Source: Bacteroidia bacterium
GTDB lineage: Bacteria > Bacteroidota > Bacteroidia > AKYH767-A > OLB10
NCBI GenBank assembly: GCA_016788065.1
Contig: JAEUTI010000008.1
Span: forward strand, 62,428 to 126,427
DNA: 64,000 bases
Direction of reading: 5' to 3'
Shown: one piece after another, positions 1 through 64,000 of the stretch
Position numbering within the stretch: position 1 is the stretch's first letter
How the letters are laid out: each line of letters starts with the position of its first letter
Notes under the pieces: generated by a model
What the model was told of the DNA's origin: nothing
Seen by the model: only the letters and a program-made list of their open reading frames with translations
The model's database searches: none
Translations under genes and position numbers: made by a program

Positions 1-1692
1 TTCAGGTCGTTGAGTTAAAGCAGCTCCAACCAGTAGTCCCCCGTTAGAACGTCCTCCAATCGCAAGCTTGGCAGGTTTGGTATATTTTTCCGAAATAAGA
101 TATTCTGCAGCACTTATAAAATCATCAAAAACATTTTGCTTTTTTAATTTAGTTCCCGCTTCATGCCATGCTTCACCATATTCACCACCACCTCTTAGAT
201 TTGGCATTGCAAACACACCGCCTTTTTCAAGAAACAACAAACGTTCTGTAATAAACTCGGGTGTTTTACTTATGTTAAATCCACCATAACCAAATAATAG
301 GGTAGGATTGTTTCCATCCTGGATCAAACCTTTTTTGTGCACAATAAACATGGGGATGGATGTGTTGTCTTTACTTTTGTAAAAAACCTGTTTGGTTTCA
401 TAACCATTGGCATCAAAATCAATCTGAGGCTGAAAATAAACAGTAGTTGCCTTGCTGTTTAAATTGTGCATGTAGGTAGTTTCAGGAAACGTAAATGAAA
501 CTACTGAATAAAAGAGCAAGCTATCTTTATCAGAACCATTAACTGAACTTAGCGTGCAGAAAGTTGGCAACTTGATTTCATACTTAAACTGACCTTCAGT
601 ATCATAAACATAGAGCCTGCTGCTGGCATCTTTCATGTAGTGTGCTACAAAATTATTTCCGGCACGAACAATACTCAACAGTACTTCTTCTTTTTCAGGA
701 ATAAGGACTGTTTGTTGTCCGGTTTCAAAATCGAATTTGACAACTTTTTTTCTGGACGCGTTTTCATTGGTAAGGATAAAAATGGAATTACCAATATTAT
801 CAATTACAGAATGAGAATACTTGAAAGTTTCTGAGAATTTGAAGGATTTATCGGTAGCCGGATTTTTAATTGTTAAACTATTACCTGATGAAGATTGAGA
901 ACCTGTGATGTAATGAAAACGTTCATCTTTACTTACCGAATAACCAAAATTACGAAGTGGGTTTTCCGGGTCGGAATAAATCAGCTTATCAGATGATTGG
1001 GGAGTACCTGCTTTGTGATAATAAACTTTATGAAACTCATTTTTGCCCTTAAAAGCTGCTTCACCGGAGGGTTCATCATAGCGGCTATAGTAGAAGCCAT
1101 CCTTTTGCCAGCTGATCCCTGAAAATTTTATCCAATTAATGGTTTCAGCCAACTCACGACCACTGGAATTTTCAATGACTTTAACTTCGGTCCAATCGGA
1201 GCCGCCTTTCGAAATTCCATATGCAGCATATTTGCCATCATTGGAAACCTGGAAGAGAGTGATGGAAGTTGTTCCATCCTTAGAAAGGAAGTTTGGATCA
1301 AGAATCATCTCCTCTTTTCCCTTAATGCCATTTCTTCTATATAAAACAGACTGATTCTGGGTGCCATTGTTTTTATAATAATAATAGTTGCCATTTTTAT
1401 ATGATGGCGATGACTGTCTGGGAAAGCTCCAGATTTTGGTGAGCCGCGCTTTGTTCTTTTCCCTTTCCGGCAGCGATGCCAGATAGTCGAAGGTTATTTT
1501 GTTTTGAGCATCTACCCAGTTTTTGGTTTCTGTTGAATGGTCATCTTCCAGCCAACGATATGGATCATTTATAGTAACTCCATGATAAACATCTGTTTGG
1601 CTTATGGTTTTAGTTTCCGGGTAGTTGAGTTTTTGCCCAACAACACATAAAGGGGTAATTATTAGTAATAGAATAAAAATGTTTCGTCTCAT
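1..1692 (-). CDS. Prolyl oligopeptidase (S9A serine peptidase), partial; the C-terminal end runs off the window start
   Basis: The reverse-strand translation begins MRRNIFILLLIITPLCVVGQKLNYPETKTISQTDVYHGVTINDPYRWLEDD at 1692. Near bases 1-60 it reads ...KLAIGGRSNGGLLVGAALTQRPE, the GxSxG catalytic-serine block of the POP family. The frame stays open to position 1. This gene is absent from the ORF track because it is open-ended. Confidence 0.8.
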   Translation of the reverse strand, partial: MRRNIFILLLIITPLCVVGQKLNYPETKTISQTDVYHGVTINDPYRWLEDDHSTETKNWVDAQNKITFDYLASLPEREKNKARLTKIWSFPRQSSPSYKNGNYYYYKNNGTQNQSVLYRRNGIKGKEEMILDPNFLSKDGTTSITLFQVSNDGKYAAYGISKGGSDWTEVKVIENSSGRELAETINWIKFSGISWQKDGFYYSRYDEPSGEAAFKGKNEFHKVYYHKAGTPQSSDKLIYSDPENPLRNFGYSVSKDERFHYITGSQSSSGNSLTIKNPATDKSFKFSETFKYSHSVIDNIGNSIFILTNENASRKKVVKFDFETGQQTVLIPEKEEVLLSIVRAGNNFVAHYMKDASSRLYVYDTEGQFKYEIKLPTFCTLSSVNGSDKDSLLFYSVVSFTFPETTYMHNLNSKATTVYFQPQIDFDANGYETKQVFYKSKDNTSIPMFIVHKKGLIQDGNNPTLLFGYGGFNISKTPEFITERLLFLEKGGVFAMPNLRGGGEYGEAWHEAGTKLKKQNVFDDFISAAEYLISEKYTKPAKLAIGGRSNGGLLVGAALTQRPE

Positions 1693-1744
1693 GTCGCGGG
1701 GATTTATTTCTTTTGCATGTTGCAAACACAAATCTCACAAAAAC

Positions 1745-3538
1745 ATGCTTAATAAACAAAACATAAAAAGGTGGTATATAAAACCGGCGTTATTGGTAAT
1801 GTTCTCAATTTTTTCATCTAATATGTTAAATTCAGCTCCAATTGTAAATGAGGATCAGCGTCTGGAAAAATTTAAACTGGTTTTTCTTGAGAATTACTGG
1901 AAAATAAGTCCGGTTGAAGCCATTTATGTCGGATACCATCGAAACGACAGTTTACTGGTTGTACCGGATCTGGAATTTGTGGACAAGCAGCTGAGGATTT
2001 TGGAAATGCTTGATGATAGTTTGGGAAAGTACAATGTTTCGAAGTTATCGGCTAATTCCAGAACCGATTTTATGATGATGCGTGATCGTATCGAATCTTT
2101 CCGATGGTATTTAACAGAATATCGCGAGTTCGAATGGAATCCGGCATATTACAATGTTGGTGGTGAGTTTGCTGAAATTTTGAATAGCAGATTTACCAAC
2201 CTGGATGAACGTTTGCGGATTATTTCAAAACGTTTTAATAACGTAGACAGATATTATGAAGCTGCAATTTCTATTATTAAAAATCCAGTCATTGAACACA
2301 CCGACTTAGCTATTTTGCAGAATGAAGGCTCGCTGGATGTTTTTGGAAAACAAATGGAGGATTCGTTAAATGCTTCAACGCTTTCACTGAATGAAAAAGA
2401 TGCATTCAGAAATGGTATGTCGAAGACCCGTGAAAGCATCATTGGTTATGTTTCCCATTTGAAAAGTTTGCGGGCAAAGTTGAATTCTGACAATTCCCGA
2501 AGTTTCAGATTAGGGAAAGAACTTTATACGCAAAAGTTTAAAATGGATATTCGTTCCCGCTACGAAGCAGAAGAAATTTACCATAAGGCATTGGAACGTA
2601 AAGAGGAATTATTAACTAATATGGCAGTTATTGCCCGTAAACTTTGGCCGAAGTATTTACCTGATGCTCCAATGCCTGACGAGGACAGGGCTATGATTAA
2701 AGCAATTGTTGAACAGGTTTCGTTAAAACATGTGCATAGAGACTCATTCATAACTGCTATTGAGAAACAAATTCCCGAATTGGCAGCTTTTGTAAACAAC
2801 CAAAATTTACTTTTTTTGGATCCTACTAAACCTCTTGTGGTAAGGAAAACGCCATCTTATATGGAAGGGAGTGGGGCAGGAGCTTCCATTTCTTCTCCGG
2901 GTCCTTACGACTTGCATGGAAATACTTATTACAATGTTTCTCCTTTAACGAATTATTCTGAGGATCAGGCTGAAAGTTATTTGAGAGAGTACAATCATTA
3001 TATGCTTCAGATTCTTAATATCCACGAAGCAATCCCTGGTCACTATGCGCAATTGGTTTATGCTAATCAGTCGCCATCACTTATAAAGAGTATTTTAGGG
3101 AATGGTGCTATGATTGAAGGTTGGGCTGTTTATTCTGAAAGAATGATGCTTGAAGAAGGTTATGGCAATAATGAACCTGAATTATGGTTGATGTATTATA
3201 AATGGCACCTGCGTTCGGTTTGCAATACCATTCTTGATTACTCTGTTCATGCTTTGGATTGGCCAGAGAAAGTTGCAGTAAAATTTCTGACAGATGAAGC
3301 ATTTCAGCAACCTGCTGAAGCATCAGGTAAATGGAGACGTGTGAAACTGACCCAGGTACAATTATGCAGCTATTTTACCGGCTATTCTGAAATTTATGAT
3401 TTCAGGGAAGAACTTAAAGTTAAACAGGGAAAAGATTTCGATTTGAAAAAGTTTCATGAGAAATTTCTTAGCTATGGATCTGCTCCTGTCCCTTATATAA
3501 GAGAATTGATGCTCGAAGATTTAAAATTACCGAAATAA
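1745..3538 (+). CDS. DUF885-family secreted protein (putative metallopeptidase-like, HExxPGH motif)
   Basis: The track ORF spans 1625..3538. I prefer the start at internal M41 (ATG about 1745), which gives the signal peptide MLNKQNIKRWYIKPALLVMFSIFSS and avoids overlap with the divergent POP gene. It carries a conserved HEAIPGHYAQ block typical of DUF885 and is about 600 aa. Confidence 0.6.
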   Translation: MLNKQNIKRWYIKPALLVMFSIFSSNMLNSAPIVNEDQRLEKFKLVFLENYWKISPVEAIYVGYHRNDSLLVVPDLEFVDKQLRILEMLDDSLGKYNVSKLSANSRTDFMMMRDRIESFRWYLTEYREFEWNPAYYNVGGEFAEILNSRFTNLDERLRIISKRFNNVDRYYEAAISIIKNPVIEHTDLAILQNEGSLDVFGKQMEDSLNASTLSLNEKDAFRNGMSKTRESIIGYVSHLKSLRAKLNSDNSRSFRLGKELYTQKFKMDIRSRYEAEEIYHKALERKEELLTNMAVIARKLWPKYLPDAPMPDEDRAMIKAIVEQVSLKHVHRDSFITAIEKQIPELAAFVNNQNLLFLDPTKPLVVRKTPSYMEGSGAGASISSPGPYDLHGNTYYNVSPLTNYSEDQAESYLREYNHYMLQILNIHEAIPGHYAQLVYANQSPSLIKSILGNGAMIEGWAVYSERMMLEEGYGNNEPELWLMYYKWHLRSVCNTILDYSVHALDWPEKVAVKFLTDEAFQQPAEASGKWRRVKLTQVQLCSYFTGYSEIYDFREELKVKQGKDFDLKKFHEKFLSYGSAPVPYIRELMLEDLKLPK

Positions 3539-3619
3539 TAACTTTTTAGTTCATTCCCTGTTATCTTGTTCCTATTACTGTTGCAATAAGGAATATTTAA
3601 CTGCTTATCCAATCGATTT

Positions 3620-4852
3620 GTGCCATTAAGAAAAATTAAAAATACTGTGGATGCTTTGCATCTGGTAATAGGTGAATATGATGGTGAATTGAGAGAATCT
3701 GTTTCAGGGTTTTCTGAAAACGATTGGGATAGCTGCATCACTGAAGAAAAAATATTTCTTACAAGAAATTATTTATCAGTTTGTGAAAGAAGTAATCTCC
3801 CCGGACTCTCCAATCGCTTTTTGTTGTTGCGAAAAAATGGTTCTCCTTGTGCTGTAGCCTACTTTCAACTCATAAACCTTTCAGATGCTGGACTTGGCGG
3901 AATACTCAATCTCGAAGAATATGGTGGATTAGCAGGAACGGTTTCCGGAAAAATTAATAAACTTTTATTTAATCCCGGTTCCGGGAATTCGAGCTTCCTG
4001 CTTGTTTGTGGAAATTTGCTGATAAGTGGAAATCATGGTATCAGCGCTATCGATGCTGATTCATTCCTCGCTGCTGTAAAGTCTATTACCCCCGTAAAAA
4101 AAGCAATAGAACAATCTCTTGCCAGAACGGAAAAGATTGTTGGTTTTATGGTTAAGGATTTTTATGAAGATGAAGATAAAATCGCTTCGCCAGTATTGAG
4201 CAAAGATTATTTTATGTTGAATACCGACCCTGAAATGATTTTTGCAGTGAATCCGGAGTGGAATAATTTCGAAGATTATCTGGCAGCTTTATCTTCCAAG
4301 TATCGTGTCAGAACTAAAGCTGCAATGGCCAGGATGGAAGGTATTGCTGTTCGTGAGTTGTCTTTTGATGATGTAAAACTTGCAATCAATGATTTGTATA
4401 CATTAAATGATAATGTTATACGTAAAGCACCTGTAAAACTGATCCGTCCTTCTGCCGATTATTTCATTCAGCTCAAACAAATGTATGGTGATCATTTTCG
4501 GGTAAAAGGTTTCTACCTCGAAAATAAAATGATTGCTTTTACTTCTGCTCTATGGAACAAGCATCATATGGAAGCGCATTGTATCGGTTTAGACTATAGC
4601 ATGAACAGCCAGTACAGCATTTATCAGAATATTTTGTACTCCTACATTGATGATGCAATTGAATGCAGATCGAAGCAGCTTTATTTCGGCCGCACAGCCC
4701 TTGAGATCAAAAGTACAACCGGCGCAAAACCTTTTCACCTTGCCTGTTATTTCAGGTTCGCGAATCGCATGCTAAATCTGCTCGCAAAACCTATGATAAG
4801 CAGCACCGGTCCCGGTGATTGGATTCCCCGGGATCCGTTTCGCAACAAGTAA
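3620..4852 (+). CDS. Acyl-CoA N-acyltransferase-like protein (FemAB / BioF2-like GNAT fold), function unknown
   Basis: A 410-aa ORF with no signal peptide. The C-terminal half (…HCIGLDYSMNSQYSIYQNILYSYIDDAIECRSKQLYFGRTALEIKSTTGAKPF…) resembles the FemAB / Acetyltransf_6 family by recollection only. The start codon is uncertain. Confidence 0.4.
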   Translation: MPLRKIKNTVDALHLVIGEYDGELRESVSGFSENDWDSCITEEKIFLTRNYLSVCERSNLPGLSNRFLLLRKNGSPCAVAYFQLINLSDAGLGGILNLEEYGGLAGTVSGKINKLLFNPGSGNSSFLLVCGNLLISGNHGISAIDADSFLAAVKSITPVKKAIEQSLARTEKIVGFMVKDFYEDEDKIASPVLSKDYFMLNTDPEMIFAVNPEWNNFEDYLAALSSKYRVRTKAAMARMEGIAVRELSFDDVKLAINDLYTLNDNVIRKAPVKLIRPSADYFIQLKQMYGDHFRVKGFYLENKMIAFTSALWNKHHMEAHCIGLDYSMNSQYSIYQNILYSYIDDAIECRSKQLYFGRTALEIKSTTGAKPFHLACYFRFANRMLNLLAKPMISSTGPGDWIPRDPFRNK

Positions 4853-5118
4853 TTGTTAGGCATTTTTTCAAGTCGAAACCAGGCTCAGTAATTTTTTGTA
4901 CTAGTTCATAAAATATTAATAATCAATTATATGTGATTTTTTTCTCCTATCTCACATAACACAGGACATGGAATTGGTCCCGGCAATCAATTTTTCTTAC
5001 CACATGATTTCAGTTATTCACCAATTAAAACTCATAGTTGGCTTAATATCCTGCATTTTTATGAAGGATTAGGATATTTTTGATTTCACCAACTTAATTA
5101 ACGATTACCACTGCCCGC

Positions 5119-6696
5119 ATGCAACAACTCAATAATTTAAAGTGCTTTCTTCTAATATTCATGATTTTCATACTCTTTGGAAATCAACATGTTTATGGAA
5201 CGCATGCTGCCGGATCAGATTTGACATATACTTGTTTGGGAGGAAATCAATACAGACTTGAGGCGACTTTTTATCGCGATTGCAATGGGATTCCTGAACC
5301 TGCTTTTATCACCTTTTACTACCGTTCTGCATCATGTGGTTTTAATTACAACGTGACAGCAACTCCAGATTCAGGCTCCGGAGTAGAAATTTCTGTGCCA
5401 TGCAGTTCTGCAGTATCTACATGCAATGGAGGAACTGAATCCGGAGTTAGAAAATTTGTCTATCATGCTACTATTAACCTTCCCGGTAATTGTGCCGATT
5501 GGGTCTTTAGTTATTCGGTATGTTGTCGTAATTGCACCATCTCAACTATACAGGACCCGTGTGGAAGTGGTTCAAATCTTTATGTTGAAGCAAGGTTGAA
5601 TAATTTGAACGCAATCTGTAACACATCACCTGTTTTTTCCAATAACCCAATTGCATTCGTATGTCTAGGCCAAAATTTCAATTTCAATCAGGGCGTTTAT
5701 GATGCTGATGGTGACTCTTTATCATACTCTTTTATCACCCCAAAAACAGGTCCCACAACTCAGGTACAATTTATTGCTCCTGCATCTGTCTCTGCGCCAC
5801 TTGCTTCTTCTACACCATTTCTGATTAACCCGGTGACCGGCGATATTAATTTTACACCTTCTCAAATACAGGTAGGAATTCTTGCCGTTTTAGTTAAGGA
5901 ATTTCGGAATGGTGTATTTATTGGAAGTGTAATCAGAGACATTCAGGTTTATACTACCTCTTGTAACAATGCTATCCCTACTGCTTCCGGCATAAACGGT
6001 ACAACAAATTATGATATTACAGTATGTCCCGGACAAACAATTTGCTTTACAGTATTCACATCAGATGCCGATTCCACTCAATCAGTTTCAGCTTTCATTA
6101 ACAATACTATTCCGGGAAGTACAATAACCAACTCTGGTGGATCCAGACCCGAAATTAATTTTTGCTGGACGCCTGATTTCGATGATGTGGATTTGTTGCC
6201 AAATAGTTTCACTATCACAGTACGCGATAATAGTTGCCCATCAAACGGTCTTCAAACATTCTCATACAATATTTTTGTACCATCACCATATTTTACCACA
6301 AACACTCAAACTGTTTCCTGTTTTGCAGGAAGTGATGGAATTGCTGTTGCAACTCCCGTCTATGGAAATCTTTATACTTATAGCTGGAACACATCACCCG
6401 TGCAGAACACAGCTACTGCAACAGGACTTACAGCCGGCACTTATGCACTGACCGTTAGTGATACTTCAGGATGCTCTTTAACTGTTCCAGTGGTGATTGA
6501 ACAACCTTTACCTTTGCAAGTCAGCGGTAGTGTAACTTCGGCTTCCTGTGGTTCATGTAATGGTGCCATTACAACAGCTGTATCTGGTGGTAATCCAGGC
6601 TATAGTTTTTTATGGAACGACGGTAACCCCACTCCTTTCAGAACGAATTTATGTGCTGGAATATATACTGTAACAGTTACCGATTTTAACGGATGA
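5119..6696 (+). CDS. SprB-repeat cell-surface adhesin, N-terminal fragment ending at an in-frame TGA
   Basis: Signal peptide MQQLNNLKCFLLIFMIFILFGNQHVYG and a Cys-rich N-terminal region. It is followed by tandem repeats of about 80 aa with the SprB-repeat signature (…C.G..DG.I…SGG..PY.Y.WS.G……L.AG.Y.VTVTD..GC…). It ends …TVTDFNG*, where the consensus has Cys. Confidence 0.75.
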   Translation: MQQLNNLKCFLLIFMIFILFGNQHVYGTHAAGSDLTYTCLGGNQYRLEATFYRDCNGIPEPAFITFYYRSASCGFNYNVTATPDSGSGVEISVPCSSAVSTCNGGTESGVRKFVYHATINLPGNCADWVFSYSVCCRNCTISTIQDPCGSGSNLYVEARLNNLNAICNTSPVFSNNPIAFVCLGQNFNFNQGVYDADGDSLSYSFITPKTGPTTQVQFIAPASVSAPLASSTPFLINPVTGDINFTPSQIQVGILAVLVKEFRNGVFIGSVIRDIQVYTTSCNNAIPTASGINGTTNYDITVCPGQTICFTVFTSDADSTQSVSAFINNTIPGSTITNSGGSRPEINFCWTPDFDDVDLLPNSFTITVRDNSCPSNGLQTFSYNIFVPSPYFTTNTQTVSCFAGSDGIAVATPVYGNLYTYSWNTSPVQNTATATGLTAGTYALTVSDTSGCSLTVPVVIEQPLPLQVSGSVTSASCGSCNGAITTAVSGGNPGYSFLWNDGNPTPFRTNLCAGIYTVTVTDFNG

Positions 6697-6927
6697 GTTC
6701 AAAATTCTTCATTCATTGTAAACCAGCAAACCTCGTTCGTCGCAACAGTTATTGAAACTCCGGTTTCTTGCACTGGTGGGAATGATGGTGTTGCAGATAT
6801 TTCTATCACAGGTGGCACAGGACCATTTGAGTTTCTTTGGTCAGATGGCCAAACAACAGAAGATGCCATTGCACTTGCGCCGGGAAATTATACTGTTACT
6901 ATCACCGATGCCGGAAGTTGCAGTGCC

Positions 6928-8589
6928 ATGATTCAGGTTCAAATTACAGAACCTGATCCGGTTTTTATTTCAGCTACTATTGCGAACGTAACCTGTTATG
7001 GTTCTAGTGACGGACTTGTTGATGTTTCAGTTTCAGGTGGAACCGGACCCTACGATTATTCCTGGTCTGATGGTAGTGTATCGGAAGATATTTCAATGCT
7101 TGCTACCGGAAATTATGTGCTTACAGTCTCCGATTTATTCGGTTGCATAGCACAGGAACAATTTCTGATTGCTCAACCTGATCCGATTATTGTTTCTTTT
7201 ACATCTACTGATGCAACATGTTTCGGAAGCACAGATGGTATGATAAATGTTTCTGCAAACGGTGGTATTGCACCATATAGTTACCTCTGGCAAAATGGCT
7301 CAACAGATACAACGTTGCAGCATCTTGCATCAGGAACGTATATGCTTACCGTTACCGATAATCATTCATGTTCGATTTTAACAGCCTTTGCAATTTCTCA
7401 ACCCGCTGAAATAGCTGTTCAGTTTCAGCAGACTTTTAACCCATGTATCGCCGGAACGGGTTCTGTCACAACGGTAATTTCAGGAGGTATTGATCCTTTA
7501 ATTTATAGCTGGTCTGATGGAAGTTCTGCTTCATCGGCAACTGGATTAAACCCCGGTGTGTATACGTTAACAATTACGGATGCTTTGGGTTGTATGGTTT
7601 CAGACACTATCAGCGTTGGAGGCATTACCAATCCTATGGCACTTGCATTTAATTCTGTTTCTGCCAGCTGCAGTGATTCTGATGACGGAAGTGCTGATCT
7701 AACAATTTCCGGCGGACAGGAACCCTATTCATATTTGTGGTCGAATGGAAATACCGCCGAAGATTTATTTTTAGTTATAGGTGGAAATTATGATGTTACA
7801 GTAACAGATGCCAATGGATGCACTGTTTCCGGAAATGTACTTATCGAAGCTCCTGCACCAATGGCAGTTTCATTTAATGTTATTCCTGTTGGATGTGGTG
7901 TAACTAAAGGATCGATAACAGCAATTGCTGCCGGTGGTACACCGGGCTACTCCTATACATGGAATATTGGTGAAACCACATCTTTTATTGATGACCTGGA
8001 TCCCGGAATTTTTACAGTAACCATATCAGATATCAATGGTTGTAGTGTTACAGATTCAGTTGAATTAGTTGCCTATCCTGAACTAATTGCCACTGTTGAA
8101 ACCGGAGATGCTTCGTATTCGGGTGCTGCAGATGGGTCTATTGATCTTTCTGTGAACGGTGGTGCTATACCTTACTTGTATGAGTGGTCTGATGGCTCTG
8201 TTACAGAAGATTTAATTGGCGTGACGGCAGGTATCTATACCGTAACTATCACAGACTTCTCCGGCTGTCAGTTAACTCTTACAGCAGAAGTATTGAATAC
8301 ATCTCTTACATCTGTAAATAATGAGGAAACCAATCAACCTCAAATTTTGATTTCGCAACTGGGAGGAAATACTTTCCTTGAGGTAACTGCATCCGGTAAT
8401 GAAAATTACAACCTTGAATTGTATGATAATTCCGGTCGGCTTATCAGTGGATTTTTAACAGGATACATGCAAATAGGGGAGAGCCGGAAAATTGAAATCC
8501 CTGCAAAAAATATTGCTTCCGGTTTGTATATAATTGTGCTTCGTGGAAATGATACAGTAAAAAGCATGAAGATGATGCTTCGCAACTAA
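6928..8589 (+). CDS. SprB-repeat adhesin, C-terminal fragment with a type-A T9SS C-terminal sorting domain
   Basis: Same frame as 5119..6696. SprB-repeat homology (FVATVIETPVSCTGGNDGVADISITGGTGPFEFLWSDGQTTEDA…) already starts at about 6697, directly after the TGA, with the first ATG at 6928. Eight or more further SprB repeats follow. The last ~80 aa (…NTFLEVTASGNENYNLELYDNSGRLISGF…IASGLYIIVLRGNDTVKSMKMMLRN) match the type-A T9SS CTD pattern. Confidence 0.7.
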   Translation: MIQVQITEPDPVFISATIANVTCYGSSDGLVDVSVSGGTGPYDYSWSDGSVSEDISMLATGNYVLTVSDLFGCIAQEQFLIAQPDPIIVSFTSTDATCFGSTDGMINVSANGGIAPYSYLWQNGSTDTTLQHLASGTYMLTVTDNHSCSILTAFAISQPAEIAVQFQQTFNPCIAGTGSVTTVISGGIDPLIYSWSDGSSASSATGLNPGVYTLTITDALGCMVSDTISVGGITNPMALAFNSVSASCSDSDDGSADLTISGGQEPYSYLWSNGNTAEDLFLVIGGNYDVTVTDANGCTVSGNVLIEAPAPMAVSFNVIPVGCGVTKGSITAIAAGGTPGYSYTWNIGETTSFIDDLDPGIFTVTISDINGCSVTDSVELVAYPELIATVETGDASYSGAADGSIDLSVNGGAIPYLYEWSDGSVTEDLIGVTAGIYTVTITDFSGCQLTLTAEVLNTSLTSVNNEETNQPQILISQLGGNTFLEVTASGNENYNLELYDNSGRLISGFLTGYMQIGESRKIEIPAKNIASGLYIIVLRGNDTVKSMKMMLRN

Positions 8590-8614
8590 TATTTGTTTTG
8601 ATTACTTTTTGCCG

Positions 8615-8650
8615 ATCCCTGCCAGTTGAGTGGCAGGGATTTTTGTTTTA
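8615..8650 (+). terminator. Rho-independent terminator after the adhesin gene
   Basis: ATCCCTGCCA-gttgag-TGGCAGGGAT is a perfect 10-bp stem, followed by TTTTGTTTT. Confidence 0.55.
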
Positions 8651-8758
8651 ACGCAATTATTGACCAGAACATTAAAACTTCGGGTTGCCCTTATATACCT
8701 CTATTTGGAATTAATTTAAAAAGGTAGTCTGAATATTAAACTGTCAATTTACCTAAAT

Positions 8759-9352
8759 TTGCATCAAATGTGGTCAATTGTAAAATATTGCATCCCGGCG
8801 GTCCTGTTTGCCGGTTTGTTTGTTGGGTGTGGAAATAACCTCAGCGAGCAATTGAGTATCCTGGAAATGCCAGCACTCTCAGGAACTACTGTTTCTTTAA
8901 AAAAAGAAATGGGTTCCACCGCTACAGTTTATCTTTTCTTATCACCCGATTGCCCAATGTGCATCAGTTCTTCCGGAGACATACGTGAACTGGCGGAATC
9001 TTTCACCTCGCAAGGAATCTCGTTCTTAACAGTTTATCCGGGTACTTTTTATTCAGTTTCCGAAATAGATTCTTTCCATACCCATTATAATATCGGTTTA
9101 CCTGCTATTCTTGATACTGCATTTGTGCTTACGAAATTGTTGGATGCAACAGTAACGCCGGAAGTTGTTGTACTTAGTCCTGAATACGAAACATTATACT
9201 CAGGTGCTATCAATGAAAGAGCCGCGAGTCTGGGGAGAAAACGTCAGTTGGTTGGGGAGCATTATTTGAAAAAAGTTCTCGAAGCTGTTCTTTCGAAGAA
9301 AGCAATTCCGTTCAAGCGTGTTAATCCTGTTGGATGTTTTATTGAATCATGA
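8759..9352 (+). CDS. TlpA/ResA-like thiol-disulfide oxidoreductase lipoprotein (thioredoxin fold, CPMC active site)
   Basis: Lipoprotein signal …AVLFAGLFVGCGNN. It has the CxxC motif CPMC in a redoxin-like context (TVYLFLSPDCPMCISS). Its stop overlaps the next start (ATGATG), which is translational coupling. Confidence 0.7.
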   Translation: MHQMWSIVKYCIPAVLFAGLFVGCGNNLSEQLSILEMPALSGTTVSLKKEMGSTATVYLFLSPDCPMCISSSGDIRELAESFTSQGISFLTVYPGTFYSVSEIDSFHTHYNIGLPAILDTAFVLTKLLDATVTPEVVVLSPEYETLYSGAINERAASLGRKRQLVGEHYLKKVLEAVLSKKAIPFKRVNPVGCFIES

Positions 9353-10761
9353 TGAAAAATTATTTTCAACTAAAATATGCGATTGTAAAACAACTGATAC
9401 TTGTTGTCACTGGTTTTGCAATTTTAATCTCTTGTAATTCCGGCAAACAACAAACGGATCTAACTTTTAATAAGGAAATTGCTCCTTTGATTCATAAGCA
9501 CTGTACAACTTGTCACCGGCCTGGTGAAGCCGGACCATTTAATTTGATTACCTATAAAGATGTAAGAAAAAAAGCCAAAACTATTGCTCGCGTAGTTGAA
9601 ACGGGTGTCATGCCACCATGGCCGGCAGATCCGGAATACACTCATTTTGTCGGGGAGAAAATTTTAACTAATGCAGAAAAAGAAATGATTGTAACATGGG
9701 TCAATGCTGGTTGTCCCGAAGGAAAGGCTTCAGACCTGAAACCAGCTCCCATCTATCCGGAAGGTTCACAATTAGGAAAGCCTGATGTTGTAATTCGAAT
9801 GGAGGAACCGTTCACAATTCCCGGTGATAACCGTGATCGGTTTATGGTTTTTAAGATTCCTTATGAGTTGGATAGAGATACTTTTCTGAGAATGGTTGAA
9901 TATGTTCCGGGCAACCGAAAACTTTCGCATCATGTAAATGGTCATATTATTCAATACGACGACAAGCTTAAAAAAGATGTGTTTGTTGGTCCCCGATATG
10001 TTGACCGGGAAGATGCAGGAACTCTTGACTCCTGTTACAAGTTTTTGAAATTACTTAATGATGATGAGACCTATCCATTACTTACTCCTAGTGTATTCAA
10101 TTTTTTACCAGGTGTTTTACCTCAACAATATCCTGATGGAATAGGAGGGTACCGTATTAAAAAGAAAGGCGCTATCCTGATGCGTGATCTTCACTATGGA
10201 CCTACTCCGGTTTCTGAAACAGATCAGCCACATGTCAATTTGTTTTTTAGTCCAAAGCCACCATCGCGTCCTTTTATGGAAACGCAATTGGGTACTCTGG
10301 GAATTTCCGAAATTGTACCTCCTCTGTTAATTCCACCCGACACCGTCATGAAATTTGTAACCAAAGCATTAATTTATCATGATATATCATTGGTTACTAT
10401 AAATCCACATATGCATTTGTTGGGTAAATCATTCCTGGCATATGCGATTACTCCACAAGCCGACACCATTCGGTTGGTAAGAATTCCAAAGTGGGATTTC
10501 AGGTGGCAATATTTCTATACATATCCAACTATGCTTAAAATACCCGCGGGATCAACTATTGTCGCCGAAGGAGTATTTGATAATACCAAAAACAATCCAA
10601 ATAATCCCTTTAGTCCACCCCGGGAAATCACCGGTTTAGGTGGCAGCATGCGAACAACAGATGAAATGTTTCAACTCATTCTCACTTTTTTACCTTATTT
10701 CCCGGGTGATGAACAAATTCGTCTTGATAACATTTTGCCGGGTCAAACCGGATTGGAATGA
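9349..10761 (+). CDS. Lipoprotein with an N-terminal cytochrome c domain fused to a copper type II (PHM/DBH-like) monooxygenase-like domain
   Basis: Lipobox ILISCNSG. It has the heme motif CTTCH with flanking PGEAGPFNL. Candidate Cu-site ligands run in PHM/DBH order: SHHVNGH…DLHYG (CuH-like), then INPHMHLLG…TTDEMFQLIL (CuM-like H-x-H…M, compare TTDEMC…YY in DBH/PHM). Domain assignment is from recalled motifs. Confidence 0.5.
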   Translation: MMKNYFQLKYAIVKQLILVVTGFAILISCNSGKQQTDLTFNKEIAPLIHKHCTTCHRPGEAGPFNLITYKDVRKKAKTIARVVETGVMPPWPADPEYTHFVGEKILTNAEKEMIVTWVNAGCPEGKASDLKPAPIYPEGSQLGKPDVVIRMEEPFTIPGDNRDRFMVFKIPYELDRDTFLRMVEYVPGNRKLSHHVNGHIIQYDDKLKKDVFVGPRYVDREDAGTLDSCYKFLKLLNDDETYPLLTPSVFNFLPGVLPQQYPDGIGGYRIKKKGAILMRDLHYGPTPVSETDQPHVNLFFSPKPPSRPFMETQLGTLGISEIVPPLLIPPDTVMKFVTKALIYHDISLVTINPHMHLLGKSFLAYAITPQADTIRLVRIPKWDFRWQYFYTYPTMLKIPAGSTIVAEGVFDNTKNNPNNPFSPPREITGLGGSMRTTDEMFQLILTFLPYFPGDEQIRLDNILPGQTGLE

Positions 10762-10812
10762 AAATATCGGATATTTGATACAAAATTGAATACTTAAACC
10801 GTTATATCCGGA

Positions 10813-11103
10813 ATGAATTTCTTGAAATATATTAAAAAATGGATTTTCCTGTTACTTCTGGTGATTCCTTTGGTTGGGATGGCTCAGGATGATAAGAAGC
10901 CATCTAAAAAACAGAAAAAGGCTGATCAAAAGAAGGAACAACGAGCGAAAGAATCTAAGAAATCTGAATTCCAAAGCAAGAAGCAGCATCTTAAATTACA
11001 GGATAAAGCTACCCGTAAACGAATGAAAAAACACAAACGCAAAGGAATGCGTTATGTTTCTACCAAGCCAAATTTCTTTCAGCGATTATTTAATACCCGC
11101 TGA
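10813..11103 (+). CDS. Small secreted lysine-rich protein (hypothetical)
   Basis: Signal peptide MNFLKYIKKWIFLLLLVIPLVGMA, then about 70 aa very rich in K, R and Q. Its stop abuts the smc stop codon on the other strand. Confidence 0.4.
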   Translation: MNFLKYIKKWIFLLLLVIPLVGMAQDDKKPSKKQKKADQKKEQRAKESKKSEFQSKKQHLKLQDKATRKRMKKHKRKGMRYVSTKPNFFQRLFNTR

Positions 11104-14100
11104 TCAGGCATACTCACGTAAGTCGACAGGAACAACTTGCGTAACCCCTTGTTCAACCATGGTAATTCCGTACATAATGTCGGTAGCTGCCATGGTTTTT
11201 TTGTTGTGAGTGATGATGATGAATTGAGATTCAGCAGAGAATTTCTTGATGATTTTATTGAATTTATCAATGTTGGAATCATCCAACGGAGCATCAACCT
11301 CATCAAATATACAGAACGGAGAAGGTTTCAAAAGGTAAATACCAAACAGCAATGCGGTTGCAGTTAATGTTTTCTCTCCTCCTGATAACTGATGAATAGA
11401 AAGTGGTTTCTTTCCTTTTGGCTGGGCAATAATCTGAACATCAGATTCCAGAGGATTTGCAAGATCAGTTAGTATAAGATCGCAATTATCTTCTTCTGAG
11501 AATAATGACCGGAATACATGGATGAAGTTTTCGCGGACAGCATGGTAAGCTTCCATGAATTTTTCTTTGGCAGTATTATCAATTTCTGCAATGGTCTTCA
11601 AAAGTGATTCCTTAGCATTTTTTAAATCTTCCTGCTCTTTAACAATAAAATCGTGACGCTCTTTAATTTCTTTAAATGATTCGAGTGCCATCGGATTGAT
11701 AGGCCCGAAGTCAGACAATTGCTTTTTCAGTTTTTCAGATCGTGTTCGAAGTTCTTCTGCATCAAGTTCCGGATTTGGTTCCTGTTCCATGATTTCTTCG
11801 AGTACAATGTTGAATTCGATATTCAGACGCTCTTTCAGGGACGTCATCTTTAAACGAAGCTCATTTATCTGATTGTGGATTTCACGGATGATGCCATCAG
11901 AATGCTCCTTTTGCTTCCGTTTTTCTGCAATCAGTTTTTCTTCCTTATCAATTTCACCTTTCGATTTATAATAATCATCTTCCTGAGTACGAACAATCAC
12001 TTCGGCACTCGATTTTTTCTCGGTGTGTTCCTTGAATAAAGCCTCTGCAGTGTGCTGTTGCTCATGCAGGGATTTTAATTGCTGAGTGATGCCTTCAAGT
12101 TCAATCAGATGTTCTTCCCGGCTGCGTGTCAGATTGCTTACCTGATTGGATTTAAAACTAATGTCCCTGGAAATATTCTGTAATTTATTCTGCTGTTGGA
12201 AAAACTGAATATTTTTCTGGTTGTAAGCGTTTGTCATATCGCTTACATGTTTCTGTAATTCATTTGAAAGATCCTGCTTGATTTTTTGCTGATCTAAAAG
12301 GTTCTGCAATTCCGTTCTTTGTGATTCAATGGAAAACCCTTTGATTGCTTCAGGATGTTCTTCAGGCTTATTCAGATTTTCATTTTCTTCAGTAAGCTGA
12401 TTTACGGTTGTTCGAGTGTAATCTATTGCCTGAACCAGGAATTCCCTGTTATTTTTCAAGGTGTTCACCTGTCCTGTTGTGCGTGCAAAATCACCATCAG
12501 TTTTGCTCACATTTCTACCGGCTTCACTAAAGGTATTTCTTTGTTCCGTTTGTTCTTTCTCAGTAGCAGCAATCTGTTTTTGTAACGAATCAATAACTTC
12601 CTGATGAGCTTTAATTTCATCAGATAGTTTCTGCAGATTTTTCTGCTTACCGGTTCTTTTTCCATCACCTAAACCAATAGATCCTCCTGCAAGCACATAA
12701 CGCTGGCGAAGGAATTTTCCATTCTTGGAAAGTAAAATATAAGAACCTTCTATAGATGAAGTATCAAATTGGCTGATGTCATCACCACCATCATATAAAT
12801 AGACATTCCCCAGTAAATGTTCGAAAAGTTTAGCATAGGCACCATCAAATTCAGTGAGTGACAACGCGCGTTTACATCCGGCAATATCTTTTGCTGATGG
12901 AGTAGGAAGGGACTTCAGATTATCAAGGACAAAAAAGTGAGCACGTCCTTTTGATGAAGTATTCAGCATTTGAAGTGCTTCCCATGCTTCTCTGGTGTTC
13001 TGTACAATAAAATGGTTGAGGAATGGTTCCAGGTAATTTTCGATGGCATTTTTATACTCATCATCACAACTGATCACTTCGGAAACCAAAGGAACTTGTT
13101 TGAACTGAGAGTTTGGAGATTTCAAAAATTTGATGGATTCAGGAAACCCTTCCATTTTTTCCAGCAAATTTTTTGTCAGCTCAAATTCATTTGATTTAAT
13201 ATCAGATTTCCTTTTCTCCTCAGCTAGTTGCTGATTTAATGTGCGAAGCTTGTTTTCGGTCTCACGAAGTTTTTGCTCAAAATCATCACGGTGTTTTTTT
13301 GCTGCCGCAGATTCTTTTTCCAGGCGTTCCCGTTCCGGAACTATTTTAGAAATTTCCTGATCGAGAGTAGCAAGTTTAGTCTCATTAGCCTGGATCTGAT
13401 CATTCAATCTTTTTAATTCTTCACCAATAGAATTGCTTCTTGCCTGACGAACAGCCGCCTGTGTTTCATAGCGATTTATTTGCTGACGTAATTCGTGGAG
13501 TTGCTGATTCAATGATTTCAGTTCTCCAACCGATTCTTCATACAAATGCTTATTGTCTTCAACATTTTGCTTCATTTCTGATAGCTGATGTTCCAGACTT
13601 TTCAGTGCTTCTTCTTCTGTTGTTTTTTCTCCGGTAAGGGATGTTATACTCTCATTTAATTCAGCAATAGTTTGTTCATCAGTTACATTTTGATGACTTA
13701 ATTGCTTTTGTTTATCATGAAGGAAAGAAATTTTTTCTTTCACATTTTTGATCTCATTCTCATTCTTTGTAATAAGAAGTATAATATCATTCAGTTCTTT
13801 TTGTACTGTCGATAAATTCTTCTCTTTTTCCAGACTCTCTGTTTTTAACTTCTGGATATTTGCCTCTATTACATCAAGGTCAACATGATGTTGTAATTTT
13901 TCATCTGAGATTGATTCTTCTCTTTTTTGAAGATCCTGAAGCGACTCTCGAAATTCACGAACAGCATATAAAGAATAAGCCATGCTTACTTCTTTATATT
14001 CATCTTTCATCCGATAAAATTTCTGAGTTTTCTTTGCCTGACTTTCTAGTTGCTTTAAACTTTTTTCTATCTCGAATAACAAATCATTAACCCTGTTAAG

Positions 14101-14661
14101 ATCAGCATCTGTTTCTTCCAGCTTCTGGAAAGTTTGTTTTTTTCTGATTTTATATTTGGAAATTCCGGCTGCTTCTTCCAGCAAAAATTTGATTGTGTTA
14201 TTCCGGTCATTCAGAATCTCATCAATCATTTTTAATTCAATAATTGCGTAACTGTCTGACCCAATTCCGGTATCCAGAAAAAGATCTGTAATGTCTTTTA
14301 ACCTGCAGGTAACATTATTTAATAAATATTCACTTTCTCCGGTACGGTACAATCTTCTGCTGATGCAAACAGTTGAGTATTCAGTTGAAAGTACCCCTTT
14401 ATTGTTCTCAAAAGTTAGGTGTACTTCAGCCAGATTTGCGGGCTTCCGGTTTTTTGTTCCATTGAAAATAATGTTCTCCATTTTTTCGGAGCGCAGCATA
14501 CGGGTTTTTTGTTCTCCCAATACCCAGCGAATGGCATCAACCACATTCGATTTCCCGGAACCATTTGGCCCGACAACTGCCGTTACACCTTTGTCGAAGT
14601 GAATAGTTACTTTATCACCAAAACTTTTAAAGCCTTTTATTTCTAATGTTGTAAGACGCAT
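11104..14661 (-). CDS. smc: Chromosome segregation protein SMC
   Basis: 1185 aa. N-terminal Walker A (GPNGSGKSN), long coiled-coil arms, a hinge, and a C-terminal LSGGEKTLTA signature with a Walker B DE. Confidence 0.95.
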   Translation of the reverse strand: MRLTTLEIKGFKSFGDKVTIHFDKGVTAVVGPNGSGKSNVVDAIRWVLGEQKTRMLRSEKMENIIFNGTKNRKPANLAEVHLTFENNKGVLSTEYSTVCISRRLYRTGESEYLLNNVTCRLKDITDLFLDTGIGSDSYAIIELKMIDEILNDRNNTIKFLLEEAAGISKYKIRKKQTFQKLEETDADLNRVNDLLFEIEKSLKQLESQAKKTQKFYRMKDEYKEVSMAYSLYAVREFRESLQDLQKREESISDEKLQHHVDLDVIEANIQKLKTESLEKEKNLSTVQKELNDIILLITKNENEIKNVKEKISFLHDKQKQLSHQNVTDEQTIAELNESITSLTGEKTTEEEALKSLEHQLSEMKQNVEDNKHLYEESVGELKSLNQQLHELRQQINRYETQAAVRQARSNSIGEELKRLNDQIQANETKLATLDQEISKIVPERERLEKESAAAKKHRDDFEQKLRETENKLRTLNQQLAEEKRKSDIKSNEFELTKNLLEKMEGFPESIKFLKSPNSQFKQVPLVSEVISCDDEYKNAIENYLEPFLNHFIVQNTREAWEALQMLNTSSKGRAHFFVLDNLKSLPTPSAKDIAGCKRALSLTEFDGAYAKLFEHLLGNVYLYDGGDDISQFDTSSIEGSYILLSKNGKFLRQRYVLAGGSIGLGDGKRTGKQKNLQKLSDEIKAHQEVIDSLQKQIAATEKEQTEQRNTFSEAGRNVSKTDGDFARTTGQVNTLKNNREFLVQAIDYTRTTVNQLTEENENLNKPEEHPEAIKGFSIESQRTELQNLLDQQKIKQDLSNELQKHVSDMTNAYNQKNIQFFQQQNKLQNISRDISFKSNQVSNLTRSREEHLIELEGITQQLKSLHEQQHTAEALFKEHTEKKSSAEVIVRTQEDDYYKSKGEIDKEEKLIAEKRKQKEHSDGIIREIHNQINELRLKMTSLKERLNIEFNIVLEEIMEQEPNPELDAEELRTRSEKLKKQLSDFGPINPMALESFKEIKERHDFIVKEQEDLKNAKESLLKTIAEIDNTAKEKFMEAYHAVRENFIHVFRSLFSEEDNCDLILTDLANPLESDVQIIAQPKGKKPLSIHQLSGGEKTLTATALLFGIYLLKPSPFCIFDEVDAPLDDSNIDKFNKIIKKFSAESQFIIITHNKKTMAATDIMYGITMVEQGVTQVVPVDLREYA

Positions 14662-14956
14662 TTCACGATCTGCTAATTAATTGGATTTTTGAAAACAGGA
14701 GTGCAAAAATAGATTTTCCACTTAGTCTGAACCTAACAAAATTAAGATAATTGCCTCGTTTTTCATATCTTTTTAACAAGTTGGCTGATTGTCAGCTATT
14801 TGATTTGTGAACAAACGGAAGCAGGCGAGTGAAAAAGTTCAGAAAGTGAATTAATGCCTGAACTCACGTCAAAATGTCATTAAAAAGCCACAAAATGAAA
14901 TTTATTGTCAAACCAATTAAAAAAAACAGATATTTGTTCACATAAGTTTCGATGGA

Positions 14957-15457
14957 ATGGATGATCTGAAGGTCATATTATATATAGTGGGCGCTATTAT
15001 CTGGGTGGTTTACAATAACTACCGTAAGATAATGGATGAATCCAAGAAACGGAATCCGGCCAAACCGGTGCCTCAGGAAGTACCAGCACCTCCAATTCAG
15101 ATGCCTCCAGTCAGTAAAACACAGCAAACGACTCGACGTCAGACCAATGCATTGCCTAAACCAGCTCGCCAAAGTTCGCCGGTTCCAACCAGAAAGCCTT
15201 TGAGAGAATCTGCAAGGCCTTCGTTGGCTTCGGGACGTAAACCAATGATTGCTCCGAGGTTATCACAACAAAAAAAGAATGAAGTTTCCATGAATTATAA
15301 CCTTGAAGGTGGTGCTATTCAACCTTCTAAAATTGTACAATTTGAAGAAACACTAACAGTCAGTGAATATGGGAATTCTGTTTTAAATGACCTCCGGGAT
15401 GGTGATATGCAAAAAGCAATTATATATTCTGAAATACTCAAAAGACCTTATAACTAG
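14957..15457 (+). CDS. Hypothetical membrane-anchored proline-rich protein
   Basis: N-terminal TM (VILYIVGAIIWVVY), a Pro/Gln/Arg-rich linker and a short conserved-looking C-terminal region. It is divergent from smc. Confidence 0.45.
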   Translation: MDDLKVILYIVGAIIWVVYNNYRKIMDESKKRNPAKPVPQEVPAPPIQMPPVSKTQQTTRRQTNALPKPARQSSPVPTRKPLRESARPSLASGRKPMIAPRLSQQKKNEVSMNYNLEGGAIQPSKIVQFEETLTVSEYGNSVLNDLRDGDMQKAIIYSEILKRPYN

Positions 15458-15585
15458 CCACTTGAATGAACATACCGGTCAATTAATTGTAAAAATTAAA
15501 ATAATGTTTGGATATTATTTTTAAATATTCATACTTTTACGCTCCTCATTATAAATTATTAAAAACCTAACATAAAAATAACCCT

Positions 15586-18500
15586 ATGCTGAGAAAAATT
15601 TACCTATTAACAGCTGCTTTTTTAGTTGCTACCGGCTTTGCGGCTTTTGCCCAAACCGGTTCAATTAAAGGTAAGGTACTTGACAAAACCACCAAGGAAC
15701 CTTTACCCTTCGCGAATGTTGTCGTGGAGATGAATGGCAGTCAGGCGGGCGGTGCGCAGACCGACTTCGATGGTAACTTCACCATCAAACCGCTTCAACC
15801 CGGCAAGTATAACCTGAAAGCCTCTTTCGTTGGTTATACCGCGGCAGAAATCACCGGAGTACTGGTGTCTGCCGACAAAATTACCTTTCAGGACATTTCA
15901 ATGCCTAAAGGTGCAGTCGATATCACTGCTGTAGAGGTTACCTCTTACAAAAACCCGATCATCGACAAGGGTAACCCTTCATCACAAACTACTGTGACCC
16001 AGGAAGAAATTCAGGTTGCACCAACCAGAGATGTGAAGTCAGTTGCTTCTACAACTGCCGGTGTATTCCAGAAAGATGAAGGAGATGATGTTAACGTACG
16101 CGGATCCAGAAGCGATGCTACCGACTACTATGTAGACGGTATCAAAGTTAGAGGTTCCACAGCACTTCCTCAGTCAGGTATCGAGCAAATCACGGTTGTA
16201 ACCGGTGGTGTTCCTGCTCAGTACGGTGATGCTACAGGAGGTATCATTAATATCACTACCAGAGGTCCTTCAAAGGAATTCTTCGGTGGAGTTGAATTTG
16301 TAACATCTGAATTATTCGATAAATATGGCTACAACCTAGCTGGTTTGAATATCTCCGGTCCGGTTTGGTCTAAAAAAGATGCTGAAGGCAAAGTTGACAG
16401 AACTATTGTTGGTTTCTTCCTTTCAGCTGAGTACCAGATTGAAAAGGATCCTGATCCATCAGCAATCGGTATGTACAAAGTGAAAGATGATATTTTTAAT
16501 GATATCAAAAGTAATCCGCTTTCTTCAACCTTAGCAGGTGGAACTGTTTTCCGTAACAAAACAGAGTACCTGAGAGCTGATGCTTTCGAAAAAATTAAAA
16601 TCAAACAAAATACTGGTTCTGCAGGATACCGTGTATCAGGTAAGATTGATATTCAACCGGTTGACAATATTACATTGACATTCGGAGGTTCTTACGATCA
16701 CAGTGATAAAAATGAGTTTATCTACACTTACTCATTATATAACTATGATAATAACAACCAGAAAATTGATGACTCCTGGAGGGTTTTTGGTCGTTTGACT
16801 CAAAAATTAGGTGGATCAAAAAGCAGTACTGAAGGTTCTGCATCTGTAATCAAGAATGCATTCTATTCGATTCAGGTAGATTATAATAAAACTAAAACCA
16901 TTTATCAGGATGAAGATCATGAAGATCGTTATTTCGATTATGGTTATATCGGTAAGTTCAATACTATCAAAAATCAAAACCTGTTCCTGAATCAGGTATT
17001 CTCGATTGATCCTATTACAGGTGATACCATCTTCACTATATTTGATAATAATGGTAACGGTATTTTGTATGAACAAGCAGCCTTACCAGGTGATTCTGTA
17101 ATTCAATATACCGGAGGTGGAGTGAATCCATTAACTCAGGCTTACACTGATCAGTATTTTACTCTTGCAGGCGACGATTACCAACAGTATTATTCAACAC
17201 TTTCTCAGGTTGCAGTAAACGGTGGTATCATCAATGGAGCGTTACCAAGAAATACTTATTCTCTTTACAGAAGTCCTGGTTACACTTACAACCAGTATCG
17301 TGTTGTTGAAGGTTCTCAATTCCGTGTTTCTGCTTCAGTTTCTGCCGACGTGAAAGATCATGCTATCGTAGCAGGATTTGAATATGAGCAACGCTCTGAT
17401 CAGGAATTCGTAATTAATCCTGTTGGTCTTTGGGGACTTGCAAGATTAAGAGCAAATGAAAACAACCAACAGCTTGACAGAAACAGCCCAACTTACATTG
17501 GTAATACTGTTTACTATCCACGTGCTTACAGCAACATCGACGGTCTAAGTGGTTTCTATGAAAACCTTAGAGCAAAATTGAATGCTTCTGGTTACAATCT
17601 CGGAATTTCTGATTTTGTTGATATCGATAATCTTGACAGAAGTTTACTTTCTCTTGATCTGTTCACTGCTGACGAATTATTAAATTCAGGAAATCAATTC
17701 ATCAACTATTATGGATATGATTATAAAGGTGAAAAGCAAAGCGGAACGCCTTCATTTGATGATTTCTGGACTGCAACTGATGCATCAGGAAATTATACAC
17801 GTCCGGTTGCTGCCTTCGAACCTATTTATATGGCAGGTTACATTCAGGATAAGTTCGCAATCAATGACCTTATCTTCAACGTAGGTCTTCGTGTTGACCG
17901 TTTTGACGCAAACCAAAAAGTATTAAAAGACAGATATCTGCTTTATCCTGCATATACTGCGGGACAAAAAGCTCCGAATCGTCCATCTAACATCGGTGAT
18001 GACTTTATTGTTTATGTTGATGATGTTAATGATCCTGAAAATGCAAATATCGTAGGTTACCGTGACGAAGACACCTGGTATGATGCAAGTGGTGTTCAGG
18101 TATCAAATCCTTCTATCCTTGCTCTTCAATCAGGTGGTGAAGTTGCTCCTTGGCTTTTAGATACAGATCTTGCAAACAATGGTGTTCAGTTAACTAAATT
18201 CAAACCATCTGACAGCTTTAAGGATTATGAGCCATCTGTATCTGTGATGCCTCGTATCGCTTTCTCTTTCCCAATTTCTGATGAAGCACTCTTCTTTGCT
18301 CACTATGATGTATTGACTCAGCGTCCTCCATCAAGATCAAGAAGTAACCCAATTGATTACTATTTCATCGAATCTCAAGGTGCATTGTTGAATAACCCAG
18401 CTCTTAAACCAGAGCGTACTACCGATTATGAAATTGGTTTCAAACAAACACTTTCAAAAAGTTCTGCATTCACAATCTCTGCATTCTACCGCGAACTTCG

Positions 18501-19308
18501 TGATATGATCCAGCAGACAGCTGTTAACTTCGCTTATCCTAAAACTTATCTTACATTCGATAACATCGATTTTGGAACTGTTAAAGGTCTGAACTTCGGT
18601 TACGATATGAGAAGAACAGGTAACGTTCGTTTAAGCGCAAATTACTCGCTTCAGTTTGCTGATGGAACCGGTTCTGGTGACAGAACTTCTGATAAACTTC
18701 TTCAGAATGGTTTCCCAAACCTGAGAACAATTGCTCCACTTGATTTCGATCAGCGTCATGCAATTACTGTTTCTGTTGATTACCGTTATGAAAGTGGTAA
18801 AGACTACAACGGTCCAATGATTAAGAATACACAGATTTTTGCTAACACAGGATTGAATGTTGTAATGCGTGCCGGTTCAGGTACTCCATACAGCCGTCAG
18901 CGTGATGTTACTACTCAGGCAAACAATATCGGACTTCAACAAGTTGGATCAGGTCTGCTTGATGGTGAAATCAACGGTTCAAGATTGCCATGGCAATATC
19001 GTATCGATCTGAAAGTAGATCGTGATTTTGAACTTAAATTTGGCAAATCTGAAGGCAGCAAACCTGTTTTCCTGAATGTCTATGTTCAAATTCAAAACTT
19101 ATTTGATACAAGAAACATCGTGAGTATTTACCGCTACACTGGTAATGCTGATGATGATGGTTATCTTGCTTCTGCAGTTGGTCAATCTCAAATCCCATTG
19201 CAAACAGATCCAACCGCATTCGTTGATCAATACAACATTAAAGTGAACGATCCATCAAACTACAGCCTTCCAAGAAGAGCAAGGATCGGTGTTAAACTTG
19301 ATTTTTAA
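15586..19308 (+). CDS. TonB-dependent outer-membrane receptor (CarboxypepD_reg-like N-domain + plug + beta-barrel), unusually long at 1240 aa
   Basis: Signal peptide. It has a CarboxypepD_reg-like domain (GSIKGKVLDKTTKEPLPFANVVV…GNFTIKPLQPGKYNLKASFVGY) and a plug (…DVNVRGSRSDATDYYVDGIKVRG…IEQITVVTGGVPAQYGDATGGIINITTRG). It ends …RIGVKLDF with a C-terminal aromatic residue. Confidence 0.85.
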   Translation: MLRKIYLLTAAFLVATGFAAFAQTGSIKGKVLDKTTKEPLPFANVVVEMNGSQAGGAQTDFDGNFTIKPLQPGKYNLKASFVGYTAAEITGVLVSADKITFQDISMPKGAVDITAVEVTSYKNPIIDKGNPSSQTTVTQEEIQVAPTRDVKSVASTTAGVFQKDEGDDVNVRGSRSDATDYYVDGIKVRGSTALPQSGIEQITVVTGGVPAQYGDATGGIINITTRGPSKEFFGGVEFVTSELFDKYGYNLAGLNISGPVWSKKDAEGKVDRTIVGFFLSAEYQIEKDPDPSAIGMYKVKDDIFNDIKSNPLSSTLAGGTVFRNKTEYLRADAFEKIKIKQNTGSAGYRVSGKIDIQPVDNITLTFGGSYDHSDKNEFIYTYSLYNYDNNNQKIDDSWRVFGRLTQKLGGSKSSTEGSASVIKNAFYSIQVDYNKTKTIYQDEDHEDRYFDYGYIGKFNTIKNQNLFLNQVFSIDPITGDTIFTIFDNNGNGILYEQAALPGDSVIQYTGGGVNPLTQAYTDQYFTLAGDDYQQYYSTLSQVAVNGGIINGALPRNTYSLYRSPGYTYNQYRVVEGSQFRVSASVSADVKDHAIVAGFEYEQRSDQEFVINPVGLWGLARLRANENNQQLDRNSPTYIGNTVYYPRAYSNIDGLSGFYENLRAKLNASGYNLGISDFVDIDNLDRSLLSLDLFTADELLNSGNQFINYYGYDYKGEKQSGTPSFDDFWTATDASGNYTRPVAAFEPIYMAGYIQDKFAINDLIFNVGLRVDRFDANQKVLKDRYLLYPAYTAGQKAPNRPSNIGDDFIVYVDDVNDPENANIVGYRDEDTWYDASGVQVSNPSILALQSGGEVAPWLLDTDLANNGVQLTKFKPSDSFKDYEPSVSVMPRIAFSFPISDEALFFAHYDVLTQRPPSRSRSNPIDYYFIESQGALLNNPALKPERTTDYEIGFKQTLSKSSAFTISAFYRELRDMIQQTAVNFAYPKTYLTFDNIDFGTVKGLNFGYDMRRTGNVRLSANYSLQFADGTGSGDRTSDKLLQNGFPNLRTIAPLDFDQRHAITVSVDYRYESGKDYNGPMIKNTQIFANTGLNVVMRAGSGTPYSRQRDVTTQANNIGLQQVGSGLLDGEINGSRLPWQYRIDLKVDRDFELKFGKSEGSKPVFLNVYVQIQNLFDTRNIVSIYRYTGNADDDGYLASAVGQSQIPLQTDPTAFVDQYNIKVNDPSNYSLPRRARIGVKLDF

Positions 19309-19343
19309 TCATTAATTAAACAAAGAAAAAAAATAACCAAAAT

Positions 19344-22300
19344 ATGATGAAGCGCTCTATAATCACCAACTTTTCTCTGGCCTCTGCTGTAATCCTGGGT
19401 ACTCTCGGATTGCCGGCTACAGCCAAAGAAAACGTGGGCGTTACAGGAAACTCCAATAAGAATAGTGCTATTGCTGCTAACTGTAACCCAACCACTGCAC
19501 AGGCTGATCTCGACATCAATAACGTCCGTACTACTGTCCTCGTAGGAGGAGATATGTGGTGGGATCTTTCGAATGCAAAATATGAAGTTCCTATCGGTAC
19601 TAATAAACATGCCCTGTTCGCAGGTGCATTGTGGATTGGTGGTATCGATGCCGGTGGACAAATTAAAGTTGCCGGTCAAACATATCGCCAGACAGGTATC
19701 GACTTCTGGGGTGGACCTATTGATACTAATGCTGTAAATATTACTCCTGATAAATGTCAGACTTATGACAAGCATTGGAAAGTAACTAAACAAGAAGTCC
19801 TTGATTTCATTGGTGACCCTAATGCGGCAACAAATGACATTAAGAGCTGGCCGGGTAATGGCGATCCTACTTCTAACGAGGGTACTTATCTTGCACCATT
19901 CGTAGATGTTAACGGTGACCTTGAATATGATTACCGTGATGGTGATTATCCCGGATATAATTTCGGTGGCGATTATCCATCAGTTCCTGGTACCATTAAA
20001 ACTGTTTGTAACGATTATATTTTCGGTGACAAAACACTTTGGTGGGTATTCAACGACGTAGGTAACGCTCACACTGAAACAAGTTCAGATCCTATCGGTC
20101 TTGAAATCCGTGCTCAGGCATTTGGTTTCAAAACTAATGATGAGATCAACAACATGACTTTCTACAAATATCAGATCATCAATCGTTCAACTCTTACCCT
20201 TACACAGACTTATTTCGGTCAATGGGTAGATCCGGATTTGGGAAATGCTGTAGATGATTATGTTGGTTGCGATGTTCCACGCGGTTTAGGTTTCTGCTAC
20301 AATGGTGATGCCGATGATGAAACTGCTTCAGGTTATGGTTTAAATCCTCCTGCTATCGGAGTTGACTTCTTCCAGGGACCTTTGGCTGATGTAAACGACT
20401 TAGTTGATAACGATCGTGATGGTTGTATTGACTGTACATTCATTGATTCAGCTGGAGTCACTCTTACTTATGACGACAATATCCTTGGTGAGCAAATCAT
20501 CATGTCTAAATTCGTTTACTATAATAACGTAAATAACTCACCAATCGGAAATCCTAACGGCTTTACTGATTTCTACAACTACCTACGCGGTATCTGGTTA
20601 GATAACCAACCAATTACTTATGGTGGCGACGGAAGAAATGCCGGAGCTCCTGTATGTAACTTCATGTTCCCGGGAACTACTGACCCTGATAACTTCCCTA
20701 CTTTGGGAGAGTGGTCTGAATTTACTGCAGGTAACCCACCTGAAGATCGTCGATTCCTTCAATCAGCCGGAACATTTACACTTACTCCTGGTGCTGTTAA
20801 CTATATCACAACCGGTGTTGTTTGGGCTCGTGCTCAACAAGGTGGTCCACAAGCTTCTGTTGATCTGATGAAACTTGCAGATGACAAAGCACAGGCATTG
20901 TTTGATAATTGCTTCAAACTTATCGATGGTCCGAATGCACCTGATATGGCTATCCGTGAATTAGACAAACGTCTTATCATTTCTTTAACTAATTATGATA
21001 CTACAGCAGTTGAGTTGTATGATCAGATTGACCCTACAATTGTTGGTGTTCCTGAAGACAGTGCACGTTTCAAATTCCAGGGATATCAGATATTCCAGTT
21101 GAAAGATGCTTCTGCAACTACTGCTGACTTTGGAAATCCTGACCGTATCCGTTTGGCACAACAAGTTGATATCAAAGATGGTGTTGCTCAAATCGTTAAC
21201 TTTAGTTTTGATCCAGCACTGAATGCGAACATTCCGATGGAAATGGTAAATGGTTCTGACAAAGGAATCAATCACACATTTGTTATCACTCAGGATTTAT
21301 TTGCTACAGGAAATACAGCTCTGATCAATCACAAGACCTATTACTTTACTGTTGTTTCTTATGCTTACAACCAGTACAAGAAATATGATCCGAATGATCC
21401 TGCTGCCCTTGATGGTCAGAAAAAACCATACCTGGCTGGTCGTAACAACATCAAAACCTATAGTGCAATTCCACATATCCCAACTCCGGAGAACAGTGGA
21501 CAGATTCTTGGGTCTGACTATGGTGATGGTCCTAGAATTAAACGTATCGAAGGACAAGGTAACGGTGGTATGATTCTCGACTTTGCAAATAATTACGAAA
21601 ATGATATCTTGAATGCTCCTTATCGCGTTCGTGAACCTGAGTATTTTGGTGGAAATGGTCCACTTCCTGTTAAAGTTTATGATCCTGTTTTAATTGAGAA
21701 CTTCAACTATGAAACTCGTTTCAACGGAGTAACTGATACAGATACCTGGAAGATGACTAATCTTTCAACCAACACTACTGTTGATTCTGAAAGAAGTCTT
21801 GGACAAAACAATGAGCAGGTATTCCCTGAGTGGGGACTAAGTGCTAATATCAAGAATATACTTGAGGCTGGAAAACCCGGTGCTGAGAACAATGGTTTAC
21901 TCGAATCAACTGTTGAATTCTCTGATGAAGATTTGAAATGGTTAGCTCCTTTAACTGATGCTGAAGATGCTTCTGCAGAAGACTGGATCCTTTCAGGTGC
22001 AGGTGGAACTTATGGCGGTCTTGATGACGGTCAGGTTTACGAAACAATGGTAAACGGTACCTGGGCGCCATACAAATTGACTTCTAAAACTTATCCGGGA
22101 CCAAAATGGTCAGGAATTGCGGAAGCTCAGATTTCACTTTCTCCGGGAGGTAACTCTAAGACTGCAATTGCAAGTGTTGATATCATCATCACTTCTGACA
22201 AAAGCAAATGGACTAGATCACCAGTTTTTGAAATTGGTGGAGGTACTACCGGTGCAGGAACTGTTGGTTCAGCAAAAGCATTCGACTTACGTAAATCACC

Positions 22301-23453
22301 TTCAATCGATAAAAATGGAAATCCTGATGGTACCGGTGATGGTATGAGCTGGTTCCCTGGTTATGCTGTGAATCTTGAGACTGGTGAGCGTTTAAATATT
22401 GCCTTCGGTGAAAATTCTATTTTAGGTGGTGAAAATGGTGCCGACATGAAATGGAATCCAACTGCGACACAATTTGATAACTCAATCAGTCCACCTGAGC
22501 CAGTATTTGGTGGTATGCATTACATCTATGTGTTTGGACACAATGGCGATGCTACCTTCAACGTAACAGTTAACGGAACGCCTACTGCATTCCTTGCTGA
22601 TGTTGCTCATTATGATGAAGGAAAATCAATCAAAGATCTTGCACAGCTTGGTGCAGGTGAATACCCAGGTGTTCCTTCTGCTAATACTACTGCAAAAAGA
22701 AATCTTTGGAAGGATGCGATGTATGTAAGTATTCCAATGCTTTCGGAAGACTTCTCTAGTCTTAACCTTCCTGATGGAATTCCTGCTGATGTGAAAGTTA
22801 GATTACGCGTTGCAAGAAGCTACAGAACTTATGCTACTTCTGATGTGTTGAAAAGTAATCAGTCATTGACTAGTGGTTCAACTTACTATATTGCTTCTGC
22901 TCCTGTGACTTATGACGGAACAACATACACTGAAGTAGGTGCGTCATTTGTTGCTGGTACAGTTACTGTATTTACAGGCGGTGGAACAGTTACTACTTCT
23001 GCTCCTGCAAACGGTTTTGATCCGCTGTATACTTTCGGTACTGCTGACCTTGCTAACACAACCAACAATGCAAGCGCTGCAACTACGGCTCTCGATCTGA
23101 TCAACGTTGTTCCTAATCCATACTATGCATTCTCCGGATACGAAGTATCGCAGTTGGACAACAGAATCAAAATCACGAATCTGCCTCCGGTATGTACTAT
23201 TTCAATCTTTACCAAGAATGGTACATTAATCAGGAAATTCAGCAGAGACGTTGCTAAAGACAACTCAGAAGGTATCGTGTATGATCCTGCTGTTCCTAAT
23301 ACAGAAACTTCAATTGATTGGGATCTGAAAAACCAAAAAGGTGTTCCTGTTGCTTCCGGTATGTATCTGATACACATTGAAGCTCCCGGCCTAGGTGAGA
23401 AAACACTTAAATGGTTCGGTATGATCAGGCCAATTGACCTTGATACATTCTAA
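19344..23453 (+). CDS. Large secreted beta-rich protein with a type-B (SprB-type) T9SS C-terminal sorting-domain-like terminus
   Basis: Signal peptide MMKRSIITNFSLASAVILGTLGLPATA. It is 1369 aa and rich in G, D, N and T, with a DNDRDG Ca-binding-like motif. The last ~110 aa (VPNPYYAFSGYEV…CTISIFTKNGTLIRKF…IDWDLKNQKGVPVASGMYLIHIEA…KTLKWFGMIRP) follow the type-B CTD pattern (PNAFTPNGDG…IFNRWG…WDG…G.Y.Y…G.V.LIR). It starts 35 bp after the TonB-dependent receptor gene. Confidence 0.6.
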   Translation: MMKRSIITNFSLASAVILGTLGLPATAKENVGVTGNSNKNSAIAANCNPTTAQADLDINNVRTTVLVGGDMWWDLSNAKYEVPIGTNKHALFAGALWIGGIDAGGQIKVAGQTYRQTGIDFWGGPIDTNAVNITPDKCQTYDKHWKVTKQEVLDFIGDPNAATNDIKSWPGNGDPTSNEGTYLAPFVDVNGDLEYDYRDGDYPGYNFGGDYPSVPGTIKTVCNDYIFGDKTLWWVFNDVGNAHTETSSDPIGLEIRAQAFGFKTNDEINNMTFYKYQIINRSTLTLTQTYFGQWVDPDLGNAVDDYVGCDVPRGLGFCYNGDADDETASGYGLNPPAIGVDFFQGPLADVNDLVDNDRDGCIDCTFIDSAGVTLTYDDNILGEQIIMSKFVYYNNVNNSPIGNPNGFTDFYNYLRGIWLDNQPITYGGDGRNAGAPVCNFMFPGTTDPDNFPTLGEWSEFTAGNPPEDRRFLQSAGTFTLTPGAVNYITTGVVWARAQQGGPQASVDLMKLADDKAQALFDNCFKLIDGPNAPDMAIRELDKRLIISLTNYDTTAVELYDQIDPTIVGVPEDSARFKFQGYQIFQLKDASATTADFGNPDRIRLAQQVDIKDGVAQIVNFSFDPALNANIPMEMVNGSDKGINHTFVITQDLFATGNTALINHKTYYFTVVSYAYNQYKKYDPNDPAALDGQKKPYLAGRNNIKTYSAIPHIPTPENSGQILGSDYGDGPRIKRIEGQGNGGMILDFANNYENDILNAPYRVREPEYFGGNGPLPVKVYDPVLIENFNYETRFNGVTDTDTWKMTNLSTNTTVDSERSLGQNNEQVFPEWGLSANIKNILEAGKPGAENNGLLESTVEFSDEDLKWLAPLTDAEDASAEDWILSGAGGTYGGLDDGQVYETMVNGTWAPYKLTSKTYPGPKWSGIAEAQISLSPGGNSKTAIASVDIIITSDKSKWTRSPVFEIGGGTTGAGTVGSAKAFDLRKSPSIDKNGNPDGTGDGMSWFPGYAVNLETGERLNIAFGENSILGGENGADMKWNPTATQFDNSISPPEPVFGGMHYIYVFGHNGDATFNVTVNGTPTAFLADVAHYDEGKSIKDLAQLGAGEYPGVPSANTTAKRNLWKDAMYVSIPMLSEDFSSLNLPDGIPADVKVRLRVARSYRTYATSDVLKSNQSLTSGSTYYIASAPVTYDGTTYTEVGASFVAGTVTVFTGGGTVTTSAPANGFDPLYTFGTADLANTTNNASAATTALDLINVVPNPYYAFSGYEVSQLDNRIKITNLPPVCTISIFTKNGTLIRKFSRDVAKDNSEGIVYDPAVPNTETSIDWDLKNQKGVPVASGMYLIHIEAPGLGEKTLKWFGMIRPIDLDTF

Positions 23454-23496
23454 TAGGAAATTAACTTAAACACGAACCTCATTAACCAATCAACAT

Positions 23497-24564
23497 ATGA
23501 AGCAATATATAAAACCTATATTAACCAGTTTACTCACTGCATCCCTGCTCGCTGTAGTAGTACCTGCTCAGGCAGGTAACGAAGACCGTGCCGGTCAGGC
23601 AGGTGCATCTGAGTTGCTGATAAACCCCTGGACTAAAAGTGCCGGATGGGGTGGATTGAACATTGCAAATGTCAGAGGCATGGAAGCACAGTTCAATAAC
23701 GTTGCAGGTCTTGCATTTACTAAGAAAACGGAAATTGCGTTCTCTTATACTAACTGGCTTAAAGGAGCCGATATCCAGATTAACTCTTTCGGTTTTTCTC
23801 AAAAAGTGGGAGAAACAGGAGTGCTTGCACTGGGTGTTATGTCGATGAATTTTGGCGATATTCAGGTAACTACTGTTGATCAGCCGGAAGGTGGAATCGG
23901 TACGTATACCCCGCAATTCATCAACCTGGGTCTTTCTTATGCAAAAGCATTCTCCAACAGTATTTATGGAGGTATGACTGTAAGAGTGATTTCTCAATCA
24001 ATATCTGATGTTAAAGCTCAGGGTGTTGCGTTTGATGCCGGTATCCAATATGTAACCGGAACAAATGAAGCAAAAGACAATTTGAAATTTGGTATCTCTC
24101 TGAAGAATGTTGGAACTCCAATGCGTTTCTCAGGTGATGGTCTCTCTTTCAGAGGAAATCCTCCTGTAGAAGCTACTTATCAGTTAACAATTCAGTCTCG
24201 TGCCGAGAAGTTTGAATTACCTTCTTTGGTAAATATTGGTGCATCTTATGATTATAAAATCATGGAAAATCACCGCTTGACTGGAGTTGCGGCCTTTACA
24301 TCAAACTCGTTTACTAACGATCAGTTCGGTCTTGGAATTGAATATGCTTTCAAAGAAATGTTCTCTCTTCGCGGAGGATATGTATTTGAAAAAGATATGA
24401 CAAGTGACGAAGATCGCGCAACTGCTATGTCAGGTTTGAATGCAGGTGTTTCAGTTGATGTGCCCCTGGGTAAAAGTGGAAAGAAATTCGGTATTGATTA
24501 TTCTTACAAATCAACCGAATTCTTCGACGGATGCCACAGCATAGGTGCCAGAATCATCCTCTGA
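23497..24564 (+). CDS. T9SS-associated FadL-like outer-membrane beta-barrel (PorP/SprF-family or PorV-like)
   Basis: Signal peptide …VVPAQA. It is 355 aa with alternating beta-strand composition. The N-terminal …ELLINPWTKSAGWGG…AGLAF block resembles the PorP/SprF / PorV family N-terminus. It sits directly downstream of a type-B-CTD cargo gene, where sprF-like genes usually lie. Confidence 0.5.
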   Translation: MKQYIKPILTSLLTASLLAVVVPAQAGNEDRAGQAGASELLINPWTKSAGWGGLNIANVRGMEAQFNNVAGLAFTKKTEIAFSYTNWLKGADIQINSFGFSQKVGETGVLALGVMSMNFGDIQVTTVDQPEGGIGTYTPQFINLGLSYAKAFSNSIYGGMTVRVISQSISDVKAQGVAFDAGIQYVTGTNEAKDNLKFGISLKNVGTPMRFSGDGLSFRGNPPVEATYQLTIQSRAEKFELPSLVNIGASYDYKIMENHRLTGVAAFTSNSFTNDQFGLGIEYAFKEMFSLRGGYVFEKDMTSDEDRATAMSGLNAGVSVDVPLGKSGKKFGIDYSYKSTEFFDGCHSIGARIIL

Positions 24565-24591
24565 TAAAAAAAAGAATTATCTTTGCAAAGT

Positions 24592-24630
24592 GAAAGAGGA
24601 CCCTTACCCAAGGGTCTTCTTTCATTTTAT
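24592..24630 (+). terminator. Rho-independent terminator closing the TonB-dependent receptor / cargo / OMP unit
   Basis: GAAAGAGGACCCTT-accc-AAGGGTCTTCTTTC is a 14-bp stem with one G·U pair, followed by ATTTTATT. Confidence 0.6.
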
Positions 24631-24664
24631 TGTGTTTAGTAATAATTGATTAAAACGTAAAAAA

Positions 24665-25138
24665 ATGAGCCAGGTGAACTATTTTACAGAGGAAGGTCTT
24701 AAGAAATTACAAGACGAACTCAATCACTTGAAAACTATTGAAAGACCCAGCATATCAAGACAAATAGCTGAAGCCCGTGAAAAAGGTGACTTGTCGGAAA
24801 ATGCCGAATATGATGCTGCCAAAGATGCACAAGGGTTGCTTGAATTGAAGATCTCTAAATTGGAAGAATTGATGGCAACAGCACGTTTGCTTGATGAGTC
24901 CAAAATTGATATTTCCAAAGTTTCTGTTCTTTCTAAAGTTAAAATCAGAAATGTTGCCAATAAAGCCGAAATGACTTACACCCTGGTTACTGAAAATGAA
25001 GCTGATCTTAAGTCAGGAAAGATTTCAGTTACATCACCTATTGGTAAAGGATTGCTCGGAAAGAAGAAAGGTGATCAGGTTGATATTGCCGTTCCTTCCG
25101 GATTAATGAAATTCGAAATTATTGATATTACCAGATAA
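24665..25138 (+). CDS. greA: Transcription elongation factor GreA
   Basis: 157 aa with LSENAEYDAAKDAQ and a C-terminal FKBP-like domain. Confidence 0.9.
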   Translation: MSQVNYFTEEGLKKLQDELNHLKTIERPSISRQIAEAREKGDLSENAEYDAAKDAQGLLELKISKLEELMATARLLDESKIDISKVSVLSKVKIRNVANKAEMTYTLVTENEADLKSGKISVTSPIGKGLLGKKKGDQVDIAVPSGLMKFEIIDITR

Positions 25139-25141
25139 ATC

Positions 25142-25534
25142 ATGGCATCTGTATTTTCTCGTATAGTTTCAGGCGAAATTCCGGCATATAAAATTGCCGA
25201 GAATGATAAGTATTTGGCTTTTCTGGATGTGAATCCCTTAGCTAAAGGACATACGCTGGTAATTCCTAAAGCTGAAATCGACTATATTTTTGATTTGGAA
25301 GATCCGGACTATCTCGAACTGATGGCCTTCGCTAAAAAAGTGGCTGTTGCACTGCGTAAATCTGTGCCTTGCATTCGAATTGGTGTTGCTGTTATTGGTC
25401 TTGAAGTGCCTCATACCCACATTCACCTCATTCCTTTAAATACCATGTCTGATATCAACTTTTCTTTGCCTAAACTCACACTTCCTACCGAGGTTATGCA
25501 GGAAACAGCTGCCAAAATTAAAGCTGCATTGTAA
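25142..25534 (+). CDS. HIT-family (histidine triad) nucleotide hydrolase
   Basis: 130 aa with the HTHIHLIP histidine-triad motif. Confidence 0.9.
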   Translation: MASVFSRIVSGEIPAYKIAENDKYLAFLDVNPLAKGHTLVIPKAEIDYIFDLEDPDYLELMAFAKKVAVALRKSVPCIRIGVAVIGLEVPHTHIHLIPLNTMSDINFSLPKLTLPTEVMQETAAKIKAAL

Positions 25535-25540
25535 AAACGA

Positions 25541-26107
25541 TTACCCTTTTCTATCTGGGTTTTCTTGCAGAAAAGCCTTCCAGCCACTAAAAGATTTGCT
25601 CTTTTGGCCTGATTTTGTCGCAACATTGCCGTTTTGAAAATAGTGACATACTGCAGCTCCTAATCCATCCGTTGCATCCAGAAACTTAGGCATTTCTTCA
25701 AATTGCAATAAGGATTGCAACATGGCTGCAACCTGTTCTTTAGATGCATTACCATTTCCTGTAATAGATTGCTTAATCTTTTTTGGGGAATATTCAAATA
25801 CAGGCATGTTCCTTGATAATGCACCGGCAATTGCAACTCCTTGAGCACGACCTAGTTTTAGCATCGATTGCACATTCTTACCAAAAAAAGGTGCTTCAAT
25901 TGCTAACTCATCAGGATGGTACTCATCAATCAATCCTACTGTCCGCTCAAATATTTTTTTTAACTTAATATGATGGTCATCGAATTTTGATAGATCAATA
26001 ATACCTGCCGATACCAGAGACATAGCATTGCCCTTCAATGCAATTATGCCGTAACCCATGATGTTGGTGCCCGGATCAATGCCTAAAATTACTTTGTCAG
26101 TTGCCAT
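25541..26107 (-). CDS. ruvC: Crossover junction endodeoxyribonuclease RuvC
   Basis: [16 protein letters not shown]… is RuvC-like. The track ORF (to 26212) carries a non-conserved 35-aa extension, so I prefer the start at [13 protein letters not shown] (about 26107). Confidence 0.88.
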
Positions 26108-26183
26108 TCGTACCGTCAAAGTTATAGAAGTTCTGTCGCATGAGCGGGATTTTTTTCTAACATTGTTAACCGATTTGGTAACG

Positions 26184-27149
26184 ATGAATAGTAGCTCAAG
26201 GCATTTTGTCATTAATCTGGTTAAGTCTGTACTTGCCCTGGGCTCTGCCTATTTTATTTATGTTAAAATTATTTCCAGACCCGACTTTGATGAAATGTTG
26301 GCTGGTATTAAATCGGCCTTGCTGAATCCAAGTAACAGCTTTATTCTTGTAACTGTTGGCTTTTTGATGCTTGTAAACTGGTTGCTTGAAACAGGCAAAT
26401 GGAAACTTCTGTTGCAAAGGTTTTATCCTGCCGGATGGCTCTCTTGCTTTCGTGCTGTTATGAGTGGAGTCACGGTGAGCATTTTTACTCCAAACCGAAC
26501 CGGTGAATTTGCGGGCAGAGTTATGCATATGGAAAGTGGTTCCAGAATAAAAGGAGCTATTGCCGCAATTATCGGGAGTATGAATCAATTATTGGTGACC
26601 ATCATCGCAGGTGGAATGGGCCTGCTTTTTTCTCTCAACGATTTTATGAATGAAGACAAGGTGGTAATACAACTAGTGGGAGCGCTAATTCTTGCCGGTA
26701 TGATTGGGTTGATCATTATTTATTTCAGACTACCGTTATTGGGAAAGATAATTGCTAAAACAAATGCCTTGAAAAAACTGGCTTTATATGCCAGGATTTT
26801 TAGTTTATATACCAGATATGATTTGTTAAAATTAACGATGTTATCGGCCTTTCGTTACTTGGTTTTCTCTTACCAGTTTATTTTAATGCTTGAATTCTTT
26901 GGAGTTTCATTGCCTTATCTGGAAGCTATGCGTCTGATAACCTTGATATACCTGGTGATGGCAGTGGTGCCAAGTATCGCTTTGTCTGAATTAACTGTCA
27001 GAGGGTCTGTAGCACTCTATTTTTTATCACCTGTTGCTGCTAACCCTGCAGCAATTTTAGCTGCAACATCAGTACTGTGGCTTATCAATCTCGCAATTCC
27101 TGCAATTTTAGGAGCACTGTCTGTATTTTATTTCCGGCTTAACAGATGA
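26184..27149 (+). CDS. Flippase-like / lysylphosphatidylglycerol-synthase-TM-domain (UPF0104) membrane protein
   Basis: A polytopic membrane protein. I prefer the internal start [20 protein letters not shown] (about 26184), because the track start at 26058 overlaps ruvC. Its stop overlaps the GT2 start (ATGA). Confidence 0.55.
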
Positions 27150-28312
27150 TGGTCAACGTTGAAATAATTTTTTCACTGATCGCAGTAATCATAGCTCTAA
27201 GCTATGTAACCTGGGTCGCCCGGAATAATATGGCCTGGATAAAATATGTGAACAGAAAGCCAGTATCACCCTCAGGAAAATATACATCCATCACTGTTGT
27301 CATTGCAGCCAGAAATGAAGAAAATCTGATAGAGAACTTATTGCAGGAATTGCTCAATCAAAATTATCCTCCTTCAAAATTTCAGGTGATTATCAGCAAC
27401 GATTTCTCAACCGATAAAACTGCTGATGTGTGCAACGCAATGGCACATAAGTTTCAACAAAGTGGCATTCAATTTCTAATCATTAACGCAGCAGAAAATG
27501 AACTGTCCGGTAAAAAAGCAGCACTCGAGCGTGCAATTAAAAAGGCAACCGGTGATCTAATTCTCACCACTGATGCCGATTGTTCAGTTTCTCCCGATTG
27601 GGTTGCATCATTTGCTGGAAAATTTGCTGAATCTTCCGCTCCGATGATAACAGGTTTTGTAAAGCTGCATGATGGGGGAAATTTATTTGCCAATTTGCAG
27701 GCTATCGATGTGCTTAGTCTCTCCGGTATTGGAGCAACGACTGTGATTAATAATAAACCGCTGATGTGCAATGGGGCGAATCTGGCCTTTACCAAAGCAG
27801 CATTTTCCGAAGCCGGAGGTTATGATTACGGAATTGATCAACCGGGTGGAGATGATACCTATCTGATGTTCAAAATCAATCAACTTTTTCCCGGTAAAAT
27901 TCTTTTTAATGAAGATCCTAAATCGATTGTCACCACCAACCCACAGCCGGATTTGAAGCACTTTGTCAGGCAACGAGTTCGCTGGGCTTCTAAAGTTAAA
28001 TATTACAAAGAGTCGTATGTTAAAACCACCGGTGTGCTGATTTTTACTGTTAACCTGGTGTTGTTGCTTGCTGCTTTATTAGCAGCTATTGGAAGTTTGA
28101 ACTGGATCATTGCCCTGGCAATATGGATTTTAAAAGCAACTGCAGATTTACTATTCTTGTTTCATCTCTCGACATTTACCTCTCAACTTCGGCTTTTATT
28201 TGTATTTTTACCGGCTCAAATTCTCTATCCTTTTTATTCATTGGCGGGCACGTTAATTGCCATGAAAAAAACCGATTATGAATGGAAGAGCAGAGACTAT
28301 AAAAATCAATAA
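27146..28312 (+). CDS. Family 2 glycosyltransferase with C-terminal TM segments
   Basis: SITVVIAARNEEN…, DADC/DxD-like TTDADCSV, and QRVRWA. It has an N-terminal TM plus three C-terminal TMs. Confidence 0.8.
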   Translation: MMVNVEIIFSLIAVIIALSYVTWVARNNMAWIKYVNRKPVSPSGKYTSITVVIAARNEENLIENLLQELLNQNYPPSKFQVIISNDFSTDKTADVCNAMAHKFQQSGIQFLIINAAENELSGKKAALERAIKKATGDLILTTDADCSVSPDWVASFAGKFAESSAPMITGFVKLHDGGNLFANLQAIDVLSLSGIGATTVINNKPLMCNGANLAFTKAAFSEAGGYDYGIDQPGGDDTYLMFKINQLFPGKILFNEDPKSIVTTNPQPDLKHFVRQRVRWASKVKYYKESYVKTTGVLIFTVNLVLLLAALLAAIGSLNWIIALAIWILKATADLLFLFHLSTFTSQLRLLFVFLPAQILYPFYSLAGTLIAMKKTDYEWKSRDYKNQ

Positions 28313-29508
28313 TGAACTCAGGTAAGCCGGTCACTCCTTCAGCGATTCTTTGGATGCGTCTCCGGAAAAATATTCCTGCAATGGTAGGTTTGGTGATTAT
28401 AGTTTTTGCAGTATTCATTTCGCTATTTGCCTATGTGGTTATGCCCGATCAGTCGCCGAATGCCAATGAAATGAATCTTTCATTAAGTATTTTACCTCCC
28501 GGAACCACCGTTCAAATGATTCGTGTTCCGGTTAAAGTTCAGTTGGAAGAAGCTGGAGTTTTGGATAAGATTTTCACAGGTACACCAGCTACTTTCAAGT
28601 CAATTCCTGTTGATTCTGTTTGGCTAAAAAATGACACCGTATATTTTATTGGTTTCGGAAGTAATGCAGTAAATTCTATGTTGGTCGAAAAACAACCACT
28701 AGCTGAAATGTTTACTGGTACCAGGGATTTTCAATTACAAAACGGAAAACTTAAGTGGGTCAGCTATTCAGGAGAACAACATTCAATTGCACAATCTGAA
28801 GTTTCTGCACAATTTCTTAAGGAGAGAATTTCTAACCGGAAATTTATTCTTGGAACCGATCGGTTTGGACGCGATTTGTTCAGCAGGATTTTGGCAGGCA
28901 CCAGAGTGTCGATGGCAGTTGGATTAATTGCTGTGATTATTTCTTTAATCATTGGAATTCTGCTTGGTTCTCTGGCAGGATTTTTCAGAGGAAGAACAGA
29001 TGATTTTATTATGTGGATCACCAGTGTGGTGTGGTCTATTCCAACATTGTTATTAGTAATAGCTATAACAATGGCACTTGGTAAAGGATTTGCTCAGGTC
29101 TTTATCGCTGTGGGCCTAACCATGTGGGTGGAAGTTGCAAGAGTTGTAAGAGGTCAGATTTTTAGTCTGCGCGAAATGGAATTTGTAGAAGCAGGAAAAG
29201 CTTTAGGATTTACCAATGCTAGAATTATCAGAAAACATGTCTTGCCAAATATATTGAGTCCTGTAATTGTTATTGCCGCCTCGAATTTTGCTTCTGCAAT
29301 TTTACTCGAAGCCGGATTGAGTTTTTTAGGAATGGGAGCTCAACCACCAACTCCATCCTGGGGAATGATGATCAAAGAAAATTATGGTTACATAGTTGTT
29401 GATGCAGCTTATCTGGCAGTATACCCCGGCATTGCCATCATGCTGATGGTTTTAGCTTTTACCTGGTTGGGAAATGGCTTGCGCGATGCTGTTGATTCGA
29501 AATTCTAA
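28312..29508 (+). CDS. ABC transporter permease, DppC/OppC-like, with a ~180-aa N-terminal periplasmic extension
   Basis: It carries the binding-protein-dependent permease signature …EAGKALGFTNARIIRKHVLPNILSPVIV… The start overlaps the GT2 stop (TAATG). No cognate DppB, ATPase or binding-protein genes are adjacent. Confidence 0.8.
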   Translation: MNSGKPVTPSAILWMRLRKNIPAMVGLVIIVFAVFISLFAYVVMPDQSPNANEMNLSLSILPPGTTVQMIRVPVKVQLEEAGVLDKIFTGTPATFKSIPVDSVWLKNDTVYFIGFGSNAVNSMLVEKQPLAEMFTGTRDFQLQNGKLKWVSYSGEQHSIAQSEVSAQFLKERISNRKFILGTDRFGRDLFSRILAGTRVSMAVGLIAVIISLIIGILLGSLAGFFRGRTDDFIMWITSVVWSIPTLLLVIAITMALGKGFAQVFIAVGLTMWVEVARVVRGQIFSLREMEFVEAGKALGFTNARIIRKHVLPNILSPVIVIAASNFASAILLEAGLSFLGMGAQPPTPSWGMMIKENYGYIVVDAAYLAVYPGIAIMLMVLAFTWLGNGLRDAVDSKF

Positions 29509-29517
29509 ACAGTTCTA

Positions 29518-30411
29518 TTAACTGAAATGCAATAATAATTTCCACGCATCATCAATTTTTCCAGCCTGAATCAAAGCTTTAGCAGCTAAATGAAGTGCTT
29601 TGTTTTTTGATTCCGGATTTGCATCAAATACCGCTGACAAATTTTTTATTTCCTCCATATTACCAAATTCGGAAATAGCTTGCTGATTGGGAAGAGCTTC
29701 AACATTTCCTAATTGTCCCAGATCATTTCCACTTAAGACATCACTGTTACGGATTTGCACCGGAATCTGATCTATTCCAATTCCCATTTTTAAGTTTGGC
29801 TTGGTGACTTCAAAAAGTGCATCCCCTGATGCCCGGCAATAGTAATCCTGCCCGCATCTTCCAACAAGATCTATTTTGTGAGGATCAATACGCCCTTCAC
29901 TGTCCATTACATCTTCATTGATGTGCATGAGCAGAATTTCACATATAATTAAATTACCTGCCCCGCCTTCAGTTCCTGTTTCAATCACCTGCTTTACCTT
30001 ACACTCAAATTGAACAGGTGATTCTTTAACTCGGAATGGTTTTACAAGCTGTGATGGAATAGGTGTAAATCCTGCTTTAACAAATTCACTCACACCTTTC
30101 GGGTATTCACAACTCGATAAAGATGCCTGCTGAACCATACTATAACTCACAACATTTATCACAACTTCCATATTTTCATACACGTTTTCAAGTGTATGTT
30201 TTATGGTGTTGTCACGTACCCGGCGTGCGGGACTGAAAATTAATGTCGGAGGTTTCGAACCAAACGCATTAAAAAAACTATACGGACTTAAATTCGGATT
30301 ACCCTGATTGTCGATGGTGCTGGCAAAAGCAATAGGGCGGGGGGCAACTGCACTTAGCATGTGTGCATGAAATTGCCCTGTTTTAATTTCTTTGGGATCA
30401 ATTGTAATCAT
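29518..30411 (-). CDS. Flavin reductase-like (FMN-binding split-barrel) family protein
   Basis: APRPIAFASTIDNQGNPNLSPYSFFNAFGSKPPTLIFSP matches the flavin-reductase-like domain core. Confidence 0.75.
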   Translation of the reverse strand: MITIDPKEIKTGQFHAHMLSAVAPRPIAFASTIDNQGNPNLSPYSFFNAFGSKPPTLIFSPARRVRDNTIKHTLENVYENMEVVINVVSYSMVQQASLSSCEYPKGVSEFVKAGFTPIPSQLVKPFRVKESPVQFECKVKQVIETGTEGGAGNLIICEILLMHINEDVMDSEGRIDPHKIDLVGRCGQDYYCRASGDALFEVTKPNLKMGIGIDQIPVQIRNSDVLSGNDLGQLGNVEALPNQQAISEFGNMEEIKNLSAVFDANPESKNKALHLAAKALIQAGKIDDAWKLLLHFS

Positions 30412-30557
30412 GCGCTAAAGGTACTGATTCGAGAGTTTTGGAGTTTCGTGTTTGTCGACTTTTCTGAAAAAAAACCAATTATTGCCGGATTTATTAAAAA
30501 TTTCCTACTTTTGCAGCCCGTGAAGTTTTATGTAACTTCTATTATTGTTCTTTAAAT

Positions 30558-30639
30558 GCGCATGTGGCGTAATTGGTAGCCGCGCCAGACTTAGGATCTG
30601 GTGCTTCACGGCGTGGGGGTTCGAGTCCCTCCATGCGCA
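30558..30639 (+). tRNA. tRNA-Leu (anticodon TAG)
   Basis: The 7-bp acceptor stem GCGCATG pairs with CATGCGC. The anticodon arm is CCAGA-CTTAGGA-TCTGG, giving anticodon UAG. It has a long class-II variable arm and a T-loop TTCGAGT. The discriminator is A and no CCA is encoded. Confidence 0.85.
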
Positions 30640-30646
30640 CTATTAG

Positions 30647-30685
30647 AAGGCTGTTTCAGTTTGAAACAGCCTTTTTTATTTTTAA
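30647..30685 (+). terminator. Rho-independent terminator after tRNA-Leu
   Basis: AAGGCTGTTTC-agttt-GAAACAGCCTT followed by TTTTATTTTT. Confidence 0.8.
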
Positions 30686-30904
30686 TTTATTTCTTTTAGA
30701 TTTATGTCATTGAATTACAGTCAGATATATTTGTCTCTAACCATTCCCCGAACCAAGGTTTTGCTTAATTAAAGGACTGTTTCAAATCGGAAATCTGCTT
30801 AAAAATGCTTAATTTTGCACCGCCAAATTGAGATTTGGGCTCACTTTTACAAAGATTCCCTGCTATACATCAGAAAAACTAAATAATTTATAAGCATCGT
30901 TAAA

Positions 30905-32272
30905 ATGAACATTACCAGAGAAGAGATCGGTACACTGAATGAAATTTTAAAAATTAATCTGACACCGGAAGATTATACCGAAAAGGTTGAATCCGAATTA
31001 AAAAAGTATCAGAAATCAATGAATTTACCGGGATTTCGTCCCGGACATGTTCCTGTTGGTTTGGTAAAAAAGAGATATGGAAAGTCGATACTTATCGATG
31101 AGCTAAATAAAATAGTTTCCGGATCAATCGAAAGTTATATCACTGAACAAAAACTTGATTTGCTTGGAAGTCCAATTCCTCAGCCTTCTAACGATAGCAT
31201 TAACAATTGGGATACACCAGGTAATTTCGAATTTATTTTTGAAATAGGATTGGCCCCTCAGTTCAGCTTAACCTTGCCTCCTTCAAAGACTTTTACTTCT
31301 TATGAAATAATTGTTGACGAAGATAAAATCACTCAGTATGTAGATGATATCCGCAGGAAATATGGCAAGTTTTCAAATCCTGAAACTTCTAATGAACTAA
31401 CTATTTTCTATGGTGATTTTGCAGAGCTCGATGCTTCAGGAGCTGTGAAAGAAGGTGGAATCACCAGCCGTTCGACATTATCAGTGGAATCAGTTAAAGA
31501 TGATGCAGTAAAAAAATCACTGATCGGACTGAAAAAAGGTGATACGGTAAAAGTGAATTTAGCTGTTGCCTTTAACAATGATGCCGATGAAATTGCACAT
31601 ATGTTGAATCAACCGGTCGACAAAGTATCAGGAATTAATTCGGACTTCAATTACACTATCGATACCGTAAATCAGGTAGAGAAGGCGGATATGAATCAGG
31701 AGTTTTTTGATAAAATATATGGTGAAAATGTTGTTACTGATGAGGCCGGTTTCCGTGAAAAAGTAAGAGCCGAAATTGCCGGAATGTATGTTCAAGATAC
31801 TGACATGAAACTCAAACACGACATTGAAGATCACCTTTTGGAAGAATTAAGCCTTAAACTGCCGGACGCATTCCTTCAGAAATGGTTACAGACTGCCGTT
31901 GAAAAGCCTCTTACACCTGAGCAAGTGGAAAAGGAATATGGTGGTTATTCCAGAGGAATGAAACTGCGCCTGATCGAAAACCGGATTTTCCGCGACCAGA
32001 ATATGAATATTTCTCAGGATAAAATTCGTGAAATGGCTAAACAATATATCCTGCACCAGTTTTCAGGATATTCAGCCGGTTTAACCGATGAAATCATGAC
32101 CGGCCTGGTAAGCCGTTATCTTGAGAAAAGAGAGTCAGTCGAGAGAATAATTGAAACCCTTTCAGACAGAAAAGTGTTTAATTACTTGAAATCTATTGTT
32201 AATGCCAATGTTGTTAAGGTTTCCTATGATGAATTCCTTAAAATTGTCAAAGAACATCAGCACGCACATTAA
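30905..32272 (+). CDS. tig: Trigger factor
   Basis: N-terminal ribosome-binding domain (GFRPGHVPVGLVKKRYG), a PPIase domain and a C-terminal domain. It sits in the conserved tig-clpP-clpX order. Confidence 0.9.
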   Translation: MNITREEIGTLNEILKINLTPEDYTEKVESELKKYQKSMNLPGFRPGHVPVGLVKKRYGKSILIDELNKIVSGSIESYITEQKLDLLGSPIPQPSNDSINNWDTPGNFEFIFEIGLAPQFSLTLPPSKTFTSYEIIVDEDKITQYVDDIRRKYGKFSNPETSNELTIFYGDFAELDASGAVKEGGITSRSTLSVESVKDDAVKKSLIGLKKGDTVKVNLAVAFNNDADEIAHMLNQPVDKVSGINSDFNYTIDTVNQVEKADMNQEFFDKIYGENVVTDEAGFREKVRAEIAGMYVQDTDMKLKHDIEDHLLEELSLKLPDAFLQKWLQTAVEKPLTPEQVEKEYGGYSRGMKLRLIENRIFRDQNMNISQDKIREMAKQYILHQFSGYSAGLTDEIMTGLVSRYLEKRESVERIIETLSDRKVFNYLKSIVNANVVKVSYDEFLKIVKEHQHAH

Positions 32273-32327
32273 TTTCCCTTTTTCAAAAAAAATACTCAAT
32301 TTTACATTCTAACTTAAAAAAATAGTT

Positions 32328-33017
32328 ATGGACTACGGAAAAGAATTTGAAAAGTATGCAGTAAAGCACCGCGGGCTTAATAGTATGCACGTTGGTTCGT
32401 ATATTAACTCTGTTTATGCTAATTATATTTCCCCTACAATCATTGAAGAACGTCAGCTGAATGTTGCTACTATGGACGTTTTTTCAAGATTAATGATGGA
32501 CAGAATCATTTTCATGGGTGTTCCAATTAACGATTATGTAGCCAATATCATTCAGGCTCAGTTGTTGTTTTTGGAATCAGCCGATGCGAAAAGAGATATT
32601 CAGATTTATGTAAATAGCCCCGGAGGCAGCGTTTATGCCGGTTTGGGTATCTATGATACAATGCAGTTTATTGGTCCCGATGTTTCTACCATCTGTACCG
32701 GAATGGCTGCATCAATGGCTGCCGTACTTATGTGTGCCGGTACCAAAGGAAAACGTTCCGCTCTTAAGCATGCCCGCATTATGATTCATCAACCAATGGG
32801 TGGTGCTGAAGGTCAGGCTTCTGATATCGAAATTACAGCACGTGAAATTCAGAAACTGAAAAAAGAACTCTACGAAATTATTTCAATTCACTCAGGCAAA
32901 CCATATGATGATGTTTGGAAAGATTCTGACCGCGATTACTGGATGACTGCCGATGAATCTAAAGAATATGGAATGATTGATGAAGTGCTTACAAGAAATA
33001 AAAATACCACTAAATAA
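32328..33017 (+). CDS. clpP: ATP-dependent Clp protease proteolytic subunit ClpP
   Basis: …[35 protein letters not shown]… contains the Ser/His/Asp catalytic triad context. Confidence 0.95.
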
Positions 33018-33028
33018 TAGTTTGGCTT

Positions 33029-34267
33029 TTGAAAAATAATAAAGAAATAAAATGCTCCTTTTGTGGACGCGATAAAAGCGCCACTAATGTACTGATCGCC
33101 GGTATGTCCGGACATATCTGTGATCAGTGCATAACTCAGGCTCAGCAAATAGTTAATGAAGAATCTGCTGAGAAACTGAAAAGCTCTATTTCCACCAGCC
33201 TTCAGTTGCTGAAGCCTCTTGAAATTAAAGAATTTCTTGATCAGTATGTGATTGGACAGAATGAAGCCAAGAAGGTTATATCTGTCGCTGTTTATAATCA
33301 CTACAAACGACTTATTTATCGTGCCCGTCAGAAAGAAGATGTTGAAATAGATAAGTCCAATATTATTTTAGTTGGTGAAACCGGAACCGGTAAAACCCTC
33401 CTTGCGCGTAGTATTGCCCGCATGCTGAAAGTTCCTTTTTGTATTGCCGATGCTACTGTTTTAACTGAAGCAGGTTATGTTGGTGAGGATGTTGAAAGCG
33501 TTTTAACACGCTTACTCCAGGCAGCTGATTATGATGTTGCCGCTGCTGAAAGAGGAATTGTTTACATTGATGAAATCGACAAGATAGCCCGCAAATCCGA
33601 TAACCCTTCTATTACCCGTGATGTTTCCGGGGAAGGTGTGCAACAAGGTTTGTTGAAGATGTTGGAGAATACTGTTGTGAATGTGCCTCCTCAGGGTGGA
33701 AGAAAACATCCCGAGCAGAAAATGATTGCTGTGAATACACAAAACATTCTTTTCATCTGCGGTGGTGCTTTCGATGGTATCGATAAAATTATTGCACGAA
33801 GAATGCAAACCTCAGCAATTGGTTTCAGCTCAAGCAAAGACCTCAACGAAATTGATCGGGAAAATATGATGCAATATATTTCACCGGTAGATTTAAAAAC
33901 ATTTGGTCTTATTCCTGAATTAATCGGTCGTTTACCAGTAGTAACTCATCTGTTACCACTCGATAAAGTAACTTTACGTTCCATTCTTACAGAGCCTAAA
34001 AATGCACTCATGCGTCAGTATGAACGCCTTTTTGAAATGGAAAACATTAAGCTGAAATTTGATGATGATGTGCTCGATTTTATTGTCGATAAAGCCATGG
34101 AATTCAAATTGGGGGCACGTGGATTGCGCTCCATCTGCGAAGCAATCATGCTGGATCTGATGTTTGAAACGCCATCTTCAGGTAAAGAAGGAACTGTGAA
34201 AGTGACTTTGAAATATGCTGTCGATAAGGTTAATAAATCAAATATCAGTAAGCTGAAAGTCGCCTGA
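33029..34267 (+). CDS. clpX: ATP-dependent Clp protease ATP-binding subunit ClpX
   Basis: Zinc finger CSFCGR…CDQC, Walker [16 protein letters not shown], and the IGF-loop region. Confidence 0.95.
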
Positions 34268-34317
34268 TATATTTATTTCTTTTTATTAGCGAAGTAGCAT
34301 CAACACTTCCGCAAAAA

Positions 34318-34803
34318 TCATTTCTTCTTATAGGTAATGAACGAATAAGGCCACTGGTTTTTCTCATCACCTTCATGCCTTTCTCTGCTGATTTCTTCCC
34401 ACTCCGATGATTTAATTTCAGGAAAGAAAGTATCTCCTTCAAAAGTGTGATGTATTTGTGTGATGTAAAGTGTGTCTGCCAGAGGTAGTGTACACTCAAA
34501 AATTTGTGCCCCGCCAATAATGAAAATTTCCTCTTGTCCCGCACATTGCATCATTGCTTCAGTAAAATTCTGAGTTACTATACAGCCATCTGCATGATAA
34601 TCGGTTTGCCGTGTAATTATTACTGAAGTGCGTCCGGGAAGAGGTTTGCCAATCGATTCAAAAGTTTTTCTTCCCATGATCATATGATGACCCATGGTGA
34701 GTGTTTTGAAATGCTTCAGATCGGCAGGAAGATGCCATGGCAATCCGTTATCGCGACCAATCAGCCGGTTCTCATCAAATGCAACAATTAGTGAAATTTT
34801 CAT
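34318..34803 (-). CDS. folA: Dihydrofolate reductase
   Basis: MKISLIVAFDENRLIGRDNGLPWHLPADLKHFKTLT… is a DHFR signature. Confidence 0.9.
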   Translation of the reverse strand: MKISLIVAFDENRLIGRDNGLPWHLPADLKHFKTLTMGHHMIMGRKTFESIGKPLPGRTSVIITRQTDYHADGCIVTQNFTEAMMQCAGQEEIFIIGGAQIFECTLPLADTLYITQIHHTFEGDTFFPEIKSSEWEEISRERHEGDEKNQWPYSFITYKKK

Positions 34804-34812
34804 AAGCGAAAT

Positions 34813-35607
34813 TTACACAGCAACTGCTGCTTTTATAGCCGGATGTGGTTCATATCCTGAAAGGAAAAAGTCGTTGAACTGAAATTCGAAAATGTTTTTA
34901 ATTAACGGATTGATGCGCATCACAGGCAACTGTTTGGGATCACGACTCAATTGTAAATTAACCTGATCGAAGTGGTTGTTGTAAATATGAACATCACCGA
35001 AAGTATGTATGAATTCTCCTGGTTTGAGATTGCAAACCTGTGCAACCATAAGTGTCAACAAGGAATAGGAAGCAATATTAAATGGAACACCAAGGAATAA
35101 ATCTGCACTGCGCTGATATAATTGACAGGATAATTTTCCATCAGCCACATAAAACTGAAAAAGGATATGGCAGGGTGGAAGAGCCATTTTCTCAATAAAA
35201 CCAACATTCCAGGCATTTACCAACAATCTGCGAGAATCAGGATTTTTTTTGATCTGATCTATAAGATTGGTGATTTGATCAACATGTCCACCATCGGGTG
35301 TTGGCCACGAACGCCACTGGTACCCATAAACAGGACCGAGATTCCCATCGGCATCAGCCCATTCATTCCAGATACTAACCCCATTCTCAGTTAGGTAACG
35401 AATATTGGTGTCGCCTTTCAGAAACCACAGTAGTTCATGAATAATTGATTTTACATGCAATTTCTTGGTGGTGACCATAGGAAAGCCTTCTTCCAGATTA
35501 AAACGCATCTGATATCCAAAAACACTCCGTGTGCCGGTTCCTGTCCGGTCGCTTTTATCTGCACCATGGTTCATGACATGGCGAAGTAAATCGTGGTATT
35601 GTTTCAT
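34813..35607 (-). CDS. thyA: Thymidylate synthase
   Basis: …[12 protein letters not shown]… and the PCH active-site region. It is 264 aa and adjacent to folA. Confidence 0.95.
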
Positions 35608-35716
35608 AACTGAGGGGTTTGCTAGGGCAAAGTTAGATAAAGATGCCTGTTTTTGGATTGTTTTTAACTAATTTGAATAGTAGTTATTATCAATTACGCT
35701 GAATCAAAGGAGTTTA

Positions 35717-36409
35717 TTATTGTTTGACCGGAGTTTCGGCACTGGAATTCAGGCTTGCCAGATTTTTTTTCGCTAATGTAAAATCCGGTGTATCTGTAAT
35801 TGCTTTTGTAAACGATTCTTTGGCAAGTTCTTTTTTACCCAGTTCCAAATACAAAACCCCCATCAGATTCTCAGCTGCAGAGTGGTATGAAACCTCCATA
35901 TTTTCGCCTTGTTCGGTACTAATAATCACTTTCTCTTTTTTTGCATTCGGATGAACAGAAACCTTTGAGGCTGTTAAAGCACACTCGCCAAAGCGCTTTA
36001 AACTGTATTGTAGTGTGGCCAGCTGGTAACCATGTTCCGGTGAACCGGAAGCTGTAAACAACGATTCAAATAACGGTAGCGCAGCCTTAACATCACCTAA
36101 GTTCCGGTACGAATAAGCCTGTATTTCTTTCAGAACATCACGTTGAGGTGCTTTTTCTGCTGCTATAATAGCCTGCTGATAGGCACCCATCCTGAAGTAA
36201 AGGTTAGCCAGGGAATCGTAATGAGTTGTTACCTGTGGTTGCATGGCAATGACCTCGAACAAGGCATTCTTAGCCACATCAAGATCATTGAATAGCACTG
36301 CGTTACGGTACCTCGACCAAACCTGGGTGGTATCGGAAACTTTGTTTTTTTGTGCCGATACTGTTGTTACAATGGTAAAAAACAGAAGGGTAAAGAAGAT
36401 TTTTTTCAT
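35717..36409 (-). CDS. Secreted tetratricopeptide-repeat protein
   Basis: I prefer the internal start MKKIFFTLLFFTIVTTVSAQ (about 36409). TPR-like helical repeats follow (…AYQQAIIAAEKA…, …ELGKKELAKESFTKAI…). Confidence 0.55.
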   Translation of the reverse strand: MKKIFFTLLFFTIVTTVSAQKNKVSDTTQVWSRYRNAVLFNDLDVAKNALFEVIAMQPQVTTHYDSLANLYFRMGAYQQAIIAAEKAPQRDVLKEIQAYSYRNLGDVKAALPLFESLFTASGSPEHGYQLATLQYSLKRFGECALTASKVSVHPNAKKEKVIISTEQGENMEVSYHSAAENLMGVLYLELGKKELAKESFTKAITDTPDFTLAKKNLASLNSSAETPVKQ

Positions 36410-36502
36410 ACTGGGATGTTTATAAAAAATGAAATGCAAATTTCCCAAAAAGCCTTAACTTTGACAAGTCCAGATGAAATAAGGATTTCGGACGCTTTTT
36501 AA

Positions 36503-38845
36503 ATGGATAAATACCTTGCTCAGTTAAATGAATCGCAACGGGATGCCGTACTTTGTATGGATGGTCCTGTGATGATAATTGCCGGTGCCGGATCAGGGAA
36601 AACCAGGGTTCTGGTTCACCGTATCGTTCATATGATGCAAAATGGAGCCGATCCGTTCAATATTCTTTCGTTGACTTTTACGAATAAGGCAGCCAGAGAA
36701 ATGAAATCAAGGATTGCTCATGTTGCTGGTGATGAAGCACGCAATTTGTGGATGGGAACCTTTCACTCCGTGTTTGCTAAATTGCTTCGCGTGGAAGCAC
36801 CCAAAATTGGTTATCCTTCCTCATTCACGATTTATGATACCGATGATGCCAAAAATCTGATTAAAGACATTGTCAAAGATCAGGGACTCGACGAAAAAAT
36901 TTATAAACCGGGATTGGTTTACAATAGAATTTCATCGGCAAAAAATAATCTCTATTCCTGGAAAGATTATCAGGAAAATAGCGAACTTACCACCGATGAT
37001 AAACATGCAGGTAAACCCCATTTAGGTTTGTTGTATGAAATTTATCAGAAGCGGCTCTTCAAATCCGGTGCAATGGATTTTGATGATCTTCTCTTCAATA
37101 CTTTTATTCTGCTCAATAATTTTCCGGAATTGCTTCACAAGTATCAGAATAAATTTAAATACATACTGGTTGATGAGTTTCAGGATACCAACTATGCTCA
37201 GTATGTTATTGTGCGGAAACTGGCCGCTCAACACGAGAATATTTGTGTTGTTGGCGATGATGCACAAAGTATTTATGCTTTCCGTGGAGCGAATATTCAG
37301 AATATTCTAAGCTTTGAATCCGATTATCCGGATTTGAAAACATTCAAGCTGGAACAAAATTATCGTTCCACTAAAATGATTGTGAATGCTGCTAATAGCC
37401 TCATTGCGAACAATCGTTCACAGTTGAAAAAGTCGGTGTGGACCGATAATGCCGAAGGTGAATTAATCAGACTTATTAAGGGTCTGAGCGATAATGAAGA
37501 AGGTAATATGGTTGCTAATGCCATATTCTCAGATAATAATCAATATCAAATCCGCTATAAGGATATTGCTGTATTGTATCGTACCAATGCGCAATCCCGT
37601 TCTATGGAAGAAGCTCTTCGAAGAAAGGGAATTCCTTATAGGATCTATGGCGGCATTTCATTCTATGCCAGAAAAGAAGTAAAAGATCTGCTGGCATATT
37701 TTCGCCTGACTGTAAACCCGGCAGATGAAGAAGCTTTGAAACGGGTAATTAATTATCCTAAAAGAGAAATTGGAAAGACTTCTGTCGATAAGATTATAGT
37801 AGCTGCCGATCGCGAAAATTGTAGTCTATGGGAAGTGTTGGAAAGAATAAATAGTATTGAAACCGGACTAACCGCTGCAACACGCGGACGAATTGCCGAT
37901 TTTGTAGCTATGATAAAAAGTTTTTCGGTGATGCTGAAAACCAAATCAGCATTCGATCTGGCAAGCCACATCGCTATGTCAACCGGACTACTCAAAGAAT
38001 TGTATGCTGATAAATCTCCCGAAGGAATCAGTCATTATGAAAATCTTCAGGAGTTATTGAACGGTATTAAAGAATTCACCGATAAAGGAACAACACCATT
38101 ACCTGCCCCTTCCGGTGAACTGGAAGCCGATACTACGCTTCGCACCCTTGATGTTTTTCTGCAGGATATTGCGCTCATTACCGATAAGGAAAATGATGAA
38201 ACCAATGATGAAAGTGTTTCTCTCATGACCATCCACGCATCTAAAGGACTCGAATTTAAGAGTGTTTACATAGTTGGTCTCGAAGAAAATTTATTTCCAT
38301 CACAAATGGCATTGCAATCCCGGGCTGAACTCGAAGAAGAACGACGATTATTTTATGTGGCCATTACCAGAGCAGAAAATAAGTTAACGTTGTCGTATGC
38401 TATCAGCCGGTACAAATGGGGAAATCTCATCAGCTGCGAACCCAGCAGATTTATTGGTGAAATTAATCCCGATTTTATTGATGATCAAACTGCACTTGTT
38501 GTAAAAGGTGCCGATATAAACCGTCAGCGAAACTGGAGCAACTTTGGCAATAGCAATCGCAATGGAAAACCGGAAGTTGTTCCATCTACTCCCGGACCGG
38601 GATTCAAGAAGGTTACGCAACTCAAAAAAGCACCTGTTGCAGCAGTTGCCGGAGAACCTTTTGAAGCAGATGATCCTGCTTCAATAAATGTTGGAATGAC
38701 TGTTGAACATCAGAAATTTGGTGAAGGAAGTGTTACTGCTATGGAAGGGGATTTTCCTGATCTGAAAGCAACTGTTCATTTTCCCGGACATGGTCACAAA
38801 CAACTTTTGCTGAAGTATGCAAAACTTAAAATTGTCAGAAACTAG
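36503..38845 (+). CDS. ATP-dependent DNA helicase, UvrD/PcrA/Rep family
   Basis: LNESQRDAV…AGAGSGKTRVLVHRI (motifs I/Ia), DEFQDTN, and a C-terminal UvrD_C domain. It is 780 aa. Confidence 0.9.
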   Translation: MDKYLAQLNESQRDAVLCMDGPVMIIAGAGSGKTRVLVHRIVHMMQNGADPFNILSLTFTNKAAREMKSRIAHVAGDEARNLWMGTFHSVFAKLLRVEAPKIGYPSSFTIYDTDDAKNLIKDIVKDQGLDEKIYKPGLVYNRISSAKNNLYSWKDYQENSELTTDDKHAGKPHLGLLYEIYQKRLFKSGAMDFDDLLFNTFILLNNFPELLHKYQNKFKYILVDEFQDTNYAQYVIVRKLAAQHENICVVGDDAQSIYAFRGANIQNILSFESDYPDLKTFKLEQNYRSTKMIVNAANSLIANNRSQLKKSVWTDNAEGELIRLIKGLSDNEEGNMVANAIFSDNNQYQIRYKDIAVLYRTNAQSRSMEEALRRKGIPYRIYGGISFYARKEVKDLLAYFRLTVNPADEEALKRVINYPKREIGKTSVDKIIVAADRENCSLWEVLERINSIETGLTAATRGRIADFVAMIKSFSVMLKTKSAFDLASHIAMSTGLLKELYADKSPEGISHYENLQELLNGIKEFTDKGTTPLPAPSGELEADTTLRTLDVFLQDIALITDKENDETNDESVSLMTIHASKGLEFKSVYIVGLEENLFPSQMALQSRAELEEERRLFYVAITRAENKLTLSYAISRYKWGNLISCEPSRFIGEINPDFIDDQTALVVKGADINRQRNWSNFGNSNRNGKPEVVPSTPGPGFKKVTQLKKAPVAAVAGEPFEADDPASINVGMTVEHQKFGEGSVTAMEGDFPDLKATVHFPGHGHKQLLLKYAKLKIVRN

Positions 38846-38878
38846 ATTCTTGTTTAAATTAATATAAATACTTTTTTT

Positions 38879-39535
38879 ATGATCGAAATGGAATATAATT
38901 CCGGAAGAAACAAACTCATTATACCTGAATATGGCCGGAATATTCAGAAGCTGATCGAATATGCTGTGAGTCTCGAAGACCGTGAAGAACGGAATAAAAT
39001 TGCAGTCGCTATCGTGAATGTTATGGGTCAGTTAAACCCTCAACTCCGTGATATAACTGATTTTAAACATAAACTTTGGGATCACCTTTTTATCATCTCC
39101 GATTTTAAACTGGATGTCGATTCTCCCTATGAAAAACCAACTGCACTAACATACAAGGTTAAACCTCGTGGTATTGCATACCCAACTTCAGATATTCGTT
39201 TCCGCCATTATGGCCGCATCATTGAACAAATGATTAAAGAGGTCATGGATCTGGAAGAAACTCCGGAAAGAGAACAAATGACTGTGAACATCGCCAACTT
39301 TATGAAGATGCTTTATGTTACCTGGAATAAAGATTCTGTGGCTGATGAAGTGATTTTTGAACACCTGAGAATTTTATCAGGTGGTAAGTTGAAAGTTAAA
39401 GAAGATGTGAAGTTGCAACAGGCTATTGAACAACCGAATCGTATTCCGGTTAAGAAAGCACCAATACGTCAACAGCAACGAACAAAAGCAAGAATGCCGA
39501 ATGGTGGAAATGGTAAAAATTACAGAAAAGGTTGA
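38879..39535 (+). CDS. Conserved Bacteroidota protein (DUF4290-like) found upstream of murA
   Basis: 218 aa with no signal peptide. EYGRNIQKLIEYA…VMGQLNP… matches, from memory, the family that usually precedes murA in Bacteroidota. Confidence 0.5.
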   Translation: MIEMEYNSGRNKLIIPEYGRNIQKLIEYAVSLEDREERNKIAVAIVNVMGQLNPQLRDITDFKHKLWDHLFIISDFKLDVDSPYEKPTALTYKVKPRGIAYPTSDIRFRHYGRIIEQMIKEVMDLEETPEREQMTVNIANFMKMLYVTWNKDSVADEVIFEHLRILSGGKLKVKEDVKLQQAIEQPNRIPVKKAPIRQQQRTKARMPNGGNGKNYRKG

Positions 39536-39546
39536 TATAAATATTT

Positions 39547-40857
39547 ATGGGAAATAGTTTCGAAGTAACAGGTGGCCTTACTCTTAAAGGTGATATAATT
39601 CCTCAAGGAGCAAAAAATGAAGCATTGCAGATTATATGTGCAGTGTTATTAACACCTCAGCCTGTAACAATCAGCAATATTCCTGATATCAGGGATGTAA
39701 ATAAATTGATCGAATTGCTCGCTAATATGGGCGTTCGTTTGACAAGAAAAGGTGAAGGTATAATAGAGTTTCAGGCCGATAATGTTAATCTCGATTTTCT
39801 GGAGACTACTGATTTTGCCAAGCAAGCAGCTGCATTGCGGGGTTCTATTATGATCGTAGGACCATTACTTGCAAGGTTTGGAAAGGCACATATTCCTAAG
39901 CCCGGTGGCGATAAAATTGGTCGCCGGAGATTAGATACCCACTTTATCGGGTTCATGAATCTGGGAGCAAAATTCGACTTCGATTCTAAAGACGAATTTT
40001 ATAAAGTTGAAGCAAAAGAATTGAGAGGAGCTTATATGCTCCTCGATGAGGCTTCTGTAACCGGTACAGCCAATATTGTTATGGCTGCAGTTCTTGCCAA
40101 AGGACGAACAACGATTTACAATGCAGCATGTGAACCTTATATTCAGCAACTATGCAAGATGTTGAATAATATGGGAGCTAAAATTTCCGGAATCGGTTCT
40201 AATCTGCTGATCATTGATGGCGTTGATGGTCTCGGAGGTTGTTCGCACCGCATGTTACCCGATATGATTGAAATCGGTAGTTTTATCGGACTGGCGGCTA
40301 TGACCGGATCAGAAATTACCATCAAAGATGCGGGTATCGAACATTTGGGTGTAATCCCTGGTGTGTTCCGTCGCCTCGGAATTAATATGGAGTTTCGTGG
40401 TGATGACATCCACATCCCAGCACAGGATCATTACGAAATAGATACTTTTATTGATGGCTCTATTCTTACCATAGCAGATGCCATCTGGCCCGGTTTCACA
40501 CCCGATTTGTTGAGTGTGGTGCTGGTTACAGCAACTCAGGCAAATGGAACAGTCCTGATTCACCAAAAAATGTTCGAATCAAGACTCTTTTTCGTTGATA
40601 AGCTGATTGACATGGGTGCCCAAATAATCCTTTGTGATCCTCATAGGGCAACCGTAATAGGACTCAACCGCAAGCATGCTTTGCGTGGTATTCAAATGAC
40701 CTCGCCCGATATCAGAGCAGGTGTGGCTTTGCTCATTGCCGCTCTTTCGGCTGATGGTAAAAGCATCATCCATAACATTGAACAAATTGACCGCGGTTAC
40801 CAGAAAATCGATGAACGCTTAAATAAATTGGGTGCTAAAATTAAAAGGGTCTCCTAA
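39547..40857 (+). CDS. murA: UDP-N-acetylglucosamine 1-carboxyvinyltransferase
   Basis: 436 aa in the EPSP-synthase/MurA family, with the GAKNEALQIICAVLLT N-terminus. Confidence 0.95.
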   Translation: MGNSFEVTGGLTLKGDIIPQGAKNEALQIICAVLLTPQPVTISNIPDIRDVNKLIELLANMGVRLTRKGEGIIEFQADNVNLDFLETTDFAKQAAALRGSIMIVGPLLARFGKAHIPKPGGDKIGRRRLDTHFIGFMNLGAKFDFDSKDEFYKVEAKELRGAYMLLDEASVTGTANIVMAAVLAKGRTTIYNAACEPYIQQLCKMLNNMGAKISGIGSNLLIIDGVDGLGGCSHRMLPDMIEIGSFIGLAAMTGSEITIKDAGIEHLGVIPGVFRRLGINMEFRGDDIHIPAQDHYEIDTFIDGSILTIADAIWPGFTPDLLSVVLVTATQANGTVLIHQKMFESRLFFVDKLIDMGAQIILCDPHRATVIGLNRKHALRGIQMTSPDIRAGVALLIAALSADGKSIIHNIEQIDRGYQKIDERLNKLGAKIKRVS

Positions 40858-40917
40858 AATCTAAAAAGTGGTACTATTTTTGTAAATAATTACCGTCCAA
40901 AAAAACTTGAAAATCCT

Positions 40918-41442
40918 ATGAAACGTATTAATTTGATGCTTCTGATGATTGGTGTTGCCACCTTTGCATTCGGATTTATTTATCAGTCAAATCCACAGGG
41001 CACCAATGTCGGTGACAAAGCTATTGATCTGGCTTTCACAAGTCCTGAAGGAAAAACAATTGCTCTTTCTTCTCTCCGTGGTAAAGTAGTTTTAATCGAT
41101 TTTTGGGCTTCCTGGTGTGGACCATGCCGTATGGAAAATCCAAATCTGGTTGCTGCTTACAATAAATACAAAGACGCTAAATTTAAAAGTGGTAAAGGTT
41201 TTACCATTTATAGCGTTTCCCTGGATCAAAATAAGGATGCCTGGATGAAGGCCATTAAACAAGATAATCTATCCTGGTCATACCATGTGAGTGACCTTGG
41301 CGGATGGCAATCAAAACCAGCTCAAATTTACCGGGTTAACTCAATTCCAGCCAGTTACTTACTTGATGATAAAGGAGTAATTGTTGGTAAAAATCTTAGA
41401 GGTCCGGCTTTGGAGCAGGCTCTCGAGAAGTTGATGAAGTAA
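40918..41442 (+). CDS. TlpA-like thioredoxin-fold thiol-disulfide oxidoreductase
   Basis: Signal/TM segment, then DFWASWCGPCRMENP (WCGPC active site). Confidence 0.8.
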   Translation: MKRINLMLLMIGVATFAFGFIYQSNPQGTNVGDKAIDLAFTSPEGKTIALSSLRGKVVLIDFWASWCGPCRMENPNLVAAYNKYKDAKFKSGKGFTIYSVSLDQNKDAWMKAIKQDNLSWSYHVSDLGGWQSKPAQIYRVNSIPASYLLDDKGVIVGKNLRGPALEQALEKLMK

Positions 41443-41603
41443 TTCTGTTAAATATACCTTGAAACGACAGGTTGGCCTCAAGCCGATCTGTCGTTTTTAT
41501 TTACTTTTGCCTGCCAAAATGACCCGATTCAGGCTGTGGCAAACTATTTGACCCTCCCAGTGAAATGAAATTCAAATTCAGTAATCCGTTTAACCAGAAT
41601 AAG

Positions 41604-42176
41604 ATGTCGCAAGAAAAGGATAATCCTAATAACACAGATAATACTATTGATAACGAGCAAGTTACACCTGTTGGCGAACCTTTTTCCGATGAAATTTCAC
41701 CCGATTTACCCCCTGTTGATGAGGGTAACGACCTAAGTAAGTTGAAAGACGAATTGGCAGAAAGTCGTGACAAATTTTTACGCCTCTATTCCGAATTCGA
41801 TAATTTTCGAAAAAGAACGCAAAGGGAGCGTCTCGATCTTCTAAAAAGTGCCGGTGCCGATGTTATTATCGCCCTTTTACCGGTGCTCGATGATTTTGAC
41901 AGGGCTCAGAAAGCTTTTTCTACAACAAACGGTGACAGCGCCCTCAAAGAAGGAGTAGATTTGATTCATAATAAAATGGTTTCCTTATTACAACAAAAAG
42001 GCCTATCCAAAATGGAATCGGTGGGGAAAGAATTTGATGTGGAATTTCATGAAGCAATTACCAACATCCCTGCACCAACTCCGGATCTGGTAGGTAAAGT
42101 GGTTGATGAAGCCGAAAGTGGTTATTTACTGAATGGGAAAGTCATTCGGCATGCAAAAGTTATTGTTGGTAATTAA
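41604..42176 (+). CDS. grpE: Nucleotide exchange factor GrpE
   Basis: …LRLYSEFDNFRKRTQRER… is the GrpE signature. I prefer the internal ATG at about 41604 (MSQEKDNP…). It is followed by dnaJ. Confidence 0.9.
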   Translation: MSQEKDNPNNTDNTIDNEQVTPVGEPFSDEISPDLPPVDEGNDLSKLKDELAESRDKFLRLYSEFDNFRKRTQRERLDLLKSAGADVIIALLPVLDDFDRAQKAFSTTNGDSALKEGVDLIHNKMVSLLQQKGLSKMESVGKEFDVEFHEAITNIPAPTPDLVGKVVDEAESGYLLNGKVIRHAKVIVGN

Positions 42177-42197
42177 GAATTAAGGAAATCTGTATTT

Positions 42198-43358
42198 ATG
42201 GCAAAGCGTGATTTTTATGAAATTTTAGGTGTGGGCAAATCTGCCGGAGATGCTGAAATTAAAAAAGCATACCGGCAAATGGCATTGAAATACCATCCCG
42301 ATAAAAACCCTGGTAACAAGGAAGCTGAAGATAAATTTAAAGAAGCTGCCGAAGCTTACGAGGTACTCAGTGATGCCGATAAACGTCGCCGTTATGATCA
42401 GTTTGGTCATCAGGGTGTAGGTGGCGCCGCAGGAAATGGTGGCTATGGTGGCGGAATGAATATGGATGATATTTTCAGTCAGTTCGGCGATATTTTCGGA
42501 GGACACAATCCATTTGAGAGTTTCTTTGGCGGTGGTGGCAATGGAAGTGGCGGTCGTCGTTATGTAAATAAAGGAACCAATCTCCGTATTAAAGTTAAAT
42601 TGACTCTGGCCGAAATTGCCAATGGAGTTGAGAAAAAAATAAAAGTAAATAAAACTATTCCTTGTAATTCATGCAGTGGTAGTGGTGCTCAAAATGGTTC
42701 TTCATTTAGTAAATGCAGTACTTGTAATGGTGCCGGTCAGGTTCGACGGGTTACAAATACCATTTTGGGTCAGATGCAAACTACCTCTACGTGTCCATCC
42801 TGCCAGGGCGAAGGACAAACTATAACCAATAAATGTAAAAGCTGTCATGGTCATGGAACTATGCCAGGTGAAGAAGTGATTTCTATTAACATTCCGGCCG
42901 GCGTAGGTGAGGGAATGCAGGTGAATGTAAGTGGCAAAGGAAATGCTGCCGAACGTGGTGGATTACCAGGCGATTTGCTCATTGTAATTGAAGAAATCGA
43001 AGATCAGTTCCTGAAAAGAGATGGTCACAATTTATTGTATGATTTATACATATCAATTCCTGATGCTGCATTAGGTACCAGTGTCGAAATTCCTACGGTA
43101 GATGGAAAGGCTAAAGTAAAAATTGATGCAGGTACACAAGCCGGCAAAGTGTTACGTCTGAAAGGAAAAGGCCTTCCGCAACTCAATAGTCACTATAAAG
43201 GTGATCTCCTCATAAATATCAATGTGTGGACACCACAAACACTGACTTCAGAAGAAAAGAAAATACTCGAAAAATTAAAAACATCCGACAACTTTAAGCC
43301 ACATCCCGGTAAAGGTGATAAAAGCTTCTTTGAAAAGATGAAGGAGTATTTTAATTGA
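42198..43358 (+). CDS. dnaJ: Molecular chaperone DnaJ
   Basis: J-domain (YHPDKNPG), a G/F-rich region and four CxxCxGxG zinc-finger repeats. Confidence 0.95.
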
Positions 43359-43396
43359 TTTTTTTTTTAAAAGTATTCATCTATAAATTCAGGAAG

Positions 43397-44254
43397 TTAC
43401 TGCTTCCTTATAGTCAGCGAAGTACCGGCATGAATTTTCTTTCCGGTACTTATTTCATAATTTGACTTGTACTTTTCGTATATGGTTTCCGGCTGTTCTA
43501 CACCATTAATGTATAAGTTGTTGTTTTCAAATGAAAATTCAAACCCTGAATCATTTTCAATGAGCTGATCATTTACAAGTTGTTCAGTAAGTTTTTGTTT
43601 CCATTTTATGTAACGCTCACTGTAGCCTTTTTCATCTGCCACTTTAACACTATTTTCTTCGAATGATTTTTTAATTGACTTTTGAATGATCTCTTCAAAT
43701 TCACCATATGACGATTTAGGTATCTCCATATCATCTTCAGTAAGATGGATTACATCACCATCAATTACCGTAACCGCTATTTTTTTATCATTTCGTGAAT
43801 AGTAGTATGTATATGCTCTGATGATGGGAGGAGCATCAGCAACAGTTTTTTTTGCACTAACTGAAGGTGCTTTTAATTCAGAAGCCAACTTTTCACTTTC
43901 GGGTTTATCAATTGATGCTGCTTCATCCGCTGATTCAGTTTCTTTAGCAATAATAGTGCTCACAGAATTTTCAGGGGATTGAATTGGAGCGTCCTCAGTT
44001 TGTACTTTTGATTTATTTAAATTGTTGTTTGATTTGTTTTCCGGTGTTTGGTTAAATACTACATAGGTTAAGGTGCTGACAGATAAAAATAATAAGGTCC
44101 ATACAATCCACATCCTGGAATTTTTTCCTTTCACAGGTGCAGGAGCATTTTTCAATAATTGCTGAACATCGTCAATGCTCATTACCGGTGTATCATTTGC
44201 CGATGTTTTGAGCAATTGATCCAATCTGTCGGATGTTTCTTTTTTATTTTGCAT
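43397..44254 (-). CDS. Single-pass membrane protein, candidate anti-sigma factor partner of the adjacent ECF sigma
   Basis: A short cytoplasmic N-terminus, one TM (MWIVWTLLFLSVSTLTYVVF) and a long Ser/Lys/Glu-rich periplasmic region. It lies immediately downstream of the ECF sigma gene on the same strand. I know of no recognisable conserved domain. Confidence 0.4.
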   Translation of the reverse strand: MQNKKETSDRLDQLLKTSANDTPVMSIDDVQQLLKNAPAPVKGKNSRMWIVWTLLFLSVSTLTYVVFNQTPENKSNNNLNKSKVQTEDAPIQSPENSVSTIIAKETESADEAASIDKPESEKLASELKAPSVSAKKTVADAPPIIRAYTYYYSRNDKKIAVTVIDGDVIHLTEDDMEIPKSSYGEFEEIIQKSIKKSFEENSVKVADEKGYSERYIKWKQKLTEQLVNDQLIENDSGFEFSFENNNLYINGVEQPETIYEKYKSNYEISTGKKIHAGTSLTIRKQ

Positions 44255-44266
44255 TGTGGAGGTTCC

Positions 44267-44812
44267 TTATATGCTGTTACTGTCTTGTTCCATTAGTTCA
44301 ATAAGCTTCTGACGGGCTCTGGCAATCCTTGATTTTACACCTGATAATGTTCCGCCCTGAATCTTCGCTATTTCTTCCATGGTAACACCTGATATTTCAT
44401 ACATTACCAGAGCTTCTTTTTGTTGCACAGGAAGTTGTTCCATCAGTTGGTATAGTTCCTGCAAGGCAATTTTATCATAAATTGTATTTCCGGAATCCAT
44501 TCGTTGATTTATGTGTGATTCCGTCATCACAACTTTTAAACTCGATTTATACCTGTATTTTTTTATAAGATTTGCTGCAACCGTGAACATAAAATATAAG
44601 AGACTTTCTTTATTCCGAATGGTGTCAAATTTTTCATAAGTCTTTAAAATTGTCTCCGATAATAAATCTCTCGCATCTTCACGGTTCCAGACCATCGACT
44701 GAATAAAGCGACTCAATCTGTTATGCAACGGCCCATATAATTCCATGAACTCTTCCCGCTGATTGTCAGTCAGGGGCTCTTGTTTTTCAATTGATGCGGA
44801 ATTAGCTCTCAT
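44267..44812 (-). CDS. RNA polymerase ECF-type sigma-70 family factor
   Basis: Region 2 (…FMELYGPLHNRLSRFIQSMVWNREDARDLLSETILKTYEKF…) and region 4 (…EALVMYEISGVTMEEIAKIQGGTLSGVKSRIARARQKL). The track ORF starts at a TTG at 44932. I prefer the internal ATG (MRANSAS…, about 44812, ±1 nt). Confidence 0.8.
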   Translation of the reverse strand: MRANSASIEKQEPLTDNQREEFMELYGPLHNRLSRFIQSMVWNREDARDLLSETILKTYEKFDTIRNKESLLYFMFTVAANLIKKYRYKSSLKVVMTESHINQRMDSGNTIYDKIALQELYQLMEQLPVQQKEALVMYEISGVTMEEIAKIQGGTLSGVKSRIARARQKLIELMEQDSNSI

Positions 44813-45003
44813 TTGACCTGTTAGAGCGGTGTCGGGAACTTTAGTTGCATCAAAAGCAGAAAAATTTCTAAGTGACTTAATATCAATTAATTGAATAGCA
44901 TACTGGTCACTCTTAACTGGAGCTAAAACCAATAAATCGACTACATGATTCCACCACCTTTCACAAGATGAAAAAAAGTGGCCGTATTTAATTTTTGTTA
45001 AAA

Positions 45004-47595
45004 TCAGTTTAGAATGAGTTTCGAAGTGTGAATGTACTGATCATTCTGTACTTTCACAAGATACATTCCTGCATCTAAATTTGATGTGTCAATCCTTTCA
45101 CCGGATTTATAGTCTCTAATCTCTTTCACTATTTTTCCGGAAATATCAAATATTGAAATTTGTTGAATGGAATTGTTCCCTGAAATAATGTGGAAGTAAT
45201 TTTTCGCAGGGTTAGGAATAAGTTGATAATTTCCAGCCGTTCCTTCCGAAATGCCTGTTGGTGCTACTACAAGATTTGTGGTAGTGTTGGTAATAATCGG
45301 AGCATTGAAATCGAAGTAAATTGCAGCGGTGTTTTGAATGGTTTGGCCTACGTTTAATCCCGGATCAATTTTCACTTTGTATTGTACATATCCGTGGCTG
45401 TTAGGTTCATCATTGGTTGAATCGGGCAGGTTGATATTTGGGAAATTGAATTTTATTACGTTGCCAATAACCTGAGTAAAAACATCGTGACTTGATTGTA
45501 AATAAGTGAATGTTGACTCCTGCAGTTTGGCATCCAGGGTATCTGAAATCACAATGTTCAGAGCAGGAGCATTCCCGGTGTTTTGAAAGTGAATGGTATA
45601 GGTTATCCACTCAGCAGTATTTGCAATAATATTCACCGGATTAGCTTCTTTGAAATTTGGATCAAAACTGTTCCAGACAGTAAAACAATGCGTATAGCTG
45701 TTATTCAAGGGATTTAAATCACTTGAAAGTAAAGTCACATTAACAGTAAAACATACATCGGGAATACCAAGTGTATTGGTATCGGTGGTCATGTAAAATT
45801 TAAAGGCATTATAAATATCGATAGCACCAAAATCAGCAATGTTATAAGTAAGTGTGTTGGGAGTTACAACCGGCACTTCACTTCCCGGGAAGATTCCGGC
45901 AAATTGAGCAGGACCAGCAAAGAAAACAGTAACAGTCCCTGAAGTTCCGGATGCACAATTCAAATTATAAACCTGTGCAATATCACCCGCAATGACATTC
46001 AAAAGTGTAGTTTGTGTAGGTCGGAATATTCCTGAGTCCTGAACAATAGTGTGAATTCCTAAATCATCCTGAATTTTACATTGCAAACCGAAATCCATAT
46101 TTAAATCAACAGAATCAAGTGCAGTAAGAATAGATTGATGCTCACCTGAAGGTGGACACAACACTTCAAAAGGCATATTCGTGGTATCAACCGAATACGT
46201 ATAAGTCCCTAATGGAACTTCGAAATCGTATTGACCACTTGGTAGTGTAACATTCTGTTGAATAAGATTCCCGGATTGATATAAATTAATTTTAACAGAA
46301 TTTGATACCGATTCACCCGGATCATCATTGCAGTTAGTGTTGTTATCGGCATACACTTTACCGGCAATGTTTAAATAAAAATCGCAGGCGTTGGAATTGA
46401 AAATATCGCAAACAGGGAAAGCGGACAATGGAGGTTGGCTCTGAGTTACATGTCCATAATTTGGAATACAATTTACTGAAGTATTCTGCCAGGAGAAATA
46501 GTTGATCCTTTTTAATTTCGGCAAACAATATAACATAGGATTGTTATCGAGATAGCAATAACCAATAGAGTCAGGCAATTCTGGTATTTGCATTACATTA
46601 CTATTTGTTATTGATAAAAATGTTACAGTATTGGGTATGTCAGGAATGGTTTGAATTAAATCATTATTGATTACAGTAAGCCATTCCAGATTACTAGGCA
46701 AGATAGGTATGTTAGATACCACATCATTTTCTCTAAGATCTAATTTGATAAGCGAATTGGGAAAAGTAGGTAAAGTTGTCAAATCCGAATGTTCTAAGGT
46801 TAGCGTTTCAAGATTTGGAGGAAGTATGGGTGTCACTATAAACCCCGGATTTCCAAAGCTCAATGAAGTGATGCTTGGGGGTAATGCTGTTAAACTGTCT
46901 AATAAACAATTGTTAACAAACAAGGTTTTAAGTGTAGAAGGCAACAATGGTAAATTTGAAAGTGATGTGTAATTTGCCTGCAGACTTAGGAGTGTTGAAG
47001 GAAGGCTGGGCAATGATTGTATTGGATTGATACCACAGTTAAGGCTCAATAAATCAGGAGGCAATACCGGGAGGCTGATGATTTGATTATTGAATACCAG
47101 CAAATAGCGCAACGTTGCTGGTAATGATGGCAAGGAGGTTAAATAATTTATATTAGCAATTAGGTTTTTAAGATTTGCCGGTAAAACTGGTAGATTATTT
47201 AATAAATTCTGTTGGCAATCAAGATATTCAAGTGTTGGTGGAAGCTCTAAAATAGTAGTTATGTTATTGTCAAGACAATTTAAGAAAATTAAACCCGGAG
47301 GAAGTTCATTGATGGAAGTCAGATTATTATTTTGGCAATAAAGTGTGTCAAGACTATCAAAAAATTGAATTCCGTAAAGATCAACTATGTTTTTATTTCC
47401 ACAATTTAAATAGGTAGCTCCTGTGATACCAGAACAAGTAGTATCCATTTGGTTGCCATTCATACACGAACCAAAATTAGTTTGTAAATAGGTCACAAAG
47501 TTCGCATCAGGAATGGTTACCCATTGGGCTATCGTTAAATTTGAAAACCCCACCAAAAAAATTGACATAATGCAGATGGTAGCTATTTTTTTCAT
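45004..47595 (-). CDS. Secreted leucine-rich-repeat protein (IpaH/YopM-style LPx LRRs) with a beta-rich region and a type-A T9SS C-terminal domain
   Basis: Signal peptide MKKIATICIMSIFLVGFSNLTIAQ. About 15 repeats of ~20-22 aa read L..L.C..N.LTSLP.LP..L. A long Thr/Asn-rich beta region follows. The C-terminal …LIPNPAKNYFHIISGN…ISIFDISGKIVKEI…LDAGMYLVKVQNDQYIHTSKLILN matches the type-A CTD. Confidence 0.7.
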   Translation of the reverse strand: MKKIATICIMSIFLVGFSNLTIAQWVTIPDANFVTYLQTNFGSCMNGNQMDTTCSGITGATYLNCGNKNIVDLYGIQFFDSLDTLYCQNNNLTSINELPPGLIFLNCLDNNITTILELPPTLEYLDCQQNLLNNLPVLPANLKNLIANINYLTSLPSLPATLRYLLVFNNQIISLPVLPPDLLSLNCGINPIQSLPSLPSTLLSLQANYTSLSNLPLLPSTLKTLFVNNCLLDSLTALPPSITSLSFGNPGFIVTPILPPNLETLTLEHSDLTTLPTFPNSLIKLDLRENDVVSNIPILPSNLEWLTVINNDLIQTIPDIPNTVTFLSITNSNVMQIPELPDSIGYCYLDNNPMLYCLPKLKRINYFSWQNTSVNCIPNYGHVTQSQPPLSAFPVCDIFNSNACDFYLNIAGKVYADNNTNCNDDPGESVSNSVKINLYQSGNLIQQNVTLPSGQYDFEVPLGTYTYSVDTTNMPFEVLCPPSGEHQSILTALDSVDLNMDFGLQCKIQDDLGIHTIVQDSGIFRPTQTTLLNVIAGDIAQVYNLNCASGTSGTVTVFFAGPAQFAGIFPGSEVPVVTPNTLTYNIADFGAIDIYNAFKFYMTTDTNTLGIPDVCFTVNVTLLSSDLNPLNNSYTHCFTVWNSFDPNFKEANPVNIIANTAEWITYTIHFQNTGNAPALNIVISDTLDAKLQESTFTYLQSSHDVFTQVIGNVIKFNFPNINLPDSTNDEPNSHGYVQYKVKIDPGLNVGQTIQNTAAIYFDFNAPIITNTTTNLVVAPTGISEGTAGNYQLIPNPAKNYFHIISGNNSIQQISIFDISGKIVKEIRDYKSGERIDTSNLDAGMYLVKVQNDQYIHTSKLILN

Positions 47596-47831
47596 GGCGT
47601 ATGAATTTAGTCAAATGTAATAAAAATAACTAAGTTAAGTATTTGATATGCAGCATTTTATTAACAATTTTTCACCATAAAAATTTGTGTGTTCGACACT
47701 GTTTTTTTAAAGTTAGCCAAATGTATTATAAGCTAACATGTGACGAATTCATCTGAAATTCAGATTATTATCCATCAATTTTCACAAATTTGCATGTTTA
47801 ACTTACCTTTACCAGCATTCATACCAGAATT

Positions 47832-48773
47832 ATGATTCTTAACATAAAAAATGTCACGAAACAGTACGCTACTCATAAGGCACTCGACCGTGTTTCGATG
47901 GAAGTGCCCAAAGGCAGTGTATTCGGTTTACTTGGACCCAATGGTGCAGGTAAAACCTCGCTTATCAGAATCATCAACCAAATTACAGCACCCGATGAAG
48001 GTGAGGTTTGGTTTAACGGCGAGAAACTCACTCAAAAGCATATTGGCAGTATCGGTTACTTGCCTGAAGAACGTGGTCTGTATAAGAAAATGGAGGTGGG
48101 AGAGCAGGCATTGTATCTCGCACAGCTAAAAGGAATTAGTCGACAAGATGCTGTTACCAAATTAAGGTATTGGTTCGATAAATTCGAGCTGAATGGCTGG
48201 TGGAGAAAAAAAGTTGAAGAACTAAGTAAAGGAATGCAACAAAAGGTACAATTTATAATTACTGTTTTGCATGAACCAAAACTCCTCATCTTAGACGAAC
48301 CATTCACAGGTTTTGATCCAATAAATGCAAATCTGATTAAAGATGAATTGTTAACACTTAAAGAAAAAGGTACCACCATCATTTTATCAACTCACCGGAT
48401 GGAATCAGTTGAGGAGTTATGCAGTCACATTGCACTCATTAACCGCTCCAATAAAATACTCGACGGTGCTGTGACTGATATCCGTAAACAATTCAAATCG
48501 GATAAATATGAAATCGATTACAAAGGAAATGGAATAGCATTTGCCAATGCCTTGTGGGCAGGATTTGAGTTGCTTTCACATGAACCACATGGTGATTTAA
48601 TGAGAGCTGTTATTAAGATGGGTAATGGTGCAAAAACAAATGATTTGCTAGCCGCTCTTATCCCAAATGTCGAAATTCATTCATTCCGTGAAATAGTTCC
48701 CGGTATGAGCGATATTTTTATATCTATAGTTAAGGAAAATAATTTAATGGAACCTGTAGCAAACGACTTATGA
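47832..48773 (+). CDS. ABC transporter ATP-binding protein (ABC-2/NatA-like, with a C-terminal DUF4162-like domain)
   Basis: Walker A GLLGPNGAGKTS, the LSKGMQQKV signature and Walker B LILDEPF. The stop overlaps the permease start. Confidence 0.9.
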   Translation: MILNIKNVTKQYATHKALDRVSMEVPKGSVFGLLGPNGAGKTSLIRIINQITAPDEGEVWFNGEKLTQKHIGSIGYLPEERGLYKKMEVGEQALYLAQLKGISRQDAVTKLRYWFDKFELNGWWRKKVEELSKGMQQKVQFIITVLHEPKLLILDEPFTGFDPINANLIKDELLTLKEKGTTIILSTHRMESVEELCSHIALINRSNKILDGAVTDIRKQFKSDKYEIDYKGNGIAFANALWAGFELLSHEPHGDLMRAVIKMGNGAKTNDLLAALIPNVEIHSFREIVPGMSDIFISIVKENNLMEPVANDL

Positions 48774-50104
48774 GCATAATTACACTTATTATCAAACGCG
48801 AATATCTGACTCGTGTTCAGAAGAAGTCATTTATCATTATGACTTTGCTGGGTCCTATTCTCATGGCTTCCATTTTCATTATTCCGGTGCTGATGGCCAA
48901 ATATGATGAAAATGAAGTCTCCAAAATTCAGGTGATCGATGAATCCGGTATGTTTAAAAATAAGCTTACCGATTCTCAAAGTATGGCCTTTGAATTAGAC
49001 ACGTTTTCTCTGCCCGTTGCTAAAACTATTTTTGATCCCGAGAAACACACAGCCATTCTCTACATTCCGGAAAATGTAATGACTAATTCATCTTCTGTAA
49101 TGTTATTCTCTGCCAAGCAACCTAACATTAACCTGGTAACTACAATTGAGCGTACCATTCAAAAGGAAATTGAAAATGTGAAGCTCAAAAATCAGGGGAT
49201 CAATCAGGAGACTTTGGATCAAATTAAAACTAAAGTTAAAATCAATACCCGAACGCTAACCGATAAAGGTGAAGAAGAAACCAATGCAGGACTAACAACA
49301 GCTGTAGGACTTATTGGTGGGTTATTGATTTACATGTTTATCTTCCTTTATGGTGCTCAGGTGATGCGGGGTGTTATTGAAGAAAAAACAAACCGCATTG
49401 TCGAAGTTATTATATCCTCTGTTCGCCCTTTTCAGTTAATGATGGGAAAGATTATAGGAATAGCATTGGTAGGATTAACACAATTTCTGCTTTGGATTAT
49501 TTTAACAATGACTATCTCGACTGTTGTTACCAGTCTTTTTGTCGATAAAAAACAAATGCAGGAACAAATGATGAGCCGACAATCTCCGCTTGGCACACCA
49601 TTGCCGGAATCAGTTGAAGATGGTTCCAAGGCTGCTGAAGATAATGTCACTGCCTCTATTTTCGGATCTTTGGAATCCCTCAACTTCCCCTTGCTGATAG
49701 GAGCATTTATTTTTTATTTTTTGGGTGGTTATTTGTTATATGGTGCTTTGTTTGCTGCGATTGGTGCCGCTGTTGATGGCGAATCTGATACACAGCAATT
49801 CATGTTGCCGATTACCATTCCTTTGATACTTTCATTTATAGTTGCTCAAAGCATTCTCCAGAATCCGGAAAGTAAAATAGGTTTCTGGTTTTCTATGATA
49901 CCTTTCACTTCTCCGGTGGTGATGATGGTGAGAATCCCTTTTGGTGTTGCACCATGGGAAATTATTTTGTCGATGGCTCTTCTGGTTTTAGGTTTTATAG
50001 GAACTACCTGGATCGCCGGCCGCATTTACCGAACCGGAATTCTCATGTATGGTAAAAAAGTAAATTGGAGAGAATTGGGTAAATGGCTATTTTACAAAGA
50101 ATAG
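48770..50104 (+). CDS. ABC-2 family transporter permease (NatB-like)
   Basis: 444 aa with an N-terminal TM, a large periplasmic loop and five C-terminal TMs. It is translationally coupled to the ATPase. Confidence 0.75.
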   Translation: MSIITLIIKREYLTRVQKKSFIIMTLLGPILMASIFIIPVLMAKYDENEVSKIQVIDESGMFKNKLTDSQSMAFELDTFSLPVAKTIFDPEKHTAILYIPENVMTNSSSVMLFSAKQPNINLVTTIERTIQKEIENVKLKNQGINQETLDQIKTKVKINTRTLTDKGEEETNAGLTTAVGLIGGLLIYMFIFLYGAQVMRGVIEEKTNRIVEVIISSVRPFQLMMGKIIGIALVGLTQFLLWIILTMTISTVVTSLFVDKKQMQEQMMSRQSPLGTPLPESVEDGSKAAEDNVTASIFGSLESLNFPLLIGAFIFYFLGGYLLYGALFAAIGAAVDGESDTQQFMLPITIPLILSFIVAQSILQNPESKIGFWFSMIPFTSPVVMMVRIPFGVAPWEIILSMALLVLGFIGTTWIAGRIYRTGILMYGKKVNWRELGKWLFYKE

Positions 50105-50151
50105 TATTTTATTGATATTTGTTTGGGAATTTGTTTTAATTTTTTAACTTC

Positions 50152-51093
50152 TTGCCTATGAAATTGGCAGTACTTGATTTAGGTACAAATACTTTTCATC
50201 TGCTTATTGCGGAAGTGAAAAAAGACTGTACCTGGAGTAAAGTATTGAATGAAAGAGTCACCGTAAAATTAGGCAAAGGCGGAATAGGCAATAATTTCAT
50301 TACCAAAAGCTCCTATATCAGAGGCATGAAAGCCTTGGAGAGGTTTAGCTCTGAAATCAAGAAACATAAAATAAAGAAAGTATTTGCCTTTGGCACCGCA
50401 GCTCTTCGGAATGCTCAAAATGGCCCCGATTTTGTTAAAGAAGCCCGTAGCAAATATGATATAAATATTCATCTGATAGATGGTATTAAGGAAGCTGAGT
50501 TTATTTGTGATGGTGTCAGACAAGCAGTTAAATTGGGGACCGAATGCGCACTTATTATGGATATAGGTGGGGGCAGTGTTGAATTTATTATTGCTGACCA
50601 GAAAAAAATATTCTGGAAGCGAAGTTTTAAAACCGGTGCAGCTTTATTACAAGCCAATTTTCCTGTGTCGGATCCAATGAAAATTTCTGAACGCCGTAAA
50701 ATTGAAGCCTTTCTTGCTGATGAATTTGTACCTTTGTTTGATGCAGTTCGCAAGTATAATCCAGTGAAGCTGGTGGGTGCCGCAGGTTCATTCGAAACGT
50801 TTTCATCCATGATTGCATTTCGATTTAAACAGAAAACTACATCCAGTAGTAAATTGGAAAAGAAGCTTCACTGGACTCATGTTCGGAAAATTTATCAGGA
50901 ATTGATAACTTCTACGACTGAAGAAAGAAAAAAAATGAAAGGTCTCGTGAAAATGCGGGTTGATATGATTGTTATGGCATCACTTTTGCTCCATGTGGTA
51001 TCTTCCAAAACCGGTCTGAAGAATCTGATTGTTTCCTCCTATTCCCTGAAAGAAGGCGCCCTCTATCAAATAATTAATAAAAATAAATTCTAA
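50152..51093 (+). CDS. Ppx/GppA-family phosphatase (exopolyphosphatase / guanosine pentaphosphate phosphohydrolase)
   Basis: LAVLDLGTNTFHLLIAEV… and …IMDIGGGSVEFII… are the ASKHA-fold Ppx/GppA motifs. Confidence 0.85.
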   Translation: MPMKLAVLDLGTNTFHLLIAEVKKDCTWSKVLNERVTVKLGKGGIGNNFITKSSYIRGMKALERFSSEIKKHKIKKVFAFGTAALRNAQNGPDFVKEARSKYDINIHLIDGIKEAEFICDGVRQAVKLGTECALIMDIGGGSVEFIIADQKKIFWKRSFKTGAALLQANFPVSDPMKISERRKIEAFLADEFVPLFDAVRKYNPVKLVGAAGSFETFSSMIAFRFKQKTTSSSKLEKKLHWTHVRKIYQELITSTTEERKKMKGLVKMRVDMIVMASLLLHVVSSKTGLKNLIVSSYSLKEGALYQIINKNKF

Positions 51094-51095
51094 AA

Positions 51096-51158
51096 ATCCT
51101 TAATCCTTAATCCTTAATCCTTAATCCTTAATTCATAATCCTTAATCCTTAATCCCTA
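51096..51158. repeat. Heptanucleotide microsatellite (ATCCTTA)n, about 9 units (two degenerate), filling the spacer between ppx/gppA and the sigma-54 activator start
   Basis: Directly visible as aTCCTTAATCCTTAATCCTTAATCCTTAATtCaTAATCCTTAATCCTTAATCCcTAATCCTcc. The tract ends about 11 bp before the ATG at 51170. Confidence 0.9.
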
Positions 51159-51169
51159 ATCCTCCCACA

Positions 51170-52333
51170 ATGTCTCGCATATTAGTAATTGACGACGAAA
51201 AAAGTATTCGTAATACCCTCAAAGAAATTCTTACCTATGAAGGGTTTGAAGTAGTTGAAGCTCAGGATGGAATGGAGGGTCTCAAATTTGTTGAGAAAGA
51301 AAAATTTGATATAATTTTATCAGATATCAAAATGCCTAAAATGGATGGCATTGAAGTATTGGAAAAGCTTCAGGAACTTTCACCTGAAACGCCTGTGGTA
51401 ATGATTTCCGGACACGGAAATATTGATACTGCAGTTGAGGCTATTCGTAAAGGTGCTTTCGATTATATTTCAAAGCCCCTCGATTTAAACCGGATGCTGG
51501 TTACGATCCGAAATGCAATGGATCGCTCTTCATTGGTGAAGGAAACAAAAACACTGAAGCGTAAAATCTATAAAACAACAGAAATTGTTGGGGAGTCAGA
51601 GCCTATCCGTGTTATTAAAGAAATGATAGATAAGGTTGCACCTACTGAAGCCCGAGTACTCATAACCGGAGGAAATGGTTCAGGAAAGGAACTTGTTGCC
51701 CGATGGATTCATGAAAAAAGTAATCGCTCCGCAGCCCCAATTGTGGAAGTTAATTGTGCCGCTATCCCTTCTGAACTAATCGAAAGTGAATTATTCGGTC
51801 ATGAAAAAGGATCTTTTACTTCGGCAATTAAACAACGAATCGGGAAGTTTGAGCAGGCTAATAATGGAACTTTATTCCTCGACGAAATTGGAGATATGTC
51901 TCTTTCAGCTCAGGCGAAAGTGTTGCGTGTTTTGCAAGATGGAAAAATTACAAGAGTAGGAGGGGAGAAAGATTTTTCGGTGAACGTAAGAATAATTGCT
52001 GCAACCAATAAGGATTTGAGAAGTGAAATTGAGAAAGGTAATTTTCGGGAAGATCTCTATCACCGTTTAAGTGTGATTGTTATACACGTGCCTTCTCTGA
52101 ATGAAAGGAGAGATGATATTCCACTTTTGGCAGATTATTTCCTACAGCTTATTTGTCAGGAATATGGTATGCCAGTTAAAGAGTTTACCAAAGATGCCTT
52201 GGAAGAACTTAAAAAAATCGACTGGACCGGAAACATCCGTGAATTGCGAAATGTGGTGGAGCGATTGATTATTTTATGCGATAAACAGATCACAGCCAAA
52301 GATGTGGTTAGTTTTGGTGTTGTGAGGAAGTAA
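51170..52333 (+). CDS. Sigma-54-dependent response regulator (receiver + AAA+ sigma-54 activation domain) lacking a C-terminal HTH
   Basis: Receiver (ILVIDDEKSIRNTL…DIKMPKMDG), Walker A GGNGSGKE, and the sigma-54 contact motif present as GSFTSA (canonical GAFTGA). The protein ends about 25 aa after the AAA+ domain (…ELRNVVERLIILCD…VVRK). Confidence 0.85.
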   Translation: MSRILVIDDEKSIRNTLKEILTYEGFEVVEAQDGMEGLKFVEKEKFDIILSDIKMPKMDGIEVLEKLQELSPETPVVMISGHGNIDTAVEAIRKGAFDYISKPLDLNRMLVTIRNAMDRSSLVKETKTLKRKIYKTTEIVGESEPIRVIKEMIDKVAPTEARVLITGGNGSGKELVARWIHEKSNRSAAPIVEVNCAAIPSELIESELFGHEKGSFTSAIKQRIGKFEQANNGTLFLDEIGDMSLSAQAKVLRVLQDGKITRVGGEKDFSVNVRIIAATNKDLRSEIEKGNFREDLYHRLSVIVIHVPSLNERRDDIPLLADYFLQLICQEYGMPVKEFTKDALEELKKIDWTGNIRELRNVVERLIILCDKQITAKDVVSFGVVRK

Positions 52334-52408
52334 TGAACAACCATTAAGAGGGCTGTTGAGTGCTTCCTTAGCAACCGACAGCCTAAGTCTTAGGTTGGAT
52401 TAAATTTC

Positions 52409-55018
52409 TTACAACTCCGAAATCATTTTGTGACCCATTTTGATCGCTGCATCTAAACCATTGTTGTTTTTTCCTCCTGCAGTTGCATAAAATGGCTGCC
52501 CGCCACCTCCACCTTGAATTTCTTTAGCGATGTTTCTGATCAGATTTGATGCATTGATATTTTTTTCTTTCACCAAATTGTCAGAAACTATCAATGAAAG
52601 ATGTGGTTTGCCATCGACTTCAGCACCCAGTAAAAGAACTAAGTTTTCTATCTGATTGCGCAGATCAAACGAGAGTCCTTTGATTGCATCAGCAGAAGAT
52701 AATTCAATTTTTTCGCAGATTAGATTCATTCCATTCAAAGAAACGGTCTTTGTTTTCAACTGCTCCCGTATTACAGAAGCTTTCTCAATTAAAAATTGCT
52801 CCAGTTGTTGTTGCAGCGCAGATTTTTCATCTAATAGCGACTGAATGCCTTTTAACGGCTCATTTGGATTCTTCAATAGCAACTTAATTTCATTCAGCTC
52901 TTTGGTCTGCTGACGTATTAAGTTTTCAGCTGCTTTACCGGTTATCGCTTCAACCCTTCGGACACCTGCTGCTACAGAACTTTCAGAAATAAACTTAAAT
53001 AAACCTATTTCTCCGGTCGATTGCACATGGGTACCACCACACAACTCAACTGAATATCCCGGATCAAAAGTTATAACCCTTACATATTCACCGTACTTCT
53101 CACCAAAAAGTGCCATAGCTCCCATTTCCATAGCTTTGGCAACCGGTACATTGCGTTGCTCGTTTAACCGGATATTTTCTCTTATCTTTTCATTCACTAT
53201 TATTTCAATGCGCTCCAGTTCCTCATCGGTAACTTTTGTAAAATGCGAAAAATCGAATCGGGTTACATCTTCATTCACAAGCGAACCTTTTTGAGCAACA
53301 TGTTTCCCTAAAACATCTCTCAGTGCAGCATGCATTAAATGTGTTGCAGAGTGATTGGATGTGATTGCTTTTCTTCTTCCTGAATCGACTGTTGCTGTAA
53401 AGGATGCCGAAAGATTTTGTGGCAGCTTTTCAGCATAGTGTACTATGAGATTATTTTCTTTTTGTGTGTCTACTATCTGAATAGTTTCCTTTTCATTCGA
53501 TAAAGTTCCCGTATCTCCAACTTGTCCGCCACTCTCTGCATAAAATGGAGTTACATTCAAAACTAACTGATAAAGTGTTTTGCCTTTGGTTTTTACTTCG
53601 CGATACCGAACAATTTCTGAATTGGTAATCAGGTCATCGTACCCTGTAAAATTAACAGGCTCTTCTTCCCGAACCTGAATCCAGTCACTGAGGTCCTTCT
53701 CAGCATCTGCTCTGGAACGGGTTTTTTGCTCCAGCATGGCTTTATTAAAACCATCCATATCAACATCAAGTTGTTTCTCGCGAGCCATCAATTGTGTTAA
53801 ATCAATTGGGAATCCGAAAGTATCGAAGAGTTCAAATGCAAATTTTCCATCCACTGTTTTTCCTTCATACTGATCAAACTTCTTGATTCCGGTTTCAAGG
53901 GTTTTTAGGAAGGATATTTCTTCTTCCTGAATTACCCTCGCAATGAAATCTTGTTGAGAATCCAGTTCGGGAAACTGACCGGCAAATGATTTCGCAAGTA
54001 CAGGAACCATATTACACAATACAGGTTCTCTGAAATTTAAAAAGCTATAAGCATAACGTACTGCTCTTCTCAGAATTCTTCGAATGACATAACCTGCCTT
54101 ATTGTTCGAGGGAAGTTGTCCATCAGCTATGGCAAATGAAATAGCTCTTATATGATCTGCCATAACACGCATGGCAATATCAGTTTTTTCTGAAGAACCA
54201 TATTTAATGCCGCATTTGCTGCTGATAAATTGAATCATCGGCTGAAAAACGTCGGTGTCATAATTGCTGGTTTTGCCCTGCAATGCCATGCACAAGCGCT
54301 CAAATCCCATTCCGGTATCAACATGTTTGGCCGGCAATGGCTCCAATGATCCGTTTGCCAGTCTGTTGAATTGCATGAATACATTATTCCAGATTTCAAT
54401 TACCTGAGGGTGGCTTTCATTTACCAAAGTTTTCCCATCTACTGCTTTTCTTTGCGCATCGGTTCTTAAATCGACATGAATTTCGGAGCAAGGGCCACAG
54501 GGTCCGGTGTCGCCCATTTCCCAGAAATTATCCTTTTTATTGCCTTTAAGGATACGGTCTTCAGCAATCCATTGCTTCCAAAAATCATATGCTTCCTGAT
54601 CGAAATCTAATGATTCCTTCGCATCGCCCTCAAAAACAGTTACATACAATCTATCTTTAGGGATTTTGTAAACATTGGTCAGTAGGTCCCAGGCCCAGGC
54701 AATGGCATCTTCTTTAAAATAATCGCCAAACGACCAGTTCCCAAGCATTTCAAACATCGTATGATGGTAGGTGTCAACTCCAACTTCCTCAAGATCATTG
54801 TGTTTGCCTGAAACTCGCAAACATTTTTGGGTATTGGCAATACGCTTATACTTGACCGGACTATTGCCCAGGAATATATCTTTGAACTGGTTCATTCCCG
54901 CATTGGTAAACATCAAAGTGGGATCATTTTTGATCACCATCGGTGCTGAAGCCACAATTTGATGGCCTTTAGAAGCGAAATAATCGAGGAACGCTTTACG
55001 AATTTCTGTTGCTGTCAT
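52409..55018 (-). CDS. alaS: Alanine--tRNA ligase
   Basis: 869 aa. Class II aaRS core, an editing domain (HSATHLMHAAL…, …CGGTHV…) and a C-terminal DHHA1 region. Confidence 0.95.
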   Translation of the reverse strand: MTATEIRKAFLDYFASKGHQIVASAPMVIKNDPTLMFTNAGMNQFKDIFLGNSPVKYKRIANTQKCLRVSGKHNDLEEVGVDTYHHTMFEMLGNWSFGDYFKEDAIAWAWDLLTNVYKIPKDRLYVTVFEGDAKESLDFDQEAYDFWKQWIAEDRILKGNKKDNFWEMGDTGPCGPCSEIHVDLRTDAQRKAVDGKTLVNESHPQVIEIWNNVFMQFNRLANGSLEPLPAKHVDTGMGFERLCMALQGKTSNYDTDVFQPMIQFISSKCGIKYGSSEKTDIAMRVMADHIRAISFAIADGQLPSNNKAGYVIRRILRRAVRYAYSFLNFREPVLCNMVPVLAKSFAGQFPELDSQQDFIARVIQEEEISFLKTLETGIKKFDQYEGKTVDGKFAFELFDTFGFPIDLTQLMAREKQLDVDMDGFNKAMLEQKTRSRADAEKDLSDWIQVREEEPVNFTGYDDLITNSEIVRYREVKTKGKTLYQLVLNVTPFYAESGGQVGDTGTLSNEKETIQIVDTQKENNLIVHYAEKLPQNLSASFTATVDSGRRKAITSNHSATHLMHAALRDVLGKHVAQKGSLVNEDVTRFDFSHFTKVTDEELERIEIIVNEKIRENIRLNEQRNVPVAKAMEMGAMALFGEKYGEYVRVITFDPGYSVELCGGTHVQSTGEIGLFKFISESSVAAGVRRVEAITGKAAENLIRQQTKELNEIKLLLKNPNEPLKGIQSLLDEKSALQQQLEQFLIEKASVIREQLKTKTVSLNGMNLICEKIELSSADAIKGLSFDLRNQIENLVLLLGAEVDGKPHLSLIVSDNLVKEKNINASNLIRNIAKEIQGGGGGQPFYATAGGKNNNGLDAAIKMGHKMISEL

Positions 55019-55108
55019 TTAATTGAATTGGGATAACCCATTGATTATTATAAAATATCATTATTTTTGCCTGAAGTCGCAAAATTATAGTTTATCCTGG
55101 AAAGGGCT

Positions 55109-56080
55109 ATGCCTAAGGCAAAATATTACTTCAATACCAATTCTTTAAAATACGAGAAAGTCGTAATTCCCTGGGGGAAGAGGATTTTGCGTGTGCTTGG
55201 GTTTGTGGCAACAGCCATAGTTTTCAGTGTAGTTATTGTTGCCATCGCCTATGCCTATCTCGATTCTCCTAAAGAAAAGCAACTTAAACGGGAAATAAGT
55301 CAACTTACACTTCAGTATGAAATTTTGCAGCAGCGATTCGAACATGTTGATAATGTACTTAGGGACATCCAGCACAGGGATGATAATATTTACCGGGTAA
55401 TTTTTGAAGCTGAGCCCATACCAGCCACTGTGCGTAAAGCAGGATATGGTGGTGTGAATCGCTACAAAGCGCTGGAAGGAATGGAAAATTCAGAAATGAT
55501 CATAAATACAGCCCGTAAACTCGATCAGCTTACCAAGCAACTTTATGTGCAGTCTAAATCATTTGATGAGATTGTTGAACTTGCAAAAGATAAGTCTCAT
55601 ATGCTCGCTTCTATACCTGCCATACAACCGGTTTCAAATAAAGATCTGACCCGAATTGCATCAGGTTTTGGGTACCGCATTCACCCCATTTACAAAACCT
55701 CAAAAATGCATGAGGGAATTGATTTTACAGCACCGATCGGGACTGATATTTATGCTGCCGGTAACGGAACTGTGAAGGAAGTTGTTTACGGTGATCGTGG
55801 CTATGGAAATTATGTGTTGATCAGTCATGGTTTTGGATACGAAACGTTATATGCCCACATGAGCAAAGTAAATGCCCGTCCCGGACAAAAAGTAAAACGT
55901 GGTGATGTTATCGGAAAAGTTGGAAGCACCGGTGCTTCAACAGCACCACACCTGCATTACGAAGTTATAAAGCAAGGGACGAAAATCAATCCTATTAACT
56001 TCTTCTATAATGACCTTACTCCCGAAGAATATGAAAAGATGATTGAGATTTCTTCACAATCTAATCAGTCTTTCGATTAG
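55109..56080 (+). CDS. M23-family peptidoglycan DD-metalloendopeptidase
   Basis: N-terminal TM, a coiled coil, and HEGIDFTAPIGTDIYAAGNGTV…APHLHYEV (the LytM/M23 zinc-site motifs HxxxD…HxH). Confidence 0.9.
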   Translation: MPKAKYYFNTNSLKYEKVVIPWGKRILRVLGFVATAIVFSVVIVAIAYAYLDSPKEKQLKREISQLTLQYEILQQRFEHVDNVLRDIQHRDDNIYRVIFEAEPIPATVRKAGYGGVNRYKALEGMENSEMIINTARKLDQLTKQLYVQSKSFDEIVELAKDKSHMLASIPAIQPVSNKDLTRIASGFGYRIHPIYKTSKMHEGIDFTAPIGTDIYAAGNGTVKEVVYGDRGYGNYVLISHGFGYETLYAHMSKVNARPGQKVKRGDVIGKVGSTGASTAPHLHYEVIKQGTKINPINFFYNDLTPEEYEKMIEISSQSNQSFD

Positions 56081-56132
56081 AGTATTTATTCACTTAATGA
56101 TCTTTAGTTTTTAATCTGTTAATCACCACAAA

Positions 56133-56468
56133 TTGCCTTACAAAGAATCAGATACCGTAAAACTTTATTACACCATCGGTGAAGTTGCTGCTATGTTTAA
56201 AGTGAATGCTTCTCTCATTCGTTTTTGGGAGAAAGAGTTTGATGTATTGCAACCGAAAAAGAACAAAAAAGGCAACAGGTTATTTACGGCAACTGATGTT
56301 GAGAATTTGAGAATTATTTACCATTTGGTAAAGGAACGTGGATTCACTTTGCAAGGTGCTAAGTCGAAGCTCAAAGAAAATAAATCAGATGTGGTAGATA
56401 CAGCAGAAGTTTATGATGCTTTGGTAAAAGTGAGGGGATTCTTAACCGAATTGAAAGATAGTTTGTAA
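56133..56468 (+). CDS. MerR-family transcriptional regulator (HTH only)
   Basis: YTIGEVAAMFKVNASLIRFWEKEF… is a MerR-type HTH. The start codon is uncertain. Confidence 0.75.
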   Translation: MPYKESDTVKLYYTIGEVAAMFKVNASLIRFWEKEFDVLQPKKNKKGNRLFTATDVENLRIIYHLVKERGFTLQGAKSKLKENKSDVVDTAEVYDALVKVRGFLTELKDSL

Positions 56469-56471
56469 CCT

Positions 56472-57230
56472 TTATAAAGCTAAAAGTTCATCTTTTTTTT
56501 CCATAGCTGCCTCATAGCCGATTTCATAAATTGCCCGCGCATGTTTTGTATCGAAAACGCTATATTTTGCCAGTGCTTCCGGCTCTAGAAAAAAATCGCA
56601 TTTCGCAGCTTTAATCTTGACAATATTTGATACTGACATGTGAAAACATCTCTCCAGTATTCCTGAAAATCCAGAACCCGATTTATACGGACGAATAGGA
56701 TTCACATGAACCCCAATAATCGTTTCGCATTTATGCAGTAATGGTTCTATGGGAAGATTATTAAGCAATCCCCCATCAACCATGGTTTTGTGATCTATAA
56801 CCACAGGACTGAATACCATAGGGATGGTGCAGGATGCTGTGACAGGTTCAATTAAATCTCCGCTTTCGAAAACAACACTTTTGGCATTGGTAAAATCCGT
56901 AGCACAAACAGAGAGCGGTATTGAAAGTTCCTCGAATGTATTAACCGATAAATTGTTTCTCAAAAGTTTTCGAAAAACATCCGATTTAAGCAGCCCTTTG
57001 AAATCGAAACTTATACCTTTCATTTCAAAAATGCGGCTTTTATTCATGATCTCCAGCATTTTTTTAGGCGGCATGCCTGATGCATATAAAGCACCAATAA
57101 TTGCTCCTGAGCTCGTGCCTGAAATCCGGTCAGGTTTTATGCCAAGCTCATCGAGTGCCTGAAGAACGCCTGCATGGGCAATTCCTCTGGCACCTCCACC
57201 TGAAAGCACTAAACCTGTTTTTACTTTCAT
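56472..57230 (-). CDS. Patatin-like phospholipase
   Basis: GLVLSGGGARGIAHAGVLQALDE… (oxyanion GGG), GTSSGA (GxSxG nucleophile) and a DGG catalytic Asp motif. Confidence 0.85.
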   Translation of the reverse strand: MKVKTGLVLSGGGARGIAHAGVLQALDELGIKPDRISGTSSGAIIGALYASGMPPKKMLEIMNKSRIFEMKGISFDFKGLLKSDVFRKLLRNNLSVNTFEELSIPLSVCATDFTNAKSVVFESGDLIEPVTASCTIPMVFSPVVIDHKTMVDGGLLNNLPIEPLLHKCETIIGVHVNPIRPYKSGSGFSGILERCFHMSVSNIVKIKAAKCDFFLEPEALAKYSVFDTKHARAIYEIGYEAAMEKKDELLAL

Positions 57231-57263
57231 AGACCGGATTGGTTCATTTGAAGGTGCAAAGTA

Positions 57264-57707
57264 TTATTTTTTGGTGACTTTAAACGAATAAAATTTATGA
57301 ATGACAAAACTCAGTACACCAATTGAAAGTGCTGAAAAGATCCGCGCAATGGTTGGAAACCAGTCAAGTACCTTTATCAGAAAGCTCATCATGAAGTAGT
57401 TCATTACCAATACAAATAATGCTACTACTATATATCTTGCCAGTTGGTGGACACCTCTTAAATCTGATTCCGTAAAAACCAGATATTTAGTTATCAGAAA
57501 GTTGGTAATTAATCCACAGGTATATGAAAACATAAGAGAGGCTGTTGGTGCAGAAAGCGTAACAATTCTGAAAAAATGAACATCCTGCTTCTGATAGATG
57601 AAGTTGAATGTCACAAAATAAACTGCAACATCAACTCCTGTTGCTAAACCGGCAGAAAAGAAATACCGTACAATTTTATTATCAAGAATTTTTTTTATCA
57701 TAAACAA
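57264..57707 (-). CDS. GtrA-family membrane protein
   Basis: 147 aa with 4 TM segments, a GtrA-like N-terminus (RYFFSAGLATGVDVAVYF) and an operon position next to heptose-epimerase and GT-type genes. Confidence 0.6.
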   Translation of the reverse strand: MFMIKKILDNKIVRYFFSAGLATGVDVAVYFVTFNFIYQKQDVHFFRIVTLSAPTASLMFSYTCGLITNFLITKYLVFTESDLRGVHQLARYIVVALFVLVMNYFMMSFLIKVLDWFPTIARIFSALSIGVLSFVIHKFYSFKVTKK

Positions 57708-58673
57708 CTAAAAATAGCGGTGAGGGATCAGGTAATTCGTTACATAATCTGTAATCCCTTCCTCTAATGAATGGAAGTTATTGGTATATCCGGCAGATTT
57801 TAATTTCTCCATACTTGCTTCAGTGAAATACTGATATTTATCTCTGATATCTTCCGGAATATCAACAAAATTTATTTTTGGGTCCGATCCGGATGCATTA
57901 AATGTTGCCAGCGCAAGATCTAAAAAAGAACGTGCTGTTCCCGTTCCCAGATTGTATATTCCGGAATGCTTGCGGTTGTTCATTAAAAATAAACATACCG
58001 CAACAACATCTTTTACATAGACAAAGTCACGCAACTGTTTTCCATCTTCAAAGTCTGCACGGTGAGAACGGAATAGGTTCACCGAACCTTTCGTCTGAAT
58101 CTGATTGAATGCATGAAAAATAACAGATGCCATCCGACCTTTATGATATTCATTGGGGCCATATACATTAAAGAACTTCAACCCAGCCCAGAAGTAAGGC
58201 TTCCTTTCTTGCTGTAAAACCCACTTATCGAAATCATTTTTGGAATCACCATATGGATTCAATGGTTTTAGACTTGGAATAATGTTATGATTATCCATAT
58301 ATCCCAAAGCACCATCGCCATAGGTTGCAGCCGAAGAAGCATATACCAATGGTAATCCAAATTCTACACAGCTATTCCACACATCTTTGGAATAATTTAA
58401 ATTAAGCTTGTCGAAAATTTTGCTATCAAATTCAGTTGTATCCGTTCGTGCACCAATATGAAAAATGAATTGCACCAACTTGTGATTTTCCTTAAGCCAA
58501 TCAATAAACTCTTCCCGGTCAACCTTCGATGAAAATATTTTTCCTTCAAGATTTTTGTCCTTTTCAGGATTGGAAAAATCATCCACGAGAATTATATCCC
58601 GAAATCCTTCGTGGTTAAGGGCCGAAACTAAACAGCTTCCTATGAATCCTGCGGCGCCTGTAACGATTATCAT
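57708..58673 (-). CDS. hldD: ADP-L-glycero-D-manno-heptose-6-epimerase-like NAD-dependent epimerase
   Basis: MIIVTGAAGFIGSCLVSALN…DIILVDDFSN… is a Rossmann fold, with YxxxK and length typical of HldD/RfaD. It could be a related SDR epimerase. Confidence 0.7.
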   Translation of the reverse strand: MIIVTGAAGFIGSCLVSALNHEGFRDIILVDDFSNPEKDKNLEGKIFSSKVDREEFIDWLKENHKLVQFIFHIGARTDTTEFDSKIFDKLNLNYSKDVWNSCVEFGLPLVYASSAATYGDGALGYMDNHNIIPSLKPLNPYGDSKNDFDKWVLQQERKPYFWAGLKFFNVYGPNEYHKGRMASVIFHAFNQIQTKGSVNLFRSHRADFEDGKQLRDFVYVKDVVAVCLFLMNNRKHSGIYNLGTGTARSFLDLALATFNASGSDPKINFVDIPEDIRDKYQYFTEASMEKLKSAGYTNNFHSLEEGITDYVTNYLIPHRYF

Positions 58674-59512
58674 ATACTGGAATTATTAAATATGGGTTCT
58701 GTTAATTCTGGAATTAATTGGTATTCAATACCTTTTTTAAGTAGAAAATGTATCGCTTCGCGGCCTTGTGCCCCCAAATCTACTGAAAATTCATTTACAT
58801 AAAGTCCGATATGTGAAGCAATTACTTCGTCTTCCATTTCTTGTGAATGTTCTTTTATGTAGTAGGAACTTTCTGATGGATTTTTCCATGCATACCCAAT
58901 ACTTTGTCTGATCATGGCATCTATTTCATTGCGTTCATTTTCAGGCATTCTTCGGTTGGCTGCAATGCATCCAAGAGGTAATGGAAGCTGCATCTGATCT
59001 TCCCAAGTTTCACCTAAATCGATCAGTTTTATCAAGCCCTGACTTTCATAGGTGAACCTGCCTTCATGTATCAGAAGACCAGCAATAACTTCTTCTTCCA
59101 TAACTGCCCTGCTAATGGCTGCAAAATGCATGGCTTTTTTATTTTGAATTCCAGGGAATAAAACAGATAAAAGTAAATTTGCTGTAGTATGTATTCCCGG
59201 AATTGCTACCAGTCCTTCTTGAAGCATTTTTGCAGGCACCGGTTGTTTGGAGACAAGTATAGGTCCAACTCCCTTGCCTAATGCACTTCCGGAGTTAAGA
59301 ATGACATAATCTTTTGATACATGTGCATAAGCACCAAAACTGATTTTAGAAATATCAAGCTTTCCTTCCTGAGCCATGAGATTCAGTTGCTCCACATCTT
59401 CCATGACCACTTCAAATTCATATTCTCCGGTGTCGATCCGGTTATTAACTATGGCATCAAAGATGAAAGTGTCATTCGGACAGGGAGAAAATCCTAATGT
59501 TAATTTTTTCAA
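58670..59512 (-). CDS. mqnD: MqnA/MqnD-family menaquinone (futalosine pathway) biosynthesis protein, probably 1,4-dihydroxy-6-naphthoate synthase
   Basis: MKKLTLGFSPCPNDTFIFDA… is the N-terminal signature of the VitK2_biosynth (MqnA/MqnD) family. It is 280 aa. Confidence 0.6.
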   Translation of the reverse strand: MKKLTLGFSPCPNDTFIFDAIVNNRIDTGEYEFEVVMEDVEQLNLMAQEGKLDISKISFGAYAHVSKDYVILNSGSALGKGVGPILVSKQPVPAKMLQEGLVAIPGIHTTANLLLSVLFPGIQNKKAMHFAAISRAVMEEEVIAGLLIHEGRFTYESQGLIKLIDLGETWEDQMQLPLPLGCIAANRRMPENERNEIDAMIRQSIGYAWKNPSESSYYIKEHSQEMEDEVIASHIGLYVNEFSVDLGAQGREAIHFLLKKGIEYQLIPELTEPIFNNSSI

Positions 59513-59530
59513 AATGTTTTTTAGTTAAAA

Positions 59531-60613
59531 CTATGATTGCTGTTTGATGGGTTTCTTTTTTGCTTTTAACTTATCCTCTTCTCCTATGAGAAACCCAAAA
59601 GGACGTAATTGTTCAACGTTATCAAATATAACTTTTAGCATTCCAAGATATGGAATAAATAGCATCATACCGGCAACACCCCATAACATTCCTCCAAAGA
59701 GTAAAGCCAGCATGGTGGCAAGCGGGTTTATAGAAACTGCTGATCCTACAACTTTGGGCGTTATAAAATTGTTATCCAGAAACTGAACGAAAACGCATAC
59801 TCCAATGGCTCCAATTGCTACCCAGACCGAGTCTTTTGTCAGGAGTGCGATTATGACCGGAAAAATACTTCCTATTAAAACTCCGATGTACGGAATGATA
59901 TTTAACAAACCGGCAATCACGCCAAGCAAAATGGCATGTTTAATTCCAAGAATTAAGAATCCAATACTGTTCAGAACGGCCAATATGGAAATATCAATTA
60001 ATAGCCCAACTAAATATTTTTGTGATACCTGTGATGTTCTGTGCATCACATTTAATAACCATTCATGTTTATCCGGAGTGGTCATGTATTTCATGAAATC
60101 AATAAACTTGTGCCGGTAAAAAGTAAAGAAGAAGATGTAAATAGGAATAAGTGTTGCAGCTGCCAGAAAACTGCCCGTTGCAGAAAAAACATTGCCAAAG
60201 ATCTGTCCCCCGGATTGCATAACTCCAATCATTTGCTCTTCCAGCCAATCAATTTGACGCTGCTCACTTACATTAAAATTCTCTGCAATCATGTGCTGCA
60301 ACTCGGTGAATTTTTCCGTCAGCTTCTGGTTGAGAAGAGGAAGATCTTCTGAAAAAGACATGATTTGCGAACTAAGAAAGAATATTAATCCACCTAAAAC
60401 TATTATCATCAGTAAAATACTCATGATAATTGCTAATGTTGTGGGTATTTTTTTCGATTCCAGCCACCGGCTTACAGGCATCAGCAGAAAAGTTAATAAG
60501 ATCCCTAAACTGACAGGAATTAATATGCCACTCCCTGCCACCAAAATAAAAATAATCATGATAAAAAGCAGTACATACCCTGTGCCTTTAATGTATATTG
60601 GATAGTCTTTCAT
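59531..60613 (-). CDS. AI-2E family transporter (PerM/TqsA-like, UPF0118)
   Basis: About 8 TM segments with a C-terminal …LLFGGMLWGVAGMMLFIPYLGMLKVIFDNVEQLRPFGFLIGEE typical of the family. I prefer the internal start MKDYPIYIKGTG (about 60613), because the track start adds a non-membrane leader. Confidence 0.75.
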   Translation of the reverse strand: MKDYPIYIKGTGYVLLFIMIIFILVAGSGILIPVSLGILLTFLLMPVSRWLESKKIPTTLAIIMSILLMIIVLGGLIFFLSSQIMSFSEDLPLLNQKLTEKFTELQHMIAENFNVSEQRQIDWLEEQMIGVMQSGGQIFGNVFSATGSFLAAATLIPIYIFFFTFYRHKFIDFMKYMTTPDKHEWLLNVMHRTSQVSQKYLVGLLIDISILAVLNSIGFLILGIKHAILLGVIAGLLNIIPYIGVLIGSIFPVIIALLTKDSVWVAIGAIGVCVFVQFLDNNFITPKVVGSAVSINPLATMLALLFGGMLWGVAGMMLFIPYLGMLKVIFDNVEQLRPFGFLIGEEDKLKAKKKPIKQQS

Positions 60614-60939
60614 GGCCTGAGTTTGGAACGCCAAATGTAAGAAAAAGGCACATAAGGTTGTAAATAATTGAAAATTAATTAAATAGACATTTTGTGGTAT
60701 TTGACAAACAGTTGCTTTTTTTGGGTGAATGGCATCGGTTTTCAATGCAGTTCTTTTAATTTTGTAAATAATTAACAATCAATAAATACCCTGATTATCA
60801 GACATCAGATTTTCACCTCTGGAAAACGACTTAAAATCCGGTTCCAAAAGTGAAACCCTTATGTGCTTTTTTCGTTAATGTGAATAAGGTGAAATACGTC
60901 GTTTCATCAACCTTTAACCCATTTGATTACCATTGATAA

Positions 60940-63900
60940 ATGATTAAGCTTACCGCAACACAGTTGGAATTACTGGAAAAGTACAACCAAACGGATGTTG
61001 GTTTGCCTATGGATAAATGTCTGGTTCAGCTATTTGAAGAACAACTTGCGTTAACGCCACAATCAATTGCTGTGATCCATCAGGAACAGCAATTGACTTA
61101 TGAAGAGTTGAATGCCAGATCCAATCAGATTGCCAATTGGCTCATTGCTAATGGTGCCAAATCCAATCAATTGATAGGCCTTTGTGCGGAACGTTCAATT
61201 GATTTAGTAGCTGGTGTGTTAGGCATTTTAAAAGCAGGTGGAGCTTATGTTCCTTTTGATCCAACTTATCCTTCCGACAGGATTGCTTACATGATTTCAG
61301 AATCAGGTATTAATCTGGTTCTTTCTCAAAAGCAATTTGCAGATGTTTTCTCTGGTGTGAAAGCAACTGTTAAATTTCTGGATACAGAATGGAGTGATTT
61401 TGCAACATCAGGTAAAACCAATCCAAATATTAAAAATACTCCCGAAGACCTGGCATATGTGCTTTTTACTTCTGGTTCAACCGGGATGCCTAAAGGAGTA
61501 GGAATGGTTCATAAGGCTCTCATGAATCTTATTGCGTGGCAGAAAACAATTCCACATCTCGATAAACCCGCAAGAACACTTCAGTTTTCGCCAATCAGTT
61601 TTGATGTCTCCTTTCAGGAACTGTTTACTACCTGGACCACCGGTGGTACTTTAGTCCTCATTAATGATGAGATGAGACTGAATGCTATCAAGTTACTGGA
61701 ATTTATTCAGGAACACAAAATCGAAAGATTATTTCTGCCATTCATAGCTTTACAACATCTGGCCGAAGTGGCAGTTAACAGCAATATTTATCCCGCTTCA
61801 CTTACTGATGTTATTACTGCAGGTGAACAATTACAAATTACACGTGCTGTAAATTCTTTTTTCACCAAATTACCCGGTTGCCGTTTGCACAATCATTATG
61901 GGCCTACCGAAACTCATGTGGTGACTGCTTACACATTGAATGGAACACCTGATTCATGGCCAGCATTGCCGCCAATCGGAGCTCCCATTGCAAATACAAA
62001 AATTTATATTCTGGATGAAAAACTGATGCCAGTAGCTATTGGTGAACAAGGTGAACTGTATGTATCAGGATTTGCTCTTGCCAGCGGTTATATTAACAGA
62101 CCGGAACTTACTGCAGAAAGATTCTTATCAAGTCCGTTTGAAAATTCAGGTTTTTCCAGAATTTATAAAACAGGTGATTTAGGTAGATACTTGCCTGATG
62201 GCGCCATTGAATATCTGGGACGTGCAGACAACCAGGTTAAAGTCCGAGGTTACCGAATTGAATTAGGGGAAGTTGAAATTGCGATTTCTAAAAATACTGC
62301 CGTTGCTCAGGTAGCCGTAACAGTGCGAGAAGATGAACCTGGCGATAAACGACTGGTTGCATATATTGTTCCTTCGGAAAATTCGAGACTAACGGTAGCG
62401 GATATACGAAAAACTATTTCAGGAAATTTGCCTGAATACATGATGCCTTCTTCATTTGTTTTTCTAAATACTTTACCAAAAACCCCAAGTGGAAAAATTG
62501 ATCGTAAATCACTGCCAAAACCTGACGAGAAAAGACCGGAAATAGGCACGTTGTTTGTCCAGGCTTCGACGCCCGATGAAATTGCGATTTCCCGTTTATG
62601 GTCTAAATTATTGCGTATCGATAAAGTTGGAATTGATGATAATTTCTTCGATTTAGGTGGAAATTCATTGCTTGCACTTCAGTCAATAGCAATTCTCCGG
62701 CAGGAAAATGGAATGGATATTCCTGTTGTAAAATTATACCAGCAACCAACTATCAGAGGCTTGTTGAAAGCCCTGGCTGGAACAACAAATCAGCAATCGG
62801 TTTTCGATAAAGCTAAAGAACGATTTTCCAAAGATGAAAACACCAATGCATCCTCCGGAAAAACAGTTGAAGATGGCATTGCAATTATAGGTATGTCGGG
62901 TCGTTTTCCCGGAGCCGATACAGTAGATCAAATGTGGCAGAATCTTCTTGATGGAAAAGAAACTACATCATTTTTTAAAGATGATGAGATCGATCCTTTC
63001 ATCGATGCTTCCGTTAAAAATGACCCATACTATGTCAAAGCCAGAGGTGTTATCAGCAATGCCGATAAATTTGATGCCGGCTTTTTTGCAGTCAACCCAC
63101 GTTTGGCTGAATTAATGGACCCACAACAAAGAGTTTTTCTGGAAGTTTGTTGGGAAGCCCTTGAAAATTCAGGTTATACAGCTGCCTCTTACCCGGGCTT
63201 GATCGGCGTTTATGCCGGAATGGGAAATAATACATACTATACCAATAATGTTATTCATCATAAAGAAGCTATCGAAAGAGTTGGCTCTTTTCAGGTGATG
63301 GTGGCAAACGAAAAAGATTATATCGCTACCAGAATAAGTCACGTAATGAACTTAACTGGTCCCGGACTAAGCATCCATACTGCATGTTCTACTTCTCTGA
63401 CTGCTGTTGCAACTGCATGCCAGTCGTTGTGGAATAAGCAATGTGACATGGCCATTGCCGGTGGAATAGCAATTACCAGTCCGGTGAATAGCGGTCATAT
63501 TTATCAGGAAGGTGGAATGTTTTCTGAAGATGGTCACACCCGTTCCTTCGATGCAGGTGCCCGTGGCACTGTATTCAGTGATGGATCGGGAGTGGTGATA
63601 TTAAAAAGATATAAAGAGGCACTTGCTGATGGAGATACTATTTATGCGGTTATCAGAGGTGTCGGAGTCAATAATGATGGTTCTGAAAAAGCTAGTTTTA
63701 CTGCGCCATCTGTAGAGGGTCAGGCCAATGTTATTGCTATGGCTCAAGCGAGTGCAAATGTGTCTCCGGAATCTATTTCATATATTGAAACACACGGAAC
63801 AGCAACTCCTTTAGGAGATCCTATTGAAGTGGAAGCTTTAACTTTGGCATTTAGAGGTGGCACCGACAAAAAACAGTTTTGTGCAATTGGTTCTGTGAAA

Positions 63901-64000
63901 TCAAATTTCGGACATCTTACTGCAGCTGCCGGTGTTACGGGATTAATTAAAACAGCCCTTGCCCTTAAACATAAAATTATACCCGCTTCAATTCATTATA
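60940..64000 (+). CDS. Hybrid non-ribosomal peptide synthetase / polyketide synthase (A-T-KS…), 5' part, continuing beyond the window end
   Basis: Start MIKLTATQLELLEKYNQ at 60940, and the frame stays open to 64000. A-domain motifs: LTYEELNARS, LKAGGAYVPFDPTYPSDR, YVLFTSGSTGMPKGV, FDVSFQE, NHYGPTETHV, GELYVSGFALASGYINRPELTAERF, YKTGDLGRY…RADNQVKVRGYRIELGEVE, and LPKTPSGKIDRKSL. The PCP carries DNFFDLGGNSLLALQ. KS motifs: IAIIGMSGRFPGA, DPQQR, GPGLSIHTACSTSL, ETHGTATPLGDP, and GSVKSNFGHLTAAAG. It is absent from the ORF track because it is open-ended. Confidence 0.9.
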   Translation, partial: MIKLTATQLELLEKYNQTDVGLPMDKCLVQLFEEQLALTPQSIAVIHQEQQLTYEELNARSNQIANWLIANGAKSNQLIGLCAERSIDLVAGVLGILKAGGAYVPFDPTYPSDRIAYMISESGINLVLSQKQFADVFSGVKATVKFLDTEWSDFATSGKTNPNIKNTPEDLAYVLFTSGSTGMPKGVGMVHKALMNLIAWQKTIPHLDKPARTLQFSPISFDVSFQELFTTWTTGGTLVLINDEMRLNAIKLLEFIQEHKIERLFLPFIALQHLAEVAVNSNIYPASLTDVITAGEQLQITRAVNSFFTKLPGCRLHNHYGPTETHVVTAYTLNGTPDSWPALPPIGAPIANTKIYILDEKLMPVAIGEQGELYVSGFALASGYINRPELTAERFLSSPFENSGFSRIYKTGDLGRYLPDGAIEYLGRADNQVKVRGYRIELGEVEIAISKNTAVAQVAVTVREDEPGDKRLVAYIVPSENSRLTVADIRKTISGNLPEYMMPSSFVFLNTLPKTPSGKIDRKSLPKPDEKRPEIGTLFVQASTPDEIAISRLWSKLLRIDKVGIDDNFFDLGGNSLLALQSIAILRQENGMDIPVVKLYQQPTIRGLLKALAGTTNQQSVFDKAKERFSKDENTNASSGKTVEDGIAIIGMSGRFPGADTVDQMWQNLLDGKETTSFFKDDEIDPFIDASVKNDPYYVKARGVISNADKFDAGFFAVNPRLAELMDPQQRVFLEVCWEALENSGYTAASYPGLIGVYAGMGNNTYYTNNVIHHKEAIERVGSFQVMVANEKDYIATRISHVMNLTGPGLSIHTACSTSLTAVATACQSLWNKQCDMAIAGGIAITSPVNSGHIYQEGGMFSEDGHTRSFDAGARGTVFSDGSGVVILKRYKEALADGDTIYAVIRGVGVNNDGSEKASFTAPSVEGQANVIAMAQASANVSPESISYIETHGTATPLGDPIEVEALTLAFRGGTDKKQFCAIGSVKSNFGHLTAAAGVTGLIKTALALKHKIIPASIHY

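What the first reader, a model, noticed from the sequence alone, without database searches (positions are those of the whole stretch)
8759..10761. Translationally coupled redoxin lipoprotein plus a lipoprotein fusing cytochrome c to a PHM/DBH-like copper monooxygenase domain
The second protein carries a single CxxCH haem site near its N-terminus. His and Met residues then follow in the order of the CuH (HH…H) and CuM (H-x-H…M, TTDEM) sites of peptidylglycine alpha-hydroxylating monooxygenase and dopamine beta-monooxygenase. A covalently attached cytochrome c would be a plausible built-in electron donor in place of ascorbate. The upstream TlpA/ResA-like CxxC lipoprotein, whose stop overlaps the next start as ATGATG, is the type of periplasmic reductase that keeps apocytochrome c or copper-site cysteines reduced. 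The pair therefore looks like a self-contained periplasmic oxidative module. Its substrate is unknown.
Basis: partly seen in the sequence, partly recalled or inferred. Interest (0 to 1): 0.65.

Follow-up and report, generated by a model that had tools for sequence, protein, structure and literature searches.

The report
Bacterial haem-tethered PHM/DBH-like copper enzyme pair
A two-gene operon in a Bacteroidia genome encodes a lipoprotein that joins a cytochrome c domain to a two-copper catalytic core, previously listed only for animal hormone-making enzymes, together with a dedicated thioredoxin-like partner; the family is very large in bacteria and apparently unstudied.

Summary
Two overlapping genes (ATGA overlap at 9349-9352) encode a thioredoxin-fold lipoprotein and a 470-aa lipoprotein.

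The second protein has one CxxCH haem site and a conserved distal Met. It also has a PHM/DBH-type core: Foldseek to PHM gives E 2.4e-11, and a family profile hits DBH at 2.8e-11 and PHM at 8e-9. Five of the six copper ligands align residue for residue (H194, H195, H282, H354, H356). M440 sits in a conserved DEM motif. Of 133 diverse representatives, 132 keep all six copper ligands and 133 keep the haem ligands.

The redoxin link holds in any gene order. It is upstream, downstream, convergent or fused in about 60-70% of 160 loci.

- Its conserved cysteines are the first Cys of the CxxC and a C-terminal 'GC'. The second CxxC cysteine is kept in only 53 of 91.
- The copper domain has no conserved cysteines.
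- 38 of 101 diverse relatives are T9SS-exported, so the family is not strictly periplasmic.

Most likely this is an ascorbate-independent copper monooxygenase fed by its own haem, with the redoxin acting in maturation. Substrate unknown. I found no literature on it.

The parts
8614..8641 (+). Terminator-like hairpin ending the upstream SprB-repeat gene. It marks the pair as a separate transcription unit.
   Evidence: 11-bp stem with 6 GC pairs, followed by a T-run.
8747..8754 (+). TAAATTTG, a possible Bacteroidetes-type -7 promoter element (TAnnTTTG) 13 nt before the ATG at 8768.
   Evidence: Sequence. The consensus is recalled from memory, so this is a lead only.
8768..9352 (+). Thioredoxin-fold (AhpC/TSA-type) lipoprotein of 194 aa. 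An alternative TTG start lies at 8759.
   Evidence: Pfam AhpC-TSA 31 bits against a cut-off of 26. AF2 pLDDT 89.4. Foldseek to 2cvb, 3u5r and 2ywi gives E about 1e-13 and TM 0.74-0.78. Homologues are 194 aa.
8828..8830 (+). Lipobox cysteine of the redoxin (LFVG-C; C21 counting from the ATG start).
   Evidence: by inspection.
8951..8962 (+). CPMC active-site motif. The first Cys (C62) is conserved; the second (C65) is not.
   Evidence: C62 in 90 of 91. Position 65 is C in 53, S in 26 and A in 11.
9332..9337 (+). C-terminal Gly-Cys (C190) of the 'VGCFIE' motif, invariant in partner redoxins.
   Evidence: 91 of 91.
9349..9352 (+). ATGA overlap between the stop of gene 1 and the start of gene 2.
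   Evidence: In 47 genome loci the gene gaps cluster between -19 and +37 bp, with 13 at exactly -4.
9349..10761 (+). Lipoprotein of 470 aa: cytochrome c domain plus PHM/DBH-like two-copper core.
9433..9435 (+). Lipobox cysteine C29 (ILIS-C).
   Evidence: Invariant in the 32 close homologues.
9460..9723 (+). Mono-haem cytochrome c domain, about residues 38-125. CTTCH lies at 9502-9516 and the distal Met88 (MPPW) at 9610-9612.
   Evidence: Sub-threshold Pfam hits to Cytochrome_CBB3 (21.3 bits) and Haem_bd (23.7 bits). Relatives score above threshold (34.1 and 37.1 bits). C, C, H and M are kept in 133 of 133.
9766..10248 (+). N-terminal beta-sandwich of the PHM-like core with the CuH-type ligands: H194 and H195 (9928-9933) and H282 (10192-10194).
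   Evidence: The profile alignment places them on VHHMLLF and LQVHYGD of PHM and on VHHMEVF and LEVHYHN of DBH. Conservation is 143, 142 and 145 of 150.
10249..10734 (+). C-terminal beta-sandwich with the CuM-type ligands: H354 and H356 (10408-10416) and M440 in DEM (10660-10668).
   Evidence: Pfam PF03712 covers residues 339-416. PHMHLLGK aligns with VHTHHLGK of PHM and LHTHLTGR of DBH. E439 is in 144 and M440 in 142 of 150.

Best explanation
Gene 2 encodes an extracytoplasmic lipoprotein. A low-spin His/Met cytochrome c domain is tethered to the N-terminus of a non-coupled two-copper monooxygenase core of the PHM/DBH type.

Proposed mechanism:
1. The haem takes single electrons from a periplasmic donor.
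2. It passes them to the CuH-type site (H194, H195, H282).
3. CuH reduces the CuM-type site (H354, H356, M440).
4. At CuM, O2 is activated and a C-H bond of an unknown substrate is hydroxylated.

The haem would therefore stand in for ascorbate.

Gene 1 encodes a dedicated thioredoxin-fold partner. Its working cysteines are C62 and the C-terminal C190. It most likely acts in the periplasm during maturation of the enzyme. It may keep the CxxCH haem-attachment cysteines reduced, with C190 as the resolving cysteine, or it may help load copper. It is less likely to be a steady-state substrate or donor.

Shown here: the domain architecture, the fold, the ligand conservation, and the gene linkage and fusions.

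Inferred: metal occupancy, the haem-to-copper electron path, oxygenase chemistry and the redoxin's exact step.
For: Fold and homology:
- The AF2 model has pLDDT 84.
- Its 29 best PDB matches are all PHM or DBH, with best E 2.4e-11.
- The 101-sequence family profile hits DBH at 2.8e-11 and PHM at 8.4e-9, with five ligands aligned.
- One relative alone hits PHM at 1e-4.
- Pfam PF03712 matches 64 of 101 members and PF01082 matches 22 of 101.

Ligands:
- 132 of 133 representatives keep all six copper ligands.
- 133 of 133 keep C, C, H and M of the haem site.
- His/Met six-coordination is the signature of an electron-transfer haem rather than a catalytic one (established knowledge).

Linkage to the redoxin:
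- It lies immediately upstream in 47 of 80 genome loci.
- In a second, more diverse set it is upstream in 30 loci, downstream in 5, convergent in 5 and fused in 7.
- Fusion proteins P0122 and P0137 exist.
- Starting from distant redoxins, 3 of 5 lead to a cyt c-PHM gene.

Maturation role:
- T9SS-exported enzymes still have an adjacent redoxin that has no export tail: 19 of 30 with full flanks, and L088. The redoxin must therefore act before export.
- The only conserved cysteines in the enzyme are those of the CxxCH.
- The redoxin resembles ResA, DsbE and StoA and keeps the cis-Pro and a CcmG-like Pro-Glu.
Against: - No metal content, haem attachment or activity has been measured.
- The model coordinates could not be read, so the haem-to-CuH distance and the geometry of the copper sites are unverified.
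- The alignments to PHM and DBH stop just before the Met ligand. M440 = M314 therefore rests on the shared DEM motif and on invariance.
- The window protein only touches the PF03712 threshold and misses PF01082.
- For T9SS-exported relatives no cellular electron donor is obvious, which weakens 'respiratory chain to haem' as a general scheme.
- About a third of loci lack a redoxin neighbour. One fusion (P0259) has a redoxin domain with neither cysteine. The partner is therefore dispensable or replaceable.
- The PHM substrate-carboxylate residue R240 is not conserved; it is N352 here and variable across the family. The substrate therefore cannot be transferred from PHM.
Confidence: 0.55

Rival explanations
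1. The redoxin is the steady-state reductant. Electrons would flow from cytoplasmic thioredoxin through CcdA/DsbD to the redoxin dithiol (C62/C190), then to haem c, CuH and CuM. The pair would then be a self-contained, thiol-driven periplasmic monooxygenase.
For: One-to-one operon with overlapping genes. Recurrent fusions in the order redoxin, cytochrome c, copper core. There is a precedent of a periplasmic Trx-like domain fused to the enzyme it reduces: the PilB N-domain structures 2h30, 2fy6 and 2jzr appear among the fold hits, and the MsrA/B mechanism is recalled from memory.
Against: A two-electron dithiol feeding a one-electron haem has no clear precedent. T9SS-exported enzymes keep the partner although it has no export tail (L088). 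The P0259 fusion lacks both cysteines. About 30% of loci have no partner.
Confidence: 0.15
2. The redoxin is a Sco-like copper(I) chaperone. It would bind Cu(I) between C62 and C190 and metallate the CuH and CuM sites.
For: The invariant pair is C62 plus C190, not a CxxC. Thioredoxin-fold copper chaperones exist (Sco1/SenC, from memory). The enzyme needs two coppers. Four loci place a secreted HMA-domain protein, a Cys/His-rich protein and a TonB-dependent receptor next to the pair.
Against: There is no Sco CxxxC...H motif and no conserved His or Met in the redoxin. The conserved cis-Pro-Glu and the ResA/DsbE-like fold point to thiol-disulfide chemistry. Proximity of C62 and C190 in the model could not be measured.
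Confidence: 0.2
3. The copper core is not a substrate hydroxylase. It would be an oxidase or peroxide-handling module, for example reducing O2 to H2O2 or H2O using electrons from the haem, with the peroxiredoxin-like partner removing peroxide.
For: The redoxin passes the AhpC/TSA model and resembles PrxQ/BCP structures. The PHM substrate-binding residues are not kept. No substrate-related gene is linked.
Against: The redoxin lacks the peroxiredoxin PxxxTxxC context; its conserved Cys aligns with the first Cys of the thioredoxin CxxC (by inspection). Full retention of the CuM His2Met site, which in PHM/DBH does C-H activation, in 132 of 133 members argues for conserved oxygenase chemistry. Family-specific invariant motifs (WDFxWQ, YDNTxxNPxNPxxPP) suggest a defined pocket.
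Confidence: 0.08
4. The resemblance is superficial. The protein would be a jelly-roll binding domain with chance His and Met residues beside an unrelated haem motif.
For: The window protein's own Pfam scores are marginal. phmmer of the single sequence against the PDB finds nothing significant.
Against: Profile-level sequence homology to DBH and PHM, fold match probability 1.00 and near-universal ligand conservation.
Confidence: 0.02

Closest known systems
Peptidylglycine alpha-hydroxylating monooxygenase (PHM) and dopamine beta-monooxygenase (DBH), with tyramine beta-monooxygenase and MOXD1 (Pfam PF01082 + PF03712)
   Same: The same two beta-sandwich catalytic core (Foldseek E 2.4e-11). The same ligand pattern, HH...H and HxH...(DE)M, with five positions aligned by profile.
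   Different: Bacterial, and a lipoprotein or T9SS cargo. An N-terminal c-type cytochrome sits where DBH carries a DOMON domain and PHM carries nothing. None of the conserved cysteines or disulfides of the animal enzymes are present. PHM R240 is replaced. There is an extra 40-50 residue insert after the HH motif and a longer NPxNPxxPP loop before DEM. A 2020 review lists PHM and DBM as eukaryote-only copper proteins (PMC7435645).
Cytochrome c-tethered copper enzymes (three-domain NirK with a fused cytochrome c; caa3 oxidase subunit II). Recalled from memory.
   Same: The design principle: a mono-haem c domain covalently tethered to a copper redox enzyme as a built-in one-electron donor.
   Different: The copper domain is an unrelated cupredoxin fold, the chemistry differs (nitrite or O2 reduction), and there is no thioredoxin-fold partner.
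Uncharacterised thioredoxin-like proteins 2cvb/2ywo (Thermus thermophilus), 2ywi (Geobacillus kaustophilus) and 3u5r (SMc02350)
   Same: Best structural matches to the redoxin over about 168 residues, including the C-terminal extension (TM 0.74-0.78, rmsd 2.2-2.5 Å).
   Different: Only 21-23% identity, and their functions are unknown. Whether they share the C-terminal GC cysteine was not checked.
ResA, CcmG/DsbE, TlpA and StoA periplasmic thiol-disulfide reductases
   Same: Thioredoxin fold with an N-terminal membrane or lipid anchor. The cis-Pro is kept, and a Pro-Glu as in CcmG. Foldseek E 1e-10 to 1e-8. A logical role in reducing apocytochrome CxxCH.
   Different: The second cysteine of the CxxC is missing in 37 of 91 partner redoxins, and an invariant C-terminal cysteine is added. 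The motif is DCPxC/S rather than WCxxC.

Membership tests
PHM/DBH copper type II monooxygenases | Two-domain beta-sandwich catalytic fold | tested here: met
   Foldseek: the top 29 PDB hits are PHM or DBH, probability 1.00, TM (target) up to 0.60. Model pLDDT 84.
PHM/DBH copper type II monooxygenases | C-terminal domain model PF03712 at or above the gathering score | tested here: met
   23.1 bits against a cut-off of 23 for the window protein, which is marginal. 64 of 101 diverse relatives match at E<=1e-3, with a best value of 1.4e-11.
PHM/DBH copper type II monooxygenases | N-terminal domain model PF01082 | tested here: inconclusive
   The window protein has no hit. 22 of 101 relatives match, and P0247 scores 34.1 against a cut-off of 30. 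The family profile aligns this domain to DBH 175-430 and PHM 11-246.
PHM/DBH copper type II monooxygenases | CuH ligands (PHM H107, H108, H172) | tested here: met
   H194 and H195 align with VHHMLLF, and H282 with LQVHYGD. Conserved in 143, 142 and 145 of 150.
PHM/DBH copper type II monooxygenases | CuM histidines (PHM H242, H244) | tested here: met
   PHMHLLGK aligns with VHTHHLGK. H354 is in 147 of 150 and H356 in 148 of 150.
PHM/DBH copper type II monooxygenases | CuM methionine (PHM M314, in the DEM motif) | tested here: inconclusive
   The alignments end before this residue. E439-M440 is invariant in 30 of 30 and M440 is in 142 of 144 non-gap positions. The PHM 'DEMC' context is recalled from memory. 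A relative (L084) reads DEMC.
PHM/DBH copper type II monooxygenases | Copper actually bound; ascorbate as reductant; substrate hydroxylation | not testable with these tools
   Needs purified protein.
PHM specifically | Peptidylglycine carboxylate anchor (R240) | tested here: not met
   The aligned position is N352, and it varies across the family (F, N, A, S, Y, Q).
c-type cytochrome (His/Met mono-haem) | CxxCH motif with a conserved distal Met | tested here: met
   C52, C55, H56 and M88 are kept in 133 of 133.
c-type cytochrome (His/Met mono-haem) | Pfam cytochrome c model above threshold | tested here: inconclusive
   Window protein: Cytochrome_CBB3 21.3 and Haem_bd 23.7, both below the cut-off of 27. 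Relatives pass (34.1 and 37.1 bits). The profile also touches the hydrazine synthase haem site and cytochromes c.
TlpA/ResA/CcmG thiol-disulfide reductases | Thioredoxin fold with a cis-Pro loop | tested here: met
   Foldseek to ResA, DsbE, DsbF and StoA gives E 1e-10 to 1e-8. P131 is kept in 91 of 91.
TlpA/ResA/CcmG thiol-disulfide reductases | Conserved CxxC redox pair | tested here: not met
   The motif is present in the window copy (CPMC). Across partner redoxins the second Cys is kept in only 53 of 91; the conserved pair is C62 plus C190.
Peroxiredoxins (AhpC/TSA) | Pfam AhpC-TSA model | tested here: met
   31 bits against a cut-off of 26.
Peroxiredoxins (AhpC/TSA) | Peroxidatic Cys in a PxxxT/SxxC context | tested here: not met
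   By inspection of A3, position -3 is variable and there is no Pro at -7. The conserved Cys is the first Cys of the CxxC position.
Sco1/SenC copper chaperones | CxxxC plus a distal His | tested here: not met
   No CxxxC and no conserved His in A3.
Bacterial lipoproteins | Signal peptide ending in a lipobox Cys | tested here: met
   LFVG-C and ILIS-C by inspection. C29 is invariant in the 32 close homologues. No predictor was run.

The most novel reading that the evidence does not exclude
These proteins would be a widespread bacterial class of ascorbate-independent PHM/DBH-type monooxygenases. A tethered cytochrome c supplies the electrons and a special two-cysteine thioredoxin-fold protein assembles or services the enzyme. 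The natural substrates would be envelope or secreted molecules. One candidate is the small, very basic secreted proteins encoded beside the gene in many Bacteroidia, some of which end in an '(L/I)(F/Y)G-basic-basic' motif reminiscent of animal amidation signals. Another candidate is glycine-containing lipids. That would mean peptide or lipid alpha-hydroxylation or amidation chemistry, thought to be an animal invention, has a large bacterial counterpart.
Probability: 0.12. Interest if true: 0.85.

Novelty: new variant of a known kind. Interest (0 to 1): 0.62.

Why it matters
PHM and DBH are textbook animal enzymes. Their electron supply (ascorbate, recycled by cytochrome b561) and their long-range Cu-to-Cu electron transfer are still debated. 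A 2020 survey of copper proteomes lists them as eukaryote-only (PMC7435645).

This work shows a bacterial family with 3,050 clusters at 50% identity at E<=1e-30 and up to 16,791 at E<=1e-3. The larger figure may include hits to the haem domain alone. The family keeps both copper sites and always carries its own c-type haem.

If it is active, it offers three things:
- a soluble, genetically tractable model in which electron entry can be triggered through the haem;
- a new extracytoplasmic oxygenase chemistry in Bacteroidota, Acidobacteriota and other phyla;
- a new thioredoxin-fold maturation factor.

It would also add an item to bacterial copper-protein inventories.

Tried and rejected
Searches that found nothing useful:
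- Single-sequence phmmer against the PDB gave nothing significant.
- The 32-sequence close-homologue profile against the PDB gave nothing. Only the 101-sequence diverse profile reached DBH and PHM.
- Three attempts to extend the alignment across the Met ligand failed: a C-terminal sub-profile, a 58-aa peptide and a fragment of a relative.
- NCBIfam has no model for either protein.
- Eight literature searches found no paper on bacterial cytochrome c-PHM/DBH fusions.

Tools not available:
- Model coordinates are not exposed, so clustering of the ligands and the C62-C190 distance could not be measured.

Leads that did not hold up:
- A homology search with the small K-rich neighbour gave only 5 close hits, all in the same synteny (redoxin, enzyme, small ORF, convergent SMC). 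It therefore adds no independent support for a functional link.
- Clustering all neighbouring ORFs in 80 diverse loci found no third partner present in more than 4 loci.

Interpretations rejected:
- Peroxiredoxin and Sco assignments for the redoxin were rejected on motif grounds.
- H199, M355 and M434 were rejected as ligands because they are not conserved.
Full report
**1. What is in the sequence**

Two ORFs on the + strand occupy 8759/8768..9352 and 9349..10761. The TGA stop of the first gene lies inside the ATGATG that starts the second, an ATGA overlap.

A terminator-like hairpin at 8614-8641 closes the preceding gene, which encodes a SprB-repeat protein with a T9SS tail. Downstream lie a small ORF (10813..11103) and a convergent SMC gene. 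The pair therefore looks like its own two-gene unit.

The window enzyme is 100% identical to a hypothetical protein of a Bacteroidia MAG. Database relatives of the first protein are 194 aa, which favours the ATG at 8768 over the TTG at 8759. Both proteins have a signal peptide that ends in a lipobox cysteine (LFVG-C and ILIS-C29). C29 is invariant among the 32 close homologues.

**2. The second protein**

*Window protein alone.* Pfam gives only marginal hits: Cu2_monoox_C at 23.1 bits against a cut-off of 23, Haem_bd at 23.7 and Cytochrome_CBB3 at 21.3, both below their cut-off of 27. There is no hit to the N-terminal model PF01082.

*Stronger evidence from structure and profiles.*
- An AlphaFold2 model built from 32 homologues has pLDDT 84.3 and pTM 0.76.
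- Its 29 best PDB matches are all PHM or human DBH (best E 2.4e-11, probability 1.00, target TM up to 0.60). The next matches are generic viral jelly rolls at E>1e-5.
- A profile of close homologues finds nothing in the PDB.
- A profile of 101 diverse members (28-50% identity to the query) hits DBH at E 2.8e-11 and PHM at 8.4e-9.

*Ligand alignment.*
- The family HH (H194, H195) aligns with VHHMLLF of PHM and VHHMEVF of DBH.
- H282 aligns with LQVHYGD and LEVHYHN.
- PH354MH356LLGK aligns with VHTHHLGK and LHTHLTGR.

These are the CuH and CuM histidines. PDB entry titles for the H107A, H108A, H172A and M314I mutants, including 'H172A PHM (CuH absent, CuM present)', corroborate the numbering.

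The alignments stop just before the methionine ligand, and three attempts to extend them failed. M440 = M314 therefore rests on three things: the shared DEM motif (the PHM context is from memory), its position in the last strands, and its invariance.

*Family size and conservation.*
- The exhaustive profile search finds 16,791 clusters at 50% identity at E<=1e-3 and 3,050 at E<=1e-30. The larger number may include hits to the haem domain alone.
- Among the best 150 representatives, 133 cover all key positions. Of these, 132 keep H194, H195, H282, H354, H356 and M440, and 133 keep C52, C55, H56 and M88.
- H199, M355 and M434 are not conserved, so they are not ligands.
- The PHM carboxylate anchor R240 corresponds to N352 and is variable. 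PHM's substrate cannot be assumed.
- Apart from the lipobox and the CxxCH, there are no conserved cysteines.
- Family-specific invariant motifs (WDFxWQ, YDNTxxNPxNPxxPP) suggest a pocket of its own.

*Architectures.*
- The N-terminal CxxCH is present in essentially all full-length members.
- 38 of 101 diverse members carry a T9SS C-terminal sorting domain. Others add PKD, Ig, EF-hand, TPR or Kunitz modules.
- The family therefore includes both lipoproteins, like the window copy, and exported or surface forms.

**3. The first protein**

*Family assignment.*
- It passes the AhpC/TSA model at 31 bits against a cut-off of 26.
- Its AlphaFold2 model has pLDDT 89.4.
- The model is closest to three uncharacterised thioredoxin-like structures: 2cvb/2ywo, 3u5r and 2ywi (E about 1e-13, TM 0.74-0.78).
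- Next come M. tuberculosis DsbE/DsbF, ResA, StoA and PrxQ.

*Conserved cysteines.* The window copy has CPMC, but that pair is not the conserved feature. Across 91 redoxins adjacent to or fused with a cytochrome c-PHM gene:
- the first Cys (C62) is present in 90;
- the cis-Pro (P131), Y144 and a C-terminal Gly-Cys (C190, 'VGCFIE') are present in all 91;
- the second CxxC cysteine is present in only 53, with Ser in 26 and Ala in 11.

The peroxiredoxin PxxxTxxC context and the Sco CxxxC...H motif are both absent. This is a distinct two-cysteine thioredoxin-fold subfamily, not a canonical TlpA or ResA.

**4. Linkage of the two genes**

*Genome set.* In 80 genome loci of close relatives, a redoxin homologue lies immediately upstream on the same strand in 47. 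The gene gaps fall mostly between -19 and +37 bp, and 13 are exact ATGA overlaps. The other loci, about 30, lack it.

*Metagenome set.* In a second, more diverse set of 80 loci seeded with a T9SS-type member:
- upstream in 30;
- downstream on the same strand in 5;
- convergent in 5;
- fused into the same ORF in 7;
- absent with full flanks in 20;
- absent but with flanks too short to judge in 13.

*Other evidence.*
- Fusion proteins also appear among the cluster representatives. P0122 is redoxin, cytochrome c, copper core. P0137 contains that module twice.
- Starting from five distant redoxins, three are followed by a cytochrome c-PHM gene. One of these has a TPR tail and one a T9SS tail.
- Clustering of all neighbouring ORFs showed no third partner in more than 4 loci.

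Linkage that holds in any gene order, together with fusions, is strong evidence for a functional partnership. The partnership is facultative.

**5. How it probably works**

*The enzyme.* The His/Met haem is of the electron-transfer type. It is always present and sits N-terminal to the CuH-bearing domain. The most economical reading is a tethered one-electron donor that replaces ascorbate, as cytochrome c domains do in three-domain NirK and caa3 oxidases (memory). O2 would be activated at CuM.

*The redoxin.* Two observations point to a maturation role in the periplasm:
- Enzymes destined for T9SS export still have an adjacent redoxin that lacks an export tail (19 of 30 with full flanks; L088). 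The redoxin must act before export.
- The only conserved cysteines in the enzyme are those of the CxxCH.

Reduction of the apocytochrome, with C190 as the resolving cysteine, is therefore the leading idea.

*Alternatives for the redoxin.*
- A Sco-like copper-loading role. The invariant Cys pair fits this. So does a metal-uptake-like cluster in four loci: an HMA-domain protein, a Cys/His-rich protein and a TonB-dependent receptor.
- A steady-state thiol-to-haem electron supply.

One fusion (P0259) has lost both cysteines, and a third of loci lack the partner. The redoxin is therefore helpful rather than essential.

None of the chemistry has been demonstrated.

**6. Comparison and novelty**

The catalytic core is a member of the PHM/DBH superfamily by fold, by profile and by ligands.

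New features:
- bacterial origin;
- the obligatory c-type haem;
- lipoprotein or T9SS targeting;
- loss of the animal disulfides and of the peptidylglycine anchor;
- the dedicated C62/C190 redoxin.

Public databases name some members 'cytochrome c', 'monooxygenase' or 'copper type II ascorbate-dependent monooxygenase-like', so the domain hit is not new. Eight full-text searches found no study of the family. A 2020 review lists PHM and DBM only under eukaryotes. I rate it a new variant of a known kind.

**7. Verdict**

- The core interpretation, a cytochrome c fused to a PHM/DBH-like copper domain with a conserved redoxin partner, is supported.
- The TlpA/ResA-CxxC description, the 'copper-site cysteines' and the strictly periplasmic picture need correction.
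- The electron-donor role of the haem is plausible but untested.
- Interest 0.62.

Noticed in passing
window 10813..11103 (+): A 96-aa secreted, extremely Lys/Arg-rich ORF starts 51 bp after the enzyme gene. It is the only such ORF in the 64-kb window. In 80 related loci there are 32 such ORFs within 1.5 kb of the enzyme gene and 2 further out (0.147 against 0.0045 per kb). They occur in two arrangements. Type A is downstream on the same strand. Type B is upstream on the opposite strand, is a lipoprotein, and often ends in '(L/I)(F/Y)G-basic-basic'. There is no Pfam match. Homologues found are few and share the same synteny, so a functional link is unproven.
   Followed up: partly
L097, L103, L104, L136 (for example L103:2105-2560 and L104:3-3171, - strand): In four metagenome loci three genes lie divergently next to the redoxin-enzyme pair: a secreted HMA (heavy-metal-associated) domain protein (39.2 bits), a Cys/His-rich small protein and a TonB-dependent receptor. 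Together they look like a metal-uptake cluster.
   Followed up: partly
P0259 (633 aa) and P0122 (627 aa), natural fusions: In P0122 the fused redoxin domain reads CPIS...IGCFIE, followed by a linker of about 15 residues before the CxxCH. In P0259 the redoxin domain has lost both the active-site and the C-terminal cysteines (SPESPIE; no GC). This suggests it can be catalytically dead there.
   Followed up: no
P0137 (1251 aa), P0124 (1064 aa); L107: Some proteins contain the whole module twice in one chain. P0137 is two copies of redoxin, cytochrome c and copper core. P0124 is two copies of cytochrome c and copper core with EF-hands. L107 seems to hold two paralogues in tandem.
   Followed up: no
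window 5119..6696 and 6928..8589 (+): Two consecutive ORFs both carry SprB repeats. Only the second has a T9SS C-terminal sorting domain. They may be one large adhesin-like gene interrupted between 6697 and 6927.
   Followed up: no
window 8747..8768: TAAATTTG, which fits the Bacteroidetes -7 promoter consensus TAnnTTTG (from memory), lies 13 nt before the ATG at 8768 and overlaps the listed TTG start at 8759. Together with the 194-aa homologues this favours 8768 as the true start, with a very short leader.
   Followed up: partly
L021, L027 (Acidobacteriota MAGs): In the acidobacterial loci the enzyme gene follows a gene of about 1,330 aa for a protein that starts like a carboxypeptidase-regulatory/TonB-dependent receptor, not a redoxin. 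In L014 the redoxin is downstream on the opposite strand.
   Followed up: no

Follow-up and report, generated by a model that had tools for sequence, protein, structure and literature searches.

The window that we analysed, a stretch of 64,000 nucleotides from a Bacteroidia bacterium, contains three adjacent genes, here called A, B and C, which an earlier note had described as a single transcription unit coding for an oversized TonB-dependent receptor, a T9SS cargo with a type-B sorting domain and a PorP/SprF-like outer-membrane protein. We wanted to know to which families the three proteins belong and what kind of machine, if any, they might form together. All three ORFs were confirmed on the + strand, where the other features of the unit also lie (A, 15586..19308; B, 19344..23453; C, 23497..24564), as were the intergenic gaps of exactly 35 bp (A-B) and 43 bp (B-C) and the hairpin downstream of C that the note had reported. 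Both gaps are A-rich, and neither a hairpin nor a promoter box was found in either of them. By aligning conserved elements in the upstream regions of relatives, we identified a candidate Bacteroidetes-type promoter (15507..15539), which consists of a −33 TTTG (15507..15510), a 21-nt spacer and a −7-like box, TACTTTTA (15532..15539), located 46 nt upstream of the start codon (ATG) of A. The Bacteroidetes promoter consensus is TTTG/TAnnTTTG, and both the TTTG and the −7-like box aligned and were conserved across 17 upstream regions of related loci. At the other end, the unit is closed by an intrinsic-terminator hairpin (24587..24628) with a 19-bp stem, a 4-nt loop and a T-rich tail, which folds with a free energy of −29 kcal/mol (z = −5.8 relative to shuffles; 0 of 200 shuffles folded equally well). 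A hairpin of different sequence occupies the same position in the C-greA gap of 53 of 58 relatives and is followed by a T-rich tail in 50 of those 53. An exact TAnnTTTG box (24578..24585) sits immediately upstream of the hairpin, and a promoter box likewise precedes the stem in 27 of the 58 related loci (median distance from box end to stem, 7 nt), which suggests that the hairpin may be part of the greA leader as well. The median gaps in 48 related complete loci were 34 bp (A-B) and 40 bp (B-C), with an A-B spacing of 5-50 bp in most of them; together with the conserved promoter before A, this indicates that the arrangement of the genes is not due to chance. We conclude that A, B and C, which are co-oriented and tightly spaced and have their own conserved promoter and terminator hairpin, constitute one, presumably co-transcribed, operon, as the note had proposed.

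The operon is widely retained. When loci were collected by means of B, the order A-B-C-greA-HIT was kept in ~60 of 79, at B identities down to 41%, and A, B and C were also collinear in all three contigs that were seeded independently with A homologs, including the 2.1-Mb contig OZ238992.1. The operon occurs in uncultured Bacteroidota, and the B family in environmental Flavobacteriales-like lineages whose records are labelled Crocinitomicaceae, Vicingaceae and Cryomorphaceae; lineages of these types are frequently encountered in fresh water and sea water as well as in wastewater. The neighbours of the unit are housekeeping genes (SMC, greA, HIT and RuvC), and no nearby regulator, riboswitch or catabolic enzyme was found around A-B-C, a setting that is unlike that of typical nutrient-uptake loci. 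We further noted B paralogs that stand alone, with neither a PorV-like gene nor a transporter next to them (loci L010, L061, L080 and L081), which implies that a neighbouring C is not a strict requirement for B-type proteins. In another locus (L082), tandem copies of B share a single C, and it is the N-terminal half of B that diversifies between the copies.

Gene A encodes a protein of 1240 amino acids in which a signal peptide (aa 1-22) is followed by an N-terminal domain of the CarboxypepD_reg type (aa 26-116), which is common in Bacteroidota transporters, by a plug (aa 130-220) and then by a β-barrel that ends in a C-terminal Phe. The Pfam scores were 62.5 bits for CarbopepD_reg_2, 48.4 bits for Plug (cut-off 23.9) and 49.3 bits for TonB_dep_Rec_b-barrel (cut-off 27). 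An AF2 model of aa 119-1240 (pLDDT 87.1, pTM 0.85) matched FptA, PirA, PhuR, Cir, BtuB and XusA in a Foldseek search, with target-normalised TM scores of 0.6-0.78 and E-values down to 3e-26, the XusA-XusB complex (PDB 9gbc) being among the matches. Pfam, AF2 and Foldseek thus agree on the plug and barrel that characterise these proteins, and we conclude that A is genuinely a TonB-dependent transporter of the plug-and-barrel kind. It is also oversized, as the note had it, being ~450-600 residues longer than classical TonB-dependent transporters; three or four long loops, each of 60-137 residues, apparently account for most of the excess, according to a strand pattern that is approximate and was read from the secondary-structure string of the model rather than counted on coordinates. 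A strand-like segment at the junction of the N-terminal domain and the plug, ITAVEVTSY (aa 113-121; 15922..15948), is a candidate TonB box, and its alternating hydrophobic pattern is retained in 47 A orthologs, with a sequence that is only semi-conserved. At E ≤ 0.01, A matched no SusC/RagA model in NCBIfam, and neither SusD nor any other Pfam family was matched by the product of the downstream gene B, so that the pair does not qualify as SusC/RagA plus SusD.

The note had also taken C, a protein of 355 amino acids (23497..24564) whose signal peptide ends in AQA, for a PorP/SprF-like protein. The part of this claim that stands is that C is a T9SS-associated outer-membrane barrel. Its family, however, is a different one: C scored 162.4 bits against the PorV/PorQ family model NF033709 (cut-off 90), residues 36-341 covering model positions 3-312 of 326, and 12.8 bits (E 0.061) against the PorP/SprF model TIGR03519 (cut-off 90.55). 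All of 25 C orthologs matched NF033709 (best E 7.6e-49), and one of them weakly matched TIGR03519. C remained below the equivalog cut-offs for both PorQ (NF033711, 85.4 bits; cut-off 220) and PorV (NF033710, 82.9 bits; cut-off 250), and the best E-values of the 25 orthologs (4.9e-26 for NF033710 and 3.7e-24 for NF033711), which are near those of the window protein, place the orthologs below these cut-offs as well. The sole match to C among PDB sequences was Flavobacterium johnsoniae PorV (6H3I_F; E 8.8e-11 with a profile). By these profile scores, C forms a third subfamily of PorV/PorQ barrels, separate from canonical PorV and canonical PorQ.

A similar correction applies to the C-terminal domain of B (23091..23450; aa ~1250-1369), which is of T9SS type, as claimed, but not of type B. 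The type-B model TIGR04131 matched neither the whole of B nor its last 120 residues at E ≤ 10, and it was absent from the families matched by the C-terminal domains of 25 B-family members at E ≤ 1. In these 25 members, the C-terminal regions of PorZ (best E 1.7e-11) and PorU (best E 1.1e-7) were matched in every case and the type-A model TIGR04183 in 23 (best E 7.7e-6), and some B homologs are named 'T9SS type A sorting domain-containing protein' by NCBI. B from the window matched neither of the general type-A models, TIGR04183 and Pfam PF18962, at E ≤ 10. It scored 23.5 bits against the PorZ model NF052228 (cut-off 260; E 1.7e-5; model positions 662-740 of 757) and 13.8 bits against the PorU model NF033707 (cut-off 420), of which the C-terminal end alone was matched; B therefore does not qualify as a full-length PorZ, with its two β-propellers, or as a full-length PorU, with its C25-type peptidase. 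This resemblance of the window protein to the PorZ and PorU models is weak (E 1e-5 to 1e-2), and a shared fold alone might explain it. The best match of the domain among PDB sequences, the very C-terminus of PorZ (5M11), was non-significant. The domain is enlarged by an internal insertion of ~20 residues and by a nearly invariant extra tail of eight residues, R-P-x-D-L-D-[TS]-[FY], and its conservation (0.77-0.80) is at the level of the best-conserved core of B. Such conservation, together with the invariant tail, is more readily understood if the domain makes a lasting contact with another protein than if it is a disposable signal. We conclude from the profile matches that the domain is most probably a divergent type-A-like sorting domain, closest to those of PorZ and PorU, which are the two T9SS proteins known to retain theirs. 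Elsewhere (6928..8589), the window encodes a canonical T9SS cargo, with SprB repeats and a Por_Secre_tail, which indicates that the organism has a T9SS.

These scores decide against the reading in which B is an SprB-type cargo, C its PorP/SprF-like partner and the pair feeds the TonB-dependent receptor. That reading was right about the gene order and about the general scheme in which a cargo gene precedes that of a T9SS-associated barrel, but the missing TIGR04131 match and the preference of C for the PorV/PorQ model over TIGR03519 refute it at the level of family membership, by the conditions that the note itself had named, and we give it next to no credence.

The remainder of B, a secreted protein of 1369 amino acids from an uncharacterised family, has a Sec signal peptide (aa ~1-27) that is not of the lipoprotein type and a body that is almost all-β. 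It matched no PDB sequence, a profile search included. The note had suggested a fold search of the cargo body for binding or enzymatic folds, and such a search, using an AF2 model of aa 39-1238 (pLDDT 89.9, pTM 0.77), returned a galactose-mutarotase-like β-supersandwich as the only match to solved structures (20016..20843, approximate; aa ~225-500), whereas neither a catalytic (α/α)6 barrel nor any other known catalytic fold was detected in the model. The structural matches span just 250-320 of 1,200 residues, and the supersandwich is the most conserved block of B; this fold is typical of carbohydrate-handling proteins and by itself is no proof of glycan binding. B contains no repeat architecture. 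The family comprises >6,400 homologs when clustered at 90% and forms 7,570 clusters at an identity of 50%; its invariant residues include many Asp, Glu and His as well as aromatic ones, and B homologs are 41-84% identical across 1,300 residues.

With the gene order and its conservation, the protein families and folds and the type of the C-terminal domain in hand, we infer that the operon uses T9SS parts to assemble an outer-membrane complex for uptake, in which B docks on C and serves the transporter A. B would be exported by Sec and then carried across the outer membrane by the T9SS via its type-A-like C-terminal domain. This domain would be kept, rather than replaced by a lipopolysaccharide anchor, and would dock non-covalently on the dedicated barrel C. 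PorU and PorZ retain their T9SS C-terminal domains to stay bound to PorV and PorQ, respectively, and both characterised members of the PorV/PorQ family bind T9SS C-terminal domains (PMC10202324). On the cell surface, the β-rich body of B would capture, and possibly process, a substrate, probably a glycan or glycoconjugate, which the oversized transporter A would import with TonB energy. In Bacteroidota, it is common for a TonB-dependent transporter to be paired with an accessory protein at the surface, examples being SusC/SusD and BtuB/BtuG. The idea of a T9SS cargo joined to a dedicated outer-membrane partner and a TonB-dependent transporter survives in altered form, without the type-B/SprF pairing. 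We favour this model tentatively and would put its chances a little short of even.

Alternatively, B and C could form a lineage-specific T9SS module, a PorZ/PorQ-like attachment pair that serves envelope housekeeping and not nutrient uptake, in which B might, for instance, hand a surface glycolipid or glycan over to the sortase and A would be a structural partner or a mere conserved neighbour. This would agree with the C-terminal domain of B, which resembles that of PorZ most, with the scores of C, which are about as good for PorQ as for PorV, with the very stable position among housekeeping genes, beside greA-HIT-RuvC, and with the strong conservation of B, and a glycan-binding-type fold would suit the handling of lipopolysaccharide. 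However, B lacks β-propellers, its match to PorZ is confined to the C-terminal domain, and the occurrence of several B copies that diversify in their N-terminal half is more typical of substrate recognition than of a machine part. Nor would such a module account for the constant tight linkage to a transporter with a complete plug and barrel, and we regard it as unlikely. The same linkage bears on the proposal that B is a surface coat or adhesin, such as an S-layer subunit or filament, which is anchored via C, with A co-transcribed and functionally independent: the A-B gap is short in most of the 48 loci and carries no internal promoter or terminator signal, which argues for a joint function of A and B. 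T9SS cargos do include S-layer proteins and adhesins of a size similar to B, and a large, almost all-β, multi-copy protein with a T9SS sorting domain and with paralogs that occur without A would be in keeping with such a role, but B has no repeats and is more conserved than typical fast-evolving adhesins. A coat or adhesin is, in our view, distinctly unlikely.

Finally, B could belong to an enzyme family that has gone unrecognised, with a glycan or some other polymer as its substrate. In this case, C would serve solely as a private export shuttle, and B, once secreted by the T9SS, would lose its C-terminal domain by the usual cleavage and be either set free or linked to lipopolysaccharide. One would not expect a signal that is cut off to equal the protein core in conservation or to bear an invariant tail, and although the supersandwich is usually found alongside the catalytic domains of glycoside hydrolases and phosphorylases and the family has many invariant residues of the kinds listed above, the model of B contains no known catalytic fold and is matched over a small part of its length. 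We consider such an enzyme rather improbable.

Returning to the preferred model, in which B is a capture subunit of an uptake complex, the combination appears to be new in that a full-text literature search found no published account of it, in line with the earlier note. It is also possible, although we consider it less likely than not, that A-B-C represents an unrecognised class of uptake machine with a non-lipoprotein, T9SS-secreted capture subunit held by a private PorV/PorQ-type barrel via an uncleaved domain. If so, PorV/PorQ barrels would serve generally as docking sockets and would include a third functional subfamily, the T9SS would be linked directly to TonB-dependent import, and the paralogs in the B family, which number in the thousands, would act as interchangeable capture heads. 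Should the preferred model hold, the docking principle of PorZ/PorQ and PorU/PorV would have been reused outside the secretion machine, and Bacteroidota would have, next to surface lipoproteins and T9SS cargo linked to lipopolysaccharide, a third way to fix a protein beside a transporter. The model would also provide a first functional handle on the very large B family (~7,500 clusters at 50% identity), which has no Pfam domain or solved relative.

Several known systems share parts of this organisation. The siderophore, haem and cobalamin transporters FptA, PirA, PhuR, Cir and BtuB have the plug and β-barrel fold of A but are just 9-12% identical to it in sequence, and they lack its additional length. 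In SusC/SusD, BtuB/BtuG and XusA/XusB, the gene for a TonB-dependent transporter is accompanied by that for a large partner exposed on the surface, as predicted for B. The partner in these systems is a surface lipoprotein, however, whereas B combines a Sec signal peptide with a T9SS sorting domain and a putative PorV-like anchor of its own. SusC/SusD differs further in that A lacks a SusC/RagA match and that SusD is helical and TPR-like, whereas B is nearly all-β. SprB-SprF of Flavobacterium and PG1035-PorP resemble B-C in that the cargo gene directly precedes that of a dedicated partner in the outer membrane, but they differ from it in both the class of sorting domain and the barrel family. 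The closest parallel is offered by PorZ-PorQ and PorU-PorV of the Porphyromonas gingivalis attachment complex, in which a T9SS-exported protein docks on a barrel of the same family as C by a retained type-A-like domain, the kind to which the C-terminal domain of B is most similar and which B would likewise retain. B departs from PorZ and PorU in its unrelated body, which has neither β-propellers nor a C25 peptidase domain, and the B-C pair departs from both complexes in that C falls under the two equivalog cut-offs and that B and C are encoded together with a TonB-dependent transporter.

The three ORFs encoding the TonB-dependent transporter (A, 1240 aa, 15586..19308), the putative T9SS cargo (B, 1369 aa, 19344..23453), and the outer-membrane barrel (C, 355 aa, 23497..24564) are co-oriented and separated by intergenic gaps of 35 and 43 bp, exactly as given in the earlier note. 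Both gaps are adenine-rich, and neither a hairpin nor a Bacteroidetes-type promoter box was found in them. A promoter of this type (TTTG, a 21-nt spacer, and TACTTTTA) lies 5' of A and is kept in 17 aligned upstream regions; the TTTG/TAnnTTTG motif was used in place of a sigma-70-type scan, which is uninformative for a Bacteroidota genome because such sites were rarer than in shuffled sequences. The strong hairpin claimed to follow the third gene was confirmed at 24587..24628, where a 19-bp stem with a 4-nt loop precedes a T-rich tail (-29 kcal/mol, z = -5.8; 0 of 200 shuffles fold equally well), and its position, not its sequence, is kept in 53 of 58 loci. As a possible clue to substrate, we looked for a riboswitch or other RNA element 5' of A, and obtained no Rfam match, whether at the gathering score across the whole window or at E<=1 within 14500..15700.

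We then scanned one genome per species with B as the seed, which yielded 79 loci, all from metagenome-assembled Bacteroidota. When these were searched with the window proteins by tblastn, about 60 of the 79 showed A-B-C-GreA-HIT in collinear order on a single strand, with identities down to 41% for B, of 43-78% for A, and of 52-78% for C, and with median gaps of 34 and 40 bp in the 48 complete loci. In the reverse test, three A homologs (49-53% identity) were looked up independently of B, and all three contigs, including the 2.1-Mb record OZ238992.1, displayed A followed by a 1380-1419-aa protein without a Pfam match, a 352-362-aa protein, GreA, HIT, and RuvC. The neighbours of the triad in the window are likewise housekeeping genes, with SMC upstream on the opposite strand and GreA, the HIT protein, and RuvC downstream. 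Overall, the conserved synteny and gaps, the promoter 5' of A, and the positionally conserved hairpin make a single A-B-C transcription unit, as proposed earlier, well supported on comparative grounds.

We note that an exact TAnnTTTG -7 promoter box (TATCTTTG, 24578..24585) ends just 5' of the hairpin within the C-greA gap (24565..24664), and that this box-then-hairpin order recurs in 27 of 58 related loci (from L001-L079), where the two elements are a median of 7 nt apart. The hairpin would thus stand at the extreme 5' end of a greA transcript and resembles a terminator or attenuator in the greA leader, reminiscent of GraL, the E. coli greA leader; the region of the box and hairpin gave no Rfam match.

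Pfam recognises three domains in A: CarboxypepD_reg at the N-terminus, then a Plug, then the barrel of a TonB-dependent receptor. A structure predicted for residues 119-1240 from an alignment with 63 homologs (pLDDT 87.1, pTM 0.85) superposed in Foldseek on the classical TonB-dependent transporters FptA, PirA, PhuR, Cir, PqqU, FhuA, BtuB, and XusA (E down to 3e-26; target-length-normalised TM-scores 0.6-0.78; identity 9-12%), and the XusA-XusB pair is present among these structural neighbours. A exceeds the length of the classical transporters by ~450-600 residues, and the secondary-structure string of the model places the surplus mostly in three to four very long segments (60-137 residues) between barrel strands. 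The domains, the superposition, and the surplus length show that the description of A as an oversized TonB-dependent receptor was right. The C-terminal residue is Phe, and the strand-like segment ITAVEVTSY, whose alternating hydrophobic pattern is retained in 47 orthologs, sits where a TonB box would be expected, after the N-terminal domain and before the plug. A was ruled out as SusC-like, given that the NCBIfam SusC/RagA model did not match it and that no SusD-like gene is found among its neighbours. Between SMC and A lies a 166-aa ORF (14957..15457, + strand) with a TonB-like layout of N-terminal transmembrane helix, long Pro/Lys/Gln-rich spacer, and short conserved C-terminus; it matched neither TonB_C nor any other Pfam or NCBIfam model. 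Its position is kept in closer relatives (26-44% identity), and the conserved promoter divides it from A.

B carries a Sec signal peptide. No Pfam domain was found in it, and searches of PDB chains by sequence, with either B itself or a 47-sequence profile, gave no matches. The sole NCBIfam match, between its last ~100 residues and the C-terminal end of the PorZ model, is weak (E 1.7e-5) and confined to the C-terminal domain, which ruled out B as PorZ or PorU. Neither the type-B model TIGR04131 nor the general type-A model matched the window protein even at E<=10. When the last 135 residues of 25 B-family members were scanned, all 25 matched the C-terminal regions of PorZ (best E 1.7e-11) and PorU (best E 1.1e-7), 23 matched type-A TIGR04183 (best E 7.7e-6), and none matched type B; some homologs bear the NCBI name "T9SS type A sorting domain-containing protein". 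The type-B domain previously assigned to B is not borne out, and we consider this to be, as judged from these profiles, a divergent, enlarged type-A-like domain. It contains a ~20-residue internal insertion, carries an additional tail that hardly varies (R-P-x-D-L-D-[TS]-[FY]), and equals the best-conserved core of B in conservation. Elsewhere in the window, at 6928..8589 (+ strand), an ordinary type-A T9SS cargo of 553 aa combines four SprB repeats with a canonical Por_Secre_tail domain; its detection shows that normal sorting domains of this genome are picked up by the standard model, unlike the divergent domain of B. The 525-aa and 470-aa ORFs at 5119..6696 and 9349..10761 (both + strand) had no Pfam match at E<=1e-5.

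C reached 162.4 bits, against a cut-off of 90, on the NCBIfam model of the PorV/PorQ family. Its other scores fell below the respective cut-offs: 85.4 bits for the PorQ equivalog (220), 82.9 bits for the PorV equivalog (250), and 12.8 bits for the PorP/SprF model TIGR03519 (90.55). All 25 orthologs tested gave the same pattern. The sole solved structure reached from C by sequence was F. johnsoniae PorV (6H3I_F; profile E 8.8e-11). We therefore assign C, by its model scores, to a third subfamily of PorV/PorQ barrels and not to PorP/SprF, as had been suggested. The earlier pairing of a type-B cargo with an SprF-type partner is thus refuted by the scores on both TIGR04131 and TIGR03519.

Of the folds sought in the body of B, as the earlier note had recommended, the search with a predicted model recovered a galactose-mutarotase-like beta-supersandwich but no counterpart of the (alpha/alpha)6 catalytic barrel of glycoside hydrolases and phosphorylases, so that B is predicted to hold one carbohydrate-associated fold; for most of the ~1,200-residue body, the solved structures searched offered no close counterpart.

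An exhaustive HMMER search with B returned 7,570 clusters (50% identity) at E<=0.001 and 2,471 at E<=1e-30. Loci without A and C carry B paralogs, in genomes that also hold the triad. Solo paralogs of ~1300-1345 aa (L010, L061, L080, and L081) stand in unrelated neighbourhoods. These solo copies have no PorV-like gene and no tightly linked transporter gene nearby; those examined share the same C-terminal tail (P0036-type). LytTR response regulators and Y_Y_Y/His_kinase sensors surround the L081 copy, and the homolog in cultured Lishizhenia tianjinensis (L080) was rejected as a triad copy because it is a solo paralog. A second B copy (B') follows C in L082 and L027 and lies just past greA in L017 and L029. 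In L082 (4.38-Mb contig ENA ERZ26052130 ctg19878c), the two B copies (607..4770 and 6001..10158) are 100% identical over residues ~790-1300, whereas identity is ~80% across the first ~780 residues and in the C-terminal domain. By appearance, either the C-terminal body underwent gene conversion recently or the N-terminal half has diversified, and the pattern suggests that B combines a constant C-terminal module with a diversifying N-terminal head.

In Bacteroidota, TonB-dependent transporters are often paired with an accessory protein at the cell surface, SusC/SusD and BtuB/BtuG being examples. Beyond the synteny and the family or fold assigned to each protein, we infer each step of the following scheme: B would be delivered by the T9SS, would dock on C via a retained C-terminal domain, and would serve A as an extracellular capture, perhaps processing, subunit for a substrate that is probably glycan-like. 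We put this forward tentatively, at somewhat short of an even chance. B and C could instead belong to the T9SS attachment machinery as a lineage-specific component, a reading favoured by the housekeeping neighbourhood and the PorZ-like C-terminal domain; however, the body of B is unrelated, its family is multi-copy and diversifying, and the transporter is obligatory. Alternatively, B might serve as a coat protein or an adhesin while A functions independently of it, or it might be an unrecognised enzyme released after normal cleavage.

The kinds of component are each known. The full-text literature search found no description of an A-B-C operon, nor of a paralog from the PorV/PorQ family that has its own cargo and neighbours a TonB-dependent transporter, in keeping with the earlier claim that such coupling is undescribed; the mention of PorV in a Bacteroidota BAM paper concerns the unrelated FadL-like subunit BamG. 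Neither the combination nor the B family is described in the literature searched.

For the capture-subunit reading, the pattern relied on is that of the T9SS attachment complex, whose outer-membrane barrels are PorV and PorQ (PMC10202324). T9SS substrates themselves, PorU and PorZ keep their C-terminal domains and remain bound to PorV and PorQ, respectively; in the view suggested by the authors of the review, such domains are shielded from cleavage by cognate PorV-like barrels (PMC10202324). By analogy, B and C fit the PorU-PorV/PorZ-PorQ pattern: the C-terminal domain of B most resembles those of PorZ and PorU and is conserved like an interaction surface, and C would be a PorV/PorQ-type barrel of its own, with a gene that immediately follows the cargo gene.

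Follow-up and report, generated by a model that had tools for sequence, protein, structure and literature searches.

The window, that is, the whole 64-kb stretch of DNA analysed, contains four genes on one strand that encode, in order, the ATPase of an ABC transporter, an ABC-2 permease, an exopolyphosphatase of the Ppx/GppA family (ppx), and a response regulator with a sigma-54 AAA+ domain (Table 1). The assignments are backed by Pfam and NCBIfam profile matches. An earlier note on this DNA had named ppx/gppA and a sigma-54 activator gene as the neighbours of a 7-bp repeat, and both names were borne out, by the matches to PF02541 and PF00158 (8e-70 for the latter), respectively. The four genes keep their strand and order in orthologous loci from 100% down to 78% regulator identity. 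The longest open reading frame of ppx starts at a TTG (50152), and the ATG at 50158 gives the 311-aa product called in other assemblies. The context is Bacteroidota-like: a neighbouring protein has a Por_Secre_tail domain, the GC content is about 0.39, and the database names read ‘Bacteroidia bacterium’. That neighbour, an 863-aa protein with LRR, SdrD_B-like, DUF7619, and Por_Secre_tail (T9SS C-terminal sorting) domains, is encoded just upstream of the ABC genes on the opposite strand (45004-47595) and marks the Bacteroidota origin of the DNA.

The regulator lacks a C-terminal HTH, as its alignments to the NtrX/NtrC profiles end at about position 375 of 452-463. Alignments to the NtrX, NtrC, and AtoC profiles likewise end about 75-85 positions short of the profiles' C-terminal HTH. 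Regulators of this type without a DNA-binding domain are widespread in Bacteroidota (thousands of matches, 383-391 aa), and there they are often encoded by the final gene of an ABC-2 transporter (-ppx) cluster.

Table 1. Features of the ppx-regulator locus, with positions in the window.
Feature	Position	Strand	Description
CAAATTTG	47785-47792		One-mismatch TAnnTTTG-like box ahead of the ABC genes
ABC transporter ATPase gene	47832-48773	+	Probable operon start
ABC-2 permease gene	48770-50104	+	4-nt overlap with the ABC ATPase gene
GATATTTG	50114-50121	+	One mismatch to TAnnTTTG; 37 nt before the ppx ATG
Exopolyphosphatase gene, Ppx/GppA family	50158-51093	+	311 aa; PF02541 6.5e-40; TIGR03706 7e-64
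G-free run	51059-51171	+	113 nt; no longer one on either strand of the window (second longest, 60 nt)
Whole ppx-regulator spacer	51094-51169	+	76 nt; direct reading of the sequence
Heptanucleotide array	51096-51165	+	10 units: ATCCTTA x5, ATTCATA, ATCCTTA x2, ATCCCTA, ATCCTCC
Response regulator gene	51170-52333	+	387 aa; REC 4-113, Sigma54_activat 139-305, AAA_lid_14 312-378

Read directly from the sequence, the spacer between ppx and the regulator gene is composed of AA, ten heptamers, and CACA. Of the 76 nt that separate the ppx stop codon (TAA, 51091-51093) from the regulator ATG (51170), the array takes up 70. The stop codon directly adjoins the array, which begins 2 nt past it and ends 4 nt ahead of the ATG. 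TRF detected the repeat at 51095-51163 (period 7, 9.9 copies, 90% matches, score 117), and direct reading and TRF together confirmed the claim that a 7-bp array fills the 76-bp spacer almost completely. Two details of the claim needed adjustment. The heptamer array stands, and its count of about nine copies becomes ten when the degenerate last unit is included; the unit ATCCTTA, described as pyrimidine-rich, is merely 4/7 pyrimidine, and the absence of any G is more striking. The array is the sole strong tandem repeat within the window, where the runner-up has a TRF score of 41. A two-unit pattern, with up to two mismatches allowed, matched nine times in the window, always within the tract, versus 1.09 expected, and none of 100 shuffles attained nine matches. 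Upstream of the array, an A/T-rich stretch without G encodes the C-terminus of Ppx (...YQIINKNKF), and TRF also flags it as a weak 13-nt repeat (51068-51097).

We compared the array among 16 assemblies that contain both flanks and encode an identical or 99-100% identical regulator, from the same or sister lineages. The arrays have 6, 7, 10, 11, 12, 13, or 15 units, and the corresponding spacers are 48, 55, 76, 83, 90, 97, and 111 nt long, all 6 mod 7. Such changes by whole units fit the prediction of slippage. The comparison among strains suggested in the earlier note thus gave a range of 6-15 units beside regulator proteins of 99-100% identity, and the supposed proneness to slippage was confirmed as length polymorphism. 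Nine distinct alleles were found in the 16 assemblies, and they also differ in the order of the variant units (ATTCTTA, ATCCCTA, ATTCATA). In one pair (L220 and L221), the regulator proteins are identical and the arrays are equally long, with the unit variants rearranged. Five assemblies without any mismatch in 1814 flanking positions share one 15-unit allele, and three others, again with 0/1814 mismatches, share one 7-unit allele, a comparison that rests on consensus assemblies, which conceal minority length variants, and a stability that may partly reflect samples from one plant or time series. In another pair, a 2/1814 difference in the flanks accompanies a single unit substitution. These results indicate that turnover of the array is gradual, not fast. 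Interruptions in microsatellites stabilise them; the longest perfect run of units is five in the allele of the window and three in the 15-unit allele.

Beyond these lineages, the species representative JADJOZ01 (L041; about 89% DNA identity) has 13 units at the orthologous place. A species with a 93%-identical regulator (L205) has a 376-nt spacer of compound heptamers (L205 1125-1500), which is also polymorphic, with unit counts that vary between samples (L205, L206-L214). This compound tract begins with about 40 AGTGNNN units, continues with ATTTATC/ATTTATA, and ends with ATTCTTA adjoining the ATG; the AGTGNNN units have four fixed and three variable bases and an apparent super-period of 28 nt. 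No array was found in the orthologues of six lineages with 91, 89, 88, 87, 82, and 78% regulator identity, where the spacers are 29, 49, 11, 93, 30, and 21 nt of unique sequence, respectively, and hence 11-49 nt in five of the six. Since the array is present at 93% regulator identity and above and absent at 91% and below, we infer that it originated within one clade and has turned over since. One ATTCATA is present in the 29-nt spacer of the 91% lineage, and the units ATTTATA, ATTCATA, ATTCTTA, and ATCCTTA are single-substitution steps apart. These sequences hint that the array might have originated from a local proto-repeat.

Heptamer arrays are not peculiar to this locus. A scan for three exact units in one genome per species found at least 114 stretches in many phyla (L011-L124). 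Among the matches listed, arrays of the unit in its rotation AATCCTT number at least 12 in JADJOZ01 and occupy four to six loci in each of several metagenome-assembled genomes of Elusimicrobiota, Selenomonadales, and Bacteroidota. In the array-bearing loci listed, period 7 accounts for 287 entries, more than half of them with other units, versus 30 entries of period 6 and 37 of period 8. The same excess appeared in unselected orthologous loci of Bacteroidota (386 kb), with 23 entries of period 7 versus 5 of period 6 and 6 of period 8 among the matches listed. The window itself contains one period-7 array alone, versus many heptamer units in JADJOZ01 and KLAP29. The arrays of the unit listed are nearly all intergenic and are not confined to one kind of intergenic region: by crude ORF calls, the two neighbouring genes are co-directional for 59 arrays, convergent for 26, and divergent for 11. 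For the 59 listed arrays with co-directional neighbours, the mRNA reads AAGGAUU in 41 and AAUCCUU, as in the window, in 18. Of the 12 arrays found in JADJOZ01, the one at the orthologous locus alone adjoins a start codon. In viral contigs, the unit forms 17 stretches, versus 21, 6, and 56 for three composition-matched control heptamers. The period-7 excess, the placements, and the comparable counts of the controls suggest generic heptamer slippage that fills tolerant non-coding DNA rather than a function specific to this unit.

We also considered that the unit is special because AUCCUUA is similar to the 3' end of 16S rRNA and has a Shine-Dalgarno-like complement. This was rejected for the present locus because both orientations occur, variants interchange freely, and the control heptamers are as common in viral contigs. 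The opposite mRNA sense, AAGGAUU, is itself Shine-Dalgarno-like, and many of the listed arrays lie within 10 nt of a stop or start codon.

In most prokaryotic genomes, long SSRs are most often built of heptanucleotide units, whose origin has been ascribed, as a proposal, to slippage of the polymerase (Mrazek 2007, as cited in PMC4679880 and PMC4692102). Intergenic examples of such LSSRs include GGGAATC of Xanthomonas and GGGGATT of Nostoc (PMC4692102), and the heptameric STRR sequences of the cyanobacterium Calothrix are cited in the same source. A literature search for ATCCTTA and its rotations as a bacterial repeat gave no relevant match. The tract belongs to this long-known class of intergenic heptanucleotide LSSRs: it had every feature of the class that was tested, namely the length, the non-coding site, the variability, and the period-7 excess in the lineage. 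As in other LSSRs, a 7-nt unit is repeated in tandem in an intergenic region, to a length far beyond chance; close relatives differ in the length and sequence of the repeat but keep the same flanking genes; and the host genomes have many heptamer arrays, for which slippage is the proposed origin. The tract differs in that the AATCCTT unit is G-free on one strand and without G-quadruplex potential, in that the host is an uncultured, wastewater-type lineage of Bacteroidia, and in that the array fills the entire intercistronic spacer of a conserved operon.

Taken together, the tract is rather probably a slippage-generated heptanucleotide VNTR in the intercistronic spacer of a conserved operon, which arose in one Bacteroidia clade. 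Heptamer slippage would have created the array in the short ppx-regulator spacer of that clade, where turnover would continue, and heptamers would accumulate wherever non-coding DNA tolerates them, in the host lineage and in many others. We consider the tract selectively near-neutral and not a maintained device. If this is merely a habit of slippage, the tract would be useful as a VNTR strain marker for an abundant uncultured lineage of wastewater Bacteroidia. The excess of heptamers in prokaryotes has been on record since 2007, and the graded alleles of 6-15 units together with the array-free relatives make a clean natural test case.

The conserved gene order, the short spacers, and the missing promoter motif argue for co-transcription of ppx and the regulator gene. 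The regulator gene is most likely the last cistron of an ABC-ABC-ppx-regulator operon, and the tract would be transcribed as intercistronic RNA within the operon mRNA, acting neither as a promoter element nor as an on/off switch. Any effect of the tract on the regulator would probably be quantitative and exerted after initiation. With a longer tract, the regulator start would lie farther from the ribosome that terminates on ppx, and 48-111 nt of naked, C-containing, G-free RNA would be offered to Rho; both could lower the output of the regulator. In the distant orthologues, which are 80 metagenome loci with 64-74% identity among the matches listed (L125-L204), 14 ppx-linked cases were listed; measured from where the ppx match ends, the regulator ATG follows after 8-26 nt in 7 cases and after 50-94 nt in the other 7.

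The tract sequence is translationally inert. The spacer (51094-51169) has TAA in all three frames on both strands, and direct reading of its plus strand found no ATG, GTG, or TTG; because seven is not a multiple of three and either strand of the unit includes TAA, none of the six frames stays open for more than 21 nt. The predicted RNA is largely open. Folds of 171 and 601 nt gave z-scores of 0.23 and -0.06, respectively. The array is unpaired in both the minimum-free-energy and the centroid structure of the 171-nt fold and in the centroid structure of the 601-nt fold, where the minimum-free-energy structure pairs merely part of its 3' end. A search for inverted repeats found no complementary arm, the only match being one of 17 nt and 76% at a distance of 628 nt. 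A scan of 49500-53000 against Rfam (E<=1) found no family, apart from a meaningless snoRNA match (E=0.5).

Rho loading sites are C-containing, G-poor, unstructured, untranslated stretches of RNA of about 70 nt or more. The G-free run that covers the array starts 35 nt inside the ppx coding sequence, and its region also has the maximum of C minus G among 70-nt windows on either strand. In composition, the predicted mRNA of the tract resembles such a loading site (rut). This composition derives automatically from the unit sequence and hence gives no independent support to the idea of Rho loading. A rut-like role is also not general to the class, since the G-rich sense AAGGAUU is commoner in mRNA than its complement (41 versus 18 among the matches listed).

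On these properties a functional reading can be built, in which selection keeps the tract and the number of units tunes the amount of sigma-54 activator made from the operon mRNA, so that lineages with different unit numbers are differently tuned. We consider it unlikely that the tract is such an adaptive rheostat. The tuning could act through translational coupling and the distance for reinitiation, through Rho-dependent polarity, or through ribosome loading on an unstructured, pyrimidine-containing leader. In favour of a rheostat, the tract has been kept at one locus across the clade with nine alleles of more than two-fold length range, it always adjoins the start codon, and its composition is extremely G-free and rut-like. 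Its persistence across about 10% nucleotide divergence, ending 4-12 nt before the ATG, could point to selection and not to mutational self-renewal. On the other hand, the same genomes hold similar arrays between convergent genes and in long intergenic stretches, where such a role is impossible, a sister species tolerates a compound tract of 376 nt, orthologues function with unique spacers of 11-49 nt, and the arrays are stable within clones.

There are precedents for tuning of this kind. Upstream of hmw1A and hmw2A of H. influenzae lies an (ATCTTTC)n SSR of 13-38 copies that varies between strains (PMC2651432; PMC12721329). It is transcribed in the 5' UTR, expression is inverse to its length, and the mechanism is a long hairpin of about 10 repeats and a G-rich arm, which is cut by RNase III (PMC12721329). 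As a pyrimidine-rich heptamer SSR upstream of a gene, it offers the strongest precedent for an effect that is both quantitative and post-transcriptional. It differs from the tract in that the complementary arm and the hairpin are absent at the ppx-regulator locus, and in that the hmw product is a surface adhesin, made by a host-adapted pathogen, for which switching within populations has been demonstrated, whereas here a conserved cytoplasmic regulator and stability within clones are seen. A hairpin and RNase III model after hmw was ruled out for the tract by the 171- and 601-nt folds and the inverted-repeat search. As cited in PMC4679880, the (AGAT)n repeat in the 5' UTR of M. catarrhalis uspA2 has 6-23 copies and an expression optimum. 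According to that citation, it is likewise a strain-dependent tandem repeat between promoter and start codon, but it is a tetranucleotide upstream of a monocistronic surface-protein gene, and its effect was shown experimentally.

A bolder form of the same idea is that the tract is a heritable, length-coded attenuator, in which the unit number sets the level of the HTH-less sigma-54 activator via Rho loading, lost coupling, or both. In a broader version, an element of hairpin plus array, found in JADJOZ01 and KLAP29, would disperse the AATCCTT arrays of the genus as a mobile microsatellite seed. Both proposals appear doubtful. If the attenuator were real, microsatellite length would by itself give strains different set-points of a sigma-54 regulon. 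If the unit number altered regulator output at all, it would be a case of microsatellite-encoded quantitative regulation outside host-adapted pathogens, and the regulation would lie inside an operon, and not in a promoter, of a phylum whose translation initiation is unusual. Weak use of Shine-Dalgarno sequences is typical of Bacteroidota, in keeping with the remark on this organism in the earlier note.

The element just mentioned is a dispersed composite in the sister genomes JADJOZ01 and KLAP29, in which an AATCCTT array comes after two segments that form hairpins, GGCGGATCAGAGATCCGC and GTCAGGATCAGAGATCC... (L044 7283-7619 and 2780-2880; L097 790-1110; L108 1520-1720). In L044, it is itself repeated at a higher order, in four copies of about 100 nt. 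The long non-coding regions around it are mosaics of a shared set of 7- and 8-mer arrays such as ACATCAGC, AAATCACC, AAAGTTG, AGATGAT, AATATTC, and others. Arrival of the array in the window together with this hairpin element was rejected, as no copy of GTCAGGATCAGAGATCC was found there with up to three mismatches.

The unit could instead be bound by an RNA- or DNA-binding protein, such as S1 or a cold-shock protein, and the genes preceded by arrays would then form a post-transcriptional regulon; we regard a binding-site array of this kind as improbable. The model for it is TAACTGA, which is repeated in marine Beggiatoaceae, cyanobacteria, and five Bacteroidetes (MacGregor 2015, PMC4679880). 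These repeats often immediately precede start codons, occur in mixtures with other heptamers, are missing in close relatives, and break assemblies, and in BOGUAY most of the 169 TAACTGA sets are just before start codons, which suggests a regulon; recognition by a protein has been proposed for these repeats (PMC4679880). The tract and the TAACTGA repeats have several features in common: stop codons within the unit, a forward orientation a few nt from the start codon (4 nt here), a host with rare Shine-Dalgarno sites, contigs that often break in the repeats, and long mixed-heptamer arrays in some Bacteroidetes that are missing from close relatives. In JADJOZ01, the unit occurs at 12 or more places, and several other genomes have several places each. 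However, the unit sequence is unrelated to TAACTGA, and placement at a start codon was found in JADJOZ01 at the ppx-regulator locus alone. Of the features of a TAACTGA-type network, forward placement near a start was therefore present here, and such placement of most genomic copies was absent. The other arrays in JADJOZ01 are found between convergent genes, in long intergenic stretches, or joined to the dispersed hairpin element, both orientations occur among the listed loci, the variants ATTCTTA, ATCCCTA, and ATTCATA and unrelated units interchange freely, and the unit is no commoner than composition-matched controls.

The earlier note had placed the tract within or between promoter elements of the regulator gene, where steps of 7 bp would alter the geometry and cause on/off phase variation. 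Tract length does differ between strains, and promoter-embedded heptamer SSRs are known in H. influenzae (PMC2651432). Nevertheless, this reading is very improbable. No Bacteroidota -7 box (TAnnTTTG) was found in or beside the tract in a scan from 51000 to the ATG that allowed any first base, and neither a -33 element nor a sigma-70-like pair was found in or adjoining it. A scan around the tract for sigma-70-type promoters and terminators gave counts at shuffle expectation, with none in the spacer. The tract nearly fills the gap between the ppx stop and the ATG and leaves no space for a 5' UTR below a promoter, so that a change of promoter spacing per unit finds neither a motif inside the tract nor room outside it in the spacer. 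Furthermore, operon synteny is kept with short spacers in the relatives, clonal assemblies have identical arrays, and arrays of the unit are rarer in divergent (11) than in convergent (26) regions among the matches listed. Of the features of a contingency locus in a promoter spacer, neither a position between or over recognisable promoter elements nor a contingency-type target gene was found: the product is a conserved response regulator and has no surface, restriction-modification, or other contingency function. An architecture for phase variation is also at odds with identical arrays beside identical flanks and with the interruptions by variant units; no rapid switching was seen in the consensus assemblies. 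In sum, the observation of a repeat is confirmed and its interpretation in the earlier note is supported in part: the repeat is variable between strains, and the evidence points away from a promoter-spacing phase switch.

A promoter may lie elsewhere. A match to TAnnTTTG 440 nt upstream of the tract, inside ppx, is at chance level; a promoter inside the ppx coding sequence is possible. By its consensus match, GATATTTG is a tentative candidate for the promoter of ppx and the regulator gene, and CAAATTTG is the corresponding box ahead of the ABC genes (Table 1). In the distant orthologues listed, TAnnTTTG is absent within 80 nt of the ATG from 12 of the 14 linked to ppx; of the 65 without ppx ahead of them, 21 have the box, in most cases 25-36 nt upstream of the start codon.

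That the tract is an artefact of assembly or sequencing is effectively refuted and has next to no probability: some Logan short-read contigs (L008-L010 and L209-L214) do terminate within it, but many independent assemblies from JGI, ENA, and NCBI run through it and into both flanks, it is found at the same position in independent JGI, NCBI, ENA, and Logan assemblies, and its allele structures are consistent and lineage-specific. Such contig ends are expected where a repeat exceeds the assembly k-mer and are no evidence of length heterogeneity. They are a warning that heptamer tracts break short-read assemblies.

Several other placements of arrays were observed. In L052, L026, L117, L124, and L057, arrays start past a terminator-like GC hairpin and T-run of a convergent neighbour, as in GCCGGCTAAAAGCCGGC-TTTTTTT-AAGGATT..., and positions just past terminators may favour the seeding or survival of arrays. 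Around the distant orthologous regulator, heptamer or octamer arrays unrelated to the present one lie just downstream of the gene in L136, L142, L156, L162, L166, and L184 and just upstream of it in L130, L139, L151, L166, L171, L185, and L192. In L185, the array is AATTCTT x4.7 and ends 12 nt before the regulator ATG.

Follow-up and report, generated by a model that had tools for sequence, protein, structure and literature searches.

The window, by which we mean the whole 64,000-nucleotide stretch analyzed here, ends inside a genuine, selectively maintained hybrid peptide/polyketide synthetase gene (gene 1). This gene is the 5' edge of a small cluster for a secondary metabolite, and the genome is that of an uncultured member of the Bacteroidota. 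The features at the locus are as follows:

60779..60939, strandless: divergent intergenic region of 161 bp separating gene 1 from the minus-strand AI-2E transporter gene
60940..64000, plus strand: gene 1, hybrid NRPS-PKS, 5' 3061 bases, frame open at the window end
61033..62505, plus strand: adenylation domain, residues 32-522 (Pfam, TIGR01733, motifs A1-A10)
61093, plus strand: motif A1
61228, plus strand: motif A2
61450, plus strand: motif A3
61600-61611, plus strand: motif A4, FDVS
61891, plus strand: motif A5, NHYGPTE
62050, plus strand: motif A6
62164, plus strand: motif A7
62218, plus strand: motif A8
62428, plus strand: motif A9
62488-62505, plus strand: motif A10, SGKIDR
62587..62775, plus strand: peptidyl carrier domain, residues 550-612 (PF00550, motif)
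62875..63999, plus strand: complete ketosynthase domain, residues 646-1020 (PF00109, PF02801, motifs)

Translation from the ATG at 60940 runs for 1020 codons without a stop, up to base 64000, and two in-frame stop codons stand directly 5' of this ATG. A sequence-only reading of the stretch had described a single frame still open at its last base, encoding a hybrid NRPS-PKS with adenylation (A), carrier, and ketosynthase (KS) domains, and Pfam places all three in one polypeptide. The same reading had reported no upstream condensation (C) domain and had taken the start of the gene as a loading module. In agreement with this, the window translation of gene 1 gave no Pfam match to a Condensation domain, the A domain starts as early as residue 32, and the ORF coordinates put the neighboring upstream gene on the opposite strand. 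Because in-frame stops precede the ATG, no condensation domain lies upstream of gene 1, and the A-PCP-KS fusion with which it opens is a hybrid loading module.

The flanking genes belong to the AI-2E transporter, VitK2_biosynth (MqnA/MqnD), NAD-dependent epimerase/dehydratase, and GtrA families. These are housekeeping families, so the earlier placement of the AI-2E transporter, mqnD, hldD, and gtrA genes outside the cluster stands, with "hldD" supported only to the level of epimerase/dehydratase. With such genes upstream and, in relatives, synthetase genes downstream, the 5' boundary of the cluster falls where it had been proposed. The promoter of gene 1 is presumed to lie in the divergent intergenic region, which aligns well among relatives of 93-95% identity. 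A sigma-70-type scan of this region (60779..60939) returned no more sites than shuffled sequence did. No trace of recent transfer was seen in base composition, and the one tRNA that Rfam found in the window is distant from gene 1.

Within the A domain, Pfam AMP-binding covers residues 32-384 (E 4e-75) and AMP-binding_C residues 444-519, and the amino-acid adenylation model TIGR01733 scored 427.2 bits against a cutoff of 317.4. All of the core motifs that had been claimed were located (10/10). The substrate code was read by alignment to GrsA, for which the control returned DAWTIAAICK; positions 235-322 were taken from this alignment, and positions 330 and 331 by fixed offset from motif A5. Stachelhaus-code extraction, which had been suggested as a check, gave the proline-type code DVQFIAHVVK (D222, V223, Q226, F265, I292, A294, H319, V327, V328, and K519). 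D222 (in FDVS) and K519 (in SGKIDR) align with GrsA D235 and K517, which bears out the earlier identification of Asp235 in FDVS and adds Lys517; the presence of both points to an alpha-amino acid substrate. Since the domain carries an insertion between positions 301 and 322, the fixed offset alone would misread the code as DVQFELHVVK. The pairwise GrsA alignment also sets an arbitrary gap after GPTE, and both alternative code readings are of the Pro type. The code agrees at 9/9 specified positions with DVQFIAHVxK, tabulated as Pro (PMC2866473 Table 2), and Val236 together with Gln239 is a hallmark of Pro A domains (PMC12283262). Among relatives in the lineage, the Pro code was unchanged except for Val331 to Ile in one of them (L005), while 32 of the 36 wider A-PCP-KS homologues had a DVQ-type code. 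The predicted specificity of the A domain indicates proline as its substrate, and the product of a gene opening with this loading module is probably primed with proline.

The carrier domain matched PF00550 (PP-binding) at 49.5 bits against a cutoff of 20.8 (E 5e-13). The GGNS site noted previously is present as LGGNS within DNFFDLGGNS (62638-62667), and its phosphopantetheine site, Ser576 (62665-62667), is invariant among the relatives. In the KS domain, ketoacyl-synt (PF00109) covers residues 646-894 (E 1.5e-70), and Ketoacyl-synt_C (PF02801) covers residues 902-1020, spanning profile positions 1-118 of 119. The catalytic residues are Cys816 in HTACSTS (63385-63387), His952 in ETHGTAT (63793-63795), and His992 in KSNFGH (63913-63915). 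Thus the Cys and first His were correctly called from the letters, but the second His, thought to fall just past 64000, lies inside the window. This Cys-His-His triad was invariant in 36 homologues and marks the domain as a condensing type I PKS KS, as opposed to a KS0 or KSQ. The closest single-domain solved KSs were 8xjy, 4wky, 4oqj, and ClbC, which come from hybrid or trans-AT lines and scored well above the DEBS KSs. A very high KS score against 7zma was discounted, as it is the sum over two KS domains in one chain.

All content past base 64000 was read from relatives that have the locus at the same place in the chromosome and are 64-95% identical, among them a 95% relative (L002; locus CAUJFJ010000070.1, bases 2935-25994). 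In four relatives (L002, L004, L005, and L006), gene 1 is uninterrupted at 2253-2273 aa and has the same upstream neighbors. The order in L002 is an A-PCP-KS-AT-ACP-Aminotran_3 gene, then a C-A-PCP-TE gene (gene 2), then a PPTase gene; L005 and L006 have three ORFs with sizes as in L002, and L004 has an intact gene 1. The AT domain was identified by PF00698 in L002, and its GHSxG (GHSIGE) and HAFH motifs are conserved in all four; we take HAFH to mark a malonyl-specific AT. Aminotran_3 occupies residues 1822-2179 of the L002 gene 1 protein. Its best solved match was MycA of the mycosubtilin system (6kfm), full length at E 3e-115, compared with about 1e-51 for glutamate-1-semialdehyde aminomutases. 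Also conserved in the relatives are the ACP Ser, the PLP Lys (YGKVVGGG), HHIVCDG of the C domain, and GLCFSG of the TE. The TE nucleophile in GLCFSG is a Cys, which in the alignment takes the place of the AB3403 Cys and the EntF Ser. The code of the gene 2 A domain is DLTKIGEVGK, Asn-type in all relatives with at least 80% identity, and the same code has also been reported for 3-cyano-alanine. The sequence-only reading had expected the cluster to extend downstream, and so it does in relatives sharing the upstream synteny, over about 11 kb and three genes. From these relatives we infer a cis-AT cluster of this extent for the window's genome, which would end after the Sfp-type PPTase gene.

The explanation that we favor, and consider likely, is a proline-primed A-PCP-KS-AT-ACP-aminotransferase protein working with a C-A-PCP-TE protein and a PPTase to make a beta-amino pseudo-dipeptide. 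L-proline would be activated as the adenylate and then attached to the PCP at Ser576. The prolyl group would pass to Cys816 of the KS, where condensation with malonyl-ACP would give 3-oxo-3-(pyrrolidin-2-yl)propanoyl-S-ACP, and the aminotransferase domain would exchange the beta-keto for a beta-amino function, a step known from the assembly of iturin and mycosubtilin. The C domain could then couple the beta-amino acyl unit to the amino acid on the second PCP (Asn-type code), and the Cys-nucleophile TE would free a small Pro-derived beta-amino pseudo-dipeptide, linear or cyclized via one of its free amines. With Asn as the second residue, the linear acid would have the calculated neutral formula C11H20N4O4, and a lactam would weigh 18 Da less. 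Since the pyrrolidine nitrogen is free and sits gamma to the thioester, a ring might close early, and the actual intermediate may differ.

Several other explanations were weighed. Gene 1 could be an orphan, degenerate fragment, truncated or frameshifted soon after 64000 and making nothing. In favor of this, the nearest protein in the database, P0001 at 93% identity, ends at 985 aa and so falls short of the open frame seen here; it comes from a MAG (L001) with split genes throughout the locus. The break in P0001 comes from the loss of one base within a run of Ts, a deletion that the window, L002, and L003 do not share, and housekeeping genes are split as well in this long-read MAG, which points to an assembly error. 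The truncation suggested by P0001 was therefore rejected as a homopolymer deletion in an error-prone MAG. Among the relatives, the stop or frameshift that would make the gene an orphan fragment was found only there, against four uninterrupted copies elsewhere. The dN/dS of the window against L002 was 0.079 overall and 0.028 in the KS; because of this value of 0.08 against a 95% relative, gene 1 is not a decaying fragment, and together with the intact catalytic residues it signifies selection for function. We regard a degenerate fragment as very improbable. A starter other than proline itself within the same architecture, for instance 4-methylproline, pipecolate, azetidine-2-carboxylate, or another imino or cyclic relative of proline, seems less remote yet is still unlikely. 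DVQ-type codes are common to domains for proline derivatives, and DVQCLSEVTK specifies azetidine carboxylate (PMC12283262); the code here equals the tabulated Pro code wherever the latter is specified, and the three-gene cluster of the relatives holds no gene for modified-proline biosynthesis. Pro-type codes are also found in domains loading methylproline, pipecolate, or similar imino acids.

The fate of the prolyl unit could likewise differ. Carrier-loaded proline ahead of a PKS is a common route into pyrrole polyketides, and prolyl-S-PCP might first be oxidized to pyrrole-2-carboxyl-S-PCP, in the style of pyoluteorin, prodigiosin, or leupyrrin, with the KS extending the pyrrole. The flavin-dependent prolyl-carrier-protein dehydrogenase that this requires was found neither between the AI-2E transporter and the DsbD_2/FixH genes in L002 nor among the called genes of L001. 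In pyrrole pathways, moreover, the A and carrier components are separate proteins, while gene 1 fuses both to the KS, and we consider this route extremely unlikely. Chemical reasoning suggests a cyclization, in which the secondary amine gamma to the thioester favors a five-membered lactam: the beta-keto or beta-amino intermediate would close through the pyrrolidine nitrogen to a pyrrolizidinone (1-amino- or 1-oxo-pyrrolizidin-3-one), and the product would be a bicyclic alkaloid, assembled in analogy to pipecolate-primed swainsonine, rather than a pseudo-dipeptide. The fungal SwnK offers a parallel, as its A-PCP-KS-AT start on pipecolate leads to an indolizidine. However, the relatives keep a complete C-A-PCP-TE with an intact HHxxxDG directly 3' of gene 1, which would be left without a donor if the chain departed early from the ACP, and such an alkaloid appears improbable.

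The proline-primed pseudo-dipeptide synthetase that we prefer is built from canonical domains, with precedent for each pairwise combination, and leaves the understanding of these enzymes unchanged. No NCBIfam equivalog scored above cutoff for any of the three cluster proteins, and literature on the domain string, or on aminotransferase-containing NRPS-PKS systems of Bacteroidetes, yielded McyE only, with no match to the cluster. The cluster is an orphan of a known kind with familiar enzymology, for which no matching curated family or paper was found. As a genome-mining lead, its three genes (about 11 kb) are compact enough to be synthesized directly and expressed in another host, and the predicted product is an unreported proline-derived beta-amino pseudo-dipeptide whose second residue appears naturally varied across relatives. 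More tentatively, these systems might represent a family of minimal "proline-primed, iturin-like" synthetases that is widespread but not yet described. Their new small scaffold would pair a 3-amino-3-(pyrrolidin-2-yl)propanoyl unit with a single amino acid that varies by lineage (Asn-, Thr-, or other types), with Cys-TE release and possibly a seven- or eight-membered lactam; we hold this to be possible but doubtful. The fixed chromosomal site among housekeeping genes in a Bacteroidota lineage would fit a physiological role, such as signaling or metal binding, better than a sporadically gained antibiotic.

Amino-acid-primed A-PCP-KS-AT starts are known from SwnK (pipecolate, swainsonine), CyrB (guanidinoacetate, cylindrospermopsin), and McyG, all of which, like gene 1, have an A-PCP loader fused to KS-AT with no upstream C domain. 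These three use KR, DH, or MT processing and other forms of release, and none is known to combine an aminotransferase with C-A-PCP-TE. McyE of microcystin (KS-AT-ACP-...-AMT-C-A-PCP-C) and PuwE of puwainaphycin share a cis-AT module with an embedded aminotransferase followed by an NRPS module. They act mid-line in long assembly lines on long polyketide or fatty chains, whereas here the arrangement follows a proline loader, with two modules in total.

For gene 2 of the relatives, a counterpart is AB3403 (ABBFA_003403) of Acinetobacter baumannii (PDB 4zxh/4zxi), likewise a stand-alone C-A-PCP-TE protein. The two aligned over residues 87-1312 (E 7e-139), although LgrA and other solved NRPSs scored higher overall. 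Both have the uncommon TE Cys nucleophile, in GWCFGG there and GLCFSG in the relatives; AB3403 has been described as the sole solved NRPS TE with a Cys nucleophile besides the beta-lactam- and beta-lactone-forming TEs (PMC11298585). It is itself uncharacterized and belongs to another cluster, so it carries no functional information for gene 2; the conserved Cys thioesterase of the relatives could become a tractable second example. The SulM/ObiF-type beta-lactam/beta-lactone TEs also share the Cys nucleophile, but set it in Gln-Cys-Asn, compared with Leu-Cys-Phe in the relatives (criteria in PMC11298585), and their last A domain has a 2,3-diaminopropionate code in place of the Asn-type one.

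A further known system for comparison is MycA of Bacillus subtilis (mycosubtilin/iturin), with the order acyl ligase-ACP-KS-aminotransferase-C-A(Asn)-PCP (function: PMC4219810). The predicted scheme has these steps in common with MycA: a KS elongates the primer by one unit, a class-III aminotransferase built into the protein turns the beta-keto into a beta-amino thioester, and an Asn-type residue is then attached by a C-A module. The 95% relative carries the MycA-like aminotransferase; a fatty-acyl-AMP ligase starter was not found. MycA takes up a fatty acid through its acyl-AMP ligase, while the system here would take up an amino acid through an NRPS A domain (Asp235, Lys517, Pro code). It also has an integrated AT, spreads its modules over two genes, and would stop after a single amino acid instead of building a lipoheptapeptide. 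Since it starts from an amino-acid A domain bearing a Pro code, the synthetase is predicted to work in a MycA-like way without being an iturin-family lipopeptide synthetase.

Gene 1, the hybrid NRPS-PKS gene that runs off the window end, was translated as a stop-free single frame of 1020 codons from the ATG at 60940 to base 64000. Pfam assigned the following domains to it (gene 1 residues):

32-384, plus strand, AMP-binding
444-519, plus strand, AMP-binding_C
550-612, plus strand, PP-binding
646-894, plus strand, ketoacyl-synt
902-1020, plus strand, Ketoacyl-synt_C (profile positions 1-118 of 119)

TIGR01733, the NCBIfam amino-acid adenylation model, scored 427 bits on gene 1 (cutoff 317). A pattern search found 10 of 10 adenylation (A) domain core motifs, the carrier motif DNFFDLGGNS with Ser576, and the KS histidines His952 (ETHGTAT) and His992 (KSNFGH); the KS cysteine is Cys816, in HTACSTS. 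Translation, Pfam, TIGR01733 and the motif search thus confirm the sequence-only reading of A-domain motifs, a PCP site and the KS cysteine and first histidine in one open frame. That reading had placed the second KS histidine motif past base 64000, yet it was found within the window at 63898-63915, and the KS is essentially complete. Two in-frame stop codons directly abut the ATG on its 5' side and the closest upstream gene (59531-60778) is on the minus strand, leaving no space for an upstream condensation (C) domain, as had been claimed.

The other genes of the window were annotated as follows:

Upstream neighbours of gene 1: AI-2E family transporter, VitK2_biosynth (MqnA/MqnD family), NAD-dependent epimerase/dehydratase, GtrA
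More upstream neighbours: patatin-like lipase, MerR regulator, M23 peptidase, alanyl-tRNA synthetase, sigma-54 response regulator
Farther off: SMC, TonB-dependent receptor, type IX secretion cargo proteins, UvrD, trigger factor

These surroundings are those of an ordinary Bacteroidota chromosome and no neighbour looks biosynthetic, in agreement with the earlier view that the flanking genes are unlikely cluster members. Gene 1 differs little from its neighbours in GC content (0.39-0.42 versus 0.34-0.41). Across the whole 64-kb window, Rfam gave no riboswitch or other RNA element near the synthetase gene; the sole match above gathering score was one tRNA gene (30558-30639). Three sizeable ORFs had no Pfam match at E <= 1e-5: 5119-6696 (525 aa), 19344-23453 (1369 aa), and 23497-24564 (355 aa). 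The latter two lie immediately behind, and on the same strand as, a TonB-dependent receptor gene (15586-19308).

Exact protein searches with two neighbouring genes gave no match, nor did exact 70-mer and 31-mer scans of a metagenome collection. Everything past base 64000 is inferred from relatives, the best genome matches being at most 95% identical. This reading is strong because seven Bacteroidota loci (protein identity 64-95%) carry gene 1 beside the same neighbour run, immediately downstream of the GtrA, epimerase, Mqn-family, and AI-2E transporter genes. In the 95% relative (L002, CAUJFJ010000070.1), an uninterrupted gene 1 of 2272 aa is followed by ORFs of 1358 aa (gene 2) and 255 aa, beyond which lie DsbD_2 and FixH genes on the minus strand. 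L005 (72%) and L006 (64%) likewise have three ORFs that agree in size and order, bearing out the expectation that the cluster continues downstream; in L004 (73%), gene 1 is uninterrupted at 2273 aa and the contig then ends. By Pfam, the L002 proteins are A-PCP-KS-AT-ACP-Aminotran_3, C-A-PCP-TE, and an Sfp-type phosphopantetheinyl transferase. The AT motifs in relatives are GHSIGE and HAFH, which we take to be a mark of malonyl-CoA specificity. Gene 2 lies beyond the window end and was located in relatives:

L002 16838-20914, gene 2
L002 about 20285-20305, TE nucleophile motif by alignment (gene 2 residues 1150-1156)
L005 16813-20838, gene 2
L006 13930-17964, gene 2

A degenerate fragment was considered as an alternative, and the closest database protein, P0001 (93% identical), is only 985 aa long. 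We rejected this length as a truncation of the gene: when the four closest DNA sequences were aligned, the break came down to one base missing from a T run in the P0001 MAG (L001) only, with no such deletion in the window, L002, or L003. Housekeeping genes at the L001 locus (patatin, AI-2E transporter) are also split, which points to assembly error. Genes 1 and 2 are split in the long-read MAG contigs L001 (JADJBQ010000001.1), L003 (JADJOZ010000001.1), and L007 (JADKJB010000034.1); since a one-base homopolymer deletion accounts for at least one of the breaks, protein records from these contigs, such as P0001, are artefactually truncated. The stop or frameshift just past 64000 that the sequence-only reading named as evidence against a cluster was seen only as the L001 deletion, gene 1 being uninterrupted in L002, L004, L005, and L006. 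Against L002, dN/dS for the window part of gene 1 was 0.079 (A domain 0.09, PCP and linker 0.08, KS 0.03), and the catalytic residues are all kept in relatives. Judging by these comparisons, gene 1 is under purifying selection. As the sequence-only reading proposed, we regard gene 1 as genuine and, to all appearance, functional, forming the 5' end of a compact cluster of the hybrid NRPS-PKS kind.

To read substrate specificity, the A domain was aligned to a GrsA reference segment; a control on the segment returned the canonical DAWTIAAICK. The extracted Stachelhaus code, a check proposed earlier, is DVQFIAHVVK, of proline type; an arbitrary aligner gap after GPTE gives an alternative ending in HVTK. 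Tabulated proline codes include DVQFIAHVxK and DVQYIAHVTK (PMC2866473), and in a recent survey the domains that activate proline are marked out by Val236 and Gln239 (PMC12283262). The code is constant across the lineage, except for Val331 to Ile in L005. DVQ-type codes occur in 32 of 36 A-PCP-KS(-AT) homologues from many phyla, a sample biased by its Pro-type query. The second A domain, in gene 2, reads DLTKIGEVGK, an Asn-type code discussed among Asn and 3-cyano-alanine codes, in L001, L002, and L007 (all at least 80% identical). L006 has the Thr-type code DFWNIGMVHK, and L005 the unassigned code DLFNICLVYK. While this code varies, the gene 1 code, C-domain motif, and TE motif are essentially constant, and the second building block looks like one naturally exchanged between lineages.

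From the domains in the window, prolyl-AMP would be formed and proline loaded on the PCP; the prolyl unit would then pass to Cys816 of the KS, and decarboxylative condensation with malonyl-ACP would give a 3-oxo-3-(pyrrolidin-2-yl)propanoyl thioester. We also considered, as less likely readings, that the starter may be an imino-acid analogue, that the prolyl unit may be oxidised to a pyrrole, and that early cyclisation may give a pyrrolizidinone. On the prolyl route, the domains seen in relatives would add transamination to the 3-amino derivative, C-domain condensation with an Asn-type residue, and release by a Cys-TE. Speculatively, release could be hydrolytic or could form a lactam, with a seven-membered ring if the beta-amine closes it and an eight-membered ring if the pyrrolidine nitrogen does.

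The C-terminal domain of L002 gene 1 matches the solved aminotransferase domain of MycA, a mycosubtilin synthase (6kfm/6kfu), at full length (E 3e-115), versus only about 1e-51 for glutamate-1-semialdehyde aminomutases. In MycA, a fatty acid is activated and elongated, an amino group is put on the beta carbon, and asparagine is added (PMC4219810). The assembly logic would be the same here, the aminotransferase part being known from relatives, but a proline A domain replaces the fatty-acyl ligase and the line stops once the first amino acid has been added. In the gene 2 TE, Cys takes the place of the nucleophile: its GLCFSG (invariant in L001, L002, L005, L006, and L007) aligns with GWCFGG of AB3403 from Acinetobacter baumannii and GYSLGG of EntF. 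It shares this Cys with AB3403, an uncharacterised C-A-PCP-TE protein whose TE, setting aside those that form beta-lactams and beta-lactones, is described as alone among solved NRPS TEs in having a Cys nucleophile (PMC11298585). Gln-Cys-Asn, the recognition mark of TEs of the beta-lactam-forming SulM type (PMC11298585), is absent from the gene 2 TE of relatives.

The gene 1 KS is closest to solved KSs of hybrid or trans-AT lines (8xjy, 4wky, 4oqj, ClbC; 345-433 bits), versus about 220-245 bits for DEBS KSs, a pattern that fits a KS to which a PCP hands an aminoacyl unit. The highest-scoring match, 7zma, was discounted, its score coming from two KS domains in one chain. The design is not limited to Bacteroidota, since another lineage has a split version (L013, metagenome contig_104406, 10001-19749): A-PCP-KS-AT(-ACP), followed by a class-III aminotransferase on its own (575 aa) and by fragments of C and A. 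Genes for asparagine synthase, Orn/DAP decarboxylase, and a free-standing carrier protein adjoin it. A 58%-identical homologue in a Bacteroidia MAG (L011, JBDTRM010000260.1, 10001-16832) has the Pro-like code DVQFIGHVVK and ends after the AT at 1523 aa; a glycosyltransferase and a TylF-like methyltransferase follow, and neither an ACP nor an aminotransferase or C domain was seen. Either the loading unit is put to another use there, or the gene is a remnant.

No curated NCBIfam equivalog reached cutoff for any of the three cluster proteins, a literature text search on the domain string returned only McyE, and no description of the whole domain combination was found in the literature. Each part has precedents: amino-acid-primed A-PCP-KS-AT starts, MycA-/McyE-type aminotransferase modules, and C-A-PCP-TE modules with a Cys-TE. 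As an orphan within a well-understood class, the cluster makes a useful lead for genome mining but is unlikely to surprise specialists.
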